Under the pieces are notes generated by a model. It worked only from the letters and a program-made list of their open reading frames with translations, ran no database searches and had not been told where the DNA came from. Source: Myxococcales bacterium (GTDB taxonomy: Bacteria > Myxococcota_A > Polyangia > Polyangiales > DASUME01). From it: 64,000 bases of DNA. Positions within the stretch are counted from its first letter, which is position 1. Every line of letters begins with the position of its first letter. Below are positions 1-64,000 of the stretch, piece after piece. The translations under genes and the position numbers were made by a program. The stretch lies in contig JASGJH010000001.1 of NCBI GenBank assembly GCA_047601445.1, positions 5,076,201 through 5,140,200 of the forward strand. The letters run 5' to 3'.

Positions 1-1077
1 CGCTTCGAGCCGGGCCGGCTCAACGCCATTACCGACGTGGCGGGTGTCCGCGTGGGGCAAGTCACCCTGCGTGCCGAAGCCGACGGTCCTGACCGCGGCC
101 CGGTGCGCACGGGGGTCACGGCCATCGTGCCGGCCGAGGGAGTGTATGCGGAACGCGTGATGGCGGGCTCGTTCGTACTCAACGGAGCCGGCGAGCTGAT
201 GGGCCTCACGCAGGTGGCGGAGTGGGGGCTCATCGAGACGCCCATCCTGCTCACCGACACGCTCTCCGTGGGCGTGGTGGGGGACGCGGTGGTCCAGCAC
301 GTGATCGCGCGCGAGCCCACCATGGGCCGCAGCACGGACGTGGTGATCCCCGTGGTCGGCGAGTGCGACGACTCATGGATGCACGACGTGCGGGGGCGTC
401 ACGTGCGAGCCGAGCACGTGCTCCAGGCCCTCGAAGAAGCCAGCTCCGGACCCGTGGCCGAGGGCAACGTGGGCGCCGGCACGGGCATGATCACCTGCGA
501 TTTCGCGGGCGGCGTGGGCACCGCATCGCGCTTGGTCCCCTATCCACACGGGACGTACACGCTGGGCGTGCTGGTACTCTCCAATTTCGGCACCCGCGAC
601 GAGCTCACCATGGACGGGCTCAAGGTCGGGCAGGCACTCGCGGAATACCGGGGCGAAGCAAGTCGCCGCACCGCCTACGGCAGCATCGTGGCCGTCCTGG
701 CCACCGACGCACCGCTCCTGCCTCAGCAGCTCGACCGGCTCAGCAAGCGCATGGCCCTCGGCATCGGTCGGGTGGGCTCCTCGGCGGCCAACGGCTCCGG
801 CGAGATCTGTCTCGCCTTCTCCACCCACAACCGCGTCCCGCGTGAGCGCAAGGGTGCTCTGCTCACGCTGAACTGCCTGGCGGACCCGGAACTGAACCCG
901 CTCTTTCAGGCAGCGATTGAAACCACCGAAGAAGCGATCTTGAATGCGCTGTGCATGGGGACCGACCTGCGCGGCATCGACGACCATTTTTGTCCGGCCC
1001 TGCCCCTCGAGCAGCTGGCCGGATTGCGCAGGGCGCGCGAACAGGGCGTGGGCTCGCGGGCAGCGACCGAGCGATAG
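1..1077 (+). CDS. DmpA/S58 (P1) family aminopeptidase, N-terminus cut by the window edge
   Basis: Frame 1 is open from nt 1 (RFEPGRLNAITDVAGVRVGQ..) and continuous with ORF 37..1077. Family-typical motifs NAITDV, VVGECDDSW, GNVGAGTGM, GGVGTASR. Confidence 0.85.
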   Translation, partial: RFEPGRLNAITDVAGVRVGQVTLRAEADGPDRGPVRTGVTAIVPAEGVYAERVMAGSFVLNGAGELMGLTQVAEWGLIETPILLTDTLSVGVVGDAVVQHVIAREPTMGRSTDVVIPVVGECDDSWMHDVRGRHVRAEHVLQALEEASSGPVAEGNVGAGTGMITCDFAGGVGTASRLVPYPHGTYTLGVLVLSNFGTRDELTMDGLKVGQALAEYRGEASRRTAYGSIVAVLATDAPLLPQQLDRLSKRMALGIGRVGSSAANGSGEICLAFSTHNRVPRERKGALLTLNCLADPELNPLFQAAIETTEEAILNALCMGTDLRGIDDHFCPALPLEQLAGLRRAREQGVGSRAATER

Positions 1078-1138
1078 CCGACCAGTCCGCGGTGCCCGGC
1101 CGCAGGCAAACAGTGACAACACCGAAAGGCAGTGAGTG

Positions 1139-2236
1139 ATGGACAGCGTGCAGACGACCCCCAATGCGGCACAGAGCGACAACGGCGCCGCCCGCGTCGA
1201 TGAGAAGAAGCGGCCGGTGCGACGCGCGGGCATGCTCAAGGTCGGTCTGGTCTACAACCTGCGCCGCGTGACCGTGGCCGAGGGCGACACCGAAGCCGAG
1301 TTCGACACGCCCACCACCATCGAAGCTCTGTGCAACGCGATCCGCGTGCAGGGCCATGACGTGGTGAAGCTCGAAGCCAACGCCGAGCTCCCCGTGTCGC
1401 TGCGCGACGCGGGCGTCGACATGGTGTTCAACATCGCCGAGGGCTTGAGCGGAATGAACCGCGAGGCTCAGGTGCCCGCCCTGTGCGAGATGCTCGGCAT
1501 CGAATACACGGGCTCGGACGCTGCCTGCATGGCCGTCACGCTCAACAAGGCCATCGCCAAGCGCCTGGTGGCTCAAGACGAGATTCACACGCCAGCCTTC
1601 GCGGTGCTGCACACGGGCAAGGAGAAGCTGCCCAAGAACTTCACCTTCCCCGCCATCGTGAAGCCCATCGCCGAGGGCAGCTCCAAGGGCATCCTGGAGA
1701 AGCAGGTGGTGGAGAACGAAGCCGACCTACGCCACGTGGCGCAGCTGCTGGTGCGCCGCTATCGCCAGCCGGTGCTGGCCGAGGCCTTCTTGCCCGGCCG
1801 CGAGTTCACCGTGGCGCTGCTCGGCGAGCGCAAGCCGCGCGTGCTGCCCATCATGGAGATCGTCTTCACCGACGCAAACGATCCGTTCCCCACGTACACG
1901 TTCAAGAGCAAGTTCGAAGGCGTGGGCGTGGAGAACAAGGTGCCCTGCGAGGTGGACCCGCTGCTCCTCAAGCAGCTCGAGCGCACCGCCAAGGCGGCCT
2001 TCCAGGCCGTCGGCTGCCGCGACCTCGCGCGCATCGATCTCCGACTCGACGCCCAGGGCCGCGTGCATTTCATCGAGTGCAACCCGCTGCCCGGCATGGC
2101 GCCGAACTTCAGCGACCTGTGCATGATGGCCAAGGCCGAGAACAAGACCTACGACGACCTGGTGGCGGAGATCATGGCTCCGGCGGTGCGCCGCTTCCGC
2201 GCGCAGAAGCGAGAGCAAGTCTCGGTCGTGGCCTGA
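1139..2236 (+). CDS. D-alanine--D-alanine ligase-like ATP-grasp enzyme
   Basis: ORF 1136..2236 (GTG followed by ATG at 1139, AAAGG upstream). Ddl-like layout: LKVGLVYN N-terminus, ATP-grasp core PAIVKPIAEGSSKGI, C-terminal ARIDLRLD..FIECNPLPG. Confidence 0.8.
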   Translation: MDSVQTTPNAAQSDNGAARVDEKKRPVRRAGMLKVGLVYNLRRVTVAEGDTEAEFDTPTTIEALCNAIRVQGHDVVKLEANAELPVSLRDAGVDMVFNIAEGLSGMNREAQVPALCEMLGIEYTGSDAACMAVTLNKAIAKRLVAQDEIHTPAFAVLHTGKEKLPKNFTFPAIVKPIAEGSSKGILEKQVVENEADLRHVAQLLVRRYRQPVLAEAFLPGREFTVALLGERKPRVLPIMEIVFTDANDPFPTYTFKSKFEGVGVENKVPCEVDPLLLKQLERTAKAAFQAVGCRDLARIDLRLDAQGRVHFIECNPLPGMAPNFSDLCMMAKAENKTYDDLVAEIMAPAVRRFRAQKREQVSVVA

Positions 2237-2473
2237 ACTCCGCGCCAGACGCCGCTCGCTCGCCCCCTGCGCGCGGCACGCGAACCATCCCAAGATGGGG
2301 TGAACGCGCCGCCATCGAGTCCCCCTCGAACGCGCCGACTGCAAAATGCCCACGGTTGTAGTGGACGAACGAGCCGCGCGGACCACGCTTCGCGCGTGCT
2401 CGACCCGGCGCACTCCACTCGCCCGCAGGCGTACCCAGGCAAAGAAGCCAGCGAAACCACGCGCTTCGCCTGG

Positions 2474-3526
2474 ATGGACCGGGTATGGCGCTGGTTCGAG
2501 TCCGTCTCGGAGCTCAAGTTCGGCGCGCTGCTCGCGTTGCTCGTGGTCTTGCGCTCGGGGGTGCACATCGAGCTCGACCTGGAATGGCTTCCGCAATGCG
2601 TGGCCGCCTTCCCGCACTTGTCCGGCAATTTTCGCTGCCACAACGCCATCATCTCGGTGTTGCCGTGGTTGCTCCACGTGGACACGGCCGTCGAGTGGTC
2701 ACGCCTGCACGCTGCGCTGCTGGGGGGCTCTCTCTTCGGTACCCTGGTGCTCGCCTATCGCTTCGCGCCGGGCATCCGCTTCAAGCAACTCGCACTCTGG
2801 TTGGGCCTGAGCGCGATGCCGGTGGCATTGCTCCAGACCCGCGTCTACTACGACCCCTACGCCATCTTCGGGGGCTCGTTGCTGGCCCTCGCGCACGGCC
2901 CGTTCGCCATCTTCGCAGGTGGCCTCTTGCTGGGACTTTCGCATCCGGAGATGAGCCTGGTGGCCGCGCTCAGCGTGGGCTCCGTGGCCCTGGCCCTCGA
3001 CTTGGTGCGCACGCGACGCATCAAGCTCGCCCTCGTGAGCTGCGTGCTCGGGGCCGCCCTCACCAAGCTCCACGGTTGGCTCGATCCACCCGCGGGCCTC
3101 GATCGCGCCGGTGTACTCGGACGCAGCGTGCGATCCGCGCTGTTTCACGCCACCCAGAGCGGCACCATGGGCCTCTACGCGTGCCACGGACTGGCCTGGC
3201 TCTTGATTGTCGCCTACCTGCTCCACGCGCGCGCATCAGCGCGACAGCGCCTGTGGCTCGTGACGGGCCTCGTGATCTTGCCGGGCATCGTGACGCTGAT
3301 CACTCTGGACGGCACACGCGTCTTCGTGGGCACCGTGTGGCCGGCCTTCGTGATCTTCGTCTCCACGCTACTGGCGCGCAGCCAACGCGGAGATTCGCCG
3401 GTGCCCATTCGCACGCTCACTTGTGTGGCGCTGGTGATGGCCTTGATCGCGCCCTCTTACATCTCGGGCGGCGGCCACGTCTCCCGCCCCCGCTTCGGCT
3501 CACTGGCAAAGCACTCGCTGGAGTAG
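2474..3526 (+). CDS. Polytopic integral membrane protein, unknown function (paralog A of 7877..9040)
   Basis: ORF 2300..3526. The N-terminal 58 codons are Arg/Pro-rich and non-membrane, so ATG 2474 is preferred (start uncertain). About 9-10 hydrophobic segments. Shares FRCH, QSGTMGLYAC(H/Y)G.AWLL and DGTRVFV.T.WPAF with the 7877..9040 product. Confidence 0.65.
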   Translation: MDRVWRWFESVSELKFGALLALLVVLRSGVHIELDLEWLPQCVAAFPHLSGNFRCHNAIISVLPWLLHVDTAVEWSRLHAALLGGSLFGTLVLAYRFAPGIRFKQLALWLGLSAMPVALLQTRVYYDPYAIFGGSLLALAHGPFAIFAGGLLLGLSHPEMSLVAALSVGSVALALDLVRTRRIKLALVSCVLGAALTKLHGWLDPPAGLDRAGVLGRSVRSALFHATQSGTMGLYACHGLAWLLIVAYLLHARASARQRLWLVTGLVILPGIVTLITLDGTRVFVGTVWPAFVIFVSTLLARSQRGDSPVPIRTLTCVALVMALIAPSYISGGGHVSRPRFGSLAKHSLE

Positions 3527-3533
3527 AACCGAG

Positions 3534-4007
3534 ATGTCTCCACAAACGACCGACATCACACTCCTGATCTACTCAGAGACTCCAGGGGAACTCCTGGTGC
3601 CCGGCCGAGCAGCGTTCCCCCGCACCTCGCGGGTATGGCCCACCATCCTGGTGGCGGATCTCGCCGAAGCAACCGAGCTGCAATGTGCGATCGATGCGCT
3701 CCTGCGTGAAGAGGCCGAGCTCTGCGCAAGAGCGGATCAAGGGGTGGTCTTGGTCCCCGAACAAGGTGACCAGCTCGCAGAGGAAGAAGCAGCGAAGCGC
3801 GCCGTCGCCCGCTCTTTCGCCGAGAGCAGGCAATGGACGACCGATGCACGAGCACCGTGGGTCACCGACACTTGGGAGGGCGAGCATGCTTGGGCGTTCT
3901 TTCTGAGCTCCGGCAGCATGGACACCCACGGAGCCGTGGTAGACAAGCACACCGGTCGCGTCTTCCTGCGGTATTTTGCGAGCTTCAACATGGAGTTCTT
4001 CGACTAG
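3534..4007 (+). CDS. Hypothetical cytoplasmic protein
   Basis: 157-aa ORF starting 8 nt after the stop of the membrane gene, with protein-like non-repetitive composition. No motif I can name. Confidence 0.5.
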   Translation: MSPQTTDITLLIYSETPGELLVPGRAAFPRTSRVWPTILVADLAEATELQCAIDALLREEAELCARADQGVVLVPEQGDQLAEEEAAKRAVARSFAESRQWTTDARAPWVTDTWEGEHAWAFFLSSGSMDTHGAVVDKHTGRVFLRYFASFNMEFFD

Positions 4008-4042
4008 CGGCCGGACCTCCATGGCAAGGGCAGCGGCAGCGC

Positions 4043-4369
4043 TCAAGAGAGCCCGCTGAACCGATGCCTCCTCGCCCAGCCATCCAGCTCCATCAGCAAC
4101 GGCGCGAGCTCCCGCCCCTTCTCCGTGTACTCGTAACCGCCCTCGCCCAGCTCCAACAGCCCCACCTCCCGCAACTCCGCCAAGCGCTCGTTGAGCACGC
4201 TGGGGGACACGTCCGACGCCGCACTCTGCAGCCCCCGGAACGTGAGTGGTCCCTCGCGCAGCTCCCACAGGATACGGAGCACCCAGCGGCGCCCCAGCAC
4301 CTCGAGCAGATCCATGATCGGGTGAGACGACTTCTTCTTCGGACTCTTCTTGCTCGCCATCGTGCCCAC
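4043..4369 (-). CDS. HxlR-family winged-helix transcriptional regulator
   Basis: Small ORF with the HxlR signature region LEVLGRRWVLRILWEL..GPLTFRGL......SPSVLNERLAELRE.GL. Start is GTG 4369 or ATG 4360. Divergent from a CMD-family gene. Confidence 0.85.
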   Translation of the reverse strand: MGTMASKKSPKKKSSHPIMDLLEVLGRRWVLRILWELREGPLTFRGLQSAASDVSPSVLNERLAELREVGLLELGEGGYEYTEKGRELAPLLMELDGWARRHRFSGLS

Positions 4370-4459
4370 GCAGCGCGTGCGACAAGGCGCTACGATTTTC
4401 GTAGCAAGCCGTCTCCGACCGCGCTATGAAAACCGTAGCACCCAGCCAAGGAGCGCACC

Positions 4460-5002
4460 ATGGAACGCTTGAGCCCCGTCTCCCCGCCGTACTCCGCCGA
4501 GGTCACCGCCTCGTTCGCAAAGCTCACCCTGCCAGGCATGGAGTTCCTGCAGTTGTTTCGTGTATTGGCCCACAACCCGCGCCTGCTGCAGCGCATCCAG
4601 CGCGGCGGCCTGCTCGACCCAGGCTCGATCTCAATCCGCCTGCGCGAGCTCGCCATCCTGCGCACCTGCGCGCTGTGCGGCGCCGAGTACGAATGGGGCG
4701 TGCATGTGGCCATCTTCGCCGGCGCAGCGAGCCTGAGCGCGGACGACGTCTCGAGCACCTGGCGCACTGGCTCCAGCGACGCGCGCTGGGGCGACGCAGA
4801 GCGTCTGGTCCTGCGGCTTTGCGAAGAGCTGCACGCGACCCAGGGACTCAGCGATGCCTCGTGGGCCGAACTCTCGACGCACTTTACGTCAGCTCAGCTG
4901 CTGGAGCTCACGGCGCTCGCCGGCATGTACCACATGATCTCGTTCGTCGTGAACGCCGGTGGGGTGCAGCTCGAGACCTGGGCCCCGCGCGCTCCCGCCT
5001 GA
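4460..5002 (+). CDS. Carboxymuconolactone decarboxylase (AhpD-like) family protein
   Basis: ATG 4460 preceded by AAGGAG. CMD-like core ELAILRTCALCGAEYEWGVH. Classic divergent pairing with HxlR. Confidence 0.75.
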   Translation: MERLSPVSPPYSAEVTASFAKLTLPGMEFLQLFRVLAHNPRLLQRIQRGGLLDPGSISIRLRELAILRTCALCGAEYEWGVHVAIFAGAASLSADDVSSTWRTGSSDARWGDAERLVLRLCEELHATQGLSDASWAELSTHFTSAQLLELTALAGMYHMISFVVNAGGVQLETWAPRAPA

Positions 5003-5012
5003 GACGCTCGGG

Positions 5013-6104
5013 CTACAAGATGGTCGCTGCGCAGCCGAAGCCGATGCTCAGTGCGCCACCCTTCTTCACGAGGTCGCAGGCCGCAGGGCAGAACTCGATG
5101 CGACTCTTGGCGTCGTTCGCGTACCAGCCCACCTTGTCGCCACAATCGGCCTTCTGAGTGGCGCGCGGAAACTCCTTCTTGGACTTGCCGGACGAACCGA
5201 ACATCACGCGCACGCCGTACTCGATGTCCACCGCTTCGCCCTCGGGCGCGGGCGGGATCTCGAAGTCACAGGGCAGTGGCGCACTGGCCACCACGGCCGA
5301 TTGCAGGTCCTTGAAGAGCTCGGCGAAATTACCGCAAATGGAGAGCACCTTTCCGCCCGTGGCCTGGGCCAACTTGACGTGCTCGGTGCCGATGCCGCCG
5401 ATGGTGGGACAGCTGGCGTCGGGTGCCACGATGGCGTGATAGTAAAACTTGTGCCCCAGCTTGGCCTCCATGGCCGACTGGAAAGTGTCCGCCATCAAGT
5501 AGGGCAGCTCGGCGTTGTCGTCCGTGAGCATGATGATGTGCGTGGGCGCGCCGTCGCGCAGGAAGCTCTTGTACTTGTCGAAGCTGTCCACCATCACGCT
5601 CAAGCCGTTGTTGCTGTCCAGTGCCGTGGCCACGTGCAGGTAGCGCTTGGCGTCCTTGGCCAGCGGCGTGGCACCGAGCGGATCCGCCTGACCGCAGGCC
5701 GCAGCCGCGGCCGCACCGAGAATGCCCATGTCGTAGACCGCCGCCACGTGCGTGCCCTCGCCGATGCCCATCGCGAAGGCCGTGAGGTTCGTGGACACGT
5801 TGCAGATGCTGGCCGCCATGCTGAGCGAGGTGTCCATGCCGAGGATGATGTCCACCGGGCCGCGTTCCACCTCCGCGGTCTTCTCGATCTCACCGCATTC
5901 GGTGTTGATGTCCGGGTTGTCGGTGCTGTCCCCGTCGCCGCCCCAACTGTCGCCGTCGCCGTCGCCGTCGCCGCTGTCCCCATCCCCGGAGTCACCGTCG
6001 CCGCCGAGCTCCCCCTCGCCGACGCGTGTCGCAGGCGGTGAACTACAGGCCATAAGCGTGAGCTGGAACACCGTAAGCAACAATCTAAGTCCACGAGTTT
6101 GCAT
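5013..6104 (-). CDS. Lipoprotein with VWA-like domain and Asp/Gly-rich linker
   Basis: Internal ATG 6104 gives MQTRGLRLLLTVFQLTLMAC (lipobox LMAC). (GD)n linker. DxSxS MIDAS-like motif in ILGMDTSLSM. Cys-rich C-terminal part. The longer ORF to 6233 has no signal-peptide logic. Confidence 0.7.
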   Translation of the reverse strand: MQTRGLRLLLTVFQLTLMACSSPPATRVGEGELGGDGDSGDGDSGDGDGDGDSWGGDGDSTDNPDINTECGEIEKTAEVERGPVDIILGMDTSLSMAASICNVSTNLTAFAMGIGEGTHVAAVYDMGILGAAAAAACGQADPLGATPLAKDAKRYLHVATALDSNNGLSVMVDSFDKYKSFLRDGAPTHIIMLTDDNAELPYLMADTFQSAMEAKLGHKFYYHAIVAPDASCPTIGGIGTEHVKLAQATGGKVLSICGNFAELFKDLQSAVVASAPLPCDFEIPPAPEGEAVDIEYGVRVMFGSSGKSKKEFPRATQKADCGDKVGWYANDAKSRIEFCPAACDLVKKGGALSIGFGCAATIL

Positions 6105-6245
6105 AGCTAAACGATACACAAAGCGAGCCCCTGTGCGCTGCAAAGAGCGCCAACCGTCGCACCGATGGCGCCAGTATCGTGCTCGCCTCGAAAAATGGGG
6201 GCCCGCTTGCCTGAGCCCCGTCCCCGCCCCCATGCTCCGTCCCGA

Positions 6246-7250
6246 ATGACTGTCGAGCCGGAACCCTCGGTCCTAGCGAGCTGGGTGCGCACCATCGTGG
6301 ACGCGCTGAAGGCCCAGGGGATCGAGCCGGCCCCCGTGCTGCAGTCCGTGGGTCTGGATAGCAATGCTCTCACGGACCCCAATGCCCGCATCTCCGTGGT
6401 CGCGATGGCGCGCCTATGGCGCAAGGCCACCGAGCGCGTGGGGGATCCGGCCTTCGGCCTGCGAGCCTCCAAGTTCATTCGACACACCACCTTCCACGCG
6501 CTCGGCACCTCCGTGCTGGCGAGCTCCACCATGCAGGAAGCGGTGGAGCGTGTGGTGCGCTTCAACCGAGTGGTCAGCGATGTGGCGACCTTGGAGCTCG
6601 AGCGCGATGCTCAACAAGCGCGGCTATTGGTGGTGCTGAAGCCGGGCTACGAGTCAGGCGGGCACGAAGCCATGGATGCGATCCTCTCGCTCATCACGCG
6701 GGCCCTCAGGCTCCTCGCGGGCCCCAACTTCACGCTGAGCAGTGTGGAGATGCGACGCCCCGAACCCGGGGACCGGAGCGCCTACGACAACATGTTCCGG
6801 TGCCCCATCCAATTCGAGAGCGGACTCGACGCGCTCGCCTTCGCCAGCGACCTGCTCGAGCAACCCCTCCCTTCGGGCAACCCCGAGCTCGCGCGCTTCG
6901 GCGACGCCGCCGTGCGCGAGTACCTGGCGCGCGTGCAAAACGGGTCCCTGGTGGACCGCGTGCGCGCGACCATCGCCGAGCACATGGGCACGCAGCTCTC
7001 CCCCGAGTTCGTGGCCAAAAAGCTCGCCATGAGCGTGCGCAGCATGCAGCGCGCACTGCAGGAACTGAACAGTAGCTACGAGACCTTGCTGCGCGACGTA
7101 CGCGAAGAACTCGCCTGCGCCTATTTGAAGGAGAAGCGCTACTCGGTGACCGAGGTGGCGTTCCTGCTGGGCTACGAGAGCATGGGCGCGTTCGCGCGGG
7201 CGTTCAGACGCTGGACCGGCATGTCGCCGTCGGACTACGCCAACAAGTAG
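6246..7250 (+). CDS. AraC-family transcriptional regulator (OruR/ArgR-like with N-terminal ligand-binding domain)
   Basis: ATG 6246 within ORF 6165..7250. C-terminal double HTH: SPEFVAKKLAMSVRSMQRAL ... VTEVAFLLGYESMGAFARAFRRWTGMSPSDY. Confidence 0.85.
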   Translation: MTVEPEPSVLASWVRTIVDALKAQGIEPAPVLQSVGLDSNALTDPNARISVVAMARLWRKATERVGDPAFGLRASKFIRHTTFHALGTSVLASSTMQEAVERVVRFNRVVSDVATLELERDAQQARLLVVLKPGYESGGHEAMDAILSLITRALRLLAGPNFTLSSVEMRRPEPGDRSAYDNMFRCPIQFESGLDALAFASDLLEQPLPSGNPELARFGDAAVREYLARVQNGSLVDRVRATIAEHMGTQLSPEFVAKKLAMSVRSMQRALQELNSSYETLLRDVREELACAYLKEKRYSVTEVAFLLGYESMGAFARAFRRWTGMSPSDYANK

Positions 7251-7253
7251 CTC

Positions 7254-7472
7254 TCAACCCACCTTGCGATTGCGTGGAGCGTCCGGCATCAGCGCGTCCA
7301 CCACGGCGTCCACTAGACCCACATAGTCCCGCAGCTCGTTACGCAGCATGCTGATCTCGTGGGCGAGCGCGGAGGTGCCCTCATTCTCGGCGCGGGCTCG
7401 CAGTTGATCCATGCGAGCGAGCACGCTGGTGTTCTCGAGTCTCAGCTTGGCCAAAAGCTCGCGCGTGATCAT
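7254..7472 (-). CDS. Small coiled-coil hypothetical protein (72 aa)
   Basis: ATG 7472 preceded by GGGAGG. MITRELLAKLRLENTSVLARMDQLRARAENEG.. has a heptad-like character. The upstream part of ORF 7254..7646 looks non-coding. Confidence 0.45.
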   Translation of the reverse strand: MITRELLAKLRLENTSVLARMDQLRARAENEGTSALAHEISMLRNELRDYVGLVDAVVDALMPDAPRNRKVG

Positions 7473-7876
7473 GGCGCCTCCCAAAGAACGCACTCTGCAC
7501 GGCGCATGCCAGGGGAGTTCCCTCACGTCGCAGGCCTCGGGCGTGACTGGCTCGAAAAGCCTGAAAGCTATCGAAACTCTCGGAAAGCCCGCCTGTTTTG
7601 GGGCCGCCCTGGGACCTGGGCCAGGCCCCCTCCCGCTCCCGTCCATCGATCGATCGGTCCAACCCCGATGTGCAAACCTTGCACCAGCAAGCGTGCAGAA
7701 GGTGCGCAGTGTTCGGTATTTCTTGTGGATTTCAGGGACTCAGGTGGATCGAATGCGGGCCTGGTGAGCGGGTGCAGCGAGCCCGCTCGAGCGGTGCGCG
7801 CGACCTGAGAGACCCACACCGCAGCAGGCGTGCGCAGGTCCAGATAGCCGCCGCTGGCCCCCAAAGTCCACCAGCC

Positions 7877-9040
7877 TCACAGACCCTTCAGGCGAAACCA
7901 GCCGTTGATCCCCGGCATCGAGAACCCGGACTTCATGCGGACGAAGGCCGGGAGCAGGGCCACCGAAAGGACCAGCAGTGCGCTCAGGGTCTCCATGGGC
8001 TGGTCGGCGTCCTCCCGGGTCTCCTCGAGGGATTGAACCAGGAAGGCGAGGAACGCAGGCCAAGCGGTGCACACGAAGACCCGCGTCCCGTCGCGGGTCG
8101 CGAGCGTCACGAGGCCCGGGACGAGGAGCATCCCGAGGGCGACGCGCCGCTTGCGAGCGGTACTGGCCGGGTCCAACAGGAGCCACCCGGCGACGAGCAG
8201 CCAAGCGGCCCCGTAGCAAGCGTAGAGACCCATGGTTCCGGATTGCATGGCGACGCGCAGCGAGAGCCCGAGCGCAGCCGGAAGGATCTCGAGCCGCGTG
8301 TCCCCCGTGTGCGCCGAGAGTGCCGCGTAGAGCATGCAACAGACCGCCGATGCGCCAAGGCCGAGGGCCCCTGGGATGACGACTCGACGAGGCCGCGAGC
8401 CCCACGCAACGATCAGCCACGCAGCTGCTGCGACCAGAGCTTGCTCGGGATTCGCCGCTCCGATCACGATGCCCCCGAGGGCCGCAACGACGGGAGAGGG
8501 CGCGAGCCCCAACAGCGTGCCGCCGAGAATGGTGTACACGTCGTAGTGCTCGCGAGGATTCAGCAACACACTTGGCATCGAGCTCGCCGAGATCCAGAGC
8601 AGCGCGAGACGGCCTCTCGGACCCGTTCCAAGCGTCACGAAGGTAAGCGTTGCGGCCAGGAGCAAAGCGCCAGCGGTGAGGCCCGCGTGGAGCAGCTTCC
8701 ACTGAGTCAGGCTCTCCAGGCCGAGCAGCTTGGGCAGCGCGAAGATCACGAGCCCATGGCAGCGAAAGTCGGCCGTGGTCACCGACAGATCTGCGAAGCA
8801 CTTGAGCGTGGGATCCGTGGCCGGGTTGAAATTGAAGCCGTGCGCTCCATTGCGAAGCAGCATGACGCCAGCCACGAGCGCCGTGAACCACGCGACGTGG
8901 ATGCGGTAGACGTCTGCCAGGATCCGCCCCTCGATGGCACGCCAGCGGGAGCGAGCGGGAGCTAGACGCGCTGGCTTCAACACCACTTCGTGGAGGCTCA
9001 TGGCTCGAGGCTTTCCGTCGTCGTCTGCAAAACGCGGCAA
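7877..9040 (-). CDS. Polytopic integral membrane protein, unknown function (paralog B of 2474..3526)
   Basis: 387-aa ORF with multiple TM segments, collinear with paralog A (FRCH, QSGTMGLYACYGAAWLL, RDGTRVFVCTAWPAF). Start is 9040 or 9001. Confidence 0.7.
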   Translation of the reverse strand: MPRFADDDGKPRAMSLHEVVLKPARLAPARSRWRAIEGRILADVYRIHVAWFTALVAGVMLLRNGAHGFNFNPATDPTLKCFADLSVTTADFRCHGLVIFALPKLLGLESLTQWKLLHAGLTAGALLLAATLTFVTLGTGPRGRLALLWISASSMPSVLLNPREHYDVYTILGGTLLGLAPSPVVAALGGIVIGAANPEQALVAAAAWLIVAWGSRPRRVVIPGALGLGASAVCCMLYAALSAHTGDTRLEILPAALGLSLRVAMQSGTMGLYACYGAAWLLVAGWLLLDPASTARKRRVALGMLLVPGLVTLATRDGTRVFVCTAWPAFLAFLVQSLEETREDADQPMETLSALLVLSVALLPAFVRMKSGFSMPGINGWFRLKGL

Positions 9041-9109
9041 TATGGCCGCGAATGCTCACGACTTCGAGCCCAGCCCCCAGGAAGGTAGGGGTGAAGCGCT
9101 CGACGTGAG

Positions 9110-10501
9110 TCAGGGCTTCAGATGAATCGAGCGCGTCCGCGTGAGCTGATCGAACCCGAGCACGCTCAAGCTATGCCCTCTTCCCGACTGGTTCACGCCG
9201 CTCCAGGGTAGGCGCGGATCCACGTGGTCGCAGCGGTTCATGAACACGGTGCCGAAGTTCAGCTCGCGGGCGAAGCGCTCGGCGCGCTGGCTGTCGTTGG
9301 TCCACACGCTGGCGGTGAGTCCGTATTCGGAGTCGTTCATCGCCTTCAAAGCCTCTTCGTCCGACTTCACCTTCTGGATGGCCAGGATGGGACCGAACTG
9401 TTCGTCGCGCATCACGCGGGCGCTCTGCGGCACGTCGGCCAACACAGTGGGCATGAAGAAACGGCCACGCTCACCCACCTGGGTGCGCTCGCCGCCAACC
9501 ACCAGGCGCGCTCCTGCGCGCACGGCCTCGCGTACCAGGGCCTCGAGCTCCGCCACATGATGCGGCTGCGCCACGGGGCCGAGCGAGGTGTTGGGGTCGA
9601 GCGGATCCCCGAGCACGTAGGCCTCGGCGAGCTTCTTCGCGCCCTCCACGAAGGCGTCGTAGTGCTTCTCGTGCACGTAGGCGCGCTCCACCGCGCAGCA
9701 GCTCTGGCCCGCGTTGTACATGGCGCCATCCACCAGGTTCTCCACGGCGCGCGCCACGTCGGCGTCCTCTGCCACGTAGGCCGGGTCGTTGCCGCCGAGC
9801 TCGTAGCCAATCTGCAGGAAGCGCCCTGCGGCCGCCTCGCTCACCTTGCGTCCACCCAGCACGGAGCCGGTGAACACCACGTGATCCACGCGCGGATCGG
9901 CCACCATCTTGGCGGTGAGCTCGTGCGTGCAATCCAGGGCCTGCACGATGCGCGGATCGGCACCCGCCTCGGCGAACGCTTCAGCGAACATGGGGCCACA
10001 CAGCGGCGAGCGCGGCGAGTGCTTCACGATCACCGCATTGCCAGCGAGCACGGCGGGCATCACCACGTTGACCGCCGTCAACAGCGGGTAGTTCCAGGCG
10101 GGCAAGTCGAGCACCACACCGAGGGGCACCTTGATGATGCGGCGCGTGATCCCGTCATCCCCAGCGACCTCGATGGGAGCCAAGCCCTTGTCGGCCTGCT
10201 CGATCATCGCGCGCGCTCGCACTGCCATGGTGCGTAGCTCGCCCTGGGCCTGCTTCTCGGGCTTGCCCATCATGCGACTGATCTCGGCGCAGTAGCGCTC
10301 TGCGCGCGACTCCATCACCTGCGTGGCACGCTCCACCAACACCTTGCGATCGGCCAGCGACATCGCCTGCACGATGCGGGCCCCCTCTCGGGCTCGCGCG
10401 AGGAGCTGGTCGATCTGCTCCCAGTCCGCGAGCGGCACCTCGCATGCGAGGTTGAGCGTGAAGGGATTGTCGACTTTGAGGGTTCCGGCTGAGCTCGTCA
10501 T
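9110..10501 (-). CDS. NAD(P)-dependent aldehyde dehydrogenase
   Basis: ATG 10501 inside ORF 9110..10687 (the longer form has an Arg-rich leader). ALDH catalytic motifs ELGGNDP and GQSCCAVER; PAWNYP. Confidence 0.9.
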   Translation of the reverse strand: MTSSAGTLKVDNPFTLNLACEVPLADWEQIDQLLARAREGARIVQAMSLADRKVLVERATQVMESRAERYCAEISRMMGKPEKQAQGELRTMAVRARAMIEQADKGLAPIEVAGDDGITRRIIKVPLGVVLDLPAWNYPLLTAVNVVMPAVLAGNAVIVKHSPRSPLCGPMFAEAFAEAGADPRIVQALDCTHELTAKMVADPRVDHVVFTGSVLGGRKVSEAAAGRFLQIGYELGGNDPAYVAEDADVARAVENLVDGAMYNAGQSCCAVERAYVHEKHYDAFVEGAKKLAEAYVLGDPLDPNTSLGPVAQPHHVAELEALVREAVRAGARLVVGGERTQVGERGRFFMPTVLADVPQSARVMRDEQFGPILAIQKVKSDEEALKAMNDSEYGLTASVWTNDSQRAERFARELNFGTVFMNRCDHVDPRLPWSGVNQSGRGHSLSVLGFDQLTRTRSIHLKP

Positions 10502-10631
10502 TGCCGCGGGATGATCGCGCAGAGCTCGAGCTTGTTCAAGGCCACGGCGAGCTCGGCGAAGGCAAAAGCGAAGACCGCCCCAGCCCGTAGCCGGATAGGG
10601 CGAAAGCGAAAAAGCGAAAACCGTCCCCTGC

Positions 10632-12143
10632 TCAGAGAAGGCGGCGGAGCCAGCCCTCTTTCGATTCCGTGTAGGGCGGGTAGGCAAAGCTCGGGTCGAT
10701 GAAGGAGCCCTTTTTCAGGACTGCCTTTTTGTGACTGAATGTGTCGAACGAGTGTTTGCCGTGGTAGGCGCCCATGCCGCTCTCGCCCACGCCCCCGAAT
10801 GGCAGGGAGTGCACGCCCAGGTGGATCATGGCGTGGTTCATCACCATGCCGCCCGAGCTGGTGCGAGACACGACCTGCTCGTAGGACGCATCGCTGCCCG
10901 AGAACAGGTAAAGTGCGAGGGGCTTGGGACGCGCGTTGATGAACCCGATGGCTTGCTCGAGGTTGTCCACCTTGATCACCGGCAGGATGGGCCCGAAGAT
11001 TTCGTCCCGCATGATGGGCGCCTCGGGGCCGACGCCGGTGAGGATGGTGGGCGCGAGATAGCGATCCGACTCATCCCCCACGCCGCCGACTGCCACCTCT
11101 CCGCTGCCCGGGAGCAAGCTCATCAAGCGGCGATGATGGCGCGCGTTCACGATGCGCCCGTAGTCCTTGCTGCGCTGGGGGTCCTCGCCGAAGAACTCCT
11201 TGAGGGTGTCCTTCAGCTTCGTCACGAATGCGTCGTGCACGGAGGCGTGCACGAGCAGGTAGTCCGGCGCCACGCAGGTCTGACCGCAGTTGTAGAACTT
11301 GGTCCAGGCCACGCGGCGAGCGCCCACCTCGAGATCCACGCTTTCGTCGATGATGCACGGGCTCTTGCCGCCCAGCTCGAGCGTGACCGGCGTGAGGTGC
11401 TTGGCCGCGGCTTGCATCACGATGCGTCCCACGGTGCCGTTGCCGGTGTAGAAGATGTGATCGAAGCGCTGGGCCAGGAGCTCGGTGGTCTCGGGCACGG
11501 CGCCCTCCACCACGGCCACAGCCTCTTGATCGAGGTACTTGGGCAAGAGACGCGCGAGCAGCGCGCTGGTGGCCGGCGCGACCTCGGAGGGCTTCACCAC
11601 CACGCAGTTACCCGCCGCGAGTGCCCCTGCGATGGGGTTGATGGCCAATGAGAAGGGATAGTTCCAGGGCGTGATCACCAGCACCACGCCGAGCGGCTCG
11701 CGCACGATGCGGCTCTTGCCGGGCATGGCGGCCACCGCCGTGGACACGCGCTCGGGCTTCATCCACTTGCGCAGGTTCTTCTTGATGTACTTGGTGCCGT
11801 TGACGCAGTCGCTGACTTCGGCGATCCACGCTTCGAGCGACGGCTTGCCGACATCGGCGTGCAGCGCTTCGCCGATCGCTTTCTCTTCGACGCTGAGCAT
11901 CTGCAGGAGTCCGTCGAGCTGCTGCACGCGCCACTCGTAGGAGCGCGTGCGACCAGTGTCGAAGGTCGCGCGAACGCGACTCACCGTCTGCTCGATGGCA
12001 GAGGGAGAACTCGCAGCCTTGCTGGCCTCGATGCCTGCCAACTTGGGTGCGCGTCCCTGGTCGAGCTGACGTTCTTGTCCACGCGGGTCGACTGCGGGAT
12101 AGGTGTTCACGGGTCCTCTTGCCTCCAGCCTTCTTGGTAGCAA
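10632..12143 (-). CDS. Aldehyde dehydrogenase, class-3 / fatty-aldehyde type
   Basis: ALDH3-like motifs ITPWNYPF, ELGGKSP, NCGQTCVAPDY, PFGGVGESGMG. The TTG 12143 start is uncertain and the true start may be up to about 100 nt downstream. Confidence 0.85.
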   Translation of the reverse strand: MLPRRLEARGPVNTYPAVDPRGQERQLDQGRAPKLAGIEASKAASSPSAIEQTVSRVRATFDTGRTRSYEWRVQQLDGLLQMLSVEEKAIGEALHADVGKPSLEAWIAEVSDCVNGTKYIKKNLRKWMKPERVSTAVAAMPGKSRIVREPLGVVLVITPWNYPFSLAINPIAGALAAGNCVVVKPSEVAPATSALLARLLPKYLDQEAVAVVEGAVPETTELLAQRFDHIFYTGNGTVGRIVMQAAAKHLTPVTLELGGKSPCIIDESVDLEVGARRVAWTKFYNCGQTCVAPDYLLVHASVHDAFVTKLKDTLKEFFGEDPQRSKDYGRIVNARHHRRLMSLLPGSGEVAVGGVGDESDRYLAPTILTGVGPEAPIMRDEIFGPILPVIKVDNLEQAIGFINARPKPLALYLFSGSDASYEQVVSRTSSGGMVMNHAMIHLGVHSLPFGGVGESGMGAYHGKHSFDTFSHKKAVLKKGSFIDPSFAYPPYTESKEGWLRRLL

Positions 12144-12213
12144 AGACGCATGGTTCTGGCACTGGCCCGAGTGTCAAAACGACTGGGACTGGGGACTGGG
12201 GCGGGCCCGCGTG

Positions 12214-13800
12214 TCACCGGTGTTTGTAGACCCGCCAACGTCTGCCGCTAAACACTGGTTGCCACAGCTCGGGTTGGCGCGCGATCCGGCCCGGGCCCCC
12301 ACGCACGAGCACATAGTGGTACCACGCGAGGTCTCGCTCCGGGTCCACGCGCTCGGGTTGCCACTCCCAACGTGGTGGCACCCTGGGCGGACGCAGCGCC
12401 TCGCGGAAGTGAAAGGGCGATTGCGGAAAGTCCGCGAAGGTAAACATCACGGCGCCCCCCTTTTGCGCCTGGTAGAGCGCGACGTACTGCAGGAAGGGCG
12501 AGAACTTCACGCTGCGTGAACCGCGGTCGAAGATGAGCCCGGCCACGCGCTCGGCCTTGGGAATCACCTCCAGAGCACGCTCGAAGTCTCCGACCTCCTC
12601 GCGCTCGAACTCTCGGAAGGCCTGCCCAACTTCCACGAACCCGAACAGGGCCACGGCTGCAGCGAGCGCCAACACGAGCTGTCCCCGCACGCCGCGCTGG
12701 TTCGGCACCAACAGCAACGCAAACAACAGCGAAAGCAGCGGAAAACGCGCCGAGATGGGCCAGATCCAGTCGTAGCCGGTGGGCGCCACGAAGTAAGCGA
12801 GCGCCGCCAGCGGACACAGCAAGGCGAGCCGCCACACGAAGGCCTCGTGGTCGAGCTCGGACGCAGGCTCCTGCGTACGCTCACGCACCCCGAGCGCGAA
12901 TGCGATCAGTAAGGCCACCACCCAAAGCACCCACAGCTGATCGTCGCGCTCGCTGGTGAGTACATCCGTGAGCCACATCGGCAGGTCCCGCATGGCCTGG
13001 GCCACCGTCGCGAACTGCGCGCCGCGCTGACCTTCGGCGCCACCCGCCGCCGCCAAGGTGGAGCTGCCCGCCGGGGTGAGAAAGAGCCAGCTTCCGCAGG
13101 CGATCCCGACCGGCACGAAGACCCACAGCCGCATGACGCTAGCCTTGAGTTCGCCGCCCAGCAGCACGAGAAGGGTGCCCAGGGCCAGGAAGGCGAAGGG
13201 CACCACGTGCATGTAAAAGCACCCCAACAGCAGCGCGCCCAACAGGATGCCGTTGCCCCGGGTGGCCGCGCGTCGGAAGCGCAACGCCGCAGTGAGTCCC
13301 ATGAACAGGAGCGGCAGCGCGGCGATGAAGTTGAAGAAGCCGAGCACCAAGTGCGCGTTGTACGTGAGCCCAAAGGAGAACACGGCCAAGCGCGGGTCCC
13401 GGCCGAGCGCGCGCAGCAGCTGGGCGAGCGACCAGGGCAAGGCGATCAAGGCGGCGCACAACAGCAGCTTGTTGGCGAGTTCCACGCCGAAGACGAACGA
13501 GAGCAGATAGGCCAGGCCGTAGTAGGCGAGGTACTGGGTGCGCAGGAAGTGCAGCTCGAAATAAGTCCCGAGCGAGAGATCCGGATAATGCCGAAGCACC
13601 GAGATGGCGGCCAAGTGCTGGGGCATGTCCTGGAGCGGAGGACGCGACACCAGCAGCAGCGGAAGTACGCTGGCTAGCGTGAGCAGCGCGAAGATACTGG
13701 ACCAGGGCCCGCCGAGGAGGGCCAAGCCCGAACTCCACGCGCGCTGCTTGGCAGACGCAGGTTCGCTCGCGAGCTCGCTTCGCAGCACCGCTTGGCTCAA
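12214..13800 (-). CDS. Large polytopic membrane protein, unknown function (possible GT-C-like fold)
   Basis: 528-aa ORF with more than 10 hydrophobic segments followed by a soluble C-terminal domain. Its start overlaps the stop of the upstream SprT-like gene by 4 nt. Confidence 0.6.
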   Translation of the reverse strand: MSQAVLRSELASEPASAKQRAWSSGLALLGGPWSSIFALLTLASVLPLLLVSRPPLQDMPQHLAAISVLRHYPDLSLGTYFELHFLRTQYLAYYGLAYLLSFVFGVELANKLLLCAALIALPWSLAQLLRALGRDPRLAVFSFGLTYNAHLVLGFFNFIAALPLLFMGLTAALRFRRAATRGNGILLGALLLGCFYMHVVPFAFLALGTLLVLLGGELKASVMRLWVFVPVGIACGSWLFLTPAGSSTLAAAGGAEGQRGAQFATVAQAMRDLPMWLTDVLTSERDDQLWVLWVVALLIAFALGVRERTQEPASELDHEAFVWRLALLCPLAALAYFVAPTGYDWIWPISARFPLLSLLFALLLVPNQRGVRGQLVLALAAAVALFGFVEVGQAFREFEREEVGDFERALEVIPKAERVAGLIFDRGSRSVKFSPFLQYVALYQAQKGGAVMFTFADFPQSPFHFREALRPPRVPPRWEWQPERVDPERDLAWYHYVLVRGGPGRIARQPELWQPVFSGRRWRVYKHR

Positions 13801-14723
13801 GCCCGGAGCAGGCGGCCGACGTGCGCGCGTTCCCAGGCGATGGCGCGCGCGTAGTGACGGAAGCGCTGTTCGCTCTCGAGGAACTCGGTGGTGTGCACGG
13901 CACGCCGACCATCGCGGACCGGCATGGGCATCATGTGGTGAAGCATCTCGTGAAAAACGATGTACTCCACGAAGTAGCGGGGGACCCAGACGCGGTCGAG
14001 CACCGGATGGATGCGGATCAACTTGCGGTCCGCGCAGTAGGTGCCGAGCTTGATGCTGTCGCGCTGAGCCTTACGGGCCTTGGTGCGGCGCCCCCAGGTG
14101 ACGCTGGCGTCGACCATGCCCTGGAAGTACGTGTCGTTGAGCCGATCGAAGATGGCGCGTAGGTCGTGCTTGCGGCCAGCGGTGCAGAGGCTGTCCGGGT
14201 CGCGGTGAAGGGCCGGCCGGATCCGCTGCTGGTTAGATTCGATATAGGCGCCGATTACATCGTTGGCAGCACGATCTCCATAACGGAGGTAGCGGCCCAG
14301 GGCGTGCTGGGTGAAGGGGTCGGCGTCCAGGAACATGTGATGGACGCGGACCTCGAGGGAGCCCCCCGACTGACGCGCCGTGATCATGGTCCGGCGGTTA
14401 TCGGTGATTGCAAGACTGATACGCTGGCCCAGCACATGGCGGAGCGCGCGCTCGAGCTGCTGGCGGGCACCTTCATGGACAAACAGGTTGGGAGCAGCGG
14501 TCAGCGCCTGATCGCTTGCGTCCTGGCGCAGGCCCTGGGGAACCCGGACCGCCGAGCGGGCCAAACGCGGGGCACTCACCAGCCCCGGCGACAATGTGCG
14601 ACGGGGGGCGGGTGTGGGGCCGGCGTGGACTAAGCGATGGCGCGTCTGAGACAACGCGCGCGACGCCAGAAACGGAAAGGAGCCACTGCTTTGTGACACC
14701 GTGTCCTCCGCGGCCGAAGCCAA
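13797..14723 (-). CDS. SprT-like / zinc-metallopeptidase-like domain protein (HExxH)
   Basis: C-terminal YFVEYIVFHEMLHHMMP (HEMLH) after an LGTYC...I.IHP segment typical of SprT-like domains. The TTG 14723 start is uncertain. Confidence 0.6.
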   Translation of the reverse strand: MASAAEDTVSQSSGSFPFLASRALSQTRHRLVHAGPTPAPRRTLSPGLVSAPRLARSAVRVPQGLRQDASDQALTAAPNLFVHEGARQQLERALRHVLGQRISLAITDNRRTMITARQSGGSLEVRVHHMFLDADPFTQHALGRYLRYGDRAANDVIGAYIESNQQRIRPALHRDPDSLCTAGRKHDLRAIFDRLNDTYFQGMVDASVTWGRRTKARKAQRDSIKLGTYCADRKLIRIHPVLDRVWVPRYFVEYIVFHEMLHHMMPMPVRDGRRAVHTTEFLESEQRFRHYARAIAWERAHVGRLLRA

Positions 14724-14996
14724 AACCCTACCGACCCATCAACCGGGCTGATCCGCACCCCGAAAAGTACGGCTAGCTTCAATCATATCGGGCGCTTAGC
14801 CGCCGCGATTGAGGGCACGCTAAAGCGCACCCTCCCCCTTGTCAAGCGGAGGTCCGGAAGATGTCGTAAGGTTATGAAACTGCTCGGTTTGATCCGTCCT
14901 TGGGACGCCCAACCGGGGGACTTGACGCGGGGGCCAAAAACCCCTTCCTGAACCTGCCCTCGATGCTGCCAAAAGGCAGTTGTAGGAGAGTGCTCG

Positions 14997-15692
14997 ATGA
15001 CGGTTCGCATCGCCTACTTCGCTGCTGCACGCGAGCTCGCAGAGTGCTCGAGCGAAGAACTTCCGTTCCAACACACGCTCGATGTCGAACAGTTCAAGAC
15101 GTGGCTCGGCGAGCGCAAGCCTCGCCTCAAGCCCTACCTGTCGCGCATGCGTCTGGCGATCAACGGTGAGTTCGCAGCGCGCGACGCACGCGTGGTCAAT
15201 GGTGACGAGGTCGCGGTCATGCCTCCCGTCGCTGGCGGCAGCGACGCTGCTGCGTCGCGTTCGATCCTGGCCGAGGTCCGGGAGCGCCCGCTGTCCCTGG
15301 ACGATGCCATCGATGCCGTACGTGATCCCAGCGCAGGGGGCATCGCGGTGTTCCTGGGCGTCGTGCGTGATCATCACCAGGGCAAGGCCGTGGCGCGACT
15401 CGACTACGAGGCGTTCGCCGAACTGGCCAACAAGGAGATGCAGCGGGTGGTGCGCGAGCTGACGGACACACAGCCGGGCGTGCGTATCGCCGTCCTGCAC
15501 CGTGTAGGCGCGTTGAGCATCGGGGACACGGCCGTGGTGGTCGCCGCCAGCGCAGCCCACCGCGAGCAGGCGTTCGCGGCGTGCCGGGAGACCATCGACC
15601 GCATCAAGGCCACGGTTCCCATCTGGAAGAAGGAGTGGGCCCCCGACGGCAGCGCCCTGTGGGTTAACCTGGAAGCCGACGAACGGAAGTAG
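14997..15692 (+). CDS. Fused molybdopterin synthase MoaD-MoaE
   Basis: Residues 1-81 form a MoaD ubiquitin-like fold ending ..VMPPVAGG (GG codons 15234..15239). After a short linker comes MoaE (GGIAVFLGVVRDH, VAASAAHR, PIWKKE). Confidence 0.85.
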   Translation: MTVRIAYFAAARELAECSSEELPFQHTLDVEQFKTWLGERKPRLKPYLSRMRLAINGEFAARDARVVNGDEVAVMPPVAGGSDAAASRSILAEVRERPLSLDDAIDAVRDPSAGGIAVFLGVVRDHHQGKAVARLDYEAFAELANKEMQRVVRELTDTQPGVRIAVLHRVGALSIGDTAVVVAASAAHREQAFAACRETIDRIKATVPIWKKEWAPDGSALWVNLEADERK

Positions 15693-15772
15693 AAGTAAAG
15701 GACAGCTCGCTTCGCCCTCGAACGCTCAAGCGCCTCTGTTTTCGGGGAAGCCCTCATGGCGGAAGGCTGGTT

Positions 15773-16990
15773 TTAGGCACCCACGGGAGTAGCCAGGCTT
15801 GGTCGGCCACGCGAGTGCCATTGGTCGGCGATCTCGACGAGGTGCTCCACGCGGCGCTCGAAGGTCTTCTCGAAGGCGTGCTGACGGGCGAAGCGCAGTC
15901 CGATATGGGCACGCTCCAGGATCTGCTCGCGCGATAGCTCGATGATGCGCTGGGCGAGTCGCTCGGGTTGGTTGAGCGGCACACCAAAGCCCACGTCGGC
16001 CAGCTTGAGCAGTCCGGCCAGCGCTTCGTTCTCGTAGCCAATCAAGGGAACCCCCGCCGCGAGCGTCTCGAGGTAGGTGCACGAGGGATCGCCCTGACGG
16101 TGGCAGACCACGAACAGGTCGACCTCTCGACGCACGAGCGGAACGAGCTCGGTGGCGAAGGGCAACGCGCCCAGGAAGTGCACCTCGTGCAAGCCCTCGC
16201 GCCGGACCCGCGCCTGCATGGCCTCGAGGGAGCTGCCCTCCCCGGCGATCAAGAACCGGAACGGGAAGTTTCTGCGCTTGAGCTGGGCGGCCACCTCGAT
16301 GAGGTCCTCCGCCCCCTTCATGGGGATCAGACGGCCCGAGAAGGCCAGCGTGAGCGGGCGTCCCTCGCGGAGTCGGCGCGCGCGCGCGTCCATCTCGCCG
16401 GGTGTGGCGAACATGGCCTGCTCGGTGCGCGTGTCGAAGTAGAGCAGTGGGTTCTTGGAGAAGCGGCGGTACCAGCCGAAGGTGGGCGTGCCGTTGCATT
16501 GCACGCCGGCGGAGCGAGAGATGGTGCGCAGCGTGAAGAGCTCCTGATTGAGCTCCCACAGCGCGGTGCGCAAGAAGCGCAGCGAGCGGGGTGCAGTGAC
16601 CCAGGCGATCTGCAAGCGGGTCTGCAGGGAGTACTCGGTGATGTTCACGCAGGGCACGTCGAGCTCCTTGCAGAGCTCGATGAGGTTGGGGATGCGCCAG
16701 TCAGGGCCGGCCATCACGAGCCCGCTGCCGGCGAGCTTCTCCTTGAGGCCGGGGCCATCGAAGTTGAAGACCTCGAGGTCGAAGGAGAGCTCCCTGGGCT
16801 TGACCTTGATGTGATCGAGGTCGCCCGTCATCTGCGGGCACGGGTGCAAGAGGACCTTCACCCGCCCGGGCCACAGGCGTCGATAACGCTCGATGCCCTC
16901 GAGAAACTTGCGGGTGAGGACCACGTGCTCGGGGTCCGGAACGAACGCCGTGAAGTACGGCAAAATGGTCAACGTGCCGAAAGACGCCAT
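15773..16990 (-). CDS. Glycosyltransferase family 4 (GT-B)
   Basis: 405 aa. C-terminal GT4 core LTLAFSGRLIPMKG..FLIAGEGS..HFLG....DLFVVCH..GD..TYLE.LAAGVPLIG. Confidence 0.8.
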   Translation of the reverse strand: MASFGTLTILPYFTAFVPDPEHVVLTRKFLEGIERYRRLWPGRVKVLLHPCPQMTGDLDHIKVKPRELSFDLEVFNFDGPGLKEKLAGSGLVMAGPDWRIPNLIELCKELDVPCVNITEYSLQTRLQIAWVTAPRSLRFLRTALWELNQELFTLRTISRSAGVQCNGTPTFGWYRRFSKNPLLYFDTRTEQAMFATPGEMDARARRLREGRPLTLAFSGRLIPMKGAEDLIEVAAQLKRRNFPFRFLIAGEGSSLEAMQARVRREGLHEVHFLGALPFATELVPLVRREVDLFVVCHRQGDPSCTYLETLAAGVPLIGYENEALAGLLKLADVGFGVPLNQPERLAQRIIELSREQILERAHIGLRFARQHAFEKTFERRVEHLVEIADQWHSRGRPSLATPVGA

Positions 16991-17100
16991 GTCACTCGAG
17001 CTAACACGGTCTTTTGCGTGCGATCAAACGGCACGCTTTCGCACAGTGAAGCCCGAACGCGACATCGAAATGGAGACTCGTCCCGAGCTCGGCACGAAGC

Positions 17101-18477
17101 TCAGAGCAGCATCGATGCGGGCGACTCGAGCAAGCCTCGAAGAACCTTGAGCCATTCTGCACCGACCGCGCCGTCCACCACGCGATGGTCACAGCTCATG
17201 GTGAGCTTCATGCGCTTGCCCGCAACCACGGACCCCTGCTTGAGCACCGGTTCGTCGCGCACGGCGCCGACGGCGAGAATCGCGCCCTCCGGCGGGTTGA
17301 TCACCGCGCTGAACTCGTCGATGCCGTACATCCCGAGGTTGGAGATGGAGAACGTGCCGTTCTGCATCTCCTCGGGCTTGAGCTTCTTGTCCTTGGCCCG
17401 CGCAGCGAGCTCGCGCACCGTTTGCGAGATGGCGAGCACACCGAGACGGTCGGCGCCGCGCACCACCGGCGTGAGCAAGCCGTCTGGCACCGCCACCGCG
17501 ACCGAGATGTCGACGCGATCGTGGTAGACGATGGAGTCCCCCAGGAAGCTCGCGTTGGCGCGCGGGAACAGGCGCAAGGCCACAGCCGAGGCCTTGATGA
17601 CGAGGTCGTTGAGGGAGATCTTCTCGCCGCTCGCCGCCAGGCGCTCGTTGAGCTCGCCGCGCACGCGAACCAGGGGCTCGGCGTCGACGTCGATGGTGAG
17701 ATAGAAATGCGGAACGGTCTGCTTCGACTCGGTGAGGCGACGCGCGATGGTCTTGCGCATCTGCGAGAGCTTCTCGGTGCGACCCGCGAGCTGCACGGGC
17801 GCGGCCGCCGGGGCCTGCGGAGCCTTGGGCACCGCGGGTGGCGGAGGCAAGCGTTGCGCCCCGGTGGGCGGGGGCGCGCTCGGTCCGCGCAGCGGGGTGC
17901 CTGGCAATCCGACTCGTCCCTCCCCCGAGGCTGCTGCAGGGAAGCCCTCCACGTCGCGCTTGATCACGCGCCCGTTGGGGCCCGTGCCGCGCACCTGGTG
18001 GAGATCGATCTCTCGCTCACGCGCGATCTTGCGGACCACGGGCGAGGCGAGCACGCGACCTGTACTGGCTGGCTCTGGTTCGGCGCCGGCTTCGCTCGCT
18101 GCGGGTGCCGCTGCCTGGCTCGCAGCGGGCGCCTGAGCTGGGCTCGCTTGCGCATCGGACGCGGGGGCCTTGCTGGGCGCCGCTGGCGGAGCGGAAGCGG
18201 CACCGCCGGCCTTCGCGAGCAACGCCTGGATGTCGTCTCCCTGCTTGCCAAAGATGGCCACTGGCTGGTCTGGCTGCAGCGTGGCTCCCTCGGGCGCGAG
18301 CTGCTTGAGCAGGACGCCCTTGTCGAAAGAGCGAAACTCCATGGTGGCCTTGTCGGTCTCGACCTCTGCGATCAAGTCGTCGACCTCGACCGGCTCCCCT
18401 TCCTGCTTCACCCAGCGCACCAGGGTGCCTTCCTCCATGGTGGGCGACAACTTGGGTAGTCCGATGATCTTCGCCAT
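17101..18477 (-). CDS. pdhC: Dihydrolipoamide acetyltransferase, E2 of the pyruvate dehydrogenase complex
   Basis: Lipoyl motif VETDKATMEF, Ala/Pro linker, subunit-binding domain, catalytic SCDHRVVDGA. Confidence 0.93.
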   Translation of the reverse strand: MAKIIGLPKLSPTMEEGTLVRWVKQEGEPVEVDDLIAEVETDKATMEFRSFDKGVLLKQLAPEGATLQPDQPVAIFGKQGDDIQALLAKAGGAASAPPAAPSKAPASDAQASPAQAPAASQAAAPAASEAGAEPEPASTGRVLASPVVRKIAREREIDLHQVRGTGPNGRVIKRDVEGFPAAASGEGRVGLPGTPLRGPSAPPPTGAQRLPPPPAVPKAPQAPAAAPVQLAGRTEKLSQMRKTIARRLTESKQTVPHFYLTIDVDAEPLVRVRGELNERLAASGEKISLNDLVIKASAVALRLFPRANASFLGDSIVYHDRVDISVAVAVPDGLLTPVVRGADRLGVLAISQTVRELAARAKDKKLKPEEMQNGTFSISNLGMYGIDEFSAVINPPEGAILAVGAVRDEPVLKQGSVVAGKRMKLTMSCDHRVVDGAVGAEWLKVLRGLLESPASMLL

Positions 18478-18488
18478 GGTGAAAACCT

Positions 18489-19475
18489 TTACTTCACGTA
18501 GAGAACTTGTTTGACGGCCTTCACGACATGTTCTGCGCGCACCAGCACCTGCTCCTCGAGCGGCAGAGCGTAGGGCATCGGTACGTCGCGCCCGGAGATG
18601 CGCAACACGGGAGCATCGAGAGAGTCGAAGGCCTCGCGCTGCACGAAGTCCACGATTTCGGCGCCCGGGCCGCCATAGGGCCAGTGCTCGTGCACCACCA
18701 CGCAGCGGTTGGTCTTCTGCACGCTCTGGACCACGGTGGCGTGATCGAGCGGACGCAGCGTGCGCGGATCGATGACTTCACACTGGATGCCTTCGCCGGC
18801 CAGCTGCTCCGCCGCTTTCATGGCCTCGTGATAGGCCCGGCCCCAACTCACCACGGTGACGTGTTCGCCCTCGCGCGCAATGCGCGCCTTGCCGAACGGG
18901 ATGAGCTCTTCTTCGCCCTCGTCAGGGACCTCGCCCTTGATGCCGTAGAGCGTCTCGCCTTCGAGGAACACCACGGGGTTGTCTTCGCGGATGGCCGTCT
19001 TGAGCAGGCCCTTGGCGTCGCGCGGAATGGACGGAGCGCACACCCAGAGCCCAGGCACCTGCGCGTAGAAGGTCTCCATGGCGTGGCTGTGCTGGGCGGC
19101 CACCTGGCGCGCGGCACCGTTGGGTCCGCGGAACACGATGGGCACCTTCAGCTTGCCACCGGACATTTGGTACATCTTGGCGGCGTTGTTGAGGATCTGA
19201 TCGAAGGCCACCGCAGAGAAGTTCCAGGTCATGAACTCGATGATGGGTCGCAGGCCCACCATGGCCGCGCCCACGCCGATGCCCGCGAAGCCCGCCTCGG
19301 CGATGGGCGTGTCGATCACGCGCTTCTCGCCGAACAACTCCAGCATGCCTTCGGAGACCTTGTAGGCGCCCTGATAGTGGCCCACCTCTTCGCCCATCAA
19401 GAAAATGCGCGGGTCCCGCTTCATCTCCTCGATCATCGCCTCACGGACCGCGTCGCGATAACGGATGGTGCGCAT
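18489..19475 (-). CDS. pdhB: Pyruvate dehydrogenase E1 beta subunit
   Basis: 328 aa with a typical transketolase-like pyrimidine-binding and C-terminal domain (GEEVG.YQGAYKVS, RVIDTPI.E). Confidence 0.93.
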   Translation of the reverse strand: MRTIRYRDAVREAMIEEMKRDPRIFLMGEEVGHYQGAYKVSEGMLELFGEKRVIDTPIAEAGFAGIGVGAAMVGLRPIIEFMTWNFSAVAFDQILNNAAKMYQMSGGKLKVPIVFRGPNGAARQVAAQHSHAMETFYAQVPGLWVCAPSIPRDAKGLLKTAIREDNPVVFLEGETLYGIKGEVPDEGEEELIPFGKARIAREGEHVTVVSWGRAYHEAMKAAEQLAGEGIQCEVIDPRTLRPLDHATVVQSVQKTNRCVVVHEHWPYGGPGAEIVDFVQREAFDSLDAPVLRISGRDVPMPYALPLEEQVLVRAEHVVKAVKQVLYVK

Positions 19476-19476
19476 C

Positions 19477-20502
19477 TCAGCCCCCCACCTGGTTGCCGTG
19501 GATGCGGCGCGGAGCCTCGGGGTCGCTCAGCACGAAGTCGGGGCTCTTGGCGTAGACCAGCTCGTGCATGGTCTGCTCCGTGGGCGCTGGGCTCTCGTCG
19601 GCGAACTGCACGGCGTCGCGGATCTCTTCCTCCACCGAGTTATCGATGGCCTCCACCTCGGCTGCGGGTACGCCCTCGTCGAGCAGGGTCTTGCGGGCCA
19701 CGCGCACACAGTCCTTTTGCTTGCGAAGCTCCACCTCCTCGGGGGTGCGGTACTTCCCGGGGTCGCTCATGGAGTGGCCACGATAGCGATAGGTGAGGAT
19801 CTCGATCAGGGCCGGTCCCTTGCCCGAACGCGCGTGATCGACGGCCTTCTTGAGCTTGTCGCGCACCTCGAACACATCGGCGGACTGGAAGCGATCGGAA
19901 TACATGCCGTAGCCCGAGGCCTTCAGCGTGATGTCGCGGACGGGCAAGGTGCGCTCGAGCGGGGTGCCCATGGAGTACTCGTTGTTCTCCACGATGAACA
20001 CCGCGGGCAGCTTCCAGAGCGCGGCCAGGGAAAGTGCCTCGTGAAAGCCGCCGATGTTGGTGGCGCCCTCTCCCATGTAGCCGAGACACACCTGGGACTC
20101 TCCCTGGTACTTGATCTTGAAAGCTACGCCCGCCGCCAGCGCCAAGTGACCGCCCACGATGCCGTGACCGCCGAGGAAATTGTGCTCGACGTCGAACATG
20201 TGCATGGAACCGCCCAGGCCGCGCGAACAGCCGGTGTCTTTTCCGAACAGCTCCGCCATGGCCGCGCGCGAGGTCATGCCGCGCGCCAGGGCGTGGCCGT
20301 GATCGCGGTAGGTGGTGATCACGTAGTCTTCGGGGGTCAGGGCATCGGCCGCGCCGACTGCGATGGATTCCTGACCAATGTACAAATGTAAGAAGCCGCC
20401 GATCTTGCCCTGCGCATAGGCACGCGCGGATTCCTCTTCGAAGCGGCGAATCAACCACATCTGCCGGTAGTACCGCTTCAGCTCCTCGAGATTCGTGGCC
20501 AT
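19477..20502 (-). CDS. pdhA: Pyruvate dehydrogenase E1 alpha subunit
   Basis: TPP-binding region GDGATNIG..HEALN-like (GEGATNIGGFHEALSLAA) and YRYRGHSMSDPGKYR. 1-nt gap to pdhB. Confidence 0.93.
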   Translation of the reverse strand: MATNLEELKRYYRQMWLIRRFEEESARAYAQGKIGGFLHLYIGQESIAVGAADALTPEDYVITTYRDHGHALARGMTSRAAMAELFGKDTGCSRGLGGSMHMFDVEHNFLGGHGIVGGHLALAAGVAFKIKYQGESQVCLGYMGEGATNIGGFHEALSLAALWKLPAVFIVENNEYSMGTPLERTLPVRDITLKASGYGMYSDRFQSADVFEVRDKLKKAVDHARSGKGPALIEILTYRYRGHSMSDPGKYRTPEEVELRKQKDCVRVARKTLLDEGVPAAEVEAIDNSVEEEIRDAVQFADESPAPTEQTMHELVYAKSPDFVLSDPEAPRRIHGNQVGG

Positions 20503-20589
20503 CCCTCGAGTATTGCAGAGCTCTTCCGGCAGGTGAGAGCTTAGATCGCAGAATCCTGATGTTTTTTGCGGGTCACTCGTTCACCGAGA

Positions 20590-21810
20590 TCAGTGTGCGC
20601 GGACGCTGCGTACCAACGCGTCCACGGGCACCGTGAGCTGGAGCGCCAGAGTGGAGAACTTGTTCACGAGCGGGTTGCGCAACCAAAAGTCGCTGGTCGC
20701 GAGGCCTCCTGCACAGCCGCCCAGGGCCGACTGTCCGCCGTAGGCCTGATCGTAACAGACCGAAGTCGTCCCCTGTAAAGTGGCGATCAACCACGTGGCC
20801 GGCTGATAGCTGAGGGCCAGCAAGAAGTCGCCGCGTCGACGGATGCGGTTGTCGGGCAGGGCACCCGCCTCATCGACGGTCGTTGGACCGCTGGTGATGT
20901 CGATGGTCGGGGTCTCATCGTGGAAGGCCTTCACCAGGTTCCAGCCGTAGATGTAGTTGAGCTGAAGATTGAGCGTGGTGGTCATGTTGAGCGAGAAGCC
21001 GCTGATCACTCGGAAGGCGTCCTGCACCACGCGATACTGGCCAGCGGTGCAGTCCACCACGGAGTCGCGCGGCAAGCCCGCGCAGCGGGTGGGGTCGCCC
21101 TCACGGATTTCGCGGGTGAGGTTCTGGGACCAGGTGTGCACGTAGGAGCCGCCCAAGCTGAGGGCCAAACCGGCGAGCACATCGAAACTGCGCACCACAC
21201 TGAGCGTGGCACCCGTGCCGGCGATCACGTCGGCCGCCCAGCTCATCTCGGAGGTCGGGACCACCAGGCGAGGACCGCCCGTGAAGGTGAAGCCGCCGAG
21301 GCTACCGAGGTTGCCGATGGCCGTGAGGCGCGTGTCGGAGGACCACAGTTTGTGGCGCTGGGATGCGTCGTCCGGGGGGGTCACCTCGTAGGCTAGGGTC
21401 ACGTCGGCATTGATGGCCCAGCGCTCGTTGATGGAGAGACGCGGGCCCAGATAGAGGCTCAAGGCGTAGTAGCCGTTGTGATAGGGCAGGGTCCGGTACA
21501 GGGGTGCCACGGCCTGGCTGAAGCTCACGATGGTACCGGCCCAACTGGGCCCATCGTCACCGCCGCAGCCCTCGGCCTGCGCGACGGAGGTCTGCCCCTG
21601 TGCCAGCAGCTGATCGCAACGCTCCTGTTTGGCCTTCGCCTCGGCTTTCTTTTCTTGGTCGGTCTGTCCTTCTTGGGCCTTTTCGGAGCTGCTCGCGGAA
21701 GCGCTGCTCTGCGGACCCTGATCGGCCCGCGCTGAAATTGGCGCCGAAACGGCCACCCCGAGACCCCAAACGAGACAGAGCGTCCCCAACCAACTCGCGC
21801 TTCGGACCAA
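20590..21810 (-). CDS. Secreted protein, possible outer-membrane beta-barrel, unknown function
   Basis: TTG 21810 (AGGAGA 7 nt upstream) gives the signal peptide LVRSASWLGTLCLVWGLGVAVSAPISARA. Lys/Glu-rich linker, then alternating-hydrophobic beta-like segments. The longest ORF extends to 21861. Confidence 0.5.
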   Translation of the reverse strand: MVRSASWLGTLCLVWGLGVAVSAPISARADQGPQSSASASSSEKAQEGQTDQEKKAEAKAKQERCDQLLAQGQTSVAQAEGCGGDDGPSWAGTIVSFSQAVAPLYRTLPYHNGYYALSLYLGPRLSINERWAINADVTLAYEVTPPDDASQRHKLWSSDTRLTAIGNLGSLGGFTFTGGPRLVVPTSEMSWAADVIAGTGATLSVVRSFDVLAGLALSLGGSYVHTWSQNLTREIREGDPTRCAGLPRDSVVDCTAGQYRVVQDAFRVISGFSLNMTTTLNLQLNYIYGWNLVKAFHDETPTIDITSGPTTVDEAGALPDNRIRRRGDFLLALSYQPATWLIATLQGTTSVCYDQAYGGQSALGGCAGGLATSDFWLRNPLVNKFSTLALQLTVPVDALVRSVRAH

Positions 21811-22086
21811 CGTGAATTCTCCTGCCCCACCTGCGTGCCACAGCTGCAGGGCTCGCCACAAGGGGGGGTATAGCCGATTCGTTTTTCACGGGAGGGCACG
21901 CGCCCTCCCCGCCCAGCGCGGCAAAGCGGCGCTGGGCGGCCACCCCGCAGCGAGGTTCGCTCCGCTCACGGTGCACTCGCGTCTCCTGGGAAGCACACCG
22001 GTCCAGCGCCTGGCCCGATTTAGAAATGGATTCCTCGGCCTCCAGATTGAACCAACCCGCCCGAGAGCGTACCGTGGGCGCCGACG

Positions 22087-23424
22087 ATGGCGCTTTTTCG
22101 GGTGTTGATGAACGTGGTGCGCGGCCTCTGGGTCGGCCTCGTGGTGTTCGGCTTCGCTTGCTACTACGGCCTAGCCAAGCTGCGGCTGTCGCTGATCCGC
22201 GACGCCACGCGTCACCGCGCCGCCCTGGCCACCCTGCAGGGGTCGTTGCTGCGTCGGGCCATGGGCATGCTGGGCGCGTGCTTCGTGAAGCTGGGCCAGG
22301 TGATGAGCTCACGCCCCGATCTGTTCGAGCCGAACATGATCGCCGAGCTGCGCTTGCTGCAGGACAAGCTGCCGCCGTTCGCCTTCGGCGAGGTGCGCAG
22401 CGCCGTGGAGAAGCAACTCGGCAAGGGCATCCAGGAGGTGTTCTCCGAGTTCGACGAAGCACCCGTGGCTGCGGCCAGCGTGGCCCAGGTGCACCGCGCG
22501 CGCCTCAAGGACGGCAGTGAGGTGGCGGTCAAGGTGCTGCGACCCAACGTGCGGTCCCAGGTGGAACGCGACGGCACGCTGCTCACGCTGGGCGCCAAGG
22601 CGATGGCGCTGCACCCGGTGATCCGACTGTCCGACCCGGTGGGTTTCACCGAAGAGTTCGTGCGTGGCCTGGTGCGCCAGACCGACCTGGCCATCGAGGC
22701 ACAGAACTACGACCAGTTCCGGCAGAACTTTGCGGCCGACGCGCGCATCGCCTTCCCCAAGATCTACGGCGAGCTCTCGGGCGAGCGCGTGTTGGTGATG
22801 GAGTTCGTGCGCGGCACCAAGCTCGACGCCCTCCCCGCCGGCGGCGACCACCGCGCGGTGTCGGCCGCGCTGCGCGAGGCCACCATGAAGATGTGCTTCG
22901 TGGATGGCTTCATGCACGCCGACATGCACCCGGGAAACATGGTGCAGCGCGCAGACGGAGTGCTCGTGCTGTTCGACGTGGGCCTCGCTACCAAGCTGCG
23001 CCCCGAGGTGCTCGAGATGTTCGTCGACCTGGTGAAGTGCATCGCCATGGGCAGCCCCGACGACATGATCACGCACCTCAAGACCTACCATAAGTACGTG
23101 GGCAACGTGGACTGGGACGCCATGCGCAAGGACCTCGAGGCCTTTGGAAAGACGTTCCGAAAGCAGGACGTGGCGCAGCTGGACTACGGCGAGATGACGG
23201 GCGCCATCCTCGCCATCGGCCGTCGCTACCACGTGCACCCGATCCCGGAGCTGTCGCTCGTGATCGTGGGCACCGTTACCGTGCAGGGCATCGGCAAGAT
23301 GCTCGCGCCAGAGATCAACGACTTCCAGGAGATGTCGAAGTTCTTGATCCCGGTCCTGATGAAGATGGGACAGAAGGTGCCCGACACGGCCGAGGCCAAG
23401 CGCGCGCAGCGCTCCTTGGGCTGA
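22087..23424 (+). CDS. ABC1/UbiB-family atypical kinase
   Basis: N-terminal TM helix, KLGQ..S.RPDL, AAASVAQVHRARLKDGSEVAVKVLRP, HADMHPGN. Confidence 0.88.
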   Translation: MALFRVLMNVVRGLWVGLVVFGFACYYGLAKLRLSLIRDATRHRAALATLQGSLLRRAMGMLGACFVKLGQVMSSRPDLFEPNMIAELRLLQDKLPPFAFGEVRSAVEKQLGKGIQEVFSEFDEAPVAAASVAQVHRARLKDGSEVAVKVLRPNVRSQVERDGTLLTLGAKAMALHPVIRLSDPVGFTEEFVRGLVRQTDLAIEAQNYDQFRQNFAADARIAFPKIYGELSGERVLVMEFVRGTKLDALPAGGDHRAVSAALREATMKMCFVDGFMHADMHPGNMVQRADGVLVLFDVGLATKLRPEVLEMFVDLVKCIAMGSPDDMITHLKTYHKYVGNVDWDAMRKDLEAFGKTFRKQDVAQLDYGEMTGAILAIGRRYHVHPIPELSLVIVGTVTVQGIGKMLAPEINDFQEMSKFLIPVLMKMGQKVPDTAEAKRAQRSLG

Positions 23425-23447
23425 GGCGGGGAGGTCGCGTGACCTCC
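23425..23447. repeat. Copy 1 of a 23-nt repeat GGCGGGGAGGTCGCGTGACCTCC (contains hairpin GGAGGTC-GCGT-GACCTCC)
   Basis: Read directly. Starts 1 nt after the TGA of the ABC1 kinase gene and is identical to 23534..23556. Confidence 0.9.
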
Positions 23448-23536
23448 ACGTGAACAAACCCATCAAGCAAGCCACTGCGTGAGCGAAGCGAACCTCGCGG
23501 TGGGGTGGGTCCCGGCGCGGCTTGGCCGCGACGGGC

Positions 23537-23563
23537 GGGGAGGTCGCGTGACCTCCCCGTTTT
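23537..23563 (+). terminator. Copy 2 of the repeat, extended to a 9-bp stem GGGGAGGTC/GACCTCCCC, loop GCGT, followed by GTTTT: intrinsic-terminator-like hairpin
   Basis: Read directly. Lies 93 nt upstream of the copA ATG. Its role as terminator, attenuator or operator is undecided. Confidence 0.45.
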
Positions 23564-23655
23564 ACCAACGCACCTTTTTCGCCGGCCTGGGGTCATGGGC
23601 AGGGTGTAAGGTCAGGGGGTTCTGTGCGTCTTCCTTGCAGAGGAGACCCAGCCCC

Positions 23656-26166
23656 ATGACTGACGCTTCTGCTTCCGGTGCCTCCAACTCCGCCAACGCT
23701 CACGCGATCGATCCGATCTGCGGCATGCGCGTGGACAAGGAGCGCCCGCGCGGGGGCAGCTTCGAATACCAGGGCAAGCAGTACTTCTTCTGCTCGGTGT
23801 CGTGTAGGGCCAAGTTCAGCGGCGATCCCGAGGCCTACCTGAGCCGGCGCTCGTCCACGCCAGGGCCATCTTCCAATGCCCATGCCGGCGATGGGCATTC
23901 CCACGTGGCCCCGCTCGGCTCAATCCGCGACTCCCGCTCGAGCGCCTCGCGAGACTCGGCGCCAGGCCCGAGCACACCCGCTGCCCGCTCGAGCTTCGCG
24001 CCCGCGAGCGTGCGCTACTTCTGCCCCATGCACCCGGAGGTGGTGCGCCCGGGACCCGACCACTGCCCGGAGTGCGGCATGGCACTCGAGCCCATGGACG
24101 GCGCGCCGCCAGAGGAGAACGCCGAGCTTCGCAGCATGGAGCGGCGGCTGTGGCCGTGCGTGCTCTTGAGCTTGCCGGTGCTCGTCTTATCGATGGGGCC
24201 CATGGTGCCAGGCCTGTCGGGCCTCGGTTGGCCTTCAGCGATCACCTCGGGCTGGATTCAGGCAGCGCTCGCGACGCCGGTCGTGCTGTGGGGCGCGGCA
24301 CCCTTTTTCGTGCGCGCCTGGCAAGCGCTGCTGCACAAGCGCAGCAACATGTTCACGCTGATCGGCCTGGGCACCGCGGCGGCCTTTGCCTTCAGCTGGC
24401 TGGTGCTGTTGTTCCCGGAGACCTTCGGTCATCTGGCCGGCGCCCATGACGTTTTGCTCGCGGGCGGACCCGCCCGCTTCGACCACGAGCTCCCGCTGTA
24501 CTTCGAGGCAGCGGCCGTGATCACCAGCTTGGTGATCGTGGGCCAGGTCCTCGAGCTGCGAGCCCGCGAGCAGACCTCCGATGCCATCCGTAGCTTGCTC
24601 GAGTTGGCGCCCCCCGTGGCGCACCGCATCGTCGAGGCGCAGAACCAGCCGGAGCACGAAGAAGAGGTGTCACTCGCCGCGGTGCAGGTGGGCGACAAGC
24701 TGCGTGTGCGGCCGGGCGAGCGAGTCCCGGTGGATGGCGTGGTGCTCGAGGGCAAGAGCTCGGTGGACGAGTCGATGGTCACCGGCGAAGCCATTCCGCT
24801 CGAGAAATCCAGGGGCGAGAAGCTGGTGGGCGGCACGCTCAACGGCACCGGTAGCCTGGTGATGCGGGCCGAGCATGTGGGAGAGGACACGCTGCTCGGG
24901 CAAATCGTGCGCTTGGTGGTGCAGGCGCGTCAGAGTCGTGCGCCCGTACAGCAGTTGGCCGACCGCGCGAGCGCGTGGCTGGTGCCGAGCGTGATGGGCG
25001 TGGCCGTGTTGACCGCGCTCGGCTGGATGGTGTGGGGACCCGAGCCCAACCTCGTGCACGCGCTGGCCAGCGCCGTCTCGGTGCTGATCATCGCGTGCCC
25101 GTGCGCGCTGGGCCTCGCCACACCGATGTCTCTGATGGTGGGGCTCGGTCGGGGCGCTCAGGTGGGCGTGCTGATCAAGAGCGCGGAGGCCCTCGAGGGC
25201 CTGGCCAAGGTCGACACACTGGTGGTGGACAAGACGGGCACGCTCACCGAAGGCAAGCCGCGCGTGGTGAGTGTGCTGCCTGCCGCGGAGTCGAACGAGG
25301 ACGAGATGCTGGCGTTGGCCGCGGGCCTCGAGAAAGCCAGCGAACATCCGCTCGCGCACGCCATCCTGGTGCGGGCGCAGGCTCGACGGGTAACGCCACC
25401 CAAGGTGCACGAATTCCAGGCGCTGGTGGGGCGCGGCGTGGTGGGACACGTAGCCGGTCGCCCGATCGCGCTGGGCACCTCGGAGCTGATGACCGAGATT
25501 GGCATCCGCGACCATGACTGGGACGAGCGCGCCGAGCCGCTGCGCGGCCAGGGCCAAACGGTGTTGTTCTTGGCGGCCGACGGGAAGGTGCTCGGGCTGT
25601 TCGGCATCACCGACCCCATCAAGCACAGCACCCGCGAGGCGATCGGCCTGTTGCGTGATGCGGGCCTGCAAATTGTGATGGCCACCGGCGACCATGCGCG
25701 TAACGCCCAGCGGGTAGCCGACGACTTGGGCATCGAGATCGTGGCTGCCCAGTTGCTGCCGGAGGCCAAGCTGGCCCTCGTCAACGAGCTGAAGCAAAAG
25801 GGCCACGTGGTTGCCATGGCTGGCGACGGGGTGAACGATGCACCCGCATTGGCCGCCGCGGACGTGAGTCTGGCGATGGGCAAGGGCAGCGATGTGGCGC
25901 TTGCGAACGCACACATTACGCTGGTGAAGGGAGACCTGCGCGGGATCGCCAAGGCGCGCCTCCTGGCCCTCGCGACCATGGCAAATATCCGCCAAAACCT
26001 GCTGTTTGCCTTTGCGTACAACCTGCTCGGTGTGCCCCTCGCGGCGGGTGTTTTGTACCCTGTGTTCGGCGTGCTCCTGAGTCCGATGATCGCGAGCGCC
26101 GCGATGAGCCTGAGCTCGGTATCGGTGGTGGCCAACGCCCTGCGTCTACGGAAGCTCGAGCTGTAG
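23656..26166 (+). CDS. copA: Copper-translocating P1B-type ATPase
   Basis: ATG 23656 with AGGAGA 10 nt upstream. N-terminal YHS/TRASH-like [20 protein letters not shown] and a second CPMHPEV..CPECGM module. CPC in [33 protein letters not shown]. Confidence 0.93.
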
Positions 26167-26336
26167 CCAGGGCTGTCGTCAGGAAAAGCACGCCCGCCCT
26201 TTTGGCTGGTCAGATCGAGTGCTAGGACCTGGCCCGATAGTTCGCTGGCGGAGACGCCGGCACACCTTCGTCAGGGCGCGCGAGCTCGCGCGCACGGCCA
26301 GCGCCTTCGAGGCGCTCAGAGTAGAGGTCCTTCACG

Positions 26337-27371
26337 ATGTTCCGATCTACTTTTCCTCTGTCCATCGTCCTGATTGGTTCCCTCCTGCCCGGCTGCAACG
26401 TGGGTCGCATCGCGGCCAACTCCTCCACCAAGGTGGCGGAAGCGGGCTCCGAAGGCATCAACGGCTTCTGGGACTACGAGATCTTCGGCCAAGCCGTGCC
26501 GGGCGCCATTCTGCAGAGCGAGGCGCTGGTGCGCTCGAGCCCGAACAACGAGGACCTCCTGCTCGGCCTCGCCAAGAGCTACGTCTCCTACGCCTACGGA
26601 TGGGTGCAGGACGACTGGGAACAGGCCGACGACAAGGGCGACTTCGAGAAGGCCGACCGACTCGAGCAGCGCGTGATGCTGCTGTACAAGCGCGCGGCTC
26701 AGCTGGGCCTGCGTGCGACCCACGCACGCGACGGGGGCGGCCAGCTACGCGAGAAGCTCAAGGCGCGCGACCTGCCGGCGCTCAAGACCTACCTGAGCCA
26801 GAACTTCACCAACAAGGAAGACGCCGCCGCGCTCTACTGGGCAGGCCTGGCCTGGGGTTCGCAAATGGCGAACTCGGGCGGCTCGGTGGCCGACCTGGCC
26901 GATGCTCCGGTGGCGCGCACGCTGCTCGAGCGCAGCGTGGAGCTCGACCCCGGTTACGCTGACGCGGGGGCTCTGGGTGTGCTCGGTACGGTGGAGGCTT
27001 CCTTCCCCGAGCTATTCGGCGGCAACCTCGAGAAGGCCAAGGGCTACTACGAGCGCGCACTCGAGGTGTGCAATCGTCGCAATCACTTGATCCTGCTGAG
27101 CTACGCCAAGACCTACGCGGTGGCCAAGCAAGACCGTGCGCTGTTCGTCGAGCTGCTCATGGAGATCTTGAACGCCCCAGATCAGGGCTCGGACATCCGC
27201 ATGGTCAACAAGGTCGCGCGCCATCGTGCCGAGCGGTACATCAAGAAGGTCGACGACTGGTTCGACCCGGCGCTGCCCCCCGAGCCGGCCGAGGAGGCGC
27301 CCGAAGAGGCGCCGCAGCCCGAGGGCAAGGGCCCGGAGAACTTGCCCCAGGCCACCGCCCAGGGGCACTAA
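26337..27371 (+). CDS. TatT-like TPR lipoprotein (TRAP transporter TatT component family)
   Basis: Signal peptide plus lipobox LLPGC. Helical-repeat body with LYWAGLAWG, ELDPGY..GALGVLG, GGNLEKAKGYYERAL. No TRAP permease genes nearby. Confidence 0.6.
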   Translation: MFRSTFPLSIVLIGSLLPGCNVGRIAANSSTKVAEAGSEGINGFWDYEIFGQAVPGAILQSEALVRSSPNNEDLLLGLAKSYVSYAYGWVQDDWEQADDKGDFEKADRLEQRVMLLYKRAAQLGLRATHARDGGGQLREKLKARDLPALKTYLSQNFTNKEDAAALYWAGLAWGSQMANSGGSVADLADAPVARTLLERSVELDPGYADAGALGVLGTVEASFPELFGGNLEKAKGYYERALEVCNRRNHLILLSYAKTYAVAKQDRALFVELLMEILNAPDQGSDIRMVNKVARHRAERYIKKVDDWFDPALPPEPAEEAPEEAPQPEGKGPENLPQATAQGH

Positions 27372-27415
27372 CCAACGAAATTCGTGGTCGACCAGCGTGG
27401 GATCTACGACTCGGC

Positions 27416-28141
27416 TCACAACGAGCTGCGATGCCCAGGCGTCTTGCTCGCCCGCTTGAGCTCCGAGCGCAGGTCATTCGGCAGCGCCACGTGGGCCTGG
27501 CGCAGGCACGCGAGGTCCTGGGAGCGCTCGGCCATCAGAACCTCGAGAAACTCCGGCGCCGTGGTCACGCGTGAAGGCACCACGTGCCCTTCGCCGCAGC
27601 TCAAGTCGGCCGCCGCGCGGAACACGGGCTTGAGCGCCGCGTTCAAGCCGCTGTCCAGGAACTCCTGGATCTTGGCGCCGTTGCCCACGTGCTGATCGAT
27701 GGCGCGCTTGACCATGAAGCAAATCGGGCCGTCGACCTCGCAACGACTCACGCTTCGGCGCATGCCCGCGTAGGTCAGGCGCAGGCTCTGCGCGACGATC
27801 TCGGGCTTGATCCGCACCGTCACGCTGACGATCTTGTCTTCGACCCAGGGCACCTCGACCACGCCCTCGCTCTTGATCTCGATCAAGTTCTTGTGTGGAA
27901 GATGTCGGATCGACGACTTCTTCACCGTGAAGCGCGGGTCTTGCTCGTAGGGCAAGAGCAGCGCGCTCGCACGATCGACCTGATCCTCCACCACGCCGCG
28001 CCCGAGCCGCAGCGAAGCCGTACCGCGACTGGCCACCCAGACGGCCGCGGCCGACTGCGTCCCCACGGATTGCGCATGCGCCGCATCCGAGAGCGACACC
28101 AGCGACAGCGCACACAACCACACGCGCCATGCCTTCGTCAT
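27416..28141 (-). CDS. Secreted hypothetical protein
   Basis: ATG 28141 gives MTKAWRVWLCALSLVSLSDAAHAQ (signal peptide). No recognisable motif. Confidence 0.5.
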   Translation of the reverse strand: MTKAWRVWLCALSLVSLSDAAHAQSVGTQSAAAVWVASRGTASLRLGRGVVEDQVDRASALLLPYEQDPRFTVKKSSIRHLPHKNLIEIKSEGVVEVPWVEDKIVSVTVRIKPEIVAQSLRLTYAGMRRSVSRCEVDGPICFMVKRAIDQHVGNGAKIQEFLDSGLNAALKPVFRAAADLSCGEGHVVPSRVTTAPEFLEVLMAERSQDLACLRQAHVALPNDLRSELKRASKTPGHRSSL

Positions 28142-28507
28142 CGCGAACTCCCCCAGGAATCCTCGCGAGTCCCGTGAGCAGCGCGCCCGCGCTGCCACGC
28201 TCGCAGTGCCTCCCCAAGCACACGTTCGGCAACGAAGAGCAACGCTTGTGCCAGGTAATCCGGGTTACGAGCGATGTCGTGCTTGGGAGCGGGATCAGGC
28301 AACTTCCGGGCGCCCCTCGCGAGTTCGTGCGCGACCTTGGCCCCTGCGTTCTGCGTGGCAGCCCTGCTCGCAGTGCTCGCCCGATTCGCCGCAGCGCTCA
28401 ACAGCGCACAAGGTCAAACCTGCAGTTCCGTGAGGATCGTGCGCTTTCGCGCGCCGCAAGTAGCATTGGGGTCCGTCCTCGATGACGTGTGCCCTGGAGT
28501 GAGCTCG

Positions 28508-29497
28508 ATGCCCCTACCGAAAGCCTTCGAATCCCTACGCATCCCCGCGGTGGCGGCGCCGATGTTCTTGACCTCGGGCCCAGCCCTGGTCAGCGCCTGC
28601 TGCAAGGCCGGTATGGTCGGTACCTTGCCCGCCCTCAACCAGCGCACCACCGAGGGCTTCGCAGACTGGCTGCGCGAGATCCGCGATGAGCTCGAGCGCC
28701 ATGCCCAAACCACCGGTCAGCAGGCGGCGCCCTTCGGTGTGAACTTGATCGTGCACAAGACCAACCCGCGCGTGATGGCCGATCTCGAGGTGTGCGCCGA
28801 GTTCAAGGTTCCGCTGATCATCACCTCACTCGGTGCGGCCCACGAGGTGGTGGAGAAGGTGCACTCCTATGGCGGCCTGGTGTTCCACGACGTGACCACC
28901 GCCAAGCACGCCAAGAAGGCGGCGGAGGCGGGCGTCGACGGGCTGATCTTGGTCTCGGCCGGTGCGGGCGGTCACGCAGGCACCTGGAGTCCGTTCGCGT
29001 TGCTCTCGGAGGTGCGCCAGTTCTTCTCGGGCACGCTGCTCCTGGCGGGCTGCATCTCGAGCGGCCGTGACATCGCGGCGGCCCAGATGATGGGTGCCGA
29101 CCTGGCCTACATGGGCACGCGCTTCATCGCCACGAAAGAAGCTCTGGTGTCCCAGGCCTACAAAGACATGATCGTGGCCGCAGGGGCCGCGGACATCGTG
29201 TACACGCCCTCCATCTCGAGCATCCCGGCGAGCTTCCTGCGCCAGAGCATCGTGGACGCAGGCCTCGACCCGGACAAGCTCGCGCCTCCTGCGGGGGTGG
29301 ACCTGAGCCACATCACCGAGCCCTACAAGCCCGAGCTCAAGAACAGCAAGGCCTGGCGCGATATCTGGTCGGCGGGTCAGGGTGTGGGCGCCATCCACGA
29401 CCTGCCACCCGCGGGCGAGCTGGTGGCACGCCTGGCCGAGGAGTACCGCGCGGCCACGGCCGAGTTCGCACGTCAGAGCGCACGCTTCACCAAGTAA
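28508..29497 (+). CDS. Nitronate monooxygenase (NMO / 2-nitropropane dioxygenase family)
   Basis: ATG 28508 inside ORF 28274..29497. IPAVAAPMF..S, GMVGTLPA, DGLILVSAGAGGHAG. Confidence 0.85.
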   Translation: MPLPKAFESLRIPAVAAPMFLTSGPALVSACCKAGMVGTLPALNQRTTEGFADWLREIRDELERHAQTTGQQAAPFGVNLIVHKTNPRVMADLEVCAEFKVPLIITSLGAAHEVVEKVHSYGGLVFHDVTTAKHAKKAAEAGVDGLILVSAGAGGHAGTWSPFALLSEVRQFFSGTLLLAGCISSGRDIAAAQMMGADLAYMGTRFIATKEALVSQAYKDMIVAAGAADIVYTPSISSIPASFLRQSIVDAGLDPDKLAPPAGVDLSHITEPYKPELKNSKAWRDIWSAGQGVGAIHDLPPAGELVARLAEEYRAATAEFARQSARFTK

Positions 29498-29506
29498 GGA
29501 TTCGCC

Positions 29507-30382
29507 ATGAACTACAACACGCTCGAGTATCGCGTCGAAGACGGCATCCTCACGCTCTGGCTCAATCGGCCCGAGCAACTCAACTCGTTCACGGTGGAGA
29601 TGGCCCACGAGTTGATCCACGCCTTCGAGCGCGCCAGCGACGACGACGCCGTGCGCGCGGTGGTGGTGACCGGCAAGGGCAAAGCGTTCTGCGCCGGCAT
29701 GGACCTCTCCAAGCCCGGCAATGTGTTCGGACTCGACGAGAGCCAGCGCCCGAGCAACCTCGACATGCGCGAGAACCTCGAGGAGCCCTCCATCCTCGAC
29801 GGCGTGCGCGACACGGGTGGCCGCGTGACGCTCGCCATCTACAAGTGCAAGAAGCCCGTGATCGCCGCCATCAACGGCGCCGCGGTGGGCATCGGCGCCA
29901 CCATGACGTGCGCGATGGACGTGCGTTTGGCCTCCAGCAAGGCCCGCGTGGGCTTCGTGTTCGGCAAGATCGGCATCGTGCCCGAGGCCTGCTCGAGCTG
30001 GTTCTTGCCGCGCATCGTGGGCATCTCGCAGGCCCTCGAGTGGTGCTACAGCGGCGACATCTTCACGGCCGAAGAGGGCAAGGCCGGCGGGCTCATCAAG
30101 GCCGTCTACGAGCCCGAGGAGCTCCTGCCCAAGGCCTACGAGCTAGCGCGCAAGTTCAGCCAGAACCGCTCCCCCGTGGGCATCGCCCTCACGCGACAGA
30201 TGATGTACCGCAACAGCGCGCAGCCCTCGCCCCTGGACGCGCACCGCGTGGACTCGCTCGCCATGTTCTACACGAGCATCGGCGACGGCAAGGAGGGCGT
30301 GAAGGCGTTCCTCGAGAAGCGCGACACCCAGTTCGCGGGCAAGGCCAGCGAGATGCCCCCGTTCTACCCGTGGTGGGAGTAA
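29507..30382 (+). CDS. Enoyl-CoA hydratase/isomerase (crotonase) family protein
   Basis: LNRPEQLNSF, VVVTGKGKAFCAGMDL, AAINGAAVGIGATM. Confidence 0.9.
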   Translation: MNYNTLEYRVEDGILTLWLNRPEQLNSFTVEMAHELIHAFERASDDDAVRAVVVTGKGKAFCAGMDLSKPGNVFGLDESQRPSNLDMRENLEEPSILDGVRDTGGRVTLAIYKCKKPVIAAINGAAVGIGATMTCAMDVRLASSKARVGFVFGKIGIVPEACSSWFLPRIVGISQALEWCYSGDIFTAEEGKAGGLIKAVYEPEELLPKAYELARKFSQNRSPVGIALTRQMMYRNSAQPSPLDAHRVDSLAMFYTSIGDGKEGVKAFLEKRDTQFAGKASEMPPFYPWWE

Positions 30383-30391
30383 GCTCCTGCC

Positions 30392-32176
30392 ATGCCGAAT
30401 CCGCTGCTGAACGACCGTGACGTCAACTTCCTCCTGCACGAGGTGTTCGACGTCGAGCAGCTGTGCGCCCTGCCGTATTTCAGGGAGCACTCGCGCGAGA
30501 CCTTCGACCTCTATCTGGACGCTTGCCGCAAGCTCGCGCGCGAGCAGCTCTTTCCGAGCTATCGCCCCATCGACGAGGCGCCGCCCAGGCTGGTCAACGG
30601 TCGCGTGCAGGTGCACCCGCGCATGCAGGAGCTGTTCGGTGCGCTGTCGCGGCTCGGCGTGGTCAACGCCACGCGGCCGGATGCAGTGGGAGGCCAGCAG
30701 CTGCCGTTCACGCTGTGGAGTGTGGGCGGAGCCTATTTGAGCGCGGGCAACTTGAGCGCGTATGGCTACGTCGGGCTGAGCGCAGGCGCGGCGCGCTTGA
30801 TCGAGTCGTTCGGCAGCGAAGAACTCAAGGCCGCGTACATGGAGCCCATCTATCGAGGCGAGTGGACGGGCACCATGGCGCTCACCGAGCCGCAGGCCGG
30901 GTCGAGCCTGGCCGACGTGAAGACGCGAGCGGTTCCTCAGCCCGACGGTAGCTACCGCTTGAGTGGCTCCAAGATCTTCATCTCGGGCGGCGATCAGAAC
31001 ATCACCGAGAACATCGTGCACATGACGTTGGGCCGCATCGAAGGCGCCCCGCCCGGTGTGAAAGGCATCAGCCTGTTCGCGGTGCCGCAGAGGCGCCTGG
31101 AGGGTGGCGCGCTGGTCGACAACGACACCGCCACCGCGGGTGTGATCCACAAGATCGGCTGGCGTGGACTGCCGAGCATCGCGCTCAACCTCGGCGAGCG
31201 CGGCGAGTGCCACGGCTACCTGGTGGGCAAGCCCAACCTCGGGCTCAGCTACATGTTCCAGATGATGAACGAGGCGCGCTTGATGGTGGGCATGCAGGGC
31301 ATCGCCACCGCCTACGTGGCGTACCAGGAAGCGCTCGAATATGCGCGCACGCGCCCGCAGGGACGCGCGCTCAGCGACAAGAACCCGGAGGCGCCGCAGG
31401 TTCCCATCGTGCAGCACGCGGACGTGCGCCGCATGCTGCTGCGCCAGAAAGCCATCGTGGAAGGCGCGCTGGGGCTGTTGATCTTCGTGGCGGTGCAGTC
31501 GGATCTGGCTGAGCACTCCGAGGTGCCCGCGCAGAAGGAGCGCGCCCAGCTGCTGCTCGATCTGCTGACGCCGGTCACCAAGAGCTTTCCGGCCGAGCAC
31601 GGCTTCGAGGCGAACGCGCTGGCGGTGCAGATCCACGGTGGTTACGGGTACTCGAGCGAATACTTGCCCGAGGCGTGGCTGCGCGACCAGAAGCTCAACA
31701 GCATCCACGAGGGCACCACCGGTATCCAAAGCCTCGACCTGCTCGGGCGCAAGGTGAGCATGCACGAGGGTCGTGCCCTGCTCGAGTTCGCGCGCCAAGT
31801 GCGCGCGGCCGTGGGCAGCGCGGAGGCAGCCAACGTGGACCCGCGCCTCAGCACGGCCATCGCACAGGCCCTCGAGACCACGCTGGAGCTCACCCAGCAC
31901 TTGCTCGGCTTGCGCGACGCGGAAGCGCGCCTGTTGCACAGCGCGGACTACCTCGAGTTGTTCTCGCTCCTGGCCGTGGGCTTTATCTGGCTCAAGCAGG
32001 CAACCCAGGCTCAGATGGCATTGCGCGCGGAGGGCGCCGACGCGAACTTCTATCGCGGCAAGCTGGCGGCAGCGCAGTACTGGATCTTGACCGACGTGCC
32101 TCGGATTCAGCAGCTGGCGGCGTTGTGTCGAAGCGGCGAAGATTCCTACGCCAGGCTCTCGCCCGACTGGCTCTGA
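30392..32176 (+). CDS. Long-form acyl-CoA dehydrogenase (about 590 aa)
   Basis: [36 protein letters not shown], plus an extended C-terminal helical domain. 9-nt gap after the hydratase gene. Confidence 0.9.
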
Positions 32177-32312
32177 GGCTCGTTCCCGGCGCGGCGTTGT
32201 AGCAACCTGCCGCACTGTGATATCGAAAATCGGCTCGAAACACGCGGCGAACCTCGTGGATCGGCGACCTCCTTGATCGCTCGCGTAGGAGAAGCCATAC
32301 GCAGCGGGTCGT

Positions 32313-33107
32313 ATGCCGTTTAACGTCGCTGCTTGGTTGAGTCAGTCGAACGTCGCGTGGCGCCGCGCCCTTGGCACCGCCCTTCTCGCGAGCGCGTTGT
32401 TGTCTCTGTTTGCTCCGCCCGCGCACGCCGAGTCACCTCCTGCGCCCGCCGGTCAGGCGGAGGTCGCGCAGCTCGAGCGGGAGCTTGACCTGCATGCGCG
32501 GGAGGGGCGCCGCGAGCGCATCTCCCAGGGCATCATGGGCCTGGTGCTGGGCGCGACCCTCTTGCCCGCAGGCATCGTGCTCGGGAAGCGCAATGACGAG
32601 CTCGTGCACTTGGTGAGCATCGGCACCACCGTGACGGGTGCGACCCAGCTGCTGAAGCTGCCGGGGCTCATCTTCCCCTCGGACATGGAGCGCATGCGCG
32701 GCGACTACCTCAAGCTCAAGCAAAGCGGACTGTCGGGCTCGGAGCTCGTGCGCGCGACCGAGAAGATCTGGCAGAAGGAAGCGCGCCAGGAGCACCTCGG
32801 GCGCGCCGTCATCGGCTACTTCCACCTCGGCGTGGGTATGGCGGCCATCCCGCTCGGCCTCTTCTTCATGCTGAGACACGAGGTGGGCGACATGAGCCAC
32901 ACCAAGCAGCTCAACGTGGGCTCCACGCTGCTCGGCATCGGCATTCCCGTCATGGGGGTGGCGGCCGAGCTCCTGTTCAACAAGGGACCCGTGGAGCGCT
33001 CCTGGCAGAGTCACGAGGTGACACGGCGTGAACGACTGACACGCATCGAACTCAACGTGGCGCCCGTGGCCCACGGTGGAATGCTCTCCGCAGGTGGCCG
33101 CTTCTGA
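32313..33107 (+). CDS. Hypothetical membrane protein with signal peptide
   Basis: 264-aa ORF with signal-like N-terminus ..LFAPPAHAE and about 4 hydrophobic segments. Confidence 0.5.
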   Translation: MPFNVAAWLSQSNVAWRRALGTALLASALLSLFAPPAHAESPPAPAGQAEVAQLERELDLHAREGRRERISQGIMGLVLGATLLPAGIVLGKRNDELVHLVSIGTTVTGATQLLKLPGLIFPSDMERMRGDYLKLKQSGLSGSELVRATEKIWQKEARQEHLGRAVIGYFHLGVGMAAIPLGLFFMLRHEVGDMSHTKQLNVGSTLLGIGIPVMGVAAELLFNKGPVERSWQSHEVTRRERLTRIELNVAPVAHGGMLSAGGRF

Positions 33108-33148
33108 GCGAGGCGCTCTACGTTCTGGCGCTGTACCCCGCCACGCTG

Positions 33149-33724
33149 TTGGCCTGGCGCGCGCGCCGCGTAAACCCGCCTTGGCCGCGCTGCACTTTCG
33201 TCGGTCTGCTGCTCATTGGCCTGCCAACGCTACTGCAGTTCACGGGGCTACCCGAGCTGCTCCCCTGGCTCGAGCGGAATGGGGACGCCGTCGCGCGCGG
33301 TGAGCTCTGGCGCCTGTTGAGTGCGGCCCTCGTGCAGGATGGCGGACCACCCGGCGCGCTGTTCAACCTGTCTGCCTTGTTGCTGGTCGGCAGCGTCGCC
33401 GAGCGCTGGCTCTCCGCGGGGCGCTGGCTGAGCGTGGCGCTCACCGGGAGCCTGGTGGGCAACCTCGCGGGCCTGCTCTGGCAGCCCGTGGGCGCGGGGA
33501 ATTCGGCCCTGGTGTTCGGCCTGGCCGGATCCCTCGGCACGCTATGCCTGCGCGCTCGCGTCGCGGGCAGCGCATGGCTCGCGCTCAGCTTCGCTGCGGC
33601 GCTGGCCCTCCTGCTCGACCGTGACCTGCACGGCGCGGCGGCCTGCGCGGGTGCGCTCGTCGCATGGACGTTTCCACGCCCTACGACGAGCGCTTCCGAC
33701 TCAGAACAACACGGGCGCCGCTAG
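33149..33724 (+). CDS. Rhomboid-family intramembrane serine protease (probable)
   Basis: WRLLSAALVQDG....LFNL (helix-2 region) and GAGNSALVFGLAGS (GxS catalytic helix) in a multi-TM protein. The in-frame CTG at 33104, overlapping the previous stop, could extend the N-terminus. Confidence 0.55.
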   Translation: MAWRARRVNPPWPRCTFVGLLLIGLPTLLQFTGLPELLPWLERNGDAVARGELWRLLSAALVQDGGPPGALFNLSALLLVGSVAERWLSAGRWLSVALTGSLVGNLAGLLWQPVGAGNSALVFGLAGSLGTLCLRARVAGSAWLALSFAAALALLLDRDLHGAAACAGALVAWTFPRPTTSASDSEQHGRR

Positions 33725-36004
33725 CGCGCAGATGTTGTTGATGCACTCCATGCCCTCGGTGGCGAAGCCGCAGCAGTCTTCGTTCTTCTCGCAGCGGTCG
33801 TACTCCGCCGAGCAGCTGGGAGCGGTGGCCGAGCAGGTGGTGGCACCCGCGGGACCGCCGCAATAACCGCCGCAGCACTCGTCGCCCGTCTCGCAGCTCA
33901 TGCCGTCGCCCTTGCACGGGTCGAGCACCCAGTAGCCGCGCATGTTGCCCGCCTGCAGCTCCTGCGCGGGCAGGTAGAACGCGGGATGGCTCGGATCCTT
34001 GCCAGGCTCGGGATTGAGGTCGAGCGCCGCCACCCAGAGCTTCTTGGGCGTGATCTGCTTGGGATCCTGCCAGTTGTACTCGCGAGGGTCGCTGGTCCTG
34101 GGATCGACGTGGGCAATCTGGCCGTACATGCGACGACTGGTGAAGACGACCCAGGCATAACCGCCCGAGACCACCGGGTTCACCGTGGGCTCGAAGTTCT
34201 GCTGATTGTCCTTGTCGTGATTGGTGCCGTAGGGCGAACCGCTGCCGTTGAGACCGTCGAGGCGCACGGCCTGCTTGGACTCGATGTCGATGTACCAGAG
34301 CTCGGCCTTCACGCCGTTGCGCGTGAAGCCGTACTCGTTCTCCTCGACCTCGACCTCGAACACGATGCCCTTGCCGTCCGGCGTGAAGCTCGGCCAGGCC
34401 ACGGGCTTGCCGTTTTCGGGTGTGTAGAGCTTCTGCACGGCCCCGAAGGTCTGGGTGGCCGGGTCGTAGTCCACGATGGCGAGCGACTTGTTGTCGCCAC
34501 CGGCGGCGTCGTTACCCCAGTTGAACGCGAGGCGCTTGCCGTCCGGCGAAAACGCCGGCAAGCGGGCCTTGAGGGTCTCGGGCAGCCCGCGGCGACCCTG
34601 GTTGGCGAGATCGGGCAAGGAGTACACCTGGCTCGAGCCGTCGGTCCTGAGCGGGCTGTCGCCAGCGAAGGAGACCGCGAAGCTGCCATCCGGATAGATC
34701 GCGGGATACGTGATGTTCTGGGTACCGGGCATGGTCTCCGCGATGGGATCCATGCGCAGGTCGTAGATGCTGCTGTTCTTGTAGCCGTTGTCGCCGTGCA
34801 CGCTGTGCAGGTTGTTGCCCTGCGCCGCCACCGAGTGGCACACGCGGCAGCCGGTCTGGTCGTCGCTGTTGGTGCCTGCCACCACGTCAGGTGCCGTGCG
34901 CCCGGGCTTGATGGCCAAGGTGCCTGCGCCGAAGTCCGGCCCGGTGCGCTTGCTGCCGTCGCTGCGACAGTCCGAGGCGTTGTCCGTCAGGCCGCAGCTC
35001 GGTTCACCCGAGTTGGCGAGGGGCATGCCGTCCACGAGCACCTTGGTGCCGTAGGAGTTGTAATACACGGTGCCCTTGAGCGAGGCCTGCGCGATGGTGA
35101 CCTGCACCTTCACCGGACCCACGGCCTGGGCGGCCTCGCCGAACACGAGCTCGATGCTGAGCGGCGCGCTGGCGCTGGAGAGCACCGCCGCGTTCCAGAT
35201 GGCGGTGGGGACGATCAGGTTGTCGAAGAGGTTCGTGTTGGAGAAGCCCGACTTGGGCGGCGCCGCGAAGTAGCCCTTGTACTCGAAGTTGGTCGTGCTC
35301 AGGTGGAGCATCGCCGACGTGAACGTGTGCTTGTCGAGGTCGTTGGCGGGACCGTTGGCCCACTGCAGCACCGGAGGCAAGAGCCCGCGCGGCAGCACGG
35401 TGTTGTCGTAGGGGTAGAGCAGCTTCACGTCGGCGTCGGCCACCGGCGTGCCGTTCAACACCGTCTGCTGGTCGGGCGTGGCGCCCGGAGCAGGACCATC
35501 GCCGCCCACGCCGCCGAAGCCACCTGCGCCCGGGTCGGTGGGCGCAGCCTGGTAGTTCGGGTCGCCCGCCGTGTCGGTCCAGTTGATGGCCACAGTGAGG
35601 TTGATCGACCCGGTGATGTTGCCGTACTTGGCGGTGATCTTCACCACCCCCGCGGCCTTGCCGCTGGCCGTGAACATGCCGGTGGCTGGATCGATATTGC
35701 CGATCTCCACGCGGTCCACGGTCCACACCGGCGAGATGGCGCGGTCGTCCTGGGTAGCGGCGAACTGCAGCGTGGCCGGTGCGCTCGAGTTGAGCGTGAG
35801 GGTTTGGTCCGTGGGCGTGAGCACCAGCGGCGAGGTGGAGGGCATCGGGTTCTGGTCGCCGTCGCCCCCCATGCTGCCGTCGATCCCGCCATCGCCATCC
35901 CCGAGGCCGCTGTCGCCGTCGTCATCGACGTTGCCGTTCGAGCCGCCGGGTCCGCAGCCTGCCAGGTAGAGCAGACCACCGAAGGCCGCAGAGTAGAGAC
36001 GCAT
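33701..36004 (-). CDS. Large secreted lipoprotein: Asp/Gly linker, Ig-like domain, single CxxCH motif, TolB-like beta-propeller repeats, C-terminal Cys-rich module
   Basis: ATG 36004 gives MRLYSAAFGGLLYLAGC (lipobox). Big_2-like segment ..GVVKITAKYGNITGSINLTV. GCRVCHSV. PDGKRLAF / PDGKGIVF propeller-type repeats. C-terminus ..SCETGDECCGGYCGG..CEKNEDCCGF..CINNIC. Confidence 0.7.
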   Translation of the reverse strand: MRLYSAAFGGLLYLAGCGPGGSNGNVDDDGDSGLGDGDGGIDGSMGGDGDQNPMPSTSPLVLTPTDQTLTLNSSAPATLQFAATQDDRAISPVWTVDRVEIGNIDPATGMFTASGKAAGVVKITAKYGNITGSINLTVAINWTDTAGDPNYQAAPTDPGAGGFGGVGGDGPAPGATPDQQTVLNGTPVADADVKLLYPYDNTVLPRGLLPPVLQWANGPANDLDKHTFTSAMLHLSTTNFEYKGYFAAPPKSGFSNTNLFDNLIVPTAIWNAAVLSSASAPLSIELVFGEAAQAVGPVKVQVTIAQASLKGTVYYNSYGTKVLVDGMPLANSGEPSCGLTDNASDCRSDGSKRTGPDFGAGTLAIKPGRTAPDVVAGTNSDDQTGCRVCHSVAAQGNNLHSVHGDNGYKNSSIYDLRMDPIAETMPGTQNITYPAIYPDGSFAVSFAGDSPLRTDGSSQVYSLPDLANQGRRGLPETLKARLPAFSPDGKRLAFNWGNDAAGGDNKSLAIVDYDPATQTFGAVQKLYTPENGKPVAWPSFTPDGKGIVFEVEVEENEYGFTRNGVKAELWYIDIESKQAVRLDGLNGSGSPYGTNHDKDNQQNFEPTVNPVVSGGYAWVVFTSRRMYGQIAHVDPRTSDPREYNWQDPKQITPKKLWVAALDLNPEPGKDPSHPAFYLPAQELQAGNMRGYWVLDPCKGDGMSCETGDECCGGYCGGPAGATTCSATAPSCSAEYDRCEKNEDCCGFATEGMECINNICALAAPVLF

Positions 36005-36457
36005 GGACGATGTATGGAGTCGAGCCGCCAAAGGAAACCTCGATGGAAGAGAGTGTCCCGCCAAGCGAAACGGGTCACGGCCTGGTGCGTGCCGGGAGAC
36101 GCGCAGTCGCAACGGCGCAGCAGCTCCCAGTCAGGTGGTTGAACACCAGACGAGATTCCATTTTCCAATCGTCACGTCGCCCCGCGTCAAGCGTCAAAAC
36201 ACAGCGATTTACACGCGTACATAGCGGGGGACGGAGCGCGCCGGAGACGTGGGTAGGATGATCGCGCTGAGCGGTACACTGCACCGTTCACCGTGCCCGT
36301 GTTGGTCGTTGTCACTTGGCGGTAAGACCGGTCGTCGCCGTCGCCCTCGCCCTCAACCGCCTGCGCTGTCCAAGTCGACGTGGACCGTGGCAACTGTCCA
36401 CGCCCACGACAACCGCTTTCCGCGGACCGCGTCAACGAGTTCAGCTGGGCCCGCGGA

Positions 36458-36534
36458 GGTCTCTCGAGAACACCCTAGCTCTCTCGAGAACACCAGGCCT
36501 TCTCGAGAACACCAGGCCTTCTCGAGAAGAGACC
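36458..36534. repeat. Tandem array of four 19-20-bp units, each centred on the palindrome (T/C)TCTCGAGAA
   Basis: Read directly. CTCGAG at 36463, 36483, 36502 and 36521. Unit is about TCTCGAGAACACCAGGCCT. The outer ends are inverted (GGTCTC ... GAGACC). Confidence 0.9.
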
Positions 36535-36585
36535 GCATGAGCCACCCCGTGGCCCCCGCTCCGCTTTACCGAGCCCAGGGGAGGA

Positions 36586-37458
36586 TCAGAGCCCTCGTGA
36601 CCACTCGGGGCGCAATGCCACCTCGCCGGCCAGGGCCGCATCGATGGTGGCCACGATGCGTTCGCGGTCCTCGGGCAGCACGCCGGCCAGGGGTAAGTAA
36701 TTGGAGGCGTGGTTGGTGCGGAAGAGCGCGCGGCGCGGGCGCGCCTCGTGGACGATGGTCCTCAGCTCACCGAACATCTGCGCCAGGCTCGGCAACACGA
36801 ACTTGCCCTTCTGACGCAACGTGGCCAGCGGCGTGCTCGGCACCACCGTGGTGGTGAGGGCTGCCAAGAACTCCGGGTCCATGGCCGTGACGAGCTCCGC
36901 CGTGCGCGCCGCATGCTCCGCAGAGCGCTCCACGCCGGCTACTCCGAGCATGGTGATCACGCTGATCTCCATGCCCGCCGCATGGGCCCGCTGTGCCGCC
37001 TCCACGTGCTCCGCGAACGTGCTTCCCTTGGCGATGCGCTTCAAGGTCACGTCGTCGCCAGACTCCGGACCGATGTACAAACGCGTGAGCCCGGCCTCGC
37101 GCAGCTGCCTCAGCTCCTCGTCGCTCTTGGCCAACACGTTGCGCGCCATGGCGTAGCAGGAAACGCGCTCGAGGTGCGCGAAGCCGCGCTGCATGCTCTG
37201 CAGCAGGGCCAGCCAGTGATCGACGGGCAAGATCAGCGCATCTCCGTCGGCCACGAATACCTTGCGCACGCGGGAGCCGAAGCGACGCGCGGCCTCGTCG
37301 AGGTCCTCGAGAGACTCCGCGAGCGGGCGCACGCTGAAGTCCTTGTCGCGATACATGTCGCAGTACACGCAGGCATTCCACGAGCACCCGATGGTGGCTT
37401 GCAGGATGTAGGCGTCGGCCTCGGAGGGGGGACGATAGAGCTGGCCTTGATAGCGCAC
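36586..37458 (-). CDS. Radical SAM-family protein with C-x4-C-x2-C cluster motif
   Basis: YRPPSEADAYILQATIGCSWNACVYCDMY, then a TIM-barrel-like body (VADGDAL, YIGPESGDD). GTG 37458 (AGGA upstream) is preferred. The longest ORF starts at GTG 37506 and would overlap the upstream gene by 34 nt. Confidence 0.75.
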   Translation of the reverse strand: MRYQGQLYRPPSEADAYILQATIGCSWNACVYCDMYRDKDFSVRPLAESLEDLDEAARRFGSRVRKVFVADGDALILPVDHWLALLQSMQRGFAHLERVSCYAMARNVLAKSDEELRQLREAGLTRLYIGPESGDDVTLKRIAKGSTFAEHVEAAQRAHAAGMEISVITMLGVAGVERSAEHAARTAELVTAMDPEFLAALTTTVVPSTPLATLRQKGKFVLPSLAQMFGELRTIVHEARPRRALFRTNHASNYLPLAGVLPEDRERIVATIDAALAGEVALRPEWSRGL

Positions 37459-37472
37459 GGAGTCCTCGCGCC

Positions 37473-39482
37473 TCAGCGCACGCAGGTTCCCATGGGGACC
37501 CCACACAAACCGCTGCTACAGGTGCCTTCTTTGCACTCTTCGCTGAAAGAGCAACTCTCGCCGAGTTCGCGCGAATCCGGGCAGTACGCAGTGTCACACA
37601 CCTTGGGCAGCGCGCCCTGGCGCGTGGCCTTATCGGGCCCCACCACGATGCCGCTCACATCCATGTCCGCCGCGTCGCTCGCCGGTCCGGCGCGGGTGCC
37701 CTCCGCGCGCTCCCACATGCGGATGGTGCGCTCCGCGGAGCCCTCGAAGATGGCGGTCTCGACCCCGAGCTGTTCGAGGTCCGCCATCAATGCGCCGAGC
37801 AGACCGATGTGCGCGAAGCCCTTGCGATCGAGCTCCGTGCCGAGCCCCTGGGGACCCGAAGTGCGCTGCGCGTCGCGCTGACACGTGGCTTCGGCTGCGA
37901 ACGAGGCCGAGCAGGCACCGTCGTCGCCGAAGCGCGGGCGCGTCTGCTGGATGAATCCGTTGAAGTCCGTGCCCAGCGCCAAGTCCACCTTGAGCCCCCG
38001 TGTGGCGAACGCGATGGCCTGGGCGAGCGAGCGCGTGGACCCGTGGCAGCTGTTGTCCACCTGGGAGGCCGGATAGGAGCTCACCTCCTCGTGCGCCGTG
38101 CGTAGACCGAACAAGCCGCCGGTCCTGCGGATGCCCTTGATGATGGAGGCGGGCGTGGTCTTCTCCTCGCGCTGCTTGGCCGGCAACATCAGTTCGCGCA
38201 GATGCCCGTGGGAAACGTACACGGGGTAGAAGTCGTTGGCCTCGGCGAGGGCGAACACGTCGGCCGTGGTCCGCTCGGACATGTGGGCCGCGTCGATGAG
38301 CATGTGGCGCTCCATCATGGCCTGCACCAGCTGCTTGCCCTCGTCGGTAAGTCCGCGCACGTTCTTGCAGTCCGCGTCGACGTCGAAGCCGAGCGTGGTG
38401 TCTGCGGAGGTCAACCCGCAGTCGGAGTCCACGTGACAGTTTCGCGTGAACTGGGCGATGTGGAAGATGGGGTTGTGGGGAGCGGCGCCGCCGAAGCGGT
38501 TGTCGAGCTGATGCACGAGCTGCAGCGTGCGCACGCCCATGCCGTAGACCTCCTCGAGCGCACCCGAGAGATCGGCCGCCCCGAACAGGCTGGATGCCTC
38601 GATGCTGAGCAACATGGCCAGCTTACCCTCGCTGGCGATGCGGCGCGCGTCGCTGGCGCTGAGCGCGATCTCGAGCCAGTCGTGGCGCGCGTCGAGCTCA
38701 TGGGCCAACTGGAGCTGACGTCGCACGTCGTCCATCTCGTCGCACTGTGGGCGCACGAGGTTCTCGCTGGGCAGGGCCTTGCACAGCCAGTCGAAGCTCA
38801 CCGCCGACATGACCACCACGCGCAGGCCATCACGGTGCGCCTGTTCGAGCCAGCCTTCCCAGCTCTGCTGATGCGCGATGGTGTCCCAGCGCGGCCAGCC
38901 GCTGTAATCGGGAAAGCCGCTCTTGCGGCCTTGGTGCACGCCGGTGTCGCCGCCCGTGCCTTCGATGGCCCCCAGGAACTCCGAGGCCGGTGTGCCACCC
39001 ACGTTGAGCAGCAGATTGAGGAACGGCACGCTGCTCGCGAGCGCGCTCAAGTCGACCGGTGGCTCGGCGTCTTGGCAGGTGCCGAACTGGGCGCTCAGGT
39101 TGGAGCGCAGTCGTGCATGGTCTCCCGGAAAGCCGCCGTCACAGCTGGCCAGCGCGAGCGCTTCCGCTCCCTGGTGGCTGCCGTGGAACCAGCCGCCACC
39201 GAAGGCCTCTTCGGCCATCATGTGCAAGTGCAGATCGGCGTAGCCCACGACGGGCGCGATCGACATGCTGGCATCGGGTTGGCTGGCATCCCCCTGCGCA
39301 GCGTCGTGGTCAGCGTGCTCACCAGGAGTGGCATCGCCGGTAGTGGCATCGACAGGGTCAGCGGGCTCGCCCGGACCGCGCCCGCCTGGCTCGGAGGGAC
39401 GCTGCCCACCGCCCGAACAGGAAATCCCGAGCAGGGCCACGGCGATGGACGAGATGCAGCGCGAGTGGAGATAGGAAGCCAC
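37473..39482 (-). CDS. Lipoprotein, membrane-dipeptidase (peptidase M19)-like metallohydrolase with C-terminal Cys-rich module
   Basis: GTG 39482 gives VASYLHSRCISSIAVALLGISC (lipobox). Then a Gly/Asp/Pro linker, ADLHLHMM, LLSIEASSLFG..GVRTLQLVHQLDNRFG, VRGLTDEGKQLVQAMMERHMLIDAAHMSE, PVYVSHGH. C-terminus CDTAYC..GESCSFSEECKEGTCSSGLCG. The ORF extension to 39842 overlaps the divergent gene. Confidence 0.65.
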   Translation of the reverse strand: MASYLHSRCISSIAVALLGISCSGGGQRPSEPGGRGPGEPADPVDATTGDATPGEHADHDAAQGDASQPDASMSIAPVVGYADLHLHMMAEEAFGGGWFHGSHQGAEALALASCDGGFPGDHARLRSNLSAQFGTCQDAEPPVDLSALASSVPFLNLLLNVGGTPASEFLGAIEGTGGDTGVHQGRKSGFPDYSGWPRWDTIAHQQSWEGWLEQAHRDGLRVVVMSAVSFDWLCKALPSENLVRPQCDEMDDVRRQLQLAHELDARHDWLEIALSASDARRIASEGKLAMLLSIEASSLFGAADLSGALEEVYGMGVRTLQLVHQLDNRFGGAAPHNPIFHIAQFTRNCHVDSDCGLTSADTTLGFDVDADCKNVRGLTDEGKQLVQAMMERHMLIDAAHMSERTTADVFALAEANDFYPVYVSHGHLRELMLPAKQREEKTTPASIIKGIRRTGGLFGLRTAHEEVSSYPASQVDNSCHGSTRSLAQAIAFATRGLKVDLALGTDFNGFIQQTRPRFGDDGACSASFAAEATCQRDAQRTSGPQGLGTELDRKGFAHIGLLGALMADLEQLGVETAIFEGSAERTIRMWERAEGTRAGPASDAADMDVSGIVVGPDKATRQGALPKVCDTAYCPDSRELGESCSFSEECKEGTCSSGLCGVPMGTCVR

Positions 39483-39576
39483 GGCGGACGCAGCATCCCC
39501 ATGGCAACCGCTTTCGTGCAAGCGCGATGGCGATTTTGCGGGCGGAGGGCCGCCGATTTCGTCACATGATGGCGCG

Positions 39577-40593
39577 ATGCAAGCCTCTCGCACCTTCGCG
39601 CGCCGCGGCCTTCGGCTCAGCTGTGTTCTAGCCCTCACTCTGTCGGTCTCGGCCTGCGGCAAGGACGAGGCGCCCAAGGACGGGGCGGTGGATATGGGGG
39701 ACGACTCGGATGGGTCCACGCCTGAATCCGACGCGGGCTCGTCCGCAAGCGACGCCGGGAACGGCGATGGCGCTGCCAACGGAGACGGAGGCAGCGCAAC
39801 TCCGCAGTCCGACGCAGGCACGCCACCGCCCCCGAAATGCAAACGCGGACTCGGCTACGGCTACCACAGCAAGGCCGACATGATGGCGCTGCGGCGTGGC
39901 GTGCACTGGTGGTACAACTGGTCGCCCACGCCCGACACCAAAGTCGCGACGAGCTACAAGGACCTCGGCGTGGAGTTCGTGCCGATGGCATGGGACGAGA
40001 AGTTCACCGTGGCGGGCCTCGAGAAAGACATCCCCCAGGGCGCCAAGACCTTGCTCGGCTTCAACGAGCCCAACTTCTTCGGTCAAGCCAACCTGAGTGC
40101 CAGCGACGCGGCCAAGCTGTGGCCCGATCTCGAGAAGGTAGCCAAGGCGCGCGGACTCGCGTTGGCGTCACCGGCCGTGAACTTCTGTGGTCCGGCCGAG
40201 AAGTGCTTCGAGACCGACCCCTTCAAGTACCTCGATGCCTTCTTCGCGGCCTGCAAGAACTGCAAGATCGATTACGTGGCCGCGCACTGGTATGCCTGCG
40301 ATGGGCCGGCGCTCACGTGGTACTTGGGCCAGCTCAAGAAGTACAAGAAGCCCATCTGGCTCACCGAGTTCTCTTGCCTCGACGGCGACCGATCGGTGGC
40401 CAACCAGAAGAAGTACATGACGGACGCGCTCAAGATCCTGGAGGCGGATACGCAGGTGGCAGCCTACGCCTGGTTCATCGGTCGCAGCGATGACGTCCCG
40501 TCCATCGACCTGCTCGGAGCCGACGGCAAGCTCACCGAACTCGGCGAGCTCTACGTCTCCCTTCCGCACCATGACCCGAGCTGCGCGCGGTAG
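39577..40593 (+). CDS. Lipoprotein glycoside hydrolase (GH128-like, 'glycosyl hydrolase catalytic core' type)
   Basis: Lipobox LSVSAC, Asp/Gly/Ser linker, WWYNW, LLGFNEPN (acid/base Glu), IWLTEFS (nucleophile Glu). Confidence 0.65.
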   Translation: MQASRTFARRGLRLSCVLALTLSVSACGKDEAPKDGAVDMGDDSDGSTPESDAGSSASDAGNGDGAANGDGGSATPQSDAGTPPPPKCKRGLGYGYHSKADMMALRRGVHWWYNWSPTPDTKVATSYKDLGVEFVPMAWDEKFTVAGLEKDIPQGAKTLLGFNEPNFFGQANLSASDAAKLWPDLEKVAKARGLALASPAVNFCGPAEKCFETDPFKYLDAFFAACKNCKIDYVAAHWYACDGPALTWYLGQLKKYKKPIWLTEFSCLDGDRSVANQKKYMTDALKILEADTQVAAYAWFIGRSDDVPSIDLLGADGKLTELGELYVSLPHHDPSCAR

Positions 40594-40653
40594 AGCAAGC
40601 GTGGCCTGGCCGTTGGCGCCCCCTCCCTCCACGGTCGTGATCGCCGTTCTTCG

Positions 40654-42126
40654 TCACTCTCCAAGCGCATAGGCTAGACGGGCCCTCGCAAGGTGGCGCT
40701 CGACGGCCGAGTCGAGCACCTGGAGGCGGGCCGCGTTGAGCTCGTTCTCTGCGGCAAACAGGTCGGCAGTGGTGACGTCGCCCACATGGAGCTCGGCCAT
40801 GCGTCGTTCGTAGGCCGTTTGGGCCGCCGCCTCGGCCGTCCGAGCCGCCTGGGCGCTGCGATTGGCGCGCACGAGTACCGCGCGCGCGTTGCGTACCTCG
40901 AGCGTGAGTGCCTGCTCGAGCTCGGCGAGCTCCGCCTCCAGGGCGTCGATTTGCGCTTCGTTTTCGCGTACCCGCTTGGCGGCACTCCAGCTGTCGTTGG
41001 GCGCATAGCTCACGAGGGCGCCGACCTCCCAGCTGGGCTGATACTCGCTCTTGGGCGGGATCTGATAGCGATTGGGGTTTGCATAGTCGCCTCCGGCGAA
41101 CACGGAAACGTGTGGGTAGCCGTTGGCGCGATTGGCCTTGGCGTTGTGGCGCTGACTCTCGATCAGCTCTGTGAGAGCGCTGATCTCTGCTCGCTGGGCG
41201 CGCGCCTTGCCGAGCAGCAGCGCAGCGGACGCCACCTCGCTGGCGTCCAAGTCGTCGAGAATGGGATCGCCGATTCCGTAGGGTGCGCCGTCGGGGTCCA
41301 GGAGCAAGGTACGCAACGCTGCATCCGCCACGTCGACCGCGGACTCCATGCTCACCACGGTCTGCTCCGCGAGTGCGAGGCGCGCCCCCGAGCTAGCAGC
41401 GTCCGCCGCGGGACGCAGGCCGGCCTTCACACCCGCCTCGATGCGCGCGTGTTGAACCCGCGCCTGCTCCACCGCGCGCTGCGCCACTGCCAGGTTCCCG
41501 CGCGCGCGGGCCAGCTGGTAGTAGGCCTCGCGTGCACTCAGACGCACGCGGTTGAGCTTGGCTCGTGCCTGGGCCTCCGTGGCGCGAGCCGACGCGCGCG
41601 CAGCCTGAATGCTGGGCACCACGGCGAAGAACAGATCGCTCACCGGATACAGCACGCGCGCCGCGAACGCGGTCTGATTTCGTGGGATCACGATGGCCTG
41701 GCCCTGAGCTTGCCGGTCGATACTGGAAAGCCAGAGTGCCCGCGCTGCAGGATCGTTGATCTGCTGGGCCAGCGTGCGGGCCGCATCGGCCGCGGCCGGG
41801 TCGAGCGCGCCGATGCGACTGTTGGGAAAGCCGTCGATGTGCGTGTAGCGCGCGGTGAGCTCGAGGCGTGGCAACAGCTGGGTCCGCGCCCGCTCCACGG
41901 CGGCCTCGGAGGCGCGCACCAGCGCTTCGGCGCGCTCGAGTGCGGGCGAGTTCTCGGTCACCCGGGTGACGGCCTCCTCTGCGCGCAGGGGCTCTCCCTG
42001 TGCGATGGCGCCCATCAGATCGAAACTGGGCACGCTTTCCGACTTGGCATCTTGGGCGGAGCACACACCTCCACCGAGCAGCCAACCTGCGAGGCAGGCA
42101 GCCGCGAGACACTTCTCTTGGCGCAT
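40654..42126 (-). CDS. TolC-family outer-membrane efflux protein
   Basis: ATG 42126 gives the signal peptide MRQEKCLAAACLAGWLLGGGVCSAQD. Two-repeat coiled-coil/beta architecture. 5 nt after the upstream permease stop. Confidence 0.88.
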   Translation of the reverse strand: MRQEKCLAAACLAGWLLGGGVCSAQDAKSESVPSFDLMGAIAQGEPLRAEEAVTRVTENSPALERAEALVRASEAAVERARTQLLPRLELTARYTHIDGFPNSRIGALDPAAADAARTLAQQINDPAARALWLSSIDRQAQGQAIVIPRNQTAFAARVLYPVSDLFFAVVPSIQAARASARATEAQARAKLNRVRLSAREAYYQLARARGNLAVAQRAVEQARVQHARIEAGVKAGLRPAADAASSGARLALAEQTVVSMESAVDVADAALRTLLLDPDGAPYGIGDPILDDLDASEVASAALLLGKARAQRAEISALTELIESQRHNAKANRANGYPHVSVFAGGDYANPNRYQIPPKSEYQPSWEVGALVSYAPNDSWSAAKRVRENEAQIDALEAELAELEQALTLEVRNARAVLVRANRSAQAARTAEAAAQTAYERRMAELHVGDVTTADLFAAENELNAARLQVLDSAVERHLARARLAYALGE

Positions 42127-42131
42127 GATGA

Positions 42132-43280
42132 TTATCCTTGTTGACGACGAAAACGCAGGGCCGCGATGGTGCAGACGACGACACCCATCACGGTCAAGGC
42201 CAGGAATTGAAGACGCAGATCCGAGAGCGTGGCGCCGCGCAGCAAGAGGGCGCGCAGGATCTCGGCGTAGTGGCGCAGGGGATTGATCAACGTGAGCGGT
42301 GCGAGCCACGCCGGCATCGAACGCACGGGCGTCATGATGCCGCTCAGGAGTGCGGCCGGAAGCATGAACAGGAAGCCGCCCATGAAGGCTTGTTGCTGAC
42401 TCGAGCTGACGGTCGAGATCAACAGGCCGATGCTCAAGGTGTTCAGCAGGTAGAGCAGCGTCGCCAGCAGCAAGCTCAGCGGTGAGCCCCGCAAGGGCAT
42501 GTCGAAGCCGTAGGCGCCCACCACCATCGCGAGAATGAAGTCAAACAGACCCACGACGGCGAACGGGATGATCTTGCCCAGCATCAGGAGCAGGGCCGGC
42601 ACCGGGGTCACCTGGATTTGCTCGAGGGTGCCGCGCTCGCGCTCACGCGCCAGGCCCATCGATGCGATGATGGTGGTCACCAACAGAAGCAGCATCGCCG
42701 ACACACCAGGAATCATGTACACGGAGGTCTTGAGCGCCGGATTGAACAGCACGCGCGAGCGCACCGAGACCTCGGGTTGGGGCCTGTGCAGCCCTAGCTG
42801 CGCGGCCCTGAGCGCGCCCTGCTTGCGTGCGCTCGCCTCGGCCTCACGGGCGAAGTAGCTGCTCACGGCCGCGCCGGCCACGTTTGCGCGATTCGGATCG
42901 CTGCCATCCAGCACCATCTGCACACTGGGGCCTCGGCCGCGCACGAGATCGTGCTCGAAGCCGCGTGGCACCACGAGCACCGTGGCCGCCTCACCCGTCT
43001 CCAGCATGCGCAACGCGGTCTGCGGCTCGGCCACATCGCGCACGCGTCGCAGCGTTCCGTCGGCCAGCACACGCTGCAGGTGGCTGCGACTCTGGGTGCT
43101 GTGGTCGAGGTCCACCACCGCGGTGGGGACCTTGTCGACGTCGAGCTGCACTGCGTTGGCGAACAGCACGAGCTGCACGGCCGGGGCGGCCACCAAGAGC
43201 GCCATCATGCGACGGTCGCGCAGGGTCTGGCGCACTTCCTTGAGCATCACGGCGTAGAGCATGCTGAGGGCTCGTCTCAT
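42132..43280 (-). CDS. ABC-2 type transporter permease (YbhR/YbhS-like)
   Basis: ATG 43280 overlaps the upstream stop (ATGA). MRRALSMLYAVMLKEVRQTLRDRRMM, a large extracytoplasmic loop, then 5 C-terminal TM segments. Confidence 0.88.
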   Translation of the reverse strand: MRRALSMLYAVMLKEVRQTLRDRRMMALLVAAPAVQLVLFANAVQLDVDKVPTAVVDLDHSTQSRSHLQRVLADGTLRRVRDVAEPQTALRMLETGEAATVLVVPRGFEHDLVRGRGPSVQMVLDGSDPNRANVAGAAVSSYFAREAEASARKQGALRAAQLGLHRPQPEVSVRSRVLFNPALKTSVYMIPGVSAMLLLLVTTIIASMGLARERERGTLEQIQVTPVPALLLMLGKIIPFAVVGLFDFILAMVVGAYGFDMPLRGSPLSLLLATLLYLLNTLSIGLLISTVSSSQQQAFMGGFLFMLPAALLSGIMTPVRSMPAWLAPLTLINPLRHYAEILRALLLRGATLSDLRLQFLALTVMGVVVCTIAALRFRRQQG

Positions 43281-44410
43281 GCGATGGTCCTCCGAAAACG
43301 CAGGGTGGCAACGCCGAGCATCACGACACCGAAGACCGCCAACATCGCGGCCTCTCCCCACAGTTCGCCGAGGTCGTTGCCGCGCAAGAGCACGCCGCGC
43401 AGCCCGGCCACGTAGTAGCGGGCCGGCACCACACGGCTGACGAACTGCAAGGGCAGCGGCATGTTGTCGATGGGGAACACGAAGCCCGAGAGCAGCATGG
43501 AGGGCAACATCGAGCTCATCGTCGCCACCTGCGTGGCCACCATCTGATTTCGCGTGAGTACGCTGATCAAGAGCCCCTGCCCGAGCATACCCACCAGGAA
43601 CAACAGCGAGAGCACGCCCAGAGCCAACGCCGAGCCACGGAAGGGCACGTTGAACACCAGGCCGCCCGCCGCCACCACCATCAACACCGCCAGCGCCCCC
43701 AACACCAGATAGGGCAAGAGCTTGCCCAGGATGATCTCGAAGCGTCCCACCGGTGTGGCGAACAACTGCGCCATCGAGCCGCGCTCCCACTCGCGCGCCA
43801 CCGTCAGCGCGGTCAGCAGCACCGCCACGATGGCGAGCACGTAGGCGGCGATGCCCGGCACCAGGAACACCGCGCTCTTGCCCTCGGGGTTGAATCGCGT
43901 GAAGGTGCGCACCTCCACCAGCGGCTTGCGTGCGCCCTTGGCCTGCTCGGCTCCGGACAGCGCGAGAAGCTTGAGCGCCACTTCCAGCTTGTTGCGGGCT
44001 TGCACGGCGCTCGTGTTATCGGAGCCGTCGAGCAAGAGCTGCACCCGCGTCGGCTCGCCGCGCACGAGCTCGCGCGCGAAGCCGCGTTCGATGACTACGG
44101 CTGCCAGGCTGCGACCGGCCACCAGGGCGCGCTCCGCTTCGGCGGCGCTCGGCAGGTCGCCTGCATCGTCGAACTGGTCGTCGGCCAAGAGGCGTCGCTT
44201 CAAGCTGCGACTCTGGGTCGTCTGATCCAGGTCCACCACGCTCACCGGCAGGTGATCGAGATCGAAACTCACGCCGAAGCCGAACAGGAGCAGCATCACC
44301 ACCGGCATGGCGAGCGCGATGTACAGGGTGCGCACGTCGCGCAGCACGTGGTGCACCTCTTTATGCGCCAACGCCAGGATACGATTGAGGGTCAAGGACA
44401 GGGCATTCAT
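43277..44410 (-). CDS. ABC-2 type transporter permease (YbhS/YbhR-like)
   Basis: ATG 44410 overlaps the upstream stop (ATGA). MNALSLTLNRILALAHKEVHHVLRDVRTLY. Same architecture as its neighbour. Confidence 0.88.
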   Translation of the reverse strand: MNALSLTLNRILALAHKEVHHVLRDVRTLYIALAMPVVMLLLFGFGVSFDLDHLPVSVVDLDQTTQSRSLKRRLLADDQFDDAGDLPSAAEAERALVAGRSLAAVVIERGFARELVRGEPTRVQLLLDGSDNTSAVQARNKLEVALKLLALSGAEQAKGARKPLVEVRTFTRFNPEGKSAVFLVPGIAAYVLAIVAVLLTALTVAREWERGSMAQLFATPVGRFEIILGKLLPYLVLGALAVLMVVAAGGLVFNVPFRGSALALGVLSLLFLVGMLGQGLLISVLTRNQMVATQVATMSSMLPSMLLSGFVFPIDNMPLPLQFVSRVVPARYYVAGLRGVLLRGNDLGELWGEAAMLAVFGVVMLGVATLRFRRTIA

Positions 44411-45360
44411 GGAGCCTCCGCCGAGGCACTCTTGCTGCGACCCACCACGCCCAGGAAGACGTCCTCGAGCGATGCCTCCACGGGCTCGCAATGCTCCGGC
44501 TGGGCCCCCAGCTTGCGCAGGCCGAGCTCGATTGCGGATCCGTCCGTACCCTTGGGGTCGAAGCGCACGTGCAGGTTGGCACCGAACAGATCCGCAGCCC
44601 GCACGAAGGGCAGTGCGCGCGCCGCGTGCACCACGCGATGGAGATCCTTGCCTTGGAAAGCCAGGGTGGTGCCTGGCACGAAGCTGCGCTTGAGTGCCTC
44701 TGGCGTGTCGAGCGCGAGTAAGGAGCCGTCCACCATCAGGCCCACGCGCGCGCAGTATTCGGCCTCGTCCATGTAGTGCGTGGTCACGAAGATGGTGGTG
44801 CCTTGCGCGGCGAGCTCGCGGATCAGCCGCCAGAACTGACGGCGCGAGAAGGGATCGACGCCGGCGGTGGGCTCGTCGAGGAACACGATGGAGGGCTGGT
44901 GCAGCACGGCACAGGCCAGGGCCAGGCGCTGGCGAATGCCACCCGGCAACTCGGACGTCACGCTCGCGCGGTAGCCGCCGAGCTCGGTGCGCTCGACGGC
45001 GCGATCGATGGCTGCATGCAGTGCCTTGCCGTGGAGCCCGTAGATACCACCGAAGAACTCCAAGTTGTCCTGGGCGTCGAGATCCAAGTAGAGGCTGAAT
45101 TTCTGGGACATGTAGCCGATGGAGGCCTTCACGGCGCCGGGCGCGCGCGCGATGTCGTGGCCCGCCACACTTGCCTGTCCGCCGGAGGGCGCGAGGAGCC
45201 CGCACAACATCCGGATGGTGGTGGACTTGCCCGCGCCGTTGGCTCCGAGGTAGCCGAAGATCTCGCCTCGCTCGACGTGGAAGCTCACGTCGCGCACGGC
45301 CACGAAGGAACCGTAGACCTTGCGCAGGGCGTTAACCTCGATGGGATGCTGGGTGGTCAT
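44407..45360 (-). CDS. ABC transporter ATP-binding protein
   Basis: ATG 45360 (ATGA overlap). Walker A GANGAGKST, signature LPGGIRQRL, Walker B IVFLDEPT. Confidence 0.92.
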   Translation of the reverse strand: MTTQHPIEVNALRKVYGSFVAVRDVSFHVERGEIFGYLGANGAGKSTTIRMLCGLLAPSGGQASVAGHDIARAPGAVKASIGYMSQKFSLYLDLDAQDNLEFFGGIYGLHGKALHAAIDRAVERTELGGYRASVTSELPGGIRQRLALACAVLHQPSIVFLDEPTAGVDPFSRRQFWRLIRELAAQGTTIFVTTHYMDEAEYCARVGLMVDGSLLALDTPEALKRSFVPGTTLAFQGKDLHRVVHAARALPFVRAADLFGANLHVRFDPKGTDGSAIELGLRKLGAQPEHCEPVEASLEDVFLGVVGRSKSASAEAP

Positions 45361-46298
45361 GCGGCGCCTGCTTGCAGTTGGCGCGCCGAGACGCGGGCCA
45401 AGAACACGTCTTCGAAGTCCGGCGCGACCCGCTCCGCCGTGGCGCCGAGCTCCATCACATCGCGCGAAATGGCGGCGCCCGCGCCCGGCGTCGCGAGCAC
45501 ACGCAGGCGCGTCCCCGCAGGCGAGGCCGTGACCACGCCCGGGTGCCCGTTCAACCACGTATGCAGCCGCTCGCGATCGCCGCCCGTGACGGCCAACACG
45601 TCGTACTCGAGCTCCCTTGAGAGCGCGCTGGGCGAGCCCTGGGCGATGATCTGTCCGTGATGGAGGAGACCCACGCGATGGCACCGCGCCGCCTCATCCA
45701 TATAGGCCGTGGAGACCAGCACCGACATGCCCTCGCCGACCAGCTCGTAGATGAGCTCCCACAGCTCGCGTCGGCTCACTGGGTCGACCCCGTTGGTAGG
45801 CTCGTCCATCAAGAGCACGCTCGGCCGATGGAGCAGCGCGCAGGCCAGGGCCAGCTTCTTGTACATGCCGCCACTGAGGGCATCGGCGCGGCGGTCCTCG
45901 AAGCGCGTGAGGCGCGTGATCTCGAGCAGCCGCGCACTGCGCTCGCGGAACGTCTGACGAGAGAGCCCGAACAGACGTGCAAAGAAGCTCAGGTTCTCCG
46001 CCACCGAGAGGTCCCCGTAGAGACTGTATTGCTGCGGCATCAAGCCGAGGTGCTCGCGGGCGCGTGAACGTCGAGCCAGCGGATCCTCGCCGAGCACCCG
46101 CACGTACCCCGCCGTGGGGCGCATCAGGCCCGCCAGGCAGTTGATGGTAGTGCTCTTACCTGCCCCATCGGGCCCCACCAGACCGTAGAGCTCTCCGGGC
46201 GCGACACGCAGGTCGATGCAGCGCACCGCCTCGAGCGCGCCGTACGAGCGCACCAATCCGCAAGCGTCGATGGCCGCCGTTTGACTCGGCGCGTTCAT
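45357..46298 (-). CDS. ABC transporter ATP-binding protein
   Basis: ATG 46298 (ATGA overlap with HlyD stop). Walker A GPDGAGKST, signature LSGGMYKKL, Walker B VLLMDEPT. Confidence 0.92.
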   Translation of the reverse strand: MNAPSQTAAIDACGLVRSYGALEAVRCIDLRVAPGELYGLVGPDGAGKSTTINCLAGLMRPTAGYVRVLGEDPLARRSRAREHLGLMPQQYSLYGDLSVAENLSFFARLFGLSRQTFRERSARLLEITRLTRFEDRRADALSGGMYKKLALACALLHRPSVLLMDEPTNGVDPVSRRELWELIYELVGEGMSVLVSTAYMDEAARCHRVGLLHHGQIIAQGSPSALSRELEYDVLAVTGGDRERLHTWLNGHPGVVTASPAGTRLRVLATPGAGAAISRDVMELGATAERVAPDFEDVFLARVSARQLQAGAA

Positions 46299-47348
46299 GG
46301 CGCCCCCGAGAGGCCCAGGTCGGCCAAGCTCACCACCACCTGCATGCCCGTGCGCAACAGCCCCTTGTGCTCACGCACGCGCACCTCCACCGGATACACC
46401 AGGCGGTCGCGGTCGCTGCGCGTCTGCACGTTGCGCGGTGTGAACTCAGCCTCCAATCCGATGCGCGTCACCTCGGCGCTGAAGTCTCGCTCGGGGTAGG
46501 CATCGGCCCGCACCTGGGCTCGCATGCCCACGCGCGCCGCATCCACATCCGCGTTGGCCAGGTAGAACGTCACGTTGGCCAGCTCGGGATCGATCAAGCG
46601 CGCCACCACCGAGCCCTGCATCACGAGCTCGCCGGATTCGTAGTAGATGCGCTCGAGTACGCCCGCGCGCGGTGCGCGCACGGTGCATTCATCCACGATC
46701 AACTGCGCGCTCGTCACCACCGCCTCCAGGGCGGCCACGCTGCGCTCGGCGGCGCTCACCTGGGCCAGCGCCGCCTGGGCCTGTGCGGAAGCCGCGCCCG
46801 CCTGACGACGGCTCACGAGCTCCGAGGCCGCCGCCGCGCGCTGACGCTCGAGCAACTCCGAGGCCGTGACCTTGGCGCGGTCCCTGGACGACAGTGCGGC
46901 GTACTCGCCCATGGCCTCCATGCGCTCGGCGTCGCGCGCCGCCAGCTCCTGCTGCGCCGAGAGCGCACCGAGCTGGGCTCCCACGGCCTGAATCGAAGCC
47001 GCCGCCGCCGAGCTCTGCCCGCGCGCCGCCAGGGCCTGCGACTTGGCACCCAGCACCTGCGCCCGCGATGCCTCCAGGCGCGCGAGGGCCTCCGCGAGGC
47101 GCGCCTCGTGCTCGGAGCACTCCAGGCTCAAGATGGGATTGCCGGCCTGCACCGTGAAGCCCTCCCTGGCGTGCACCTGCTTCACCCGGGCGGACAGGCG
47201 CGAGCCGAGAATCGATGCCCTCGGCCTCCACCACACCGGAACCGGACGCCGGGCCCGACTCGGCCTTGCCCTGGGCACGAATGCGCCAAGCGATGAGTCC
47301 GATCAGGACCCCCGTCAGCACCACCATTACGCTGAGAACTCGTTTCAT
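46295..47348 (-). pseudogene. HlyD-family membrane-fusion protein interrupted by an apparent +1 frameshift near 47208..47213 (true pseudogene, sequencing indel or recoding not distinguishable)
   Basis: N-terminus MKRVLSVMVVLTGVLIGLIAWR..GVVEAEGID is in the frame of ORF 46689..47693. The rest, LGSRLSARVKQVHAREGFTVQAG.., is in ORF 46295..47278, 1 nt out of phase. Deleting one T in sense-strand GAT-T-CTC restores one 350-aa MFP. Confidence 0.75.
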
Positions 47349-47440
47349 CGGACATGGCTCCGGTCGTTGAACGACGCGCCGCGAGGAGCTCCCCTGCGGT
47401 CGTCTCGAGCGCCCGTCGTCGAGGCGCAACACCCCCCAGT

Positions 47441-47455
47441 GCGACCTTCGTGCCA
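47441..47455 (-). promoter_or_regulatory. Candidate sigma-54 promoter (-24/-12) for the efflux operon
   Basis: The minus strand reads TGGCACGAAGGTCGC (consensus TGGCAC-N5-TTGC, one mismatch, correct GG-N10-GC spacing), 93 nt upstream of the HlyD ATG. A GAFTGA-containing activator is encoded divergently. Confidence 0.4.
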
Positions 47456-47632
47456 ACTCGTTCGCTTGATTGAATCGCCGCAAAATCAGCCTGTTCTGCC
47501 ACCCCACGGGCGACCTCCGGAGTTGCCCCCAGTCGATGTGTCTGGGTTTCCGGACAGTCGCTTTCCGGGCCCCCAGACAGCCGCCGCCCATGGCGCACTG
47601 GTACACTCGCAACGAATGCGCGCCCTTCACCC

Positions 47633-49036
47633 GTGGGAAGTCCGTTGAACCGCCCTCCGCCACACGCCCTGGCTGCGACCCGTCCGCTCTCACGCAGCGC
47701 GCTCGACGTGATGTTCGCCAAGGTCGTGGTGGCGCGCCTGGTGATCGCTCCTTCTCTCGGCTCGCTGGCGCTGACGTTCGCCTTCTTCGAGCCCACCCCC
47801 TGGCGTAAGTGGCTGATCGGCTCGGGCGTGACCAGCTTGTTCCTGCTCTCGCTGGTGGAGTGGTTCCGGTATCGCAAGTTCGGACCCGAGTCGGTGCACG
47901 TGCCGTTCAACGTGTGGCTGACCATCATCGTCCAGCTCTGCGTGATCACCGCCACCGGCGGGCTCTTCAGTCCCGCACTGCCCGTGGTCATCATGATGGC
48001 GTTCCTCGCCGCGACCCTCGGCGAGCGGCGCATCTTGCGCGGCCTGTTGGCCTTGGCGCTGCCCGCGGGCTTTGGGCTGGCCTACATCCATCGCTGCGCC
48101 ACACCCGTGCCCAGCCTGATTCCCGAGCTGTTCGGTGGCGCCCAGCCCATCGAGCACGGGCCCGCTCCGTGGATCGCAGCCACCGCGTTCACCGCCATGC
48201 TGCTGATCGCGGCGCGCGTGGGCCTGGTGCTCCAGGGTGTATTCGAGAGCCTCTACGGGGACGCCGTGCAGGCCCGTGACCGCTCGCTCGCGCTGCACGC
48301 CGAGCAGAGCCGCGTGATCACGTTGATGAGCAGCGAGATCGCCCACGAGCTCAAGAACCCGCTGGCCAGCCTCAAGGGCCTGGGCGCACTGGTGGCCAAG
48401 GACGTCGAGGGGCGCACCGCAGAGCGCGTGAAGGTGCTGCGCGGCGAGGTCGACCGCATGCAGTCGATCCTGGAAGGCTTCCTCACGTTCTCGCGGCCGC
48501 TCGTGCCCCTGAGCGTCGCCGAGCACGACTTGAGCGAGCTCACCTGCGACGTGGCGCGCTTGCACGAGGGCATCGCGGGCGAGCGCAGCCTCGGCATCGC
48601 CGTCGAGGCTCCCGAGCGCACGCTGGCGCGCTGCGATATCCGCAAGGTGCGCCAGGTCCTGATCAACCTGGTCCAGAACGCCCTCGATGCCAGTCCCGAC
48701 GGTGGCAAGGTGCTGTTGCGCGTGAGGCCCACGGCAGGAGGCGTCAACATCACTATCGTCGACGAAGGCCCTGGCCTCTCCCCGGAGATCGCCGAGCGCG
48801 TGTTCGAGCCCTTCGTGAGCGACAAGGAGCACGGTTCGGGCGTCGGATTGGTGGTGGCACGCTCGCTGGCGCGACAGCACGGCGGCGACGTGGTGCTGAC
48901 ACCTCGGAGGGGAGCCCGCGGACTCGAAGCCGAGCTCCGCTTGCCGCTCACACCGCCGCTCGAGCCGAGTACCGCGTCCCTGCCCAACGAATCTCTCCCC
49001 AACGCAGCCCTGCCCAGCAACGGAACGAATCCATGA
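47633..49036 (+). CDS. Sensor histidine kinase with polytopic membrane N-terminal domain
   Basis: About 6 TM segments, H-box SSEIAHELKNPL, N box LINLVQNALDA, G boxes DEGPGL / GSGVGL. Start is GTG 47633 or ATG 47711. Confidence 0.88.
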   Translation: MGSPLNRPPPHALAATRPLSRSALDVMFAKVVVARLVIAPSLGSLALTFAFFEPTPWRKWLIGSGVTSLFLLSLVEWFRYRKFGPESVHVPFNVWLTIIVQLCVITATGGLFSPALPVVIMMAFLAATLGERRILRGLLALALPAGFGLAYIHRCATPVPSLIPELFGGAQPIEHGPAPWIAATAFTAMLLIAARVGLVLQGVFESLYGDAVQARDRSLALHAEQSRVITLMSSEIAHELKNPLASLKGLGALVAKDVEGRTAERVKVLRGEVDRMQSILEGFLTFSRPLVPLSVAEHDLSELTCDVARLHEGIAGERSLGIAVEAPERTLARCDIRKVRQVLINLVQNALDASPDGGKVLLRVRPTAGGVNITIVDEGPGLSPEIAERVFEPFVSDKEHGSGVGLVVARSLARQHGGDVVLTPRRGARGLEAELRLPLTPPLEPSTASLPNESLPNAALPSNGTNP

Positions 49037-50364
49037 CCCCACGCATCCTCGTGGTCGACGACGACCAAGCCCTGCGCTTCACGCTGCGCGGCATCCTGGA
49101 GGACGCAGGCTACGCGGTGGATGAAGCCGCCGACGGCGCGCTCGCCCTGGCCAAAGTCGAGGCCGGCGGCGGCTACCACCTGGTGCTGAGCGATCTGCGC
49201 ATGCCCAACGTGGATGGCCTCGCGCTGCTCGAGCGCCTCAAGTCCCAGCACCCGAGCCTGCGCGTCATCATGATCACGGCCCACGGCTCCGAGCGGGCCG
49301 CCGTGGAGGCCATGAAGCGCGGCGCCTACGACTACTTTCGCAAGCCCTTCGAGCCCGAAGAACTGCTGGCCGTGGTGGAGCGCGCGGTGGAGTCGGTGCG
49401 CCTCAGCTCCGACAACGAGCGCCTCGGCGCCGAGCTCCTGCTCTCACGCTCCATGGTGTTCGCCTCACCTGCCATGCGCCAGCTCGCGGTGCTGGTGCAG
49501 CGCGTGGCCAGTAAGGACGTCACAGTGCTGATCAGCGGCGAGAGCGGCACCGGGAAAGAGCGCCTGGCCGAGGCCCTGGTGCGCGGGAGCACCCGCAGCA
49601 CACGCCCCTTCGTGCGCTTCAACTGCGCTGCCATCACACCCGACCTGGCGGAGGCGGAGCTGTTCGGACACAGCAAGGGCGCGTTCACGGGTGCGATCCG
49701 ACAGCGCAGTGGCCTCTTCCGCGAGGCTCACACCGGCACGCTGTTCTTGGACGAAGTCGCGGAGCTCGACCTACGCACTCAGGCCAAGCTCCTGCGCGTC
49801 CTACAGGAGGGCGAGGTACGTCCCGTGGGCGAAGACCACCCGTTCTCCGTCGACGTCCGCATTCTGGCCGCCACCCACCGCAACCTCGAGCAGTGCGTAC
49901 GCGATGGCAGCTTCAGAGAAGATCTATTCTATCGCCTCAAGGTAGTGCATCTCAGCTTGCCTCCGTTGCGCGATCGCAAGGAAGACATCGAGGTGCTTGC
50001 CGCACACTTCCTGGCCGAATTCAGCGCCCGCTTCGGCGCTGGGCCCTTCTCGCTGACCGCAGAGCTGCGCACACGACTTGCTAGCTACCGCTGGCCTGGC
50101 AACGTGCGCGAGCTCGGCAATGCCATCGAGAGCCTGGTGGCCCTCTCCCCGACCGATCGGCTCGATCCCGACCTCTTGCCGGGCGATCGTCCCGACGGCT
50201 CGAGCGCCCAGCGCGCCACCCTCGAGCATCGCCTGCTCGCGTATGAACGCGGCTTGCTGGTGGAGGCCATCGATGCCGCCGACGGCAACCGCAGCGAGGC
50301 CGCCAAGCTGCTCGGCATCGGGCGCGCCACGCTCTACGAGAAGCTCCGCAAGCACGGGCTGTAG
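49033..50364 (+). CDS. Sigma-54-dependent response regulator (NtrC family)
   Basis: Receiver domain (ILVVDDD..SDLRMP), AAA+ domain with GESGTGKE and GAFTGA, C-terminal Fis-type HTH (NRSEAAKLLGIGRATLYEKL). ATGA overlap with the kinase gene. Confidence 0.93.
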   Translation: MTPRILVVDDDQALRFTLRGILEDAGYAVDEAADGALALAKVEAGGGYHLVLSDLRMPNVDGLALLERLKSQHPSLRVIMITAHGSERAAVEAMKRGAYDYFRKPFEPEELLAVVERAVESVRLSSDNERLGAELLLSRSMVFASPAMRQLAVLVQRVASKDVTVLISGESGTGKERLAEALVRGSTRSTRPFVRFNCAAITPDLAEAELFGHSKGAFTGAIRQRSGLFREAHTGTLFLDEVAELDLRTQAKLLRVLQEGEVRPVGEDHPFSVDVRILAATHRNLEQCVRDGSFREDLFYRLKVVHLSLPPLRDRKEDIEVLAAHFLAEFSARFGAGPFSLTAELRTRLASYRWPGNVRELGNAIESLVALSPTDRLDPDLLPGDRPDGSSAQRATLEHRLLAYERGLLVEAIDAADGNRSEAAKLLGIGRATLYEKLRKHGL

Positions 50365-50409
50365 CCTCTACTCCTGGCTGGGGCCTGCTCCACACGCGCA
50401 CGCCCGCTT

Positions 50410-50424
50410 CGGCACGGCTCCTGC
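50410..50424 (+). promoter_or_regulatory. Candidate sigma-54 promoter for the multicopper oxidase gene
   Basis: CGGCACGGCTCCTGC: GGCAC-N5-CTGC with correct GG-N10-GC spacing. Followed by GGAGGA (50440..50445) and ATG 50449. Confidence 0.35.
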
Positions 50425-50448
50425 TCTTCGATCCGCTTCGGAGGACGA

Positions 50449-51862
50449 ATGGAGGCGCAGATGCGGGGGCGGCGAGCGGTGTGGATGGCGGTGCTAGCCA
50501 GTGTCGGACTCGTTGGTTGTAGTGACGATGGAGGCTCGGGCTTCGCGTACAAGAAGGGCCTGCCGTTCTCGGAACCCAAGGAATTCCACAGCGAGAACGG
50601 CGTGACCTCCGTGCAGCTCCTGTCGAAGGAAACCGCGGTGGACATCAGCGACGCCACCGTGAAGGGGACGGTCTACAACGGCGCATTCGTGGGACCCACG
50701 CTGCATGTGGCGCCTGGAGAGACCCTGCGTGTGCACCTGCAAAACGACCTCAAGCAGCACACGAACATCCACTATCACGGCATGCACGTGTCCCCCGAGG
50801 GCAACAGCGACAACATCTTCCTCATGATCGAGCCGGGCGAGAGCTTCGACTACCAGCTCGACATCCCGGCCGACCACGACGTGGGCACCTTTTGGTACCA
50901 CTCACACTCGCACATGGACTCCGAGAGCCAGGTGTTCGGCGGTCTCTCGGGTGTGCTCATCGTGGACGGCCTCGAGCAGAAGCTCCCCGAGGCCTATCGC
51001 GGCATCACTCAGCACGTGTTCGCGCTCAAGGACCTGCAGGTGAAGGACGGCACCATCATCGCCGACAACATCAACTCGGACGCGCCCACGGTTCGCACGG
51101 TGAACGGCCTGGTGGAACCCACGCTCGAGATCGCGCCCGGGGAGACGCAGCTGTGGCGCCTTGCCAACATCAGCGCGGACATCTTCTACGACCTGAGCTT
51201 TGCCACGCAGCCCCTGGTGGTCATCGCCGAAGATGGCAACCCCGTGGAGAAGCTGTGGACGGCGATGGATTCTGGTCCTGCCGCCCGGTAAGCGCTTCGA
51301 CGTGGTCGTCACGGCCCCGACCACCGCTGGCGACTATACGCTCGAGACCTTGGCCTATGACCAGGGCGGAGACATGTATCCGCAGGCCACGCTCGTGAAC
51401 GTGAAGGTCACGGGTGCGATGGCCCCGGCACTGCCTCCGCTTACCGAAGGCCTTGCCCCCGACGACGGGCTTACCTCACCTGATGCCGTGGTGGCGCAAA
51501 CCCGCCAGTTCGTGTTCACCGAGGACGACGACTCCAATCAGTTCTTCATCAACGGCAAGCAGTTCGACATGAACCGCATCGACGCGCTGCCCAAGCTCGG
51601 CACCATCGAGGAATGGACGGTGATCAACAACACCTCGGAGCAGCACCCCTTCCACATCCACATCAACGACTTCAAGGTCCTCTCCATCAACGGCGTCCCG
51701 TACCAGGCCAACGGTGAGCAAGACACGGTGGTGATGCCGCCCGGCGGACAGGCGGTCATCCGCATGGCTTTCCTGGATTTTACGGGCAAATTCGTCTTCC
51801 ACTGCCACATCCTGGCCCACGAGGACGGCGGCATGATGGCGGTCGTAGACGTGGTGCCGTGA
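50449..51862 (+). pseudogene. Multicopper oxidase (Tat/lipoprotein-type signal) interrupted by an apparent +1 frameshift near 51268..51274
   Basis: ORF 50449..51291 carries MRGRRAVWMAVLASVGLVGC, HYHGMHV and WYHSHSH. ORF 51200..51862 (+1 phase) carries LVLPPGKRFDVVV, HPFHIHINDF and HCHILAHEDGGMM. Deleting one T in GAT-T-CTG joins them. Confidence 0.75.
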
Positions 51863-51962
51863 GAGGGGAAGGTGATCGGTTGCGAGCACGGGCACGTGTG
51901 CGAACCGGAGGATGACGGCGCGTTTCGCTGCGCTCACCCGTCGATGCTAGTCTGGCGGGACG

Positions 51963-52532
51963 ATGACCAAGCAAGATCTCGATGTGATCGTTGTGGGTGA
52001 TGGGCCGGGAGGCTTGAGCGCTGCGCTGTTTCTGGCCAAGTCCGGGCTGCGAGTCGTGGTGTACGGGCAGGACAAGACCGCCATGCACTGGGCGCTGCTG
52101 AAGAACTACCTCGGCGTGCCCGAGATGCTCGGCAGCGAGTTCCAGCGTCTTGCGCGCGAGCAGGTCACCACGTTCGGGGGGCGCATCGAGGCGGCGCGTG
52201 TGGAGAGCGTCGCACACGACGCGGGTAGCTTCGAAGTCACTCTCGAGGGTGGACCCAAGGTGCAGTCGCGCTTCTTGATCCTCTCGGAGGGCAAGTCGCC
52301 GCGCCTCGCGCAGCAGCTCGCGCTGGCGAACGACCCCTCCGGTGCCGTGAAGGTGGACATCAACGGCAAGACCTCGCTCGCGGGTGTGTACGCGGTGGGG
52401 CGCCTCGCACGGCCGGATCGCAGTCAGGCCATCATCAGCGCCGGCGATGGAGCCGCGGCCGCCATCGACATCCTCTCGAGCATCAAGGGCGAAGCAGTGC
52501 AGGACTGGGACTCGCCGCCCGAGCAGAAGTAG
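51963..52532 (+). CDS. Short FAD-dependent oxidoreductase (thioredoxin-reductase-like FAD domain only)
   Basis: DVIVVGDGPGGLSAALFLAKSG (GxGxxG) and C-terminal GVYAVGR......QAIISAGDGAAAA. Only 189 aa, with no NADPH domain and no CxxC. Confidence 0.7.
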   Translation: MTKQDLDVIVVGDGPGGLSAALFLAKSGLRVVVYGQDKTAMHWALLKNYLGVPEMLGSEFQRLAREQVTTFGGRIEAARVESVAHDAGSFEVTLEGGPKVQSRFLILSEGKSPRLAQQLALANDPSGAVKVDINGKTSLAGVYAVGRLARPDRSQAIISAGDGAAAAIDILSSIKGEAVQDWDSPPEQK

Positions 52533-52578
52533 CAGCGCTCACGCCGTGACTTTCTTCGGCGCGCGGCACCAGTTCATC

Positions 52579-52636
52579 GTGACGCTTCGCGTCTGGACTC
52601 GGTGTCGCTTCGCGCTGCTCTGGGTGTCGCTTCGCG
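52579..52636. repeat. Three direct copies of GTG(A/T)CGCTTCGCG spaced 23 and 22 bp
   Basis: Read directly: 52579..52591, 52602..52614, 52624..52636. Copies 2 and 3 share the 15-mer GGTGTCGCTTCGCGC. Lies in the spacer upstream of the acyltransferase-gpsA operon. Confidence 0.85.
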
Positions 52637-52660
52637 CCAGGCCGCGCGTACCTGCAGGGC

Positions 52661-54313
52661 GTGCCGGCCACCACCGCAAGCTCGAGCCCGCGGCGCCACT
52701 GGATCAGCGGTATCCAGCGCCATCAGCCCATCGAACCCGTGATCGAGGGCGCCACCATCGCGAGCGACGTCGAGCAGCGTGTGCTCGCACTGCTCACCCA
52801 TGGGGGGCGCCCCCTCGACGACGTCCTGCGCGAGACCATCTATCACGAACGGCAGCGCCTGAATGGTCCGGCTACGCGCCGACAGGCCGTGGACCAACGC
52901 TTGCTCGAGCGCCTGCGTCAGGCCTTGCCCAGCGCGGACGCCCGCCACCAGGAGGAGCTCGTGCGCCTGGTGGTCCGCCACTACCTCACCGAGATCTCGG
53001 GACACTTCGATCCACGCGTGTACCGGCTGGCGACACGGGTCATGCCGCCCGCCCTCGGCGCGCTCCTGCACGGCATCAGCCTGCACAATCGCGATGTGTT
53101 CTACGTGGGCAATCGCATCTCGATCTCGGGACGCGTGGCCAGCCTGTGCAAGCTCAGCGCTCGCGGCACCATCCTGTTGGTGCCCACCCACGTGTCGAAC
53201 CTGGACTCCGTGATCCTGGGCTGGGCTCTCTCGAACTTCGGGCTGCGCCCGTTCGCCTACGGCGCGGGCCTCAACCTGTTCGAGCGGCCGTTGCTCGGCT
53301 TCTTCATGCAGCACCTGGGTGCCTACACGGTCGACCGCAGCAAGCACGACCCGCTCTATCGCTGGACACTCAAGGAGTACGCCACCGCGTTGCTCGAGCA
53401 CGGCCAGCACAGTCTGTTCTTTCCCGGTGGCACACGCAGCCGCTCCGGTGCGCTCGAGACGCGACTCAAGCTGGGCCTACTCGGTACGGGCATCGAGGCG
53501 ATGCGACGCTGCGCGGAGCAGGGCCGACCCAGGCGCGTTTTCGTGGTGCCGTGCACCCTCACCTATCCGCTCGTGCTCGAGGCAGAGAGCTTGATTAGGG
53601 ACTTCCTGCGCACCGAGGGCGGTCCGCAGTACTTCGAGGGCCCCGACGAGTCGGAGCATCTGCAGCGCTGGGTCGAGCTCATCCGCGGACTGTATCGGCT
53701 CGACCTGCAGGTACACCTGCGCTTCGGCGCGGCGCTCGATCCCATCGGCAACGAAGTGGACGACGAGGGGCGCTCCCAGGATCCGAGCGGACGCCTGGTG
53801 GATCCGCTCGACTATCTGCGCGCGACTTCCGACAGCTCCGAGGTGCGCCTCGACCCGGAGCGTGACGCCGAGTACACCCGACTGCTCTCGGCCCGCATCC
53901 TGGCGGCCTACCCGCGGGACGTGGTGGCCGTGTCCACCAGCGTGGCAGCCCACGCCATCTTCGAGCTGCTCACCGAGGCGAGCCGAGAGAGGAGCGTGTT
54001 CCGCATGCTGCAGGAGATTCCCCCGAGCGTGCCCTTGACGCTCGACGCCATCACGGCGCGTATCGCGCGCAGCCTACCCGCACTCGAGGCCGCGGAGCAG
54101 CGCGGCGAGATTACGCGGGCGGAGATCGTGCGGCGCGGATCGCCGGGCGTGATCCTCGAGAAGGCCATCGCGACCTTCGCCACCTACCACCACGAGCGCA
54201 TCGCGAGCCGCGAGGGAGAGCTCCTGCGCATCCATCGGCCCGACCTCGTCTACTACTACCAGAACCGCGTGGCCCCTCACCTCTCGTCCTCGAGCTCCGG
54301 AGGATCCCCATGA
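52661..54313 (+). CDS. Glycerol-3-phosphate / lysophospholipid acyltransferase (PlsB-like GPAT family, short form)
   Basis: HX4D motif in LLVPTHVSNLDS, FFPGGTRSRSG, plus a long helical C-terminal region. ATGA overlap with gpsA. Confidence 0.8.
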   Translation: MPATTASSSPRRHWISGIQRHQPIEPVIEGATIASDVEQRVLALLTHGGRPLDDVLRETIYHERQRLNGPATRRQAVDQRLLERLRQALPSADARHQEELVRLVVRHYLTEISGHFDPRVYRLATRVMPPALGALLHGISLHNRDVFYVGNRISISGRVASLCKLSARGTILLVPTHVSNLDSVILGWALSNFGLRPFAYGAGLNLFERPLLGFFMQHLGAYTVDRSKHDPLYRWTLKEYATALLEHGQHSLFFPGGTRSRSGALETRLKLGLLGTGIEAMRRCAEQGRPRRVFVVPCTLTYPLVLEAESLIRDFLRTEGGPQYFEGPDESEHLQRWVELIRGLYRLDLQVHLRFGAALDPIGNEVDDEGRSQDPSGRLVDPLDYLRATSDSSEVRLDPERDAEYTRLLSARILAAYPRDVVAVSTSVAAHAIFELLTEASRERSVFRMLQEIPPSVPLTLDAITARIARSLPALEAAEQRGEITRAEIVRRGSPGVILEKAIATFATYHHERIASREGELLRIHRPDLVYYYQNRVAPHLSSSSSGGSP

Positions 54314-55326
54314 CGAGCAACGCTCCCCTGCAGATCGCCGTGCTCGGCGCCGGTGATTGGGGCTCTACGCTCGCGCTGATCGCCGCCGGCAATGGCCATC
54401 ACGTGGGCGTGTGGGCCCGCAGCGAGGCACGTTGCACCGCGCTCGAGCGTCGGGCGGCGCAGAGCCCGCTTCTGCTCGGCCCGGAGCGCACGGGCGGTTC
54501 ACTGCACGCCACGCTGCATCCCGAGCCCCTTCTCGAGTCCGCCGACCTGGTGCTGATGGCCGTGCCCTCGCCTGCCTTTCGCGAAGCCTGCCGCGGCCTG
54601 CGCGCGGCACTCGAGCCGCGCCATCTCTTGATCCATGGCACCAAGGGGCTCGAAGTCGGCTCGCTCAAGCGCATGTCGGAAGTGCTCCTGGAAGAGACCT
54701 GCGTGCGTCAGTTCGGTGCCCTGTCCGGCCCCAACATCGCCCCCGAGCTCGCGCAAGGAAAGCCGGCGGGCAGCCTGATCGCCTCGCCGTTTCCGCGCGT
54801 GGTCGAGCTCGGCAAGCGCGCGCTCTCGTGCCGCTTCTTCATGCTCTTTCACGGACCCGACTTGCTCGGACTCGAGCTGTGCGGTGCGCTCAAGAACGTG
54901 GTGGCCATCGCCGCCGGCATGGCCGACGCCATGCAGGTGGGCGAGAACGCCAAGGCCCTGCTCATCACGCGCGGTGCGGCCGAGATCCGGCGTTTGGCCG
55001 AGTCCATGGGTGCGCAGCCCAACACCATCACGGGCCTCGCCGGCATCGGGGATCTGATGGTCACCTGCGCCAGCCCCCACTCACGCAATCGGCGCCTGGG
55101 TGCCGCCCTGGCACGCGGGGAGAGCATGGAGAATGCGCAAGCCCAGCTCGGGATGGTCGCCGAAGGCGTGTATGCAGCCAAGGCCATCATGGTGCTTTCG
55201 CAACGTAAGGAGCTGCGCCTCCCCTTGCTGCAAAGCATCGCACGCGTGCTCTACGATGGAGTCGCCCCGCAGCGGGCCCTCGATGCGCTGATGCGCATGC
55301 CGGCTGGACACGAAGGAGCCGGCTGA
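54310..55326 (+). CDS. gpsA: NAD(P)H-dependent glycerol-3-phosphate dehydrogenase
   Basis: IAVLGAGDWGSTLA Rossmann motif, GALKNVVAIAAG, GLAGIGDLMVTC. Confidence 0.92.
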   Translation: MTSNAPLQIAVLGAGDWGSTLALIAAGNGHHVGVWARSEARCTALERRAAQSPLLLGPERTGGSLHATLHPEPLLESADLVLMAVPSPAFREACRGLRAALEPRHLLIHGTKGLEVGSLKRMSEVLLEETCVRQFGALSGPNIAPELAQGKPAGSLIASPFPRVVELGKRALSCRFFMLFHGPDLLGLELCGALKNVVAIAAGMADAMQVGENAKALLITRGAAEIRRLAESMGAQPNTITGLAGIGDLMVTCASPHSRNRRLGAALARGESMENAQAQLGMVAEGVYAAKAIMVLSQRKELRLPLLQSIARVLYDGVAPQRALDALMRMPAGHEGAG

Positions 55327-55356
55327 GCGAGGGCCTCAGCCAACCCCGCCCGCGCG

Positions 55357-56328
55357 CTACTTGTTCACGCGATCGCAGGTGGGGTAAGGCCCGCAGGTCG
55401 AGAAGTCGCGAAACCACTTCTGAACGATCGACCCGTCAGGATTGCGGTCGTGCGTGGCCTCGAGCACCTCGAGTAGATGAGCCCGCGACATGGCGAGCGG
55501 TGCCTCGTAGGGCACGTAGGTGGTGCCCACCGGGTAGTCCGCGTACGGCCCCTTCTGCTCGATATGTGTGCCCAGCACGTGCGTCACGATCTTGTCGCTG
55601 GTGAAGTCGACCAGGCGTTGCGCACTGGCGGCGAAGACCTCGGGGTCGCCGTTGACGTAGATGCGACCGGGGTAGAGAGAGTCGCCCGTCAACAGCACAC
55701 CGGTCTGCCGGTCGTAGACCGCAATGCTCGTCACGTCGTGGCCGGGGACGGGGATGATATCGAGCACGCGCCCGCCGAGATCATAGGCCACCACGCTGTT
55801 CGGCCACTGCGTGATGCCGAACGCTTGCTGCAGCGCGGCCACGCTCCCGTTGGGGATCAACGTGACGTTGGGCAGATCGGTGAACTGATAGTCGCCGTAA
55901 GTGTGATCGCCATGGGAGTGCAGGTGGGTGACCACCAGCGGGATCGAACGTCGCTTGTGCTTGATCAACCAGAGGGCCATCACCTTCTTCACGGCGCCCG
56001 CGACGTCGGGTGCACCCGCCACCGACGTCGAGCCGGCACCGGTGTCGAACAAGATGGCCTTGTCTTTCCCGAAGAGCAGATACAGGAACGGCTTCTCATC
56101 GTTCACACAGCCCGACTCACGCAGGATGTAGAAGTCGTCGTTGTACGCGTGCACCTGGAACTCGGGCGAAAAGCGAGTGCAGTGAGGGCTTCCCGAGCTC
56201 CAAGCCGCAGGCAGCGCGCCGGGCACGACCTCGGCCACCGTATCGGCTGCGCGGGAGGTGGGGGAGAGCGACGTGAGCGCCAGAGCAAACGCGGCGCAGC
56301 CAGAAACCAGGCGATTTTTCCAAGACAT
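55357..56328 (-). CDS. Secreted MBL-fold metallo-hydrolase
   Basis: ATG 56328 gives the signal peptide MSWKNRLVSGCAAFALALTSLSPTSRA. HxHxDH motif in VVTHLHSHGDHTYGD. Confidence 0.8.
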   Translation of the reverse strand: MSWKNRLVSGCAAFALALTSLSPTSRAADTVAEVVPGALPAAWSSGSPHCTRFSPEFQVHAYNDDFYILRESGCVNDEKPFLYLLFGKDKAILFDTGAGSTSVAGAPDVAGAVKKVMALWLIKHKRRSIPLVVTHLHSHGDHTYGDYQFTDLPNVTLIPNGSVAALQQAFGITQWPNSVVAYDLGGRVLDIIPVPGHDVTSIAVYDRQTGVLLTGDSLYPGRIYVNGDPEVFAASAQRLVDFTSDKIVTHVLGTHIEQKGPYADYPVGTTYVPYEAPLAMSRAHLLEVLEATHDRNPDGSIVQKWFRDFSTCGPYPTCDRVNK

Positions 56329-56466
56329 GGGAGATGACACCTCATCTTTCGAACAACTGTCGAAACGATGGTTTTCTCCCATACTCAATTTTAGAATGTG
56401 TTTCGAAACGGATAATTGGAACGCATCAACCGCGCAGCGCGCTGCACGCCGCTCGTGTGCTCTCTC

Positions 56467-57243
56467 TCACGGTACGCCTTCGGTCACCAGCTGTTGAATG
56501 CGCGTGCGATGCGTGGACTTGGGGAAATCCTTCCCGAAGGCCTGCGCGCGTTGAGCCGCTGCGGGCTGCTTGCCGGTACGCACGAGCGCTTCGATGGCGA
56601 GCACCTCGCGCTCTTCGGCGAAGGCTCCACGTGGATACTCACGTGCATGCTCCTCGGCCAGCTCGAGCGTGCGACCGGGGTCGGCCAGGAGCACACGGCG
56701 CGCCCGCATCAAGATGGAGAGCTCGGCCGCCGGGTCGTGCTTTTCGACCTCGGGCGTGACGGTGGGCAGCTCGGCGGGCTTGACGCGCGCCTTCTTCTCC
56801 GCGCGCCTCACGGGCTGCTCGAGCGGTACAGGCGCAGGATCCACGCTCCGCTCGGGCCGGGCAGACAAGGCCTGCACAGAGGGATCTTCCACGGGCTGGG
56901 CAGGTTGGATCGGAACCACGATGGACGGAGCCTTGGGTTCCTGACGCGCCCAGTACATGCCGAGCAATCCGACCAGCGTGATCAGCATGCCGAACTTCAG
57001 GAGCGTGCCACTCCGCACGGACTTCACCGGACGAGGCGGACTCGGCGGTGCCGTCTCGGCAGCCGCTGCGGCCTCGGCAGCCAGGCGAGCCGAGAGCTCG
57101 GTGAACATACGCACCCGCTGATCGCCGTTGGGACCCACCTTGGCCTCGTGCGCGAGACCCAGGGCCACCGTCCGCCAATCGTCATCGCGCTCGAGCCAGC
57201 GCGGGGGGGCTTGACGTGGCTCATCCCGCACTCCTCTTCGCAT
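56467..57243 (-). CDS. Anti-sigma factor (single TM, periplasmic helical domain)
   Basis: ATG 57243 (or GTG 57231) overlaps the ECF sigma gene end. Cytoplasmic N-terminus, TM LLKFGMLITLVGLLGMYWA, Pro-rich linker, C-terminal helical-repeat-like domain. No HxxxCxxC zinc motif. Confidence 0.65.
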   Translation of the reverse strand: MRRGVRDEPRQAPPRWLERDDDWRTVALGLAHEAKVGPNGDQRVRMFTELSARLAAEAAAAAETAPPSPPRPVKSVRSGTLLKFGMLITLVGLLGMYWARQEPKAPSIVVPIQPAQPVEDPSVQALSARPERSVDPAPVPLEQPVRRAEKKARVKPAELPTVTPEVEKHDPAAELSILMRARRVLLADPGRTLELAEEHAREYPRGAFAEEREVLAIEALVRTGKQPAAAQRAQAFGKDFPKSTHRTRIQQLVTEGVP

Positions 57244-57787
57244 AGGCACGCCGCTGTTGCGCCGCCTGAACCTTTTGTACGAAGCGCTGAATCTCCTCAC
57301 GCGCCGCGTACAAACGCGAGAGCGCCGTGCTCTCGGGAACATCGAGACTCGCTGCCACCTCGGCCATGGTGAGCCCCTCGAGCTCGTACAGCGCGAACAC
57401 CTCGCGCTTATCGTCGTCCATGCGCGTGAGCGCTTCGGCCGCCAGCTCCAGTACCTGCTTCTGCGAAGCGAGGTCGAAGGCCGTGACCAGCGAGGTCCCC
57501 GACGTGTGCTCACTCTCCTCGATATCGAGCACCTCGCGCCGGAGATGGGCCTTGCGCCGATGGCCGAGCGCCACACGCGCCGCGATACCGTAGACCCACG
57601 TGCGCATGCTGGAACGCCCCTCGAACTCGGGTAGCCTGCGATGCACCACCAAGAACACTTCCTGACAAGCGTCCTCGAGCTCGCGCTCAGGCACCCCGTG
57701 GCGCTTGAGCACGCGCCACACGAAGTCCACGTGCTCGGCGAAGAGCACATGGAAGTTCGTGCGAAGCTCGTGGACGTTGGGGTTCAT
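57221..57787 (-). CDS. ECF (group 4) sigma-70 family sigma factor
   Basis: ATG 57787. Region 2 FVWRVLKRHGV...LEDACQEVFLVVHRRL..F and region 4 REVFALYELEGLTMAEVAASLDVPESTALSRL. Confidence 0.9.
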   Translation of the reverse strand: MNPNVHELRTNFHVLFAEHVDFVWRVLKRHGVPERELEDACQEVFLVVHRRLPEFEGRSSMRTWVYGIAARVALGHRRKAHLRREVLDIEESEHTSGTSLVTAFDLASQKQVLELAAEALTRMDDDKREVFALYELEGLTMAEVAASLDVPESTALSRLYAAREEIQRFVQKVQAAQQRRAYAKRSAG

Positions 57788-59109
57788 TGGGGGAAGTCGA
57801 AGCGCGCTAGCTGATGAGTGGAGGTCAGGGCGTACACGGCATTGTCGTTGCCAGCGACCAGCTCGTAGGGAGCGATGCCCGGCACCAGCACGCAGCTCAC
57901 CTGCTGCGCGTCGTTCATCCGGCAAAGCGTGGCGGTCTGGGCGTCGCGCTCACCCGTGGAGGTGATCAAGTAGCTGCCTCCAACACGGTCTGGGGCCTGC
58001 TTGGAAACCGTCATCAGCGTGAACCCCACACGTTGTAGGAGCACTTCATCGACGCCCGCGTCATTCACGCGCATCCAATGGATGTCCCCGACCAAATCGT
58101 CAGGTGTCGCCACCACCACGCGCCCCGCAGAGTCAGCGGACAGGCTAACGGAAGCGCCGCCGCCGAAATAGCCCCTGGACAAGACATTGCCGGTCTTCCA
58201 GTCGAGATCCGAGACTTGCATCGCCCATTCGTACGTGGAGTCATCGCCCGACAGGGTTACCGGTTTTCCGTCCTTCGCGGGAGAAGCATTCAGAAAGTCC
58301 GTTCCCAGCTTTCTGTTGACCACCGTGAGCACGTCGGAGCTCTTCAAGAACGCGATCGCTTCGTTCGGTGAACCCTCGATCGGAATCTCCCCCAGCGCAC
58401 CTTGCTGCCAGCTAGCGTGACCGTCCGCCGAGGTCCGTTGCGCGATCATTCCTGCCTTGAAGCCGAGAAACATGAAGTTCGAACTCGTGGGATCGCGCTG
58501 CGCCGAACTGAGCGCCCCAAACTCGTGGAAGAAGCGCGTCGCCGGCTCCTGAGCCGTCGCCCCGAGCGCGATGAACTCGTGCCAGATGGCACCACTTCCA
58601 TCGGCATGGCCGACACAGTTCCAGGCCCAGCGCGTGCTGAACACGGAGTCCTGGCCTCCCATGAGGCCGTAGAGCGAGAGGACTGAGCCCTTGTCGTCGA
58701 TCTTTCCGTCGCAAGGAAGCTTGGCCGCGGGCATGCCGATGTCCTGGCTCCCGAGTTCCTTCTCGGCATCGAACTGGCGTACCTTGAACGTGAACTGTCC
58801 GTCCTGCTTCTGCACGACCCAGACGGTGCCGTTGGCGCCCGCAGTGAGGATGACTTCAGTGGTGTCCGTCGAACCGAGGTCCCAGGTGGTGGTCGGGCTC
58901 AAGGTCGGCAGGTCCCGCATCGGATAGGTCGCAACCAGGTTCGCCGCCCCCAGGCTTTCCGCCTTGGGCAGCTCGCAGCTCGACTCGATGCACGGTTCCT
59001 TCATGTTGCCGATGTTTCCCTGGTCTCCACAGGCCACGATCGACAGCGCCCATAGCGCACCGCGACCCGCCACCCAGCAACTGCCCTTGCCCTGTCCCAT
59101 TCGCTTCAT
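57784..59109 (-). CDS. P-family lipoprotein paralog P1 (unknown function)
   Basis: MKRMGQGKGSCWVAGRGALWALSIVAC lipobox. Shares the motif and Cys framework with P2-P4 and ends ARFDFPQ. Its stop overlaps the ECF sigma ATG (ATGA). Confidence 0.75.
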   Translation of the reverse strand: MKRMGQGKGSCWVAGRGALWALSIVACGDQGNIGNMKEPCIESSCELPKAESLGAANLVATYPMRDLPTLSPTTTWDLGSTDTTEVILTAGANGTVWVVQKQDGQFTFKVRQFDAEKELGSQDIGMPAAKLPCDGKIDDKGSVLSLYGLMGGQDSVFSTRWAWNCVGHADGSGAIWHEFIALGATAQEPATRFFHEFGALSSAQRDPTSSNFMFLGFKAGMIAQRTSADGHASWQQGALGEIPIEGSPNEAIAFLKSSDVLTVVNRKLGTDFLNASPAKDGKPVTLSGDDSTYEWAMQVSDLDWKTGNVLSRGYFGGGASVSLSADSAGRVVVATPDDLVGDIHWMRVNDAGVDEVLLQRVGFTLMTVSKQAPDRVGGSYLITSTGERDAQTATLCRMNDAQQVSCVLVPGIAPYELVAGNDNAVYALTSTHQLARFDFPQ

Positions 59110-59135
59110 GCCCGTTCGTGCGGGTCACTTGGCCT

Positions 59136-59158
59136 TTCCTCGAAACTTTTCTCGCTCT
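59136..59158 (-). promoter_or_regulatory. Conserved leader box A upstream of P1 (sense strand AGAGCGAGAAAAGTTTCGAGGAA)
   Basis: The 23-mer is identical to 61588..61610 although the P1 and P2 coding sequences are strongly diverged. Confidence 0.5.
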
Positions 59159-59172
59159 GGCCCTTCTTCCCT

Positions 59173-60240
59173 TCAAAACAGCAAACTGGGGCCCATATTC
59201 ACCACGTACGATACCCGGGGCACCTCGAAGGCCGTGGCGTCGTGGTCGATCACGAAGCGCCGGGAAAGCGCATTCACGCGCGCCGCTCCCGAGGCCGAGA
59301 GGCCCCAGTGCTCCGCCAGCCGCACCAGGAGCTCCAGCCCCAACGAGACCCCGAAGCCACTGAGAACAGCGCTGTCATTGCTCAAGAATCCGCTACCCTT
59401 CTGCCGCCACAGGGAGTACTCGGGCGAGAGGCAGGCCCGCAGGTGCAGGCGCCCCCCGAGGTCACCCCCCGAGCACATACCGATCACGAAATCGAATGCT
59501 TGGGCCTTCACCGCCGTGTTTTGGCTCAAGTGCATCCCCCCGAGCCCGGACGCGCCGCGAAAGGTGCTCACCATGCTCAGCCTGCGACGCAGGCGAGAAG
59601 CGAAGGAAAGGCTGGCACCCACGAGCGGATCCGGGGCGACCCCGAACTCGGCGAGAGCGGCCAGGCGTACGTCACGGGGCGGCCACGGACGGACGGACTC
59701 AGGCTTTGGAGTTGGGGCAAGAAGCGGGGCGGGCTCGGGCGGACTGAACTCCGGCACGGGTGCTGGCGGCATTTCATCGAGCTCACTCAGGAGCCGCTTC
59801 TCTGCGGGCTCTTCGCTCGAGAGCAGCCCCAGCAGTGCCGGGGGGAGATCCGCCAGAGAGAGATTCGGATCCACCATCATGGCCACGATGAACACCAGAG
59901 GCTCGTCGAGCTCACGACAGTCCACCGCGTTCTGCTCGAGCACACGCTGGCCACCCGGCGCGCCCCCACGCTCCGACAACGTGATGCGCGCGTAGTAGCG
60001 CCCAGGCGCCACCGCCTCGATGTGTCCCTCGATGAAGCGCGCCGCATGCGCAGGAGCATTCAGGCTGGTGCCGGTGAGTTGCTCCACCCGCTCCGCCAGC
60101 GTGGCGGGGTCGATGCAACCCACGGCGTTCTCGGAGCGCGACCAGTGCAACGCAGGAGCGTCACCGACATCGGCTTGGGCGCCGCTGGTGAGCGCGAGCG
60201 CGAGCACGGCGCCGCAGAGCGTGGCCCTCAGCCGAAACAT
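59173..60240 (-). CDS. Secreted protein, possible outer-membrane protein (C-terminal ..NMGPSLLF)
   Basis: ATG 60240 gives the signal peptide MFRLRATLCGAVLALALTSGAQA. N-terminal globular part, Pro-rich linker (PPAPVPEFSPPEPAPLLAPTPKPE), beta-rich C-terminal part ending in Phe. Confidence 0.6.
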   Translation of the reverse strand: MFRLRATLCGAVLALALTSGAQADVGDAPALHWSRSENAVGCIDPATLAERVEQLTGTSLNAPAHAARFIEGHIEAVAPGRYYARITLSERGGAPGGQRVLEQNAVDCRELDEPLVFIVAMMVDPNLSLADLPPALLGLLSSEEPAEKRLLSELDEMPPAPVPEFSPPEPAPLLAPTPKPESVRPWPPRDVRLAALAEFGVAPDPLVGASLSFASRLRRRLSMVSTFRGASGLGGMHLSQNTAVKAQAFDFVIGMCSGGDLGGRLHLRACLSPEYSLWRQKGSGFLSNDSAVLSGFGVSLGLELLVRLAEHWGLSASGAARVNALSRRFVIDHDATAFEVPRVSYVVNMGPSLLF

Positions 60241-60301
60241 CGAGCCGCTATGTAGCAAAGCGAAGCAGGTTCTTCACTAGGTCTCGCCGCGCTACGAAAC
60301 C

Positions 60302-61567
60302 TCACAAGGGAAAGTCGTAGCGCACGAGGGAAGGCTTCTGCTGTATGAGCGGGTCAGTATGCACGGCGTAGAGGACTCCAGGCTGGTCCGAGACGGCGAG
60401 CTCAAATATGTTGGGCATCGGCATCACTGCGCACGAGATCGTTCCTGCGTCTCCCCAGCGACATACCGTCGGCTGCTCAGCGCCGCGCTCGCCCGAGCGG
60501 GTCAGGAGGTAGGTTCCTCCCAGCGCGTCAGGCTCCAACGCGTACGGATCCATCAGCGTATAGCTCGAGCGCACCATGGTCACACCATCCGTCGTCGTTC
60601 CATCGGACCGCAGCCATTCGATATCGCCCGACGAATTGGTTGCCGCAACCACCGAACGCCCACGAGAGTCGACGGCCACACGGTATTGTGACCACGGCAG
60701 GTAGTAGGCGTGCTGGGACACGACATTGCCGGTGTCCCAGTCCAACGTGAAGTGGGTGATGAGGTCCGGAGGTCCGAAGCGTCCCACCAACGCTAGCTGG
60801 TTCGCGGCGTCGAATGCGATGCGGAGTCCGCCAGCGGTGTCCAATGGCCCGGTCACAGGTCCAGTGGCTGACTGCTGCCACAGCAACTCGCCGTGGCCAT
60901 CGATGCGACTTGGAATCACACCGTTTCCCATGCTCAGCACGGCGTAATCCTTCGCGTTGGACAAACGTTGGATCGCATAGGGAGGCATGACCGTCGGATT
61001 GTCTCGATGAAGCAGCGTTCGAGTCGGCCCCTCCTGCACGGTCGCCCCGAATGAGACCAGCTCCAGCCGATAGTCCGCAGTTCTGCCGTCACAATAGGAT
61101 TGCCAGTCGGCCACGAGCAGTGGCCCTGGACTGCTCGTGACAATTCGTTGACTGACGATCGCTTGGTCGAGTTCGAAGGTGCAACCCGGCCCGGCCTCGG
61201 GAGCCGGAACGTCGAGCGCACCCAGCTCCGTGCCGTCGGCCTGAATCTGACGCACGTGGTAGGAGGACCCGGCCAAGGAGACTTCCCAGACGGTGCCATT
61301 GGTACCGGCCGCAATCGAACCGCTGAGCGGAATCGACCAGGCAGCCTCGAGCACCCCCATGCTCGGCATCACCTCGGTGACTTGGTCATCGGAGGCGGGT
61401 GACTGGGCCTCTTTCGGGAGCTCGCAGGAGATCTTCTCTCCCACGCAGAACGCGTTGTTCTCTCCGACGCTCGCCGAATCCCCGCATGCGCCCACGAGCA
61501 CCAGCCCCCCACCAAGCAGGACTGTCTTGTACTTCGCCATGAACACCGCCTTCACCTTCATGCCCAT
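60302..61567 (-). CDS. P-family lipoprotein paralog P2
   Basis: Start is ATG 61567, 61561 or 61540. ..MAKYKTVLLGGGLVLVGAC lipobox. Ends VRYDFPL. The ORF extension to 62014 overlaps P3. Confidence 0.75.
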   Translation of the reverse strand: MGMKVKAVFMAKYKTVLLGGGLVLVGACGDSASVGENNAFCVGEKISCELPKEAQSPASDDQVTEVMPSMGVLEAAWSIPLSGSIAAGTNGTVWEVSLAGSSYHVRQIQADGTELGALDVPAPEAGPGCTFELDQAIVSQRIVTSSPGPLLVADWQSYCDGRTADYRLELVSFGATVQEGPTRTLLHRDNPTVMPPYAIQRLSNAKDYAVLSMGNGVIPSRIDGHGELLWQQSATGPVTGPLDTAGGLRIAFDAANQLALVGRFGPPDLITHFTLDWDTGNVVSQHAYYLPWSQYRVAVDSRGRSVVAATNSSGDIEWLRSDGTTTDGVTMVRSSYTLMDPYALEPDALGGTYLLTRSGERGAEQPTVCRWGDAGTISCAVMPMPNIFELAVSDQPGVLYAVHTDPLIQQKPSLVRYDFPL

Positions 61568-61587
61568 GCGTGCAGCTGGGCGCATCG

Positions 61588-61610
61588 TTCCTCGAAACTT
61601 TTCTCGCTCT
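61588..61610 (-). promoter_or_regulatory. Conserved leader box A upstream of P2
   Basis: Identical 23-mer to 59136..59158, lying between the P3 stop (61627) and the P2 start. Confidence 0.5.
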
Positions 61611-61626
61611 CTCCGAGTGGCCAGCG

Positions 61627-62928
61627 TCAGAGGGGAAAGTCGTAGCGCACCAGATGCCGCTGAAAATGCTCGTCGCTGTGGACGCCGTACACCACTCCGC
61701 GCTGATCGGAGACGGCGATCATTTGCATCTCGAGCAAGGGTGTCAGAGCACACGAGACCTGCTGAGTGTCGCTCAGGTAGCAAAGCGTGGTCTCGTCTGC
61801 ACCGCGGTCGCCGGTGCTCGTCAAGAGGTACGCGCCGCCAAACGCGTCCGGCTGCAGTGCGTGCACTGACATCAGCGTGTAGCTGGAGCGAACCATGGTG
61901 AACCTGGTCGAGACCGTCCCGTCGATGCGGAGCCACTCGATGTCGCCGGTGCCGTTGGTCGCCGCCACCACCAGGCGATTGCGGGAGTCGATCGTCGTCT
62001 TGTACTGCGGCCATGGCATGAAGTCGACGCGCTGGGACAACACATTGCCCGTGTTCCAGTCGATTCTGTAGGTGGTGAGGTTCTGAACGTAGTCCTGCAC
62101 GTTGCTTGGCACCGTGACTCCAAAGCGTCCCACGAGCAGCAGTTGATCGGCTCCGCCGAAGGCGACCATGGTCTCGAACTCATCCATCGCCTGCGGCGTG
62201 CTCACGCTCACCGTGGCGTTCTGCTGCCAGAGCACCTCGCCTCGCGCGTCGACGCGAGCCGAGAACCAACCATCCATCACGCTGAGGACTGCAAAGTCTT
62301 CGGCCCCAGGCGGACGCTGGATCATGCGAGGGTTGAAAGGAGCAGGATTTCCCTGCGCAAGCATGGTTCGCGAAAAGCCCTCCTGCACGCTGCCCTTCAA
62401 CGCGTAGGCCTCGATCTGGTTTTGGGGAACCGCGGGCGCACAGTTGTTGTACCAGGTCGTGAAGAAAACCGGTCCCGGGTTGCTCGGATACAGCCAGGCG
62501 CCCGAGTTAGCCACATCGGCGTCGAAGCGGCAGCCGTGTTTGGGCTCGGGCGGGGGGATGTCCAGCGTACCGAGCTCCGCACCATCATCCCGAAGTTGGC
62601 GCACATGGAAGGACTCAACTGCGGCACCGCCAGCCGAGATTTCCCACACCGTGCCATTGGTGCCGGCCGCGATCGATCCGTTCCCCAGAGGTACCGACCA
62701 GGTCGGATCGAGCAGCTCTATCGTCGGCGTCACGTCCGCATTCGAGGGATCAACCACCCCTTGGTCGAACTCCTCGGGCAGCTCGCAGGAGATCTTCTCT
62801 CCGAGGCAGGACGTGCGGTTGTCCCCGACGCTGGCCGAGTCACCACACGCGCACGCCAGCATCAGCATTCCGCCAAGCACGGCCTTCTTGTTTCTTGCCA
62901 CGGTCACCACCTTCACTATCAAGCCCAT
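61627..62928 (-). CDS. P-family lipoprotein paralog P3
   Basis: Start is ATG 62928, ATG 62946 or GTG 62901. ..ARNKKAVLGGMLMLACAC lipobox. Ends VRYDFPL. By eye, about half of aligned residues are identical to P2. Confidence 0.75.
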   Translation of the reverse strand: MGLIVKVVTVARNKKAVLGGMLMLACACGDSASVGDNRTSCLGEKISCELPEEFDQGVVDPSNADVTPTIELLDPTWSVPLGNGSIAAGTNGTVWEISAGGAAVESFHVRQLRDDGAELGTLDIPPPEPKHGCRFDADVANSGAWLYPSNPGPVFFTTWYNNCAPAVPQNQIEAYALKGSVQEGFSRTMLAQGNPAPFNPRMIQRPPGAEDFAVLSVMDGWFSARVDARGEVLWQQNATVSVSTPQAMDEFETMVAFGGADQLLLVGRFGVTVPSNVQDYVQNLTTYRIDWNTGNVLSQRVDFMPWPQYKTTIDSRNRLVVAATNGTGDIEWLRIDGTVSTRFTMVRSSYTLMSVHALQPDAFGGAYLLTSTGDRGADETTLCYLSDTQQVSCALTPLLEMQMIAVSDQRGVVYGVHSDEHFQRHLVRYDFPL

Positions 62929-62948
62929 GCGTGCAGTCACGCGCATCG

Positions 62949-62969
62949 TTCCTCGAGATTTCGCGCGCT
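62949..62969 (-). promoter_or_regulatory. Diverged copy of leader box A upstream of P3 (sense AGCGCGCGAAATCTCGAGGAA)
   Basis: Same position relative to the start codon. The adjacent CGATGCGC..CTGCACGCATGGGC block is nearly identical to the P2 leader. Confidence 0.4.
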
Positions 62970-62981
62970 GGGCGCTCGATT

Positions 62982-64000
62982 TCAGATGGGAAAGTCGAAG
63001 CGCGCGAGACGTGTCCCGGTCTGTTGATCCCACGCCTGCGCGTAGAGCACGCCGGGGATGTCCGAAACGACGAAGTTGCGCGCTTCCGGCACCAAGGCGC
63101 AGGAGATCGCCATGGCGTCGTTCATGTAACAGAGGGTCTGAACGGCCGCGTTGCGATCGCCGGAGGCAGTCACGAGATAGGTGCCACCCACGCTGTCCGC
63201 GATGAGCGATTGCACCGCAAGGTAAGTATAACCTTCACGGATGATCGTCCTCTCGTCGAGCGCGGCTCCCTGCGAGCGCGACCACGAGATGTCCCCGCTG
63301 TAAGTGCTGCCCGCAACGACCGTTCGTCCCTCGGAGTCGAGCGCAAACGTCGCACTACCGTCCAACAGGAGGCCGGGCACGGCCGTCCGAGATTGCACGC
63401 TGCCAGTCTCCCAGTCGAGCACGACCATGGAAGGCGTCACGCTACCCTGGTCCTGCGGCAGCTCACCGATCACGACCAAGGAGCCATCGACTCCCCAGAA
63501 GAGCGACGCGTAAGTAAAATTCCCGAACTCGAGCTCTCGGTCGTAGAACTCTCTCGCGATCGACGACTGCTGCCAGACGATGTCCCCGGCGGCGTCGATC
63601 CGCGTCGGCGCCCAACCTTTCGGGAAGAGGGGCAGCACCGCGTGTTCGTTGCTCTGCGCCTTGCGCGCCAGGACAGGTGGAACCGTGTTGCCGGTAACAT
63701 CGAGATCGGCACGGGTGACCGGCTCGGATACGCTCGAGCCGAAATCGATGACCTCCGCCTGAGTGTCGTAGATGCCTCCCGGGCAGTGCACTGACCAGCC
63801 AACGACCAGCGTCGGTCCAGGATCGCCTTGGTTGAGGCTGAACACGGGGATGTCCTGCTGAACGCACTTGAGGTCCGCCGGGGGCAGGATGTCTTGCGTC
63901 CCGAGCACCCCTCCATCGGCATTCAGCTGCCAAAGACGGATCCCGGTCAGGCCGAGTACCGCGGTGGCTGACCAGAAGGTTCCACCAACACCAGCAACCA
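62982..64000 (-). CDS. P-family paralog P4, N-terminus beyond the window edge
   Basis: ORF 62982..63908 stays open in frame to nt 64000 (..VAGVGGTFWSATAVLGLTGIRLWQLNADGGVLGTQD..), matching the AGTNGTVW...VRQ..DG.ELG region of P2/P3. Ends ARFDFPI. Confidence 0.75.
   Translation of the reverse strand, partial: VAGVGGTFWSATAVLGLTGIRLWQLNADGGVLGTQDILPPADLKCVQQDIPVFSLNQGDPGPTLVVGWSVHCPGGIYDTQAEVIDFGSSVSEPVTRADLDVTGNTVPPVLARKAQSNEHAVLPLFPKGWAPTRIDAAGDIVWQQSSIAREFYDRELEFGNFTYASLFWGVDGSLVVIGELPQDQGSVTPSMVVLDWETGSVQSRTAVPGLLLDGSATFALDSEGRTVVAGSTYSGDISWSRSQGAALDERTIIREGYTYLAVQSLIADSVGGTYLVTASGDRNAAVQTLCYMNDAMAISCALVPEARNFVVSDIPGVLYAQAWDQQTGTRLARFDFPI

Follow-up and report, generated by a model that had tools for sequence, protein, structure and literature searches.

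The window, a stretch of 64,000 nucleotides from a Myxococcales bacterium, contains a sensor histidine kinase gene and an NtrC-family sigma-54 activator gene side by side, and this pair is flanked by two sigma-54-dependent units, the first a divergent efflux operon encoding an adaptor, ABC proteins and an outer-membrane factor, the second a multicopper oxidase gene with a small flavoprotein gene. The features of the locus are as follows.

40654..46298, minus strand: rest of the efflux operon, encoding two ABC ATPases, two ABC-2 permeases and an outer-membrane factor (OEP), all domains complete
46295..47348, minus strand: HlyD-family membrane-fusion (periplasmic adaptor) gene, 350 aa after removal of one T, break at codon 46/47
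47216..47206, minus strand: 11-base context of the HlyD site that is shared with the oxidase, ATCGATTCTCG
47208..47213, minus (coding) strand: GATTCT of the HlyD site, the surplus T relative to all orthologues being 47210 or 47211
47440..47455, minus strand: sigma-54 -24/-12 box TGGCACgaaggTCGCA ahead of the HlyD operon, kept in 15 of the 15 orthologous loci checked
47633..49036, plus strand: sensor histidine kinase gene (HisKA and HATPase_c), start codon uncertain, apparently intact
49033..50364, plus strand: NtrC-family sigma-54 activator gene (receiver, Sigma54_activat and HTH_8), apparently intact
50410..50425, plus strand: sigma-54 -24/-12 box cGGCACggctcCTGCT, its distance to the ATG of the oxidase being 52 nt
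50449..51862, plus strand: three-domain multicopper oxidase gene with a lipoprotein-type signal (LVGC), 470 aa after removal of one T, break at codon 275/276
51265..51275, plus strand: 11-base context of the oxidase site that is shared with the HlyD gene, ATGGATTCTGG
51268..51273, plus strand: GATTCT of the oxidase site, the surplus T relative to orthologues being 51270 or 51271
51963..52532, plus strand: 189-aa FAD-binding Pyr_redox_2-like gene, next after the oxidase, of the same length and in the same position in the related loci L081, L082 and L083

The adaptor carries HlyD domains and an N-terminal anchor, and its operon also encodes two ABC_tran, two ABC2_membrane_3 and one OEP protein, an order (adaptor, two ABC ATPases, two ABC-2 permeases, outer-membrane factor) like that of tripartite ABC efflux systems of the YbhGFSR or MacAB-TolC type. 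The neighbouring kinase and NtrC-family activator genes, with -24/-12 promoters before their presumed targets, likewise resemble sigma-54 two-component systems such as ZraSR and AtoSC; unlike both sets of systems, all NCBIfam equivalog scores here lie far under their cut-offs. The oxidase has the three domains and the copper-ligand motifs of CueO/CopA-like enzymes (HYHGMH, WYHSH, HPFHIH and HCHILAHEDGGMM), and since it scores 157 bits against the CueO equivalog, where the cut-off is 525, we treat it as a member of the family and not as CueO itself. The initial annotation had proposed candidate sigma-54 promoters before both genes, and -24/-12 boxes are indeed present there and conserved in relatives: a TGGCAC-N5-sTGCT box stands at equal distance before the oxidase in L081, L082 and L083. 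Given the GG-N10-GC boxes, their conservation and the adjacent gene for an enhancer-binding protein, the conserved sigma-54 promoters ahead of both operons are, as judged from sequence, real. Only in the window and in its nearest relative, L082, does the oxidase unit adjoin the kinase/activator pair.

Two frame breaks in a shared context

Both flanking genes are broken by a +1 shift at the same motif, AT(S)GAT-T-CT(S)G, a claim of the initial annotation that the sequence and its reading frames confirm. In the HlyD gene the codons at the break are GGC ATC GAT TCT CGG (47219..47205, minus strand), directly after the N-terminal membrane anchor; the N-terminal frame reads ..EGIDSRLAPVRPG.. and the rest of the protein lies one base out of phase, as ..LGSRLSARVKQVH... 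This N-terminal frame meets no early stop past the shift and continues as an open reading frame (46689..47693), about 170 codons of it out of frame. The oxidase codons are GCG ATG GAT TCT GGT (51262..51276, plus strand), the N-terminal frame ends ..WTAMDSGPAAR at a stop (51289..51291) 7 codons past the shift, and the remainder, with ..LVLPPGKRFDVVV.., HPFHIHINDF and HCHILAHEDGGMM, again follows one base out of phase. Skipping one T restores, as had been claimed, continuous and family-typical proteins of 350 aa (HlyD) and 470 aa (oxidase) with full domain coverage: the corrected adaptor has complete HlyD_3 and HlyD_D23 matches, the corrected oxidase complete Cu-oxidase_3, Cu-oxidase and Cu-oxidase_2 matches, and the corrected codons, GAT CTC and GAT CTG respectively, both read Asp-Leu. 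Apart from the surplus T, neither gene carries any other lesion.

The annotation had called for a comparison with orthologues, and the relatives lack the extra base at both sites. The orthologous HlyD loci, about 50 in number, have (V/I)D-L-x-SR at the site and no surplus base, and about 118 further HlyD homologues are full length, the sole truncated entry being the window's own. Oxidase orthologues read WTAMDL(V/I)(L/M)PPGKRFD at the site, with P0001-P0004 and L081-L083 in frame, and none of the roughly 170 relatives is broken at these sites. The nearest relatives keep the intact decamer at orthologous positions (ATCGATCTCG in L082, ATGGATCTCG in L081); L082 is a syntenic locus, 78-88% identical and in frame at the site. 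Nor did we see relaxed constraint or secondary lesions past the breaks, as identity is alike before and after the shift (0.80 vs 0.81 for the oxidase against P0001, 0.93 vs 0.88 for HlyD against P0121) and the downstream operon genes are complete, although a real pseudogene event, if very recent, would leave no decay either. Pattern scans of metagenome contigs found neither allele.

Apparent breaks elsewhere were also considered. The truncated oxidase homologue P0042 was rejected as a conserved frameshift, since it is in frame through the site and broken at two other places. The 189-aa Pyr_redox gene is ruled out as a third frameshift by its equal length in L081-L083. The oxidase break in L082 falls in a C run.

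How alike are the two sites? Anchored on the indel, 9 of 11 positions are common to both, with a chance probability of p ~4e-4, or ~1e-3 if both positions must be doubled bases, which bears out the earlier remark that pure coincidence is the less attractive view. Beyond the 11-mer there is no similarity, with 6 of 19 flanking positions matching, about the random expectation. The 11-mer ATSGATTCTSG occurs 2 times in the window and 0 times in 1.3 Mb of related loci, where the decamer ATSGATCTSG is found intact 18 times (Fisher p = 0.005). In the window the two sites that would be decamers are both altered, leaving 0 intact, while at least 5 near-misses (9/10 match) are all unaltered, as are 360 GATC, 137 GATCT and 64 SGATCTS sites. 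Since the GATC and SGATCTS sites are unaffected, whatever acts systematically must require the entire 10-mer; were the looser SGATCTS the target, both events would fall on sites with the full flanks about 1 time in 2145. This pattern points to a deterministic, k-mer-specific process, that is, to one context-specific cause, and the two sites hint that every decamer copy might be affected. GATTCT itself was rejected as an error mark, a copy at 17276 sitting within an intact E2 catalytic domain.

Origin of the extra base

The extra T's are most likely absent from the organism's DNA, and we give about an even chance to a motif-specific consensus error made twice. Such an error would recur at each decamer AT(S)GATCT(S)G of an assembly that is clean elsewhere. 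Both genes would then be intact, with GAT CTC and GAT CTG as their true sequences; we infer a cause in sequencing or base-calling, not one in the cell. A one-base correction restores both proteins, the insertion recurs in an identical 11-mer context, and the identical decamer favours systematic error over real mutations. The errors that persist in long-read bacterial assemblies after polishing are described as systematic base-calling errors common to many reads and sometimes tied to motifs (PMC8442456), and the systematic indels found in such assemblies by IDEEL-type checks look much like ours: a one-base indel splits an otherwise perfect gene whose relatives are intact, and it recurs within an identical context with no other lesion. 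Here, unlike there, we find no homopolymer and no recognised short methylation motif, and the full 10-mer seems to be needed.

Some observations weaken this reading. Homopolymers hold >80% of residual long-read errors (PMC8442456), whereas the context at our sites is a mere TT doublet. Moreover, about 45 other domain-bearing open reading frames in the window are without a break in Pfam or NCBIfam scans (complete domains), so the assembly is not generally error-prone; overlapping same-strand pairs have ordinary start codons at their junctions, and a generally poor assembly was rejected on both grounds. Of the annotation's case for a systematic indel, then, the identical decamer stands, but its rationale, an error set off by methylation of GATC (Dam-type) or GANTC, is unsupported, the 360 GATC, 137 GATCT and 64 SGATCTS sites being intact; in the portion of the nanopore methylation literature drawn on here, methylation-linked errors are mainly substitutions. 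Under a sequencing error, the position of the two sites, 4 kb apart and in both operons beside one regulator, would also have to be put down to chance, at roughly 0.05 to 0.1.

Rather unlikely, in our judgement, are two independent, real and very recent T duplications, each knocking out the first gene of a sigma-54-dependent unit, whether because expression of the regulon was selected against, in culture or in a new niche, or through neutral loss; the shared decamer would then be a coincidence or an unrecognised mutational hotspot. This second explanation of the annotation survives, as does the first. The assembly is otherwise clean in the window, and the site lacks the homopolymer in which long-read errors typically fall (PMC8442456). 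The two hits are also functionally coherent: each gene stands nearest the promoter in a conserved sigma-54 unit, and with HlyD broken at codon 46 the adaptor would be lost and the six-gene operon uncoupled. Two pseudogenes per ~60 genes is, moreover, within the normal range for large genomes. Against it stands above all the same base inserted in a context shared at 9/11 positions (p ~4e-4 to 1e-3 if independent), the evidence that turns the balance toward systematic error, and no mutational process known to us inserts a single T with a specificity of 10 bp. Cas9-like or restriction cuts with end joining, and fill-in at restriction sites, were dropped from first principles, as was a template switch from one 11-mer to the other, inverted and 4 kb away, since a single T is not predicted there. 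The genes resemble unitary frameshift pseudogenes in their broken frame and predicted truncated product; they are unlike them in having no relaxed constraint or secondary lesions, either in themselves or in the downstream genes, in both events falling in one decamer, and in there being no broken counterpart among the ~170 relatives.

Quite improbable, we think, is a real base or backbone modification at the decamer that makes the sequencing polymerase or base-caller stutter, so that the artefact would report a genuine and unusually long modification motif. The effect does appear specific to the full 10-mer, but the window yielded no modification gene, the motif lacks a palindrome, and n = 2 sites only. 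Known type II motifs are shorter than this and known type I motifs are bipartite. Modification-linked systematic errors as such are documented for long-read platforms (PMC8442456), and also in the part of the nanopore methylation literature noted above.

Could the shift instead be decoded by the ribosome? The annotation had offered programmed +1 recoding at GAU-UCU as a third explanation, and we regard programmed or tolerated recoding that yields regulated full-length proteins from both sigma-54 units as very unlikely indeed. In a Ty3-like mechanism a wobble-paired tRNA-Asp would occupy the P site, the rare UCU the A site, and an abundant tRNA-Leu would bind CUC or CUG out of frame; alternatively, a four-base decoding tRNA would read GAUU. 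The annotation's argument from codon rarity holds, UCU standing at 1.8 per 1000 codons (~3% of Ser codons) and the +1 codons CUC and CUG, at 47 and 44 per 1000, being the commonest codons, so that a slow 0-frame A-site codon is followed by an abundant +1 codon and a one-base skip restores the protein, as at known programmed +1 sites (bacterial prfB/RF2 CUU-UGA-C, yeast Ty3 GCG-AGU-U). The slow codon is the sole feature of such sites that fits, although the site is identical in two co-located and probably co-regulated genes, the predicted trans-frame products match the orthologues exactly and neither gene has decayed past the shift. Sites of the prfB type are conserved in orthologues, have a P-site codon that re-pairs in the +1 frame and carry an upstream Shine-Dalgarno-like stimulator, and here none of these was found: every orthologue examined is in frame, L082 included, the GAU-reading tRNA-Asp cannot re-pair with AUU, and no Shine-Dalgarno-like element is shared, a GGAGG lying upstream in the HlyD gene only. 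Folding of the downstream 94 nt does not exceed that of shuffled sequence (z -0.25 and +0.33), and the upstream hairpins (z -1.24 and -2.24) share no sequence. The common frame and strand of the two sites were rejected as a sign of a translational mechanism, since codon usage alone predicts them (13 of the 18 natural decamers lie in that same frame), and the window contains no tRNA genes or known RNA elements.

Consequences for the regulon and the genome

It is hardly credible, then, that the extra T is real and that the 11-mer AT(S)GAU-U-CU(S)G is a recent, lineage-specific +1 recoding signal, possibly genome-wide, gating the proteins of a stress regulon, those from the two sigma-54 units among them; such a signal would have to be recent because relatives at ~80-88% protein identity lack it. 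If true, recoding would be the only reading of broad importance, and we call it unlikely. If, on the other hand, the cause is a motif-specific error, each decamer in the 9.5-Mb genome may carry a false frameshift. By extrapolation from the 18 per 1.3 Mb of related loci this comes to roughly 130 sites, mostly in genes, each giving rise to a spurious pseudogene, and one pattern search would be enough to locate and correct them. If the insertions are real, the ABC efflux pump and the copper oxidase, the two outputs of a conserved sigma-54 two-component regulon, would just have been lost, a loss of interest to those studying this lineage. The frameshifts aside, our analysis documents a sigma-54-dependent operon of adaptor, ABC proteins and outer-membrane factor, with its kinase and activator, across genomes of Polyangiales, Sandaracinaceae and Anaeromyxobacter.

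Two frame breaks beside one regulatory pair

Our analysis confirms the observation itself, and the anatomy of the locus is sound: sequence and frames at both GATTCT breaks match the initial annotation. In the HlyD-family adaptor gene the minus strand reads GGC ATC GAT TCT CGG (47219..47205); the N-terminal frame translates to MKRVLSVMVVLTGVLIGLIAW...VVEAEGIDSRLAPVRPG, and the remainder, from LGSRLSARVKQVH... through the stop codon at 46295, follows in a phase shifted by one base. After the shift the 0 frame meets no quick stop and continues to 46689 (ORF 46689..47693). The multicopper oxidase gene reads GCG ATG GAT TCT GGT (51262..51276); its 0 frame (..WTAMDSGPAAR*) ends seven codons after the site, and the third cupredoxin domain (HPFHIHINDF and HCHILAHEDGGMM) is found in the +1 phase. 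Removing one T from each TT restores both proteins, giving a 350-aa adaptor with complete Pfam coverage of HlyD_3 and HlyD_D23 and a 470-aa oxidase with complete coverage of Cu-oxidase_3, Cu-oxidase and Cu-oxidase_2.

Features around the two breaks (window coordinates)
46295..47348, minus: HlyD-family adaptor gene, broken
Downstream of the adaptor gene, minus: two ABC ATPases, two ABC-2 permeases and an outer-membrane factor, all complete
47455 to 47440, minus: -24/-12 box TGGCACgaaggTCGCA, upstream of the adaptor operon
47633..49036: histidine kinase, between the two broken genes, domains complete
49033..50364: NtrC-family sigma-54 activator, between the two broken genes, domains complete
50410..50425, plus: -24/-12 box cGGCACggctcCTGCT, 52 nt upstream of the oxidase ATG
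50449..51862, plus: multicopper oxidase gene, broken
51963-52532, plus: FAD-binding protein of 189 aa, thioredoxin-reductase-like, 3' of the oxidase

The window sequence is of high quality, and its only two breaks have one decamer in common, ATSGATCTSG when intact and the 11-mer ATSGATTCTSG with the extra T. In Pfam or NCBIfam scans the domains of ~45 other window ORFs are complete, overlapping same-strand ORF pairs have normal start codons at their junctions, and no third frameshift was found among these ORFs.

The sites in related genomes

The window is part of a 9,502,601-bp contig from a member of the Myxococcota, and a scan of metagenome contigs for either allele found no same-species sequence. 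The extra T, which the initial annotation had proposed to look for in orthologues, is absent from every orthologue compared at both sites. About 50 orthologous adaptor genes encode (V/I)-D-L-x-S-R across the site in a single frame (GTC GAC CTC GCG TCC CGT in the related locus L001), and ~118 other adaptor homologues are ~340-380 aa long, the sole truncated entry being the window's own; P0018 and P0122 in the protein collection are the window's own two gene fragments. At the site the closest oxidases have the sequence WTAMDL(V/I)(L/M)PPGKRFD, with GAC CTG, GAC TTG or GAT CTC at the orthologous DNA positions. The decamer is uninterrupted in the nearest relatives: ATCGATCTCG in the adaptor gene of L082, the locus closest to the window, and ATGGATCTCG in the oxidase gene of a further relative, L081.

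The oxidase genes of these two loci have frameshifts of their own, two stray single-base insertions in L081 (10001-11400) and a deletion in a C run in L082 (5079-6475), all elsewhere than the window's site. They look like ordinary metagenome-assembly errors, unlike the motif-linked T of the window. L081 also has FIST-domain genes flanked by two reverse-transcriptase (RVT_1) genes at 1393-7666, some kilobases upstream of its oxidase.

Identity to orthologous proteins is 0.93 before the shift versus 0.88 after it for the adaptor (P0121), and 0.80 versus 0.81 for the oxidase (P0001). Equal identity on either side, together with intact downstream operon genes, implies that the events are very recent, are not real, or are translated through.

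Origin of the extra T's

Aligned on the indel, the two sites have 9/11 positions and the inserted base in common, for which random pairs of window positions give p ~4e-4, or ~1e-3 if both must be doubled bases, a small value that is to be discounted since the first-stage scan presumably picked this case for its coincidence. No likeness extends outside the 11-mer, where the 6/19 matching flanking positions are about the random expectation. In 1.3 Mb of related loci we count 18 intact decamers (~0.9 per 64 kb) and no 11-mer, versus no intact decamer and two 11-mers in the window (Fisher p = 0.005). All five 9/10-position matches to the decamer in the window are intact, as are its 64 SGATCTS and 360 GATC sites. 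Were the looser SGATCTS the target of the process, full flanks at both breaks would be expected about once in 2145; hence the decamer counts as a whole, or else the match is coincidence. The common frame and strand of the two sites are uninformative, given that 13/18 natural decamers lie in the frame ATS GAT CTS G.

A motif-specific consensus error would explain both extra T's, and we give this reading roughly half of our confidence. Residual long-read errors are systematic base-calling errors common to many reads and are motif-linked in some genomes, and >80% of them fall in homopolymers (PMC8442456). A systematic error here needs a non-homopolymer context, and also two decamers 4 kb apart, in two operons beside one regulator, a coincidence of roughly 0.05-0.1. 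The alternative that both insertions are real, very recent null mutations seems to us possible, though rather unlikely: independent mutations would share the decamer by a coincidence of ~1e-3, and no mutational process known to us duplicates a single T with a specificity of 10 bp. Error and real mutation thus both require one coincidence.

A 9-bp inverted repeat, UCAUCGCCG ... CGGCGAUGG (51221-51268, plus), ends directly before the oxidase GATTCT; its fold has z = -2.24, with 6/200 shuffles as good, and the hairpin before the adaptor site is weaker (z = -1.24). Such hairpins could affect the behaviour of the polymerase or the base-caller. That the artefact is due to a real site-specific modification of the DNA we consider quite improbable.

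Least probable, and by our estimate very much so, is programmed +1 frameshifting at GAU-UCU, whose codon premise (UCU rare, the +1 Leu codon abundant) holds by codon counts (1.8 per 1000 for UCU, 47 for CUC, 44 for CUG), but the shift is missing in every orthologue, including that of syntenic L082 (78-88% protein identity), no re-pairing of GAU with AUU is possible, GGAGG lies upstream in the adaptor gene only, folding downstream of the sites is no better than that of shuffles (z -0.25 and +0.33), and the window holds no tRNA or Rfam element. Orthologues, P-site pairing, GGAGG, folds and tRNA/Rfam elements thus give no sign of a programmed site, and with no common stimulator the recoding suggested initially is unsupported. 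If the T's are real, Ty3-like out-of-frame binding could allow low-level leakiness.

The regulatory module and its surroundings

Several features elsewhere in the window can be recorded. A P1B-type heavy-metal ATPase whose N-terminus carries YHS and HMBD metal-binding domains (23443-26166, plus) is encoded 25 kb away from the copper oxidase. An apparent MoaD(ThiS)-MoaE fusion ORF (14952-15692, plus) has both domains complete in one frame, and for an aldehyde dehydrogenase ORF with a complete domain (9110-10714, minus) a TTG at 10687 is the sole candidate start close to where the upstream gene ends. The GC3 coding signal is weaker in 56000-64000 than in the remaining window; several long minus-strand ORFs there, 57784-59124, 59173-60273, 61627-63234 and 62982-63998, have no Pfam match, the last two no NCBIfam match either, and 57221-57949 encodes an ECF sigma factor.

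The 189-aa FAD protein, unchanged in length and place in L081 (11467-12036), L082 (6519-7088) and the related L083 (2597-3166), aligns with TrxR models only over roughly their first 114 and last 40 positions, and seems from these alignments to be without an NADPH domain.

The adaptor, ABC genes and outer-membrane factor form a YbhGFSR/MacAB-like tripartite exporter operon. Candidate sigma-54 promoters, initially placed on both sides of the regulatory pair, are well supported by boxes recurring in relatives: that of the adaptor operon (TGGCAC-N5-TCGCA) is kept in 15/15 orthologous Myxococcota loci inspected among L001-L082, and TGGCAC-N5-sTGCT stands at equal distance from the oxidase in L081, L082 and L083. 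Linkage of the oxidase unit to the kinase/activator pair is confined to the window and L082. The pair and the divergent efflux operon are kept across Polyangiales, Sandaracinaceae and Anaeromyxobacter genomes, and the box before the adaptor/ABC efflux operon defines a widespread module of kinase, sigma-54 activator and efflux system.

Follow-up and report, generated by a model that had tools for sequence, protein, structure and literature searches.

In cell-surface signaling of the FecA-FecR-FecI kind (ECF243 and related FecI-like groups), an outer-membrane (OM) beta-barrel with an N-terminal periplasmic domain adjoins a single-pass anti-sigma factor and an ECF sigma factor, the main sigma target is a gene in the same cluster, and the OM component is paralogously expanded in some genomes. 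These features have counterparts in a locus situated within a 64,000-nucleotide stretch of DNA (the window) that encodes an ECF sigma factor, an anti-sigma factor (AS), an OM barrel protein (X) and four lipoproteins (P1-P4). However, X is an 8-stranded barrel of OmpX/Ail size and not a 22-stranded TonB-dependent transducer, it lacks Plug, TonB_dep_Rec and STN domains, and AS lacks a FecR domain. The locus also includes an extra conserved lipoprotein propeller, and it is this component that bears the putative promoter.

Other systems resemble the locus in part. In the Pseudomonas aeruginosa SigX-CfrX-CmpX-OprF system (ECF102), the ECF sigma factor is conserved beside OprF, an OM protein whose 8-stranded barrel is OmpA-like and which is suspected of a role in sigma regulation (PMC7826278). 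In contrast, the present module has no mechanosensitive channel or CfrX-like gene, the propeller lipoprotein is absent from the Pseudomonas system, and the peptidoglycan-binding domain of OprF is C-terminal whereas the domain of X is N-terminal and of an unnamed type. RcsF (with OmpA/OmpC/OmpF and IgaA), NlpE-Cpx and LpoB are OM-lipoprotein stress sensors on long inward tethers; in these systems the state of the envelope is reported jointly by a lipoprotein that is anchored in the OM and carries a long disordered linker, by an OM barrel and by a partner in the inner membrane. The P proteins likewise have a tether of ~45 residues and those of X and AS are long and Pro-rich, with contact among P, X and AS being hypothetical here, but the folds are unrelated and a phosphorelay or two-component system takes the place of the ECF sigma factor. 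Finally, in TolB-Pal an alpha/beta N-domain and a beta-propeller occur together with a partner anchored in the OM, and TolB chains are among the weaker matches that Foldseek gave for the X model (E ~1e-4, probability 0.7-0.9, TM-scores ~0.2). This resemblance is a lead and not an established similarity, as N-domain and propeller here sit on two separate proteins and Tol genes are absent from the cluster.

We conclude that the locus is a previously uncharacterized module in which the P gene has been amplified as a tandem array. It probably represents an envelope module of four components that is organized around an ECF sigma factor and specific to one lineage (Polyangia-type Myxococcota), with P as an induced output that is maybe also a variable co-receptor.

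Organization of the locus

Seven co-directional genes follow one another on the minus strand in the order P4, P3, P2, X, P1, sigma and AS, and ORF calls and translations place all of them where an earlier note on this DNA had put them. The genes and associated elements are:

56467..57243, minus strand: anti-sigma factor AS, 258 aa (ORF, translation, hydropathy)
57221..57787, minus strand: ECF (group 4) sigma factor, 188 aa (Pfam, NCBIfam)
57784..59109, minus strand: P1, predicted beta-propeller lipoprotein, 441 aa with this uncertain start (alignment, AF2, Foldseek, family profile)
59113..59147, minus strand: promoter-like element before P1, AGTTTCGAGGAA-N15-CACGAA
59173..60240, minus strand: X, predicted outer-membrane protein, 355 aa (AF2, Foldseek)
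60302..61567, minus strand: P2, predicted beta-propeller lipoprotein paralog, likelier start 61540 (alignment)
61565..61599, minus strand: promoter-like element before P2, AGTTTCGAGGAA-N15-CACGCA
61627..62928, minus strand: P3, predicted beta-propeller lipoprotein paralog, likelier start GTG 62901 (alignment)
62926..62960, minus strand: weaker promoter-like element before P3, AATCTCGAGGAA-N15-CACGCA
62982..64000, minus strand: P4, predicted beta-propeller lipoprotein paralog truncated at the edge of the window; 424 aa when complete (P0004)
59115-59120, 61567-61572 and 62928-62933, minus strand: CAC(G/T)(A/C)A blocks of the P1, P2 and P3 elements
TTCGAGGAA: sequence block belonging to the P1-P3 promoter-like elements

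The short gaps that had been described between these genes are present, but with the starts first assigned they measure 53-63 bp and not 43-63 bp. With those starts the sigma and AS ORFs share 23 nt, and the ATGA overlap reported between the stop codon of P1 and the start codon of sigma is seen at 57784-57787. The intergenic gaps of the array contain no terminator-like site. The ATG codons first chosen for P2 (61567) and P3 (62928) are not retained, as each overlaps a -10 block within a conserved promoter-like element. This block is too near these codons, so either the gene starts need revising or the mRNAs are leaderless. Judging from the sequence, likelier starts lie 27 nt downstream in both cases, at an ATG with GAAGG in front of it for P2 (61540) and at a GTG for P3 (62901); the latter is the start of a catalogued 424-aa protein, P0002, that maps to 62901..61630. 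The P1 start is uncertain and may be 59109 (leaderless), 59100 or later.

The sigma factor contains the Pfam domains Sigma70_r2 (5.8e-12) and Sigma70_r4_2 (8.7e-10) and scores over the cutoff of TIGR02937, with no specific NCBIfam equivalog over its cutoff; its clade may already be numbered within the ECF classification. Hydropathy analysis of AS indicates one hydrophobic span (residues 81-99) forming a TM helix, preceded by a short Cys-free cytoplasmic N-region and followed by a periplasmic linker rich in Pro and, at the C-terminus, a conserved helical domain of ~85 aa. A Pfam search of AS gave no match. AS is 36% identical to the gene after sigma in two other loci (L002 and L003), where conservation is best in the C-terminal domain, and matches to its HMM adjoin sigma genes in dozens of loci.

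Conserved neighborhood and a shared promoter-like motif

When loci were sought with P only, all six long contigs recovered (P0016, P0017, P0028, P0027, P0022 and P0026) read sigma-AS-X-P; homology was confirmed partner by partner for the loci with DNA (L002, L003, L162 and L163). Among sigma-seeded loci, L088 reads sigma-AS-X-P, L008 reads sigma-AS-P and ~35 read X-sigma-AS. The sigma-last layout pointed out previously is present, but it is not unique to the window since the same X-P-sigma-AS order occurs in L007, L086 and L087. The four genes co-occur on one strand in three permutations, and the ECF neighborhood is kept in every long contig with a P homolog as well as in sigma-seeded loci. 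The earlier view that the lipoproteins, OM partner and ECF pair form one module is upheld by this conservation and by the lack of a named family to which the lipoproteins map.

Linkage is strongest for X, which is adjacent to sigma-AS in 2/2, 16/17, 10/32 and 1/38 loci as the sigma factors become less similar, the second value being that of the sigma clade next in closeness; it is linkage to X that defines the sigma clade. Sequence identity across loci is 56-64% for sigma (the range obtained against sigma factors from P-linked loci), 35-55% for AS, 30-57% for X and 23-32% for P. The conserved core is X-sigma-AS, with P as a fast-evolving addition.

A bipartite motif, TTCGGGGAA-N15-CACTCA, is found upstream of sigma in sigma-first loci, and in each X-P gap read the same motif immediately precedes the P gene. 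Its general form, TTCG(G/A)GGAA-N15-CA(C/A)NCA, is ECF-style. A matrix trained only on sigma-upstream sites from five foreign loci was used to scan both strands of the whole window, where the element before P2 ranked first (18.4 bits), the element before P1 second (17.9 bits) and that before P3 sixth (13.0 bits); a Markov-1 null gave a maximum of 17.4, reached in 2/20 simulated windows. Taken alone the P3 score is within the random range, and its element has the position and spacing of the P1 and P2 copies. A 23-nt block upstream of P1 (59136-59158) recurs before P2 with 100% identity (repeat D10), although the two proteins are only ~30% identical.

Over 3.26 Mb of scanned loci, the best untrained matches score 23.3 (L090) and 21.0 (L085) upstream of sigma, and 21.4 (L162 and L003), 17.6 (L007), 17.5 (L001) and 16.5 (L088) in X-P or P-P gaps. 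The motif with N15 spacing is also readable in the X-P gaps of L086, L087, L002 and L163. The motif choice was not fully blind, as the window repeat was noticed ahead of defining the foreign motif; in an unbiased 8-mer count TTTTCGGG ranked first (8/8 upstream regions), with shuffled controls also reaching 8/8 in 4/30 trials. At least three of the four P copies visible in the window look as if they keep a putative promoter of the sigma factor's own type. Occurrence of the motif upstream of both sigma and the P genes suggests that the P genes are likely the direct regulon of sigma, which agrees with the coupling proposed earlier between the array and its sigma pair.

A proposed model for signaling and a possible role of X

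We propose that the sigma factor would transcribe the P genes and, via the P genes or directly, itself, with P1, P2 and P3 each having one putative promoter copy in the window. The P1 promoter would drive P1-sigma-AS through ATGA coupling, thus allowing positive autoregulation despite the sigma-last order; a promoter before P together with P-sigma coupling would explain this seemingly "reversed" arrangement. X would be transcribed by read-through from the P2 promoter. Signal reception most likely would occur in the periplasm or at the OM, with a likely route being that the tethered X N-domain touches the AS C-domain such that AS is inactivated and sigma is freed. P evolves fastest and is amplified most among the parts; it would be the induced output and perhaps a variable co-receptor too, with the tandem array constituting a paralogous expansion of output under one sigma factor. 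A sensory role for X or P may be proposed from synteny, tether architecture and analogy.

X is predicted to consist of a signal peptide, a conserved alpha/beta N-domain in the periplasm (~residues 30-123) that bears a conserved Cys pair, a linker rich in Pro and, at the C-terminus, an 8-stranded beta-barrel (AF2 model with pLDDT 85.6, 20-sequence alignment), in keeping with the OM protein predicted previously at this position. The terminal residue is Phe, as in 18/20 homologs. Best Foldseek matches are Ail, OmpA-TM, OmpX, NspA and OmpW (target TM-scores 0.62-0.77), and the barrel is predicted with high confidence to be OmpX/Ail/OmpA-like; a Pfam search of X gave no match.

A possible though doubtful alternative is that AS alone senses, with X and the P paralogs merely its regulon. 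The two would then form a structural OM pair, in which a variable lipoprotein that is possibly exposed at the surface docks on a small barrel or close to it, and which could be used for adhesion, prey or kin contact or evasion, with tandem divergent copies supplying variety. The putative sigma-type promoter on P, which would make P a target, the rapid evolution of P, its tandem duplication in both the window and L001, additional X and P paralogs in the same genome (QM778_21415-21425) and the location of X inside the autoregulated operon in sigma-first loci are all consistent with this scheme, but surface exposure is hypothetical and several properties of X fit poorly. X is tied to sigma-AS far more tightly and widely than is P (16/17 loci), which is unusual for a mere target; its conservation peaks in the periplasmic N-domain and not in the barrel; and it lies upstream of the sigma-type promoter in X-P-sigma-AS loci.

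The P lipoprotein family

Homology with strong divergence, as first described for P1-P4, is confirmed by tblastn, with full-length pairs being 29-49% identical (P2 and P3 at 49%). In a four-way alignment P2-P4 are each 32-35% identical to P1 and 66 columns are invariant, and every shared motif listed earlier can be located: a lipobox Cys, C..SCELP, AGxNGTVW, WQQ, DWxTG[NS]V, GDIxWxR, GGxYLxT..GxR, LC[RY]..D....[VI]SC and an R[FY]DFP tail. This likeness, at the sequence level, far exceeds chance. A family profile, which P1 matches at E=4e-185, recovers 84 proteins at E<=1e-3 from 1.84 billion representative proteins (~84 clusters at 50% identity), nearly all of them 400-460 aa, indicating that the family is small and rare. 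Across 52 aligned full-length members, invariant residues include the lipobox Cys, another two Cys pairs and the tail R. In line with the earlier note, neither Pfam nor NCBIfam nor PDB sequences provide a family to which these proteins can be assigned.

The AF2 model of P1, of moderate confidence and built on a four-sequence alignment (pLDDT 64.8, pTM 0.68), is all-beta, and Foldseek returned propellers only. The members are thus modeled as lipoproteins with a beta-propeller, the two conserved Cys pairs and the tether. Against PDB sequences the profile matches the 7-bladed 6-phosphogluconolactonase YbhE (1.7e-7), designed Pizza propellers (~1e-6) and the periplasmic gluconolactonase PpgL (3e-5).

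Such matches raise the unlikely prospect of an inducible enzyme array, with P proteins as periplasmic or OM-anchored propeller hydrolases or lyases (lactonase/SGL/strictosidine-synthase-like/Vgb-lyase kind), each paralog having its own substrate, for example lactones or antibiotics of competitors, and being induced by the ECF pair under the matching stress. Scattered sub-threshold Pfam matches to SSL_N, SGL and Vgb_lyase, the enzymes CylK, tetrathionate hydrolase and paraoxonase among the top Foldseek matches, and near-invariant charged residues (E178, R192, R347, R360, D374 and R436) point in this direction. However, all of the matches are under family thresholds and span one or two blades, as expected of generic propeller similarity, and non-enzymatic propellers match equally well (designed Pizza proteins and, by fold, NHL domains and clathrin). 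Identity per alignment column averages only 21%, no recognizable metal-binding or catalytic constellation was found, and the obligatory partner X is left unexplained. That the array has no functional connection with the neighboring sigma/anti-sigma pair is highly improbable and already contradicted by synteny, given the full gene set on all six long P-seeded contigs, linkage through three gene orders, the promoter-like motif common to the genes and the P1/sigma ATGA overlap.

The array and its gene starts

Seven consecutive genes on the minus strand make up the array, and all of them were recovered where the earlier note had placed them, including the ATGA in which the stop codon of P1 overlaps the start codon of sigma, which is present in the sequence:

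56467..57243, minus strand: ORF of AS, a single-pass anti-sigma factor
57221..57787, minus strand: ORF of the ECF sigma factor
57784..59109, minus strand: ORF of the lipoprotein P1
59173..60240, minus strand: ORF of X, a predicted outer-membrane barrel protein of 355 aa with a signal peptide
60302..61567, minus strand: ORF of the lipoprotein P2, with its start as first proposed
61627..62928, minus strand: ORF of the lipoprotein P3, with its start as first proposed
62982 to the window end, minus strand: ORF of the lipoprotein P4

With these starts the intergenic gaps reach 63 bp, as had been reported, and their lower end is 53 bp and not 43 bp. The description of P1-P4 as homologous and diverged holds, with 66 invariant columns in a four-way alignment that include every motif listed earlier. 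In this alignment P2-P4 are 32-35% identical to P1, while full-length pairs compared by tblastn are 29-49% identical, with P2 and P3 at 49%.

The ATGs originally chosen for P2 (61567) and P3 (62928) overlap the -10 block of a promoter-like element, and downstream starts are therefore likelier, namely an ATG at 61540 for P2 and a GTG at 62901 for P3, where the catalogued protein P0002 also begins. Both are preceded by GAAGG and fit better than the original ATGs. P1 would either be leaderless at 59109 or start further downstream.

Conservation of the neighborhood

Six members of the P family are located on contigs long enough to reveal their context (P0016, P0017, P0028, P0027, P0022 and P0026), most of them only distant relatives of the window copies. 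All six contigs carry, on one strand and in this order, a sigma gene, a protein of ~180-280 aa, a protein of ~345-395 aa and P, and in the loci with DNA the two middle genes are homologs of the window AS and X. We also scanned 80 genome and 77 metagenome loci seeded on sigma with HMMs for all four proteins. The window order, X-P-sigma-AS, recurs in L007, L086 and L087, the order sigma-AS-X-P occurs in L088, and sigma-AS-P occurs in L008, where sigma lies at the contig edge. About 35 further sigma-seeded loci, among them Minicystis rosea DSM 24000, contain X-sigma-AS without P, and a tandem P-P arrangement is also present in L001. The finding is thus real, and its interpretation as lipoproteins and an outer-membrane protein coupled to their own ECF pair is supported by the co-occurrence test that the earlier note itself had named, as the ECF neighborhood is conserved.

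As similarity to the window sigma drops, the fraction of loci with enough flank in which X is adjacent to sigma falls from 2/2 to 16/17, 10/32 and 1/38, so X linkage defines a sigma clade. P is restricted to the closest branch of this clade. When the window is compared with eight P-linked loci (seven for P), sigma shows 56-64% identity, AS 35-55%, X 30-57% and P 23-32%, P being the fast-evolving part of the module.

In Minicystis rosea DSM 24000 (L020:11220-12503, CP016211) X-sigma-AS occurs without P, and after it comes a 427-aa lipoprotein with a Kelch propeller, the repeats of which match PF24681 (1e-27) and which is unrelated to P. This protein may have replaced P without being homologous to it, and a Kelch lipoprotein in the position of P would fit a rule that admits any propeller lipoprotein; the single Minicystis case hints at a general design of triad plus propeller lipoprotein. 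Lipoproteins of unknown family also come next in the P-less triads L011 and L016. Lipoproteins that follow P-less triads were considered as hidden P homologs and rejected, since the P profile gave <=10 bits with filters off.

The 9.5-Mb MAG contig from which the window is taken additionally has three consecutive genes, QM778_21415, QM778_21420 and QM778_21425, for an X-like protein of 305 aa, a P-like protein of 428 aa and an X-like protein of 375 aa (P0104, P0007 and P0092), none of which is inside the window. Together with the array this cluster gives the source genome at least five P and at least three X paralogs, and it could be a direct continuation of the array past 64000.

Sigma, anti-sigma and the two envelope protein families

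The sigma factor (188 aa) matches PF04542 (Sigma70_r2, 5.8e-12), PF08281 (Sigma70_r4_2, 8.7e-10) and PF07638 (9.4e-9) and is an ECF (group 4) sigma, a class defined by about 180-200 aa with sigma-2 and sigma-4 domains only and without sigma-3 or sigma-1. It passes the generic ECF model TIGR02937 (75.7 bits versus a cutoff of 42.9) and no specific NCBIfam equivalog, the best being PRK12518 (82.6 versus 208); Myxococcales family 1 (TIGR03001) also scores below its cutoff (44 versus 154.6). AS has one hydrophobic span (residues 81-99), followed by a Pro-rich periplasmic stretch and a C-terminal domain (about 85 aa), which is the part kept in relatives. It falls outside the zinc-binding (ZAS) and RskA class I anti-sigma factors, which are recognized by HxxxCxxC in an N-terminal anti-sigma domain or by a Pfam match to zf-HC2 or RskA: AS has no Pfam match at E<=1 and no Cys in its 258 aa, and for want of Cys it is not a zinc-binding anti-sigma. 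We call it an anti-sigma because of its position, the start-stop overlap, the single transmembrane span and its conserved pairing with sigma.

A model of X based on 20 homologs (pLDDT 85.6) has three parts:

About residues 30-123: alpha/beta N-domain
Between N-domain and barrel: Pro-rich linker
Residues 189-354: C-terminal barrel, pLDDT mostly above 90

Foldseek matches to the barrel are Ail (5.4e-8), OmpA-TM, OmpX, NspA and OmpW, with target TM-scores of 0.62-0.77 (0.75 for OmpX and 0.77 for OmpW). X is thus assigned, at fold level only, to the small 8-stranded outer-membrane barrels (the OmpX/Ail/OmpA-TM/OmpW fold); its sequences do not belong to Pfam OMP_b-brl, which matched 1/20 homologs at E=0.03. 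A terminal Phe is found in 18/20 homologs and, along with the barrel model and the Foldseek matches, it backs the earlier prediction that 59173..60240 encodes an outer-membrane protein. The best-conserved part of X is its N-domain, with a conserved Cys pair and the pattern PALHWSR..C[IV]DP..LA..VE.LTG...IEGHIE...G.R.L...CR.LD. Profile-to-PDB sequence searches with X and with AS gave no matches.

Of 1.84 billion representative proteins, 84 matched a profile built from P1-P4 at E<=1e-3 and 49 did so at E<=1e-10, nearly all of them 400-460 aa long; named members are annotated as "hypothetical protein" and come from Myxococcales and Polyangiales MAGs. The lipobox Cys is invariant in 52/52 aligned full-length members, as are a C-x4-C-like pair that directly follows it, another Cys pair close to the C-terminus and the Arg of the tail L-x-R-[YF]-[DE]-[FLV]-P. 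P1-P4 have the features of bacterial lipoproteins (boxes IVAC, VGAC, CACG-type and LTGC), with Gly and not Lys at position +2. AlphaFold predicts an all-beta structure for P1 (pLDDT 64.8, pTM 0.68), and all of the top 50 Foldseek matches listed contain a beta-propeller, at query TM-scores of only 0.2-0.48. As for membership of the six- or seven-bladed propellers of the NHL / SGL-lactonase / YbhE kind, no Pfam propeller family is above threshold in any of the 52 members, and neither Pfam nor NCBIfam gave a match to P1-P4, X or AS. The propeller fold is clear from the all-beta model and the Foldseek matches, and with its lipobox P is a predicted lipoprotein beta-propeller; none of the libraries searched has a model for its family. 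Two other searches were insensitive: a word-indexed homolog search, run first on P2 and later on the 52-sequence profile, returned self matches and one fragment only, and a pattern-based locus search from P alignments, which are short of conserved stretches, found nothing.

Candidate promoter, proposed signaling route and flanking genes

The gaps before P1, P2 and P3 share a repeated sequence. A 23-nt non-coding block on the minus strand, AGAGCGAGAAAAGTTTCGAGGAA, is 100% identical before P1 (59136-59158) and P2 (61588-61610) even though these two proteins are about 30% identical, and a third copy (62949-62971) is 70% identical. It forms the upstream, or -35, half of the promoter-like element, whose candidate version at P genes includes the block TTCGAGGAA. 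Five sigma-first loci (L003, L162, L163, L088 and L002) have TTCGGGGAA-N15-CACTCA upstream of sigma, 24-86 nt before the sigma match. A weight matrix was trained on these five foreign sites only, with the caveat that the window repeat had been seen before the foreign motif was defined, and it placed the window elements as follows:

61565-61599: P2 element, top match of the 64-kb window on both strands, 18.4 bits
59113-59147: P1 element, second match of the window, 17.9 bits
62926-62960: P3 element, rank 6 of the window, 13.0 bits

Markov-1 simulated windows reached 17.4 in 2/20 cases and never exceeded it, and an unbiased 8-mer count was weakly discriminating. Across 3.26 Mb of related loci the best untrained matches upstream of sigma were in L090 (23.3) and L085 (21.0), and those in X-P or P-P gaps were in L162 and L003 (21.4), L007 (17.6), L001 (17.5) and L088 (16.5). 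By eye, L086, L087 and L163 also have both blocks with N15 spacing in their X-P gaps, and L002 has a copy with this spacing just inside the 3' end of X. Before X in L086 (~3600-3700) and L087 (~2450-2550) there is a different shared short sequence, TGGCGCTAAGAAG, in place of the sigma-type motif, which suggests that X may have a separate promoter in the X-P-sigma-AS order. A sigma-70 promoter and terminator scan, otherwise uninformative, detected no terminator-like site in any array gap, and Rfam gave no match in 55000-64000.

Sequence comparison thus describes a conserved four-gene module with a candidate promoter on both P and sigma, the predicted locations being cytoplasmic for sigma, across the inner membrane for AS, an outer-membrane barrel for X and a lipoprotein for P. 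We propose that sigma would recognize the promoter-like element, autoregulate where it is first in order and transcribe P everywhere, such that the P array would be sigma-dependent with positive feedback. The P1 copy in the window would drive P1-sigma-AS through the ATGA junction, which would account for the sigma-last order that had been described as reversed, and transcription from the P2 promoter would run on into X. A signal could enter via the periplasmic N-domain of X and the C-domain of AS, both on long tethers, with P as an induced output and possibly a variable co-receptor; any function beyond this regulatory wiring we infer.

A rival explanation that also treats P as an output holds that X and P may serve purely as outputs, such as a set of variable surface lipoproteins. 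The P proteins could also be lactonase-like enzymes; a profile search of PDB sequences did match the YbhE lactonase (1.7e-7) and PpgL (3e-5), weakly and over 1-2 blades, as it did the designed propeller Pizza6 (about 1e-6). Linkage of the module by chance adjacency is contradicted by the synteny data. An extension of our proposed wiring that we consider rather improbable is a TonB-independent trans-envelope route in which the tethered periplasmic N-domain of X would gate the C-terminal domain of AS, while P1-P4 and other paralogs, interchangeable with one another, would serve as co-receptors for specific ligands, each sigma-induced and each feeding back into sigma. If true, one sigma would integrate several extracellular cues through the paralog array.

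Among bacterial signaling systems, ECF sigma/anti-sigma pairs rank as the third major one and, to our knowledge, it is not known for most ECF groups which envelope proteins pass the signal on. The logic of the module resembles FecIRA cell-surface signaling, which is characterized by a 22-stranded TonB-dependent transducer with a plug, an STN signaling domain and a FecR-family anti-sigma. However, no TonB_dep_Rec, Plug, STN or FecR was found in X, AS or 20 X homologs, and the X barrel matches the 8-stranded OmpX, Ail and OmpA-TM. There is a looser resemblance to the SigX/CfrX/CmpX/OprF locus (ECF102; PMC7826278), which has a mechanosensitive channel and a CfrX-like gene beside sigma and OprF downstream. 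The neighbors of the window sigma are P1, X and the anti-sigma, with no mechanosensitive channel, and an MBL-fold protein, gpsA and an acyltransferase are downstream of sigma-AS. The main text of that classification (Casas-Pastor et al. 2021, PMC7826278) contains no description matching the module, and nothing relevant turned up in literature searches on myxobacterial ECF sigmas accompanied by a propeller lipoprotein and an outer-membrane barrel, which leaves the module undescribed in the searchable literature. Relative to known ECF envelope signaling, the novelty is best described as two undescribed partner families plus a tandemly amplified, promoter-bearing target gene.

For one clade that has not been studied, the module supplies a full list of candidate parts, namely X and P (two protein families with no database model), the sigma/AS pair and a candidate target promoter of fixed geometry, and this list makes the regulatory logic directly testable. 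As the complete genome of the named strain Minicystis rosea DSM 24000 (L020) contains the X-sigma-AS core, the uncultured source of the window is not needed for experiments. The tandem, promoter-bearing, fast-diverging P array is also a clean case in which to study ECF regulon expansion by target duplication.

The MBL-fold gene was considered as a further part of the module; it has no homolog in roughly 160 related loci and is probably outside it. The region 45357-55326 contains ordinary housekeeping and regulatory neighbors with no obvious link to the module, including an ABC ATPase and an HlyD-family fusion protein. The flanking genes are:

49033-50364: NtrC-type sigma-54 activator
50449-51291: multicopper oxidase
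52661-54313: PlsC-like acyltransferase
54310-55326: gpsA
55357..56388, minus strand: secreted metallo-beta-lactamase-fold (MBL-fold) protein, 78 nt downstream of AS on the same strand

The metagenome contig L002 has, beside its sigma-AS-X-P module, another ECF sigma (11327-16017) that is unrelated and is paired with an anti-sigma of the RskA_C type. A DyP-type peroxidase and two unknown genes, on the opposite strand, lie in front of this sigma.
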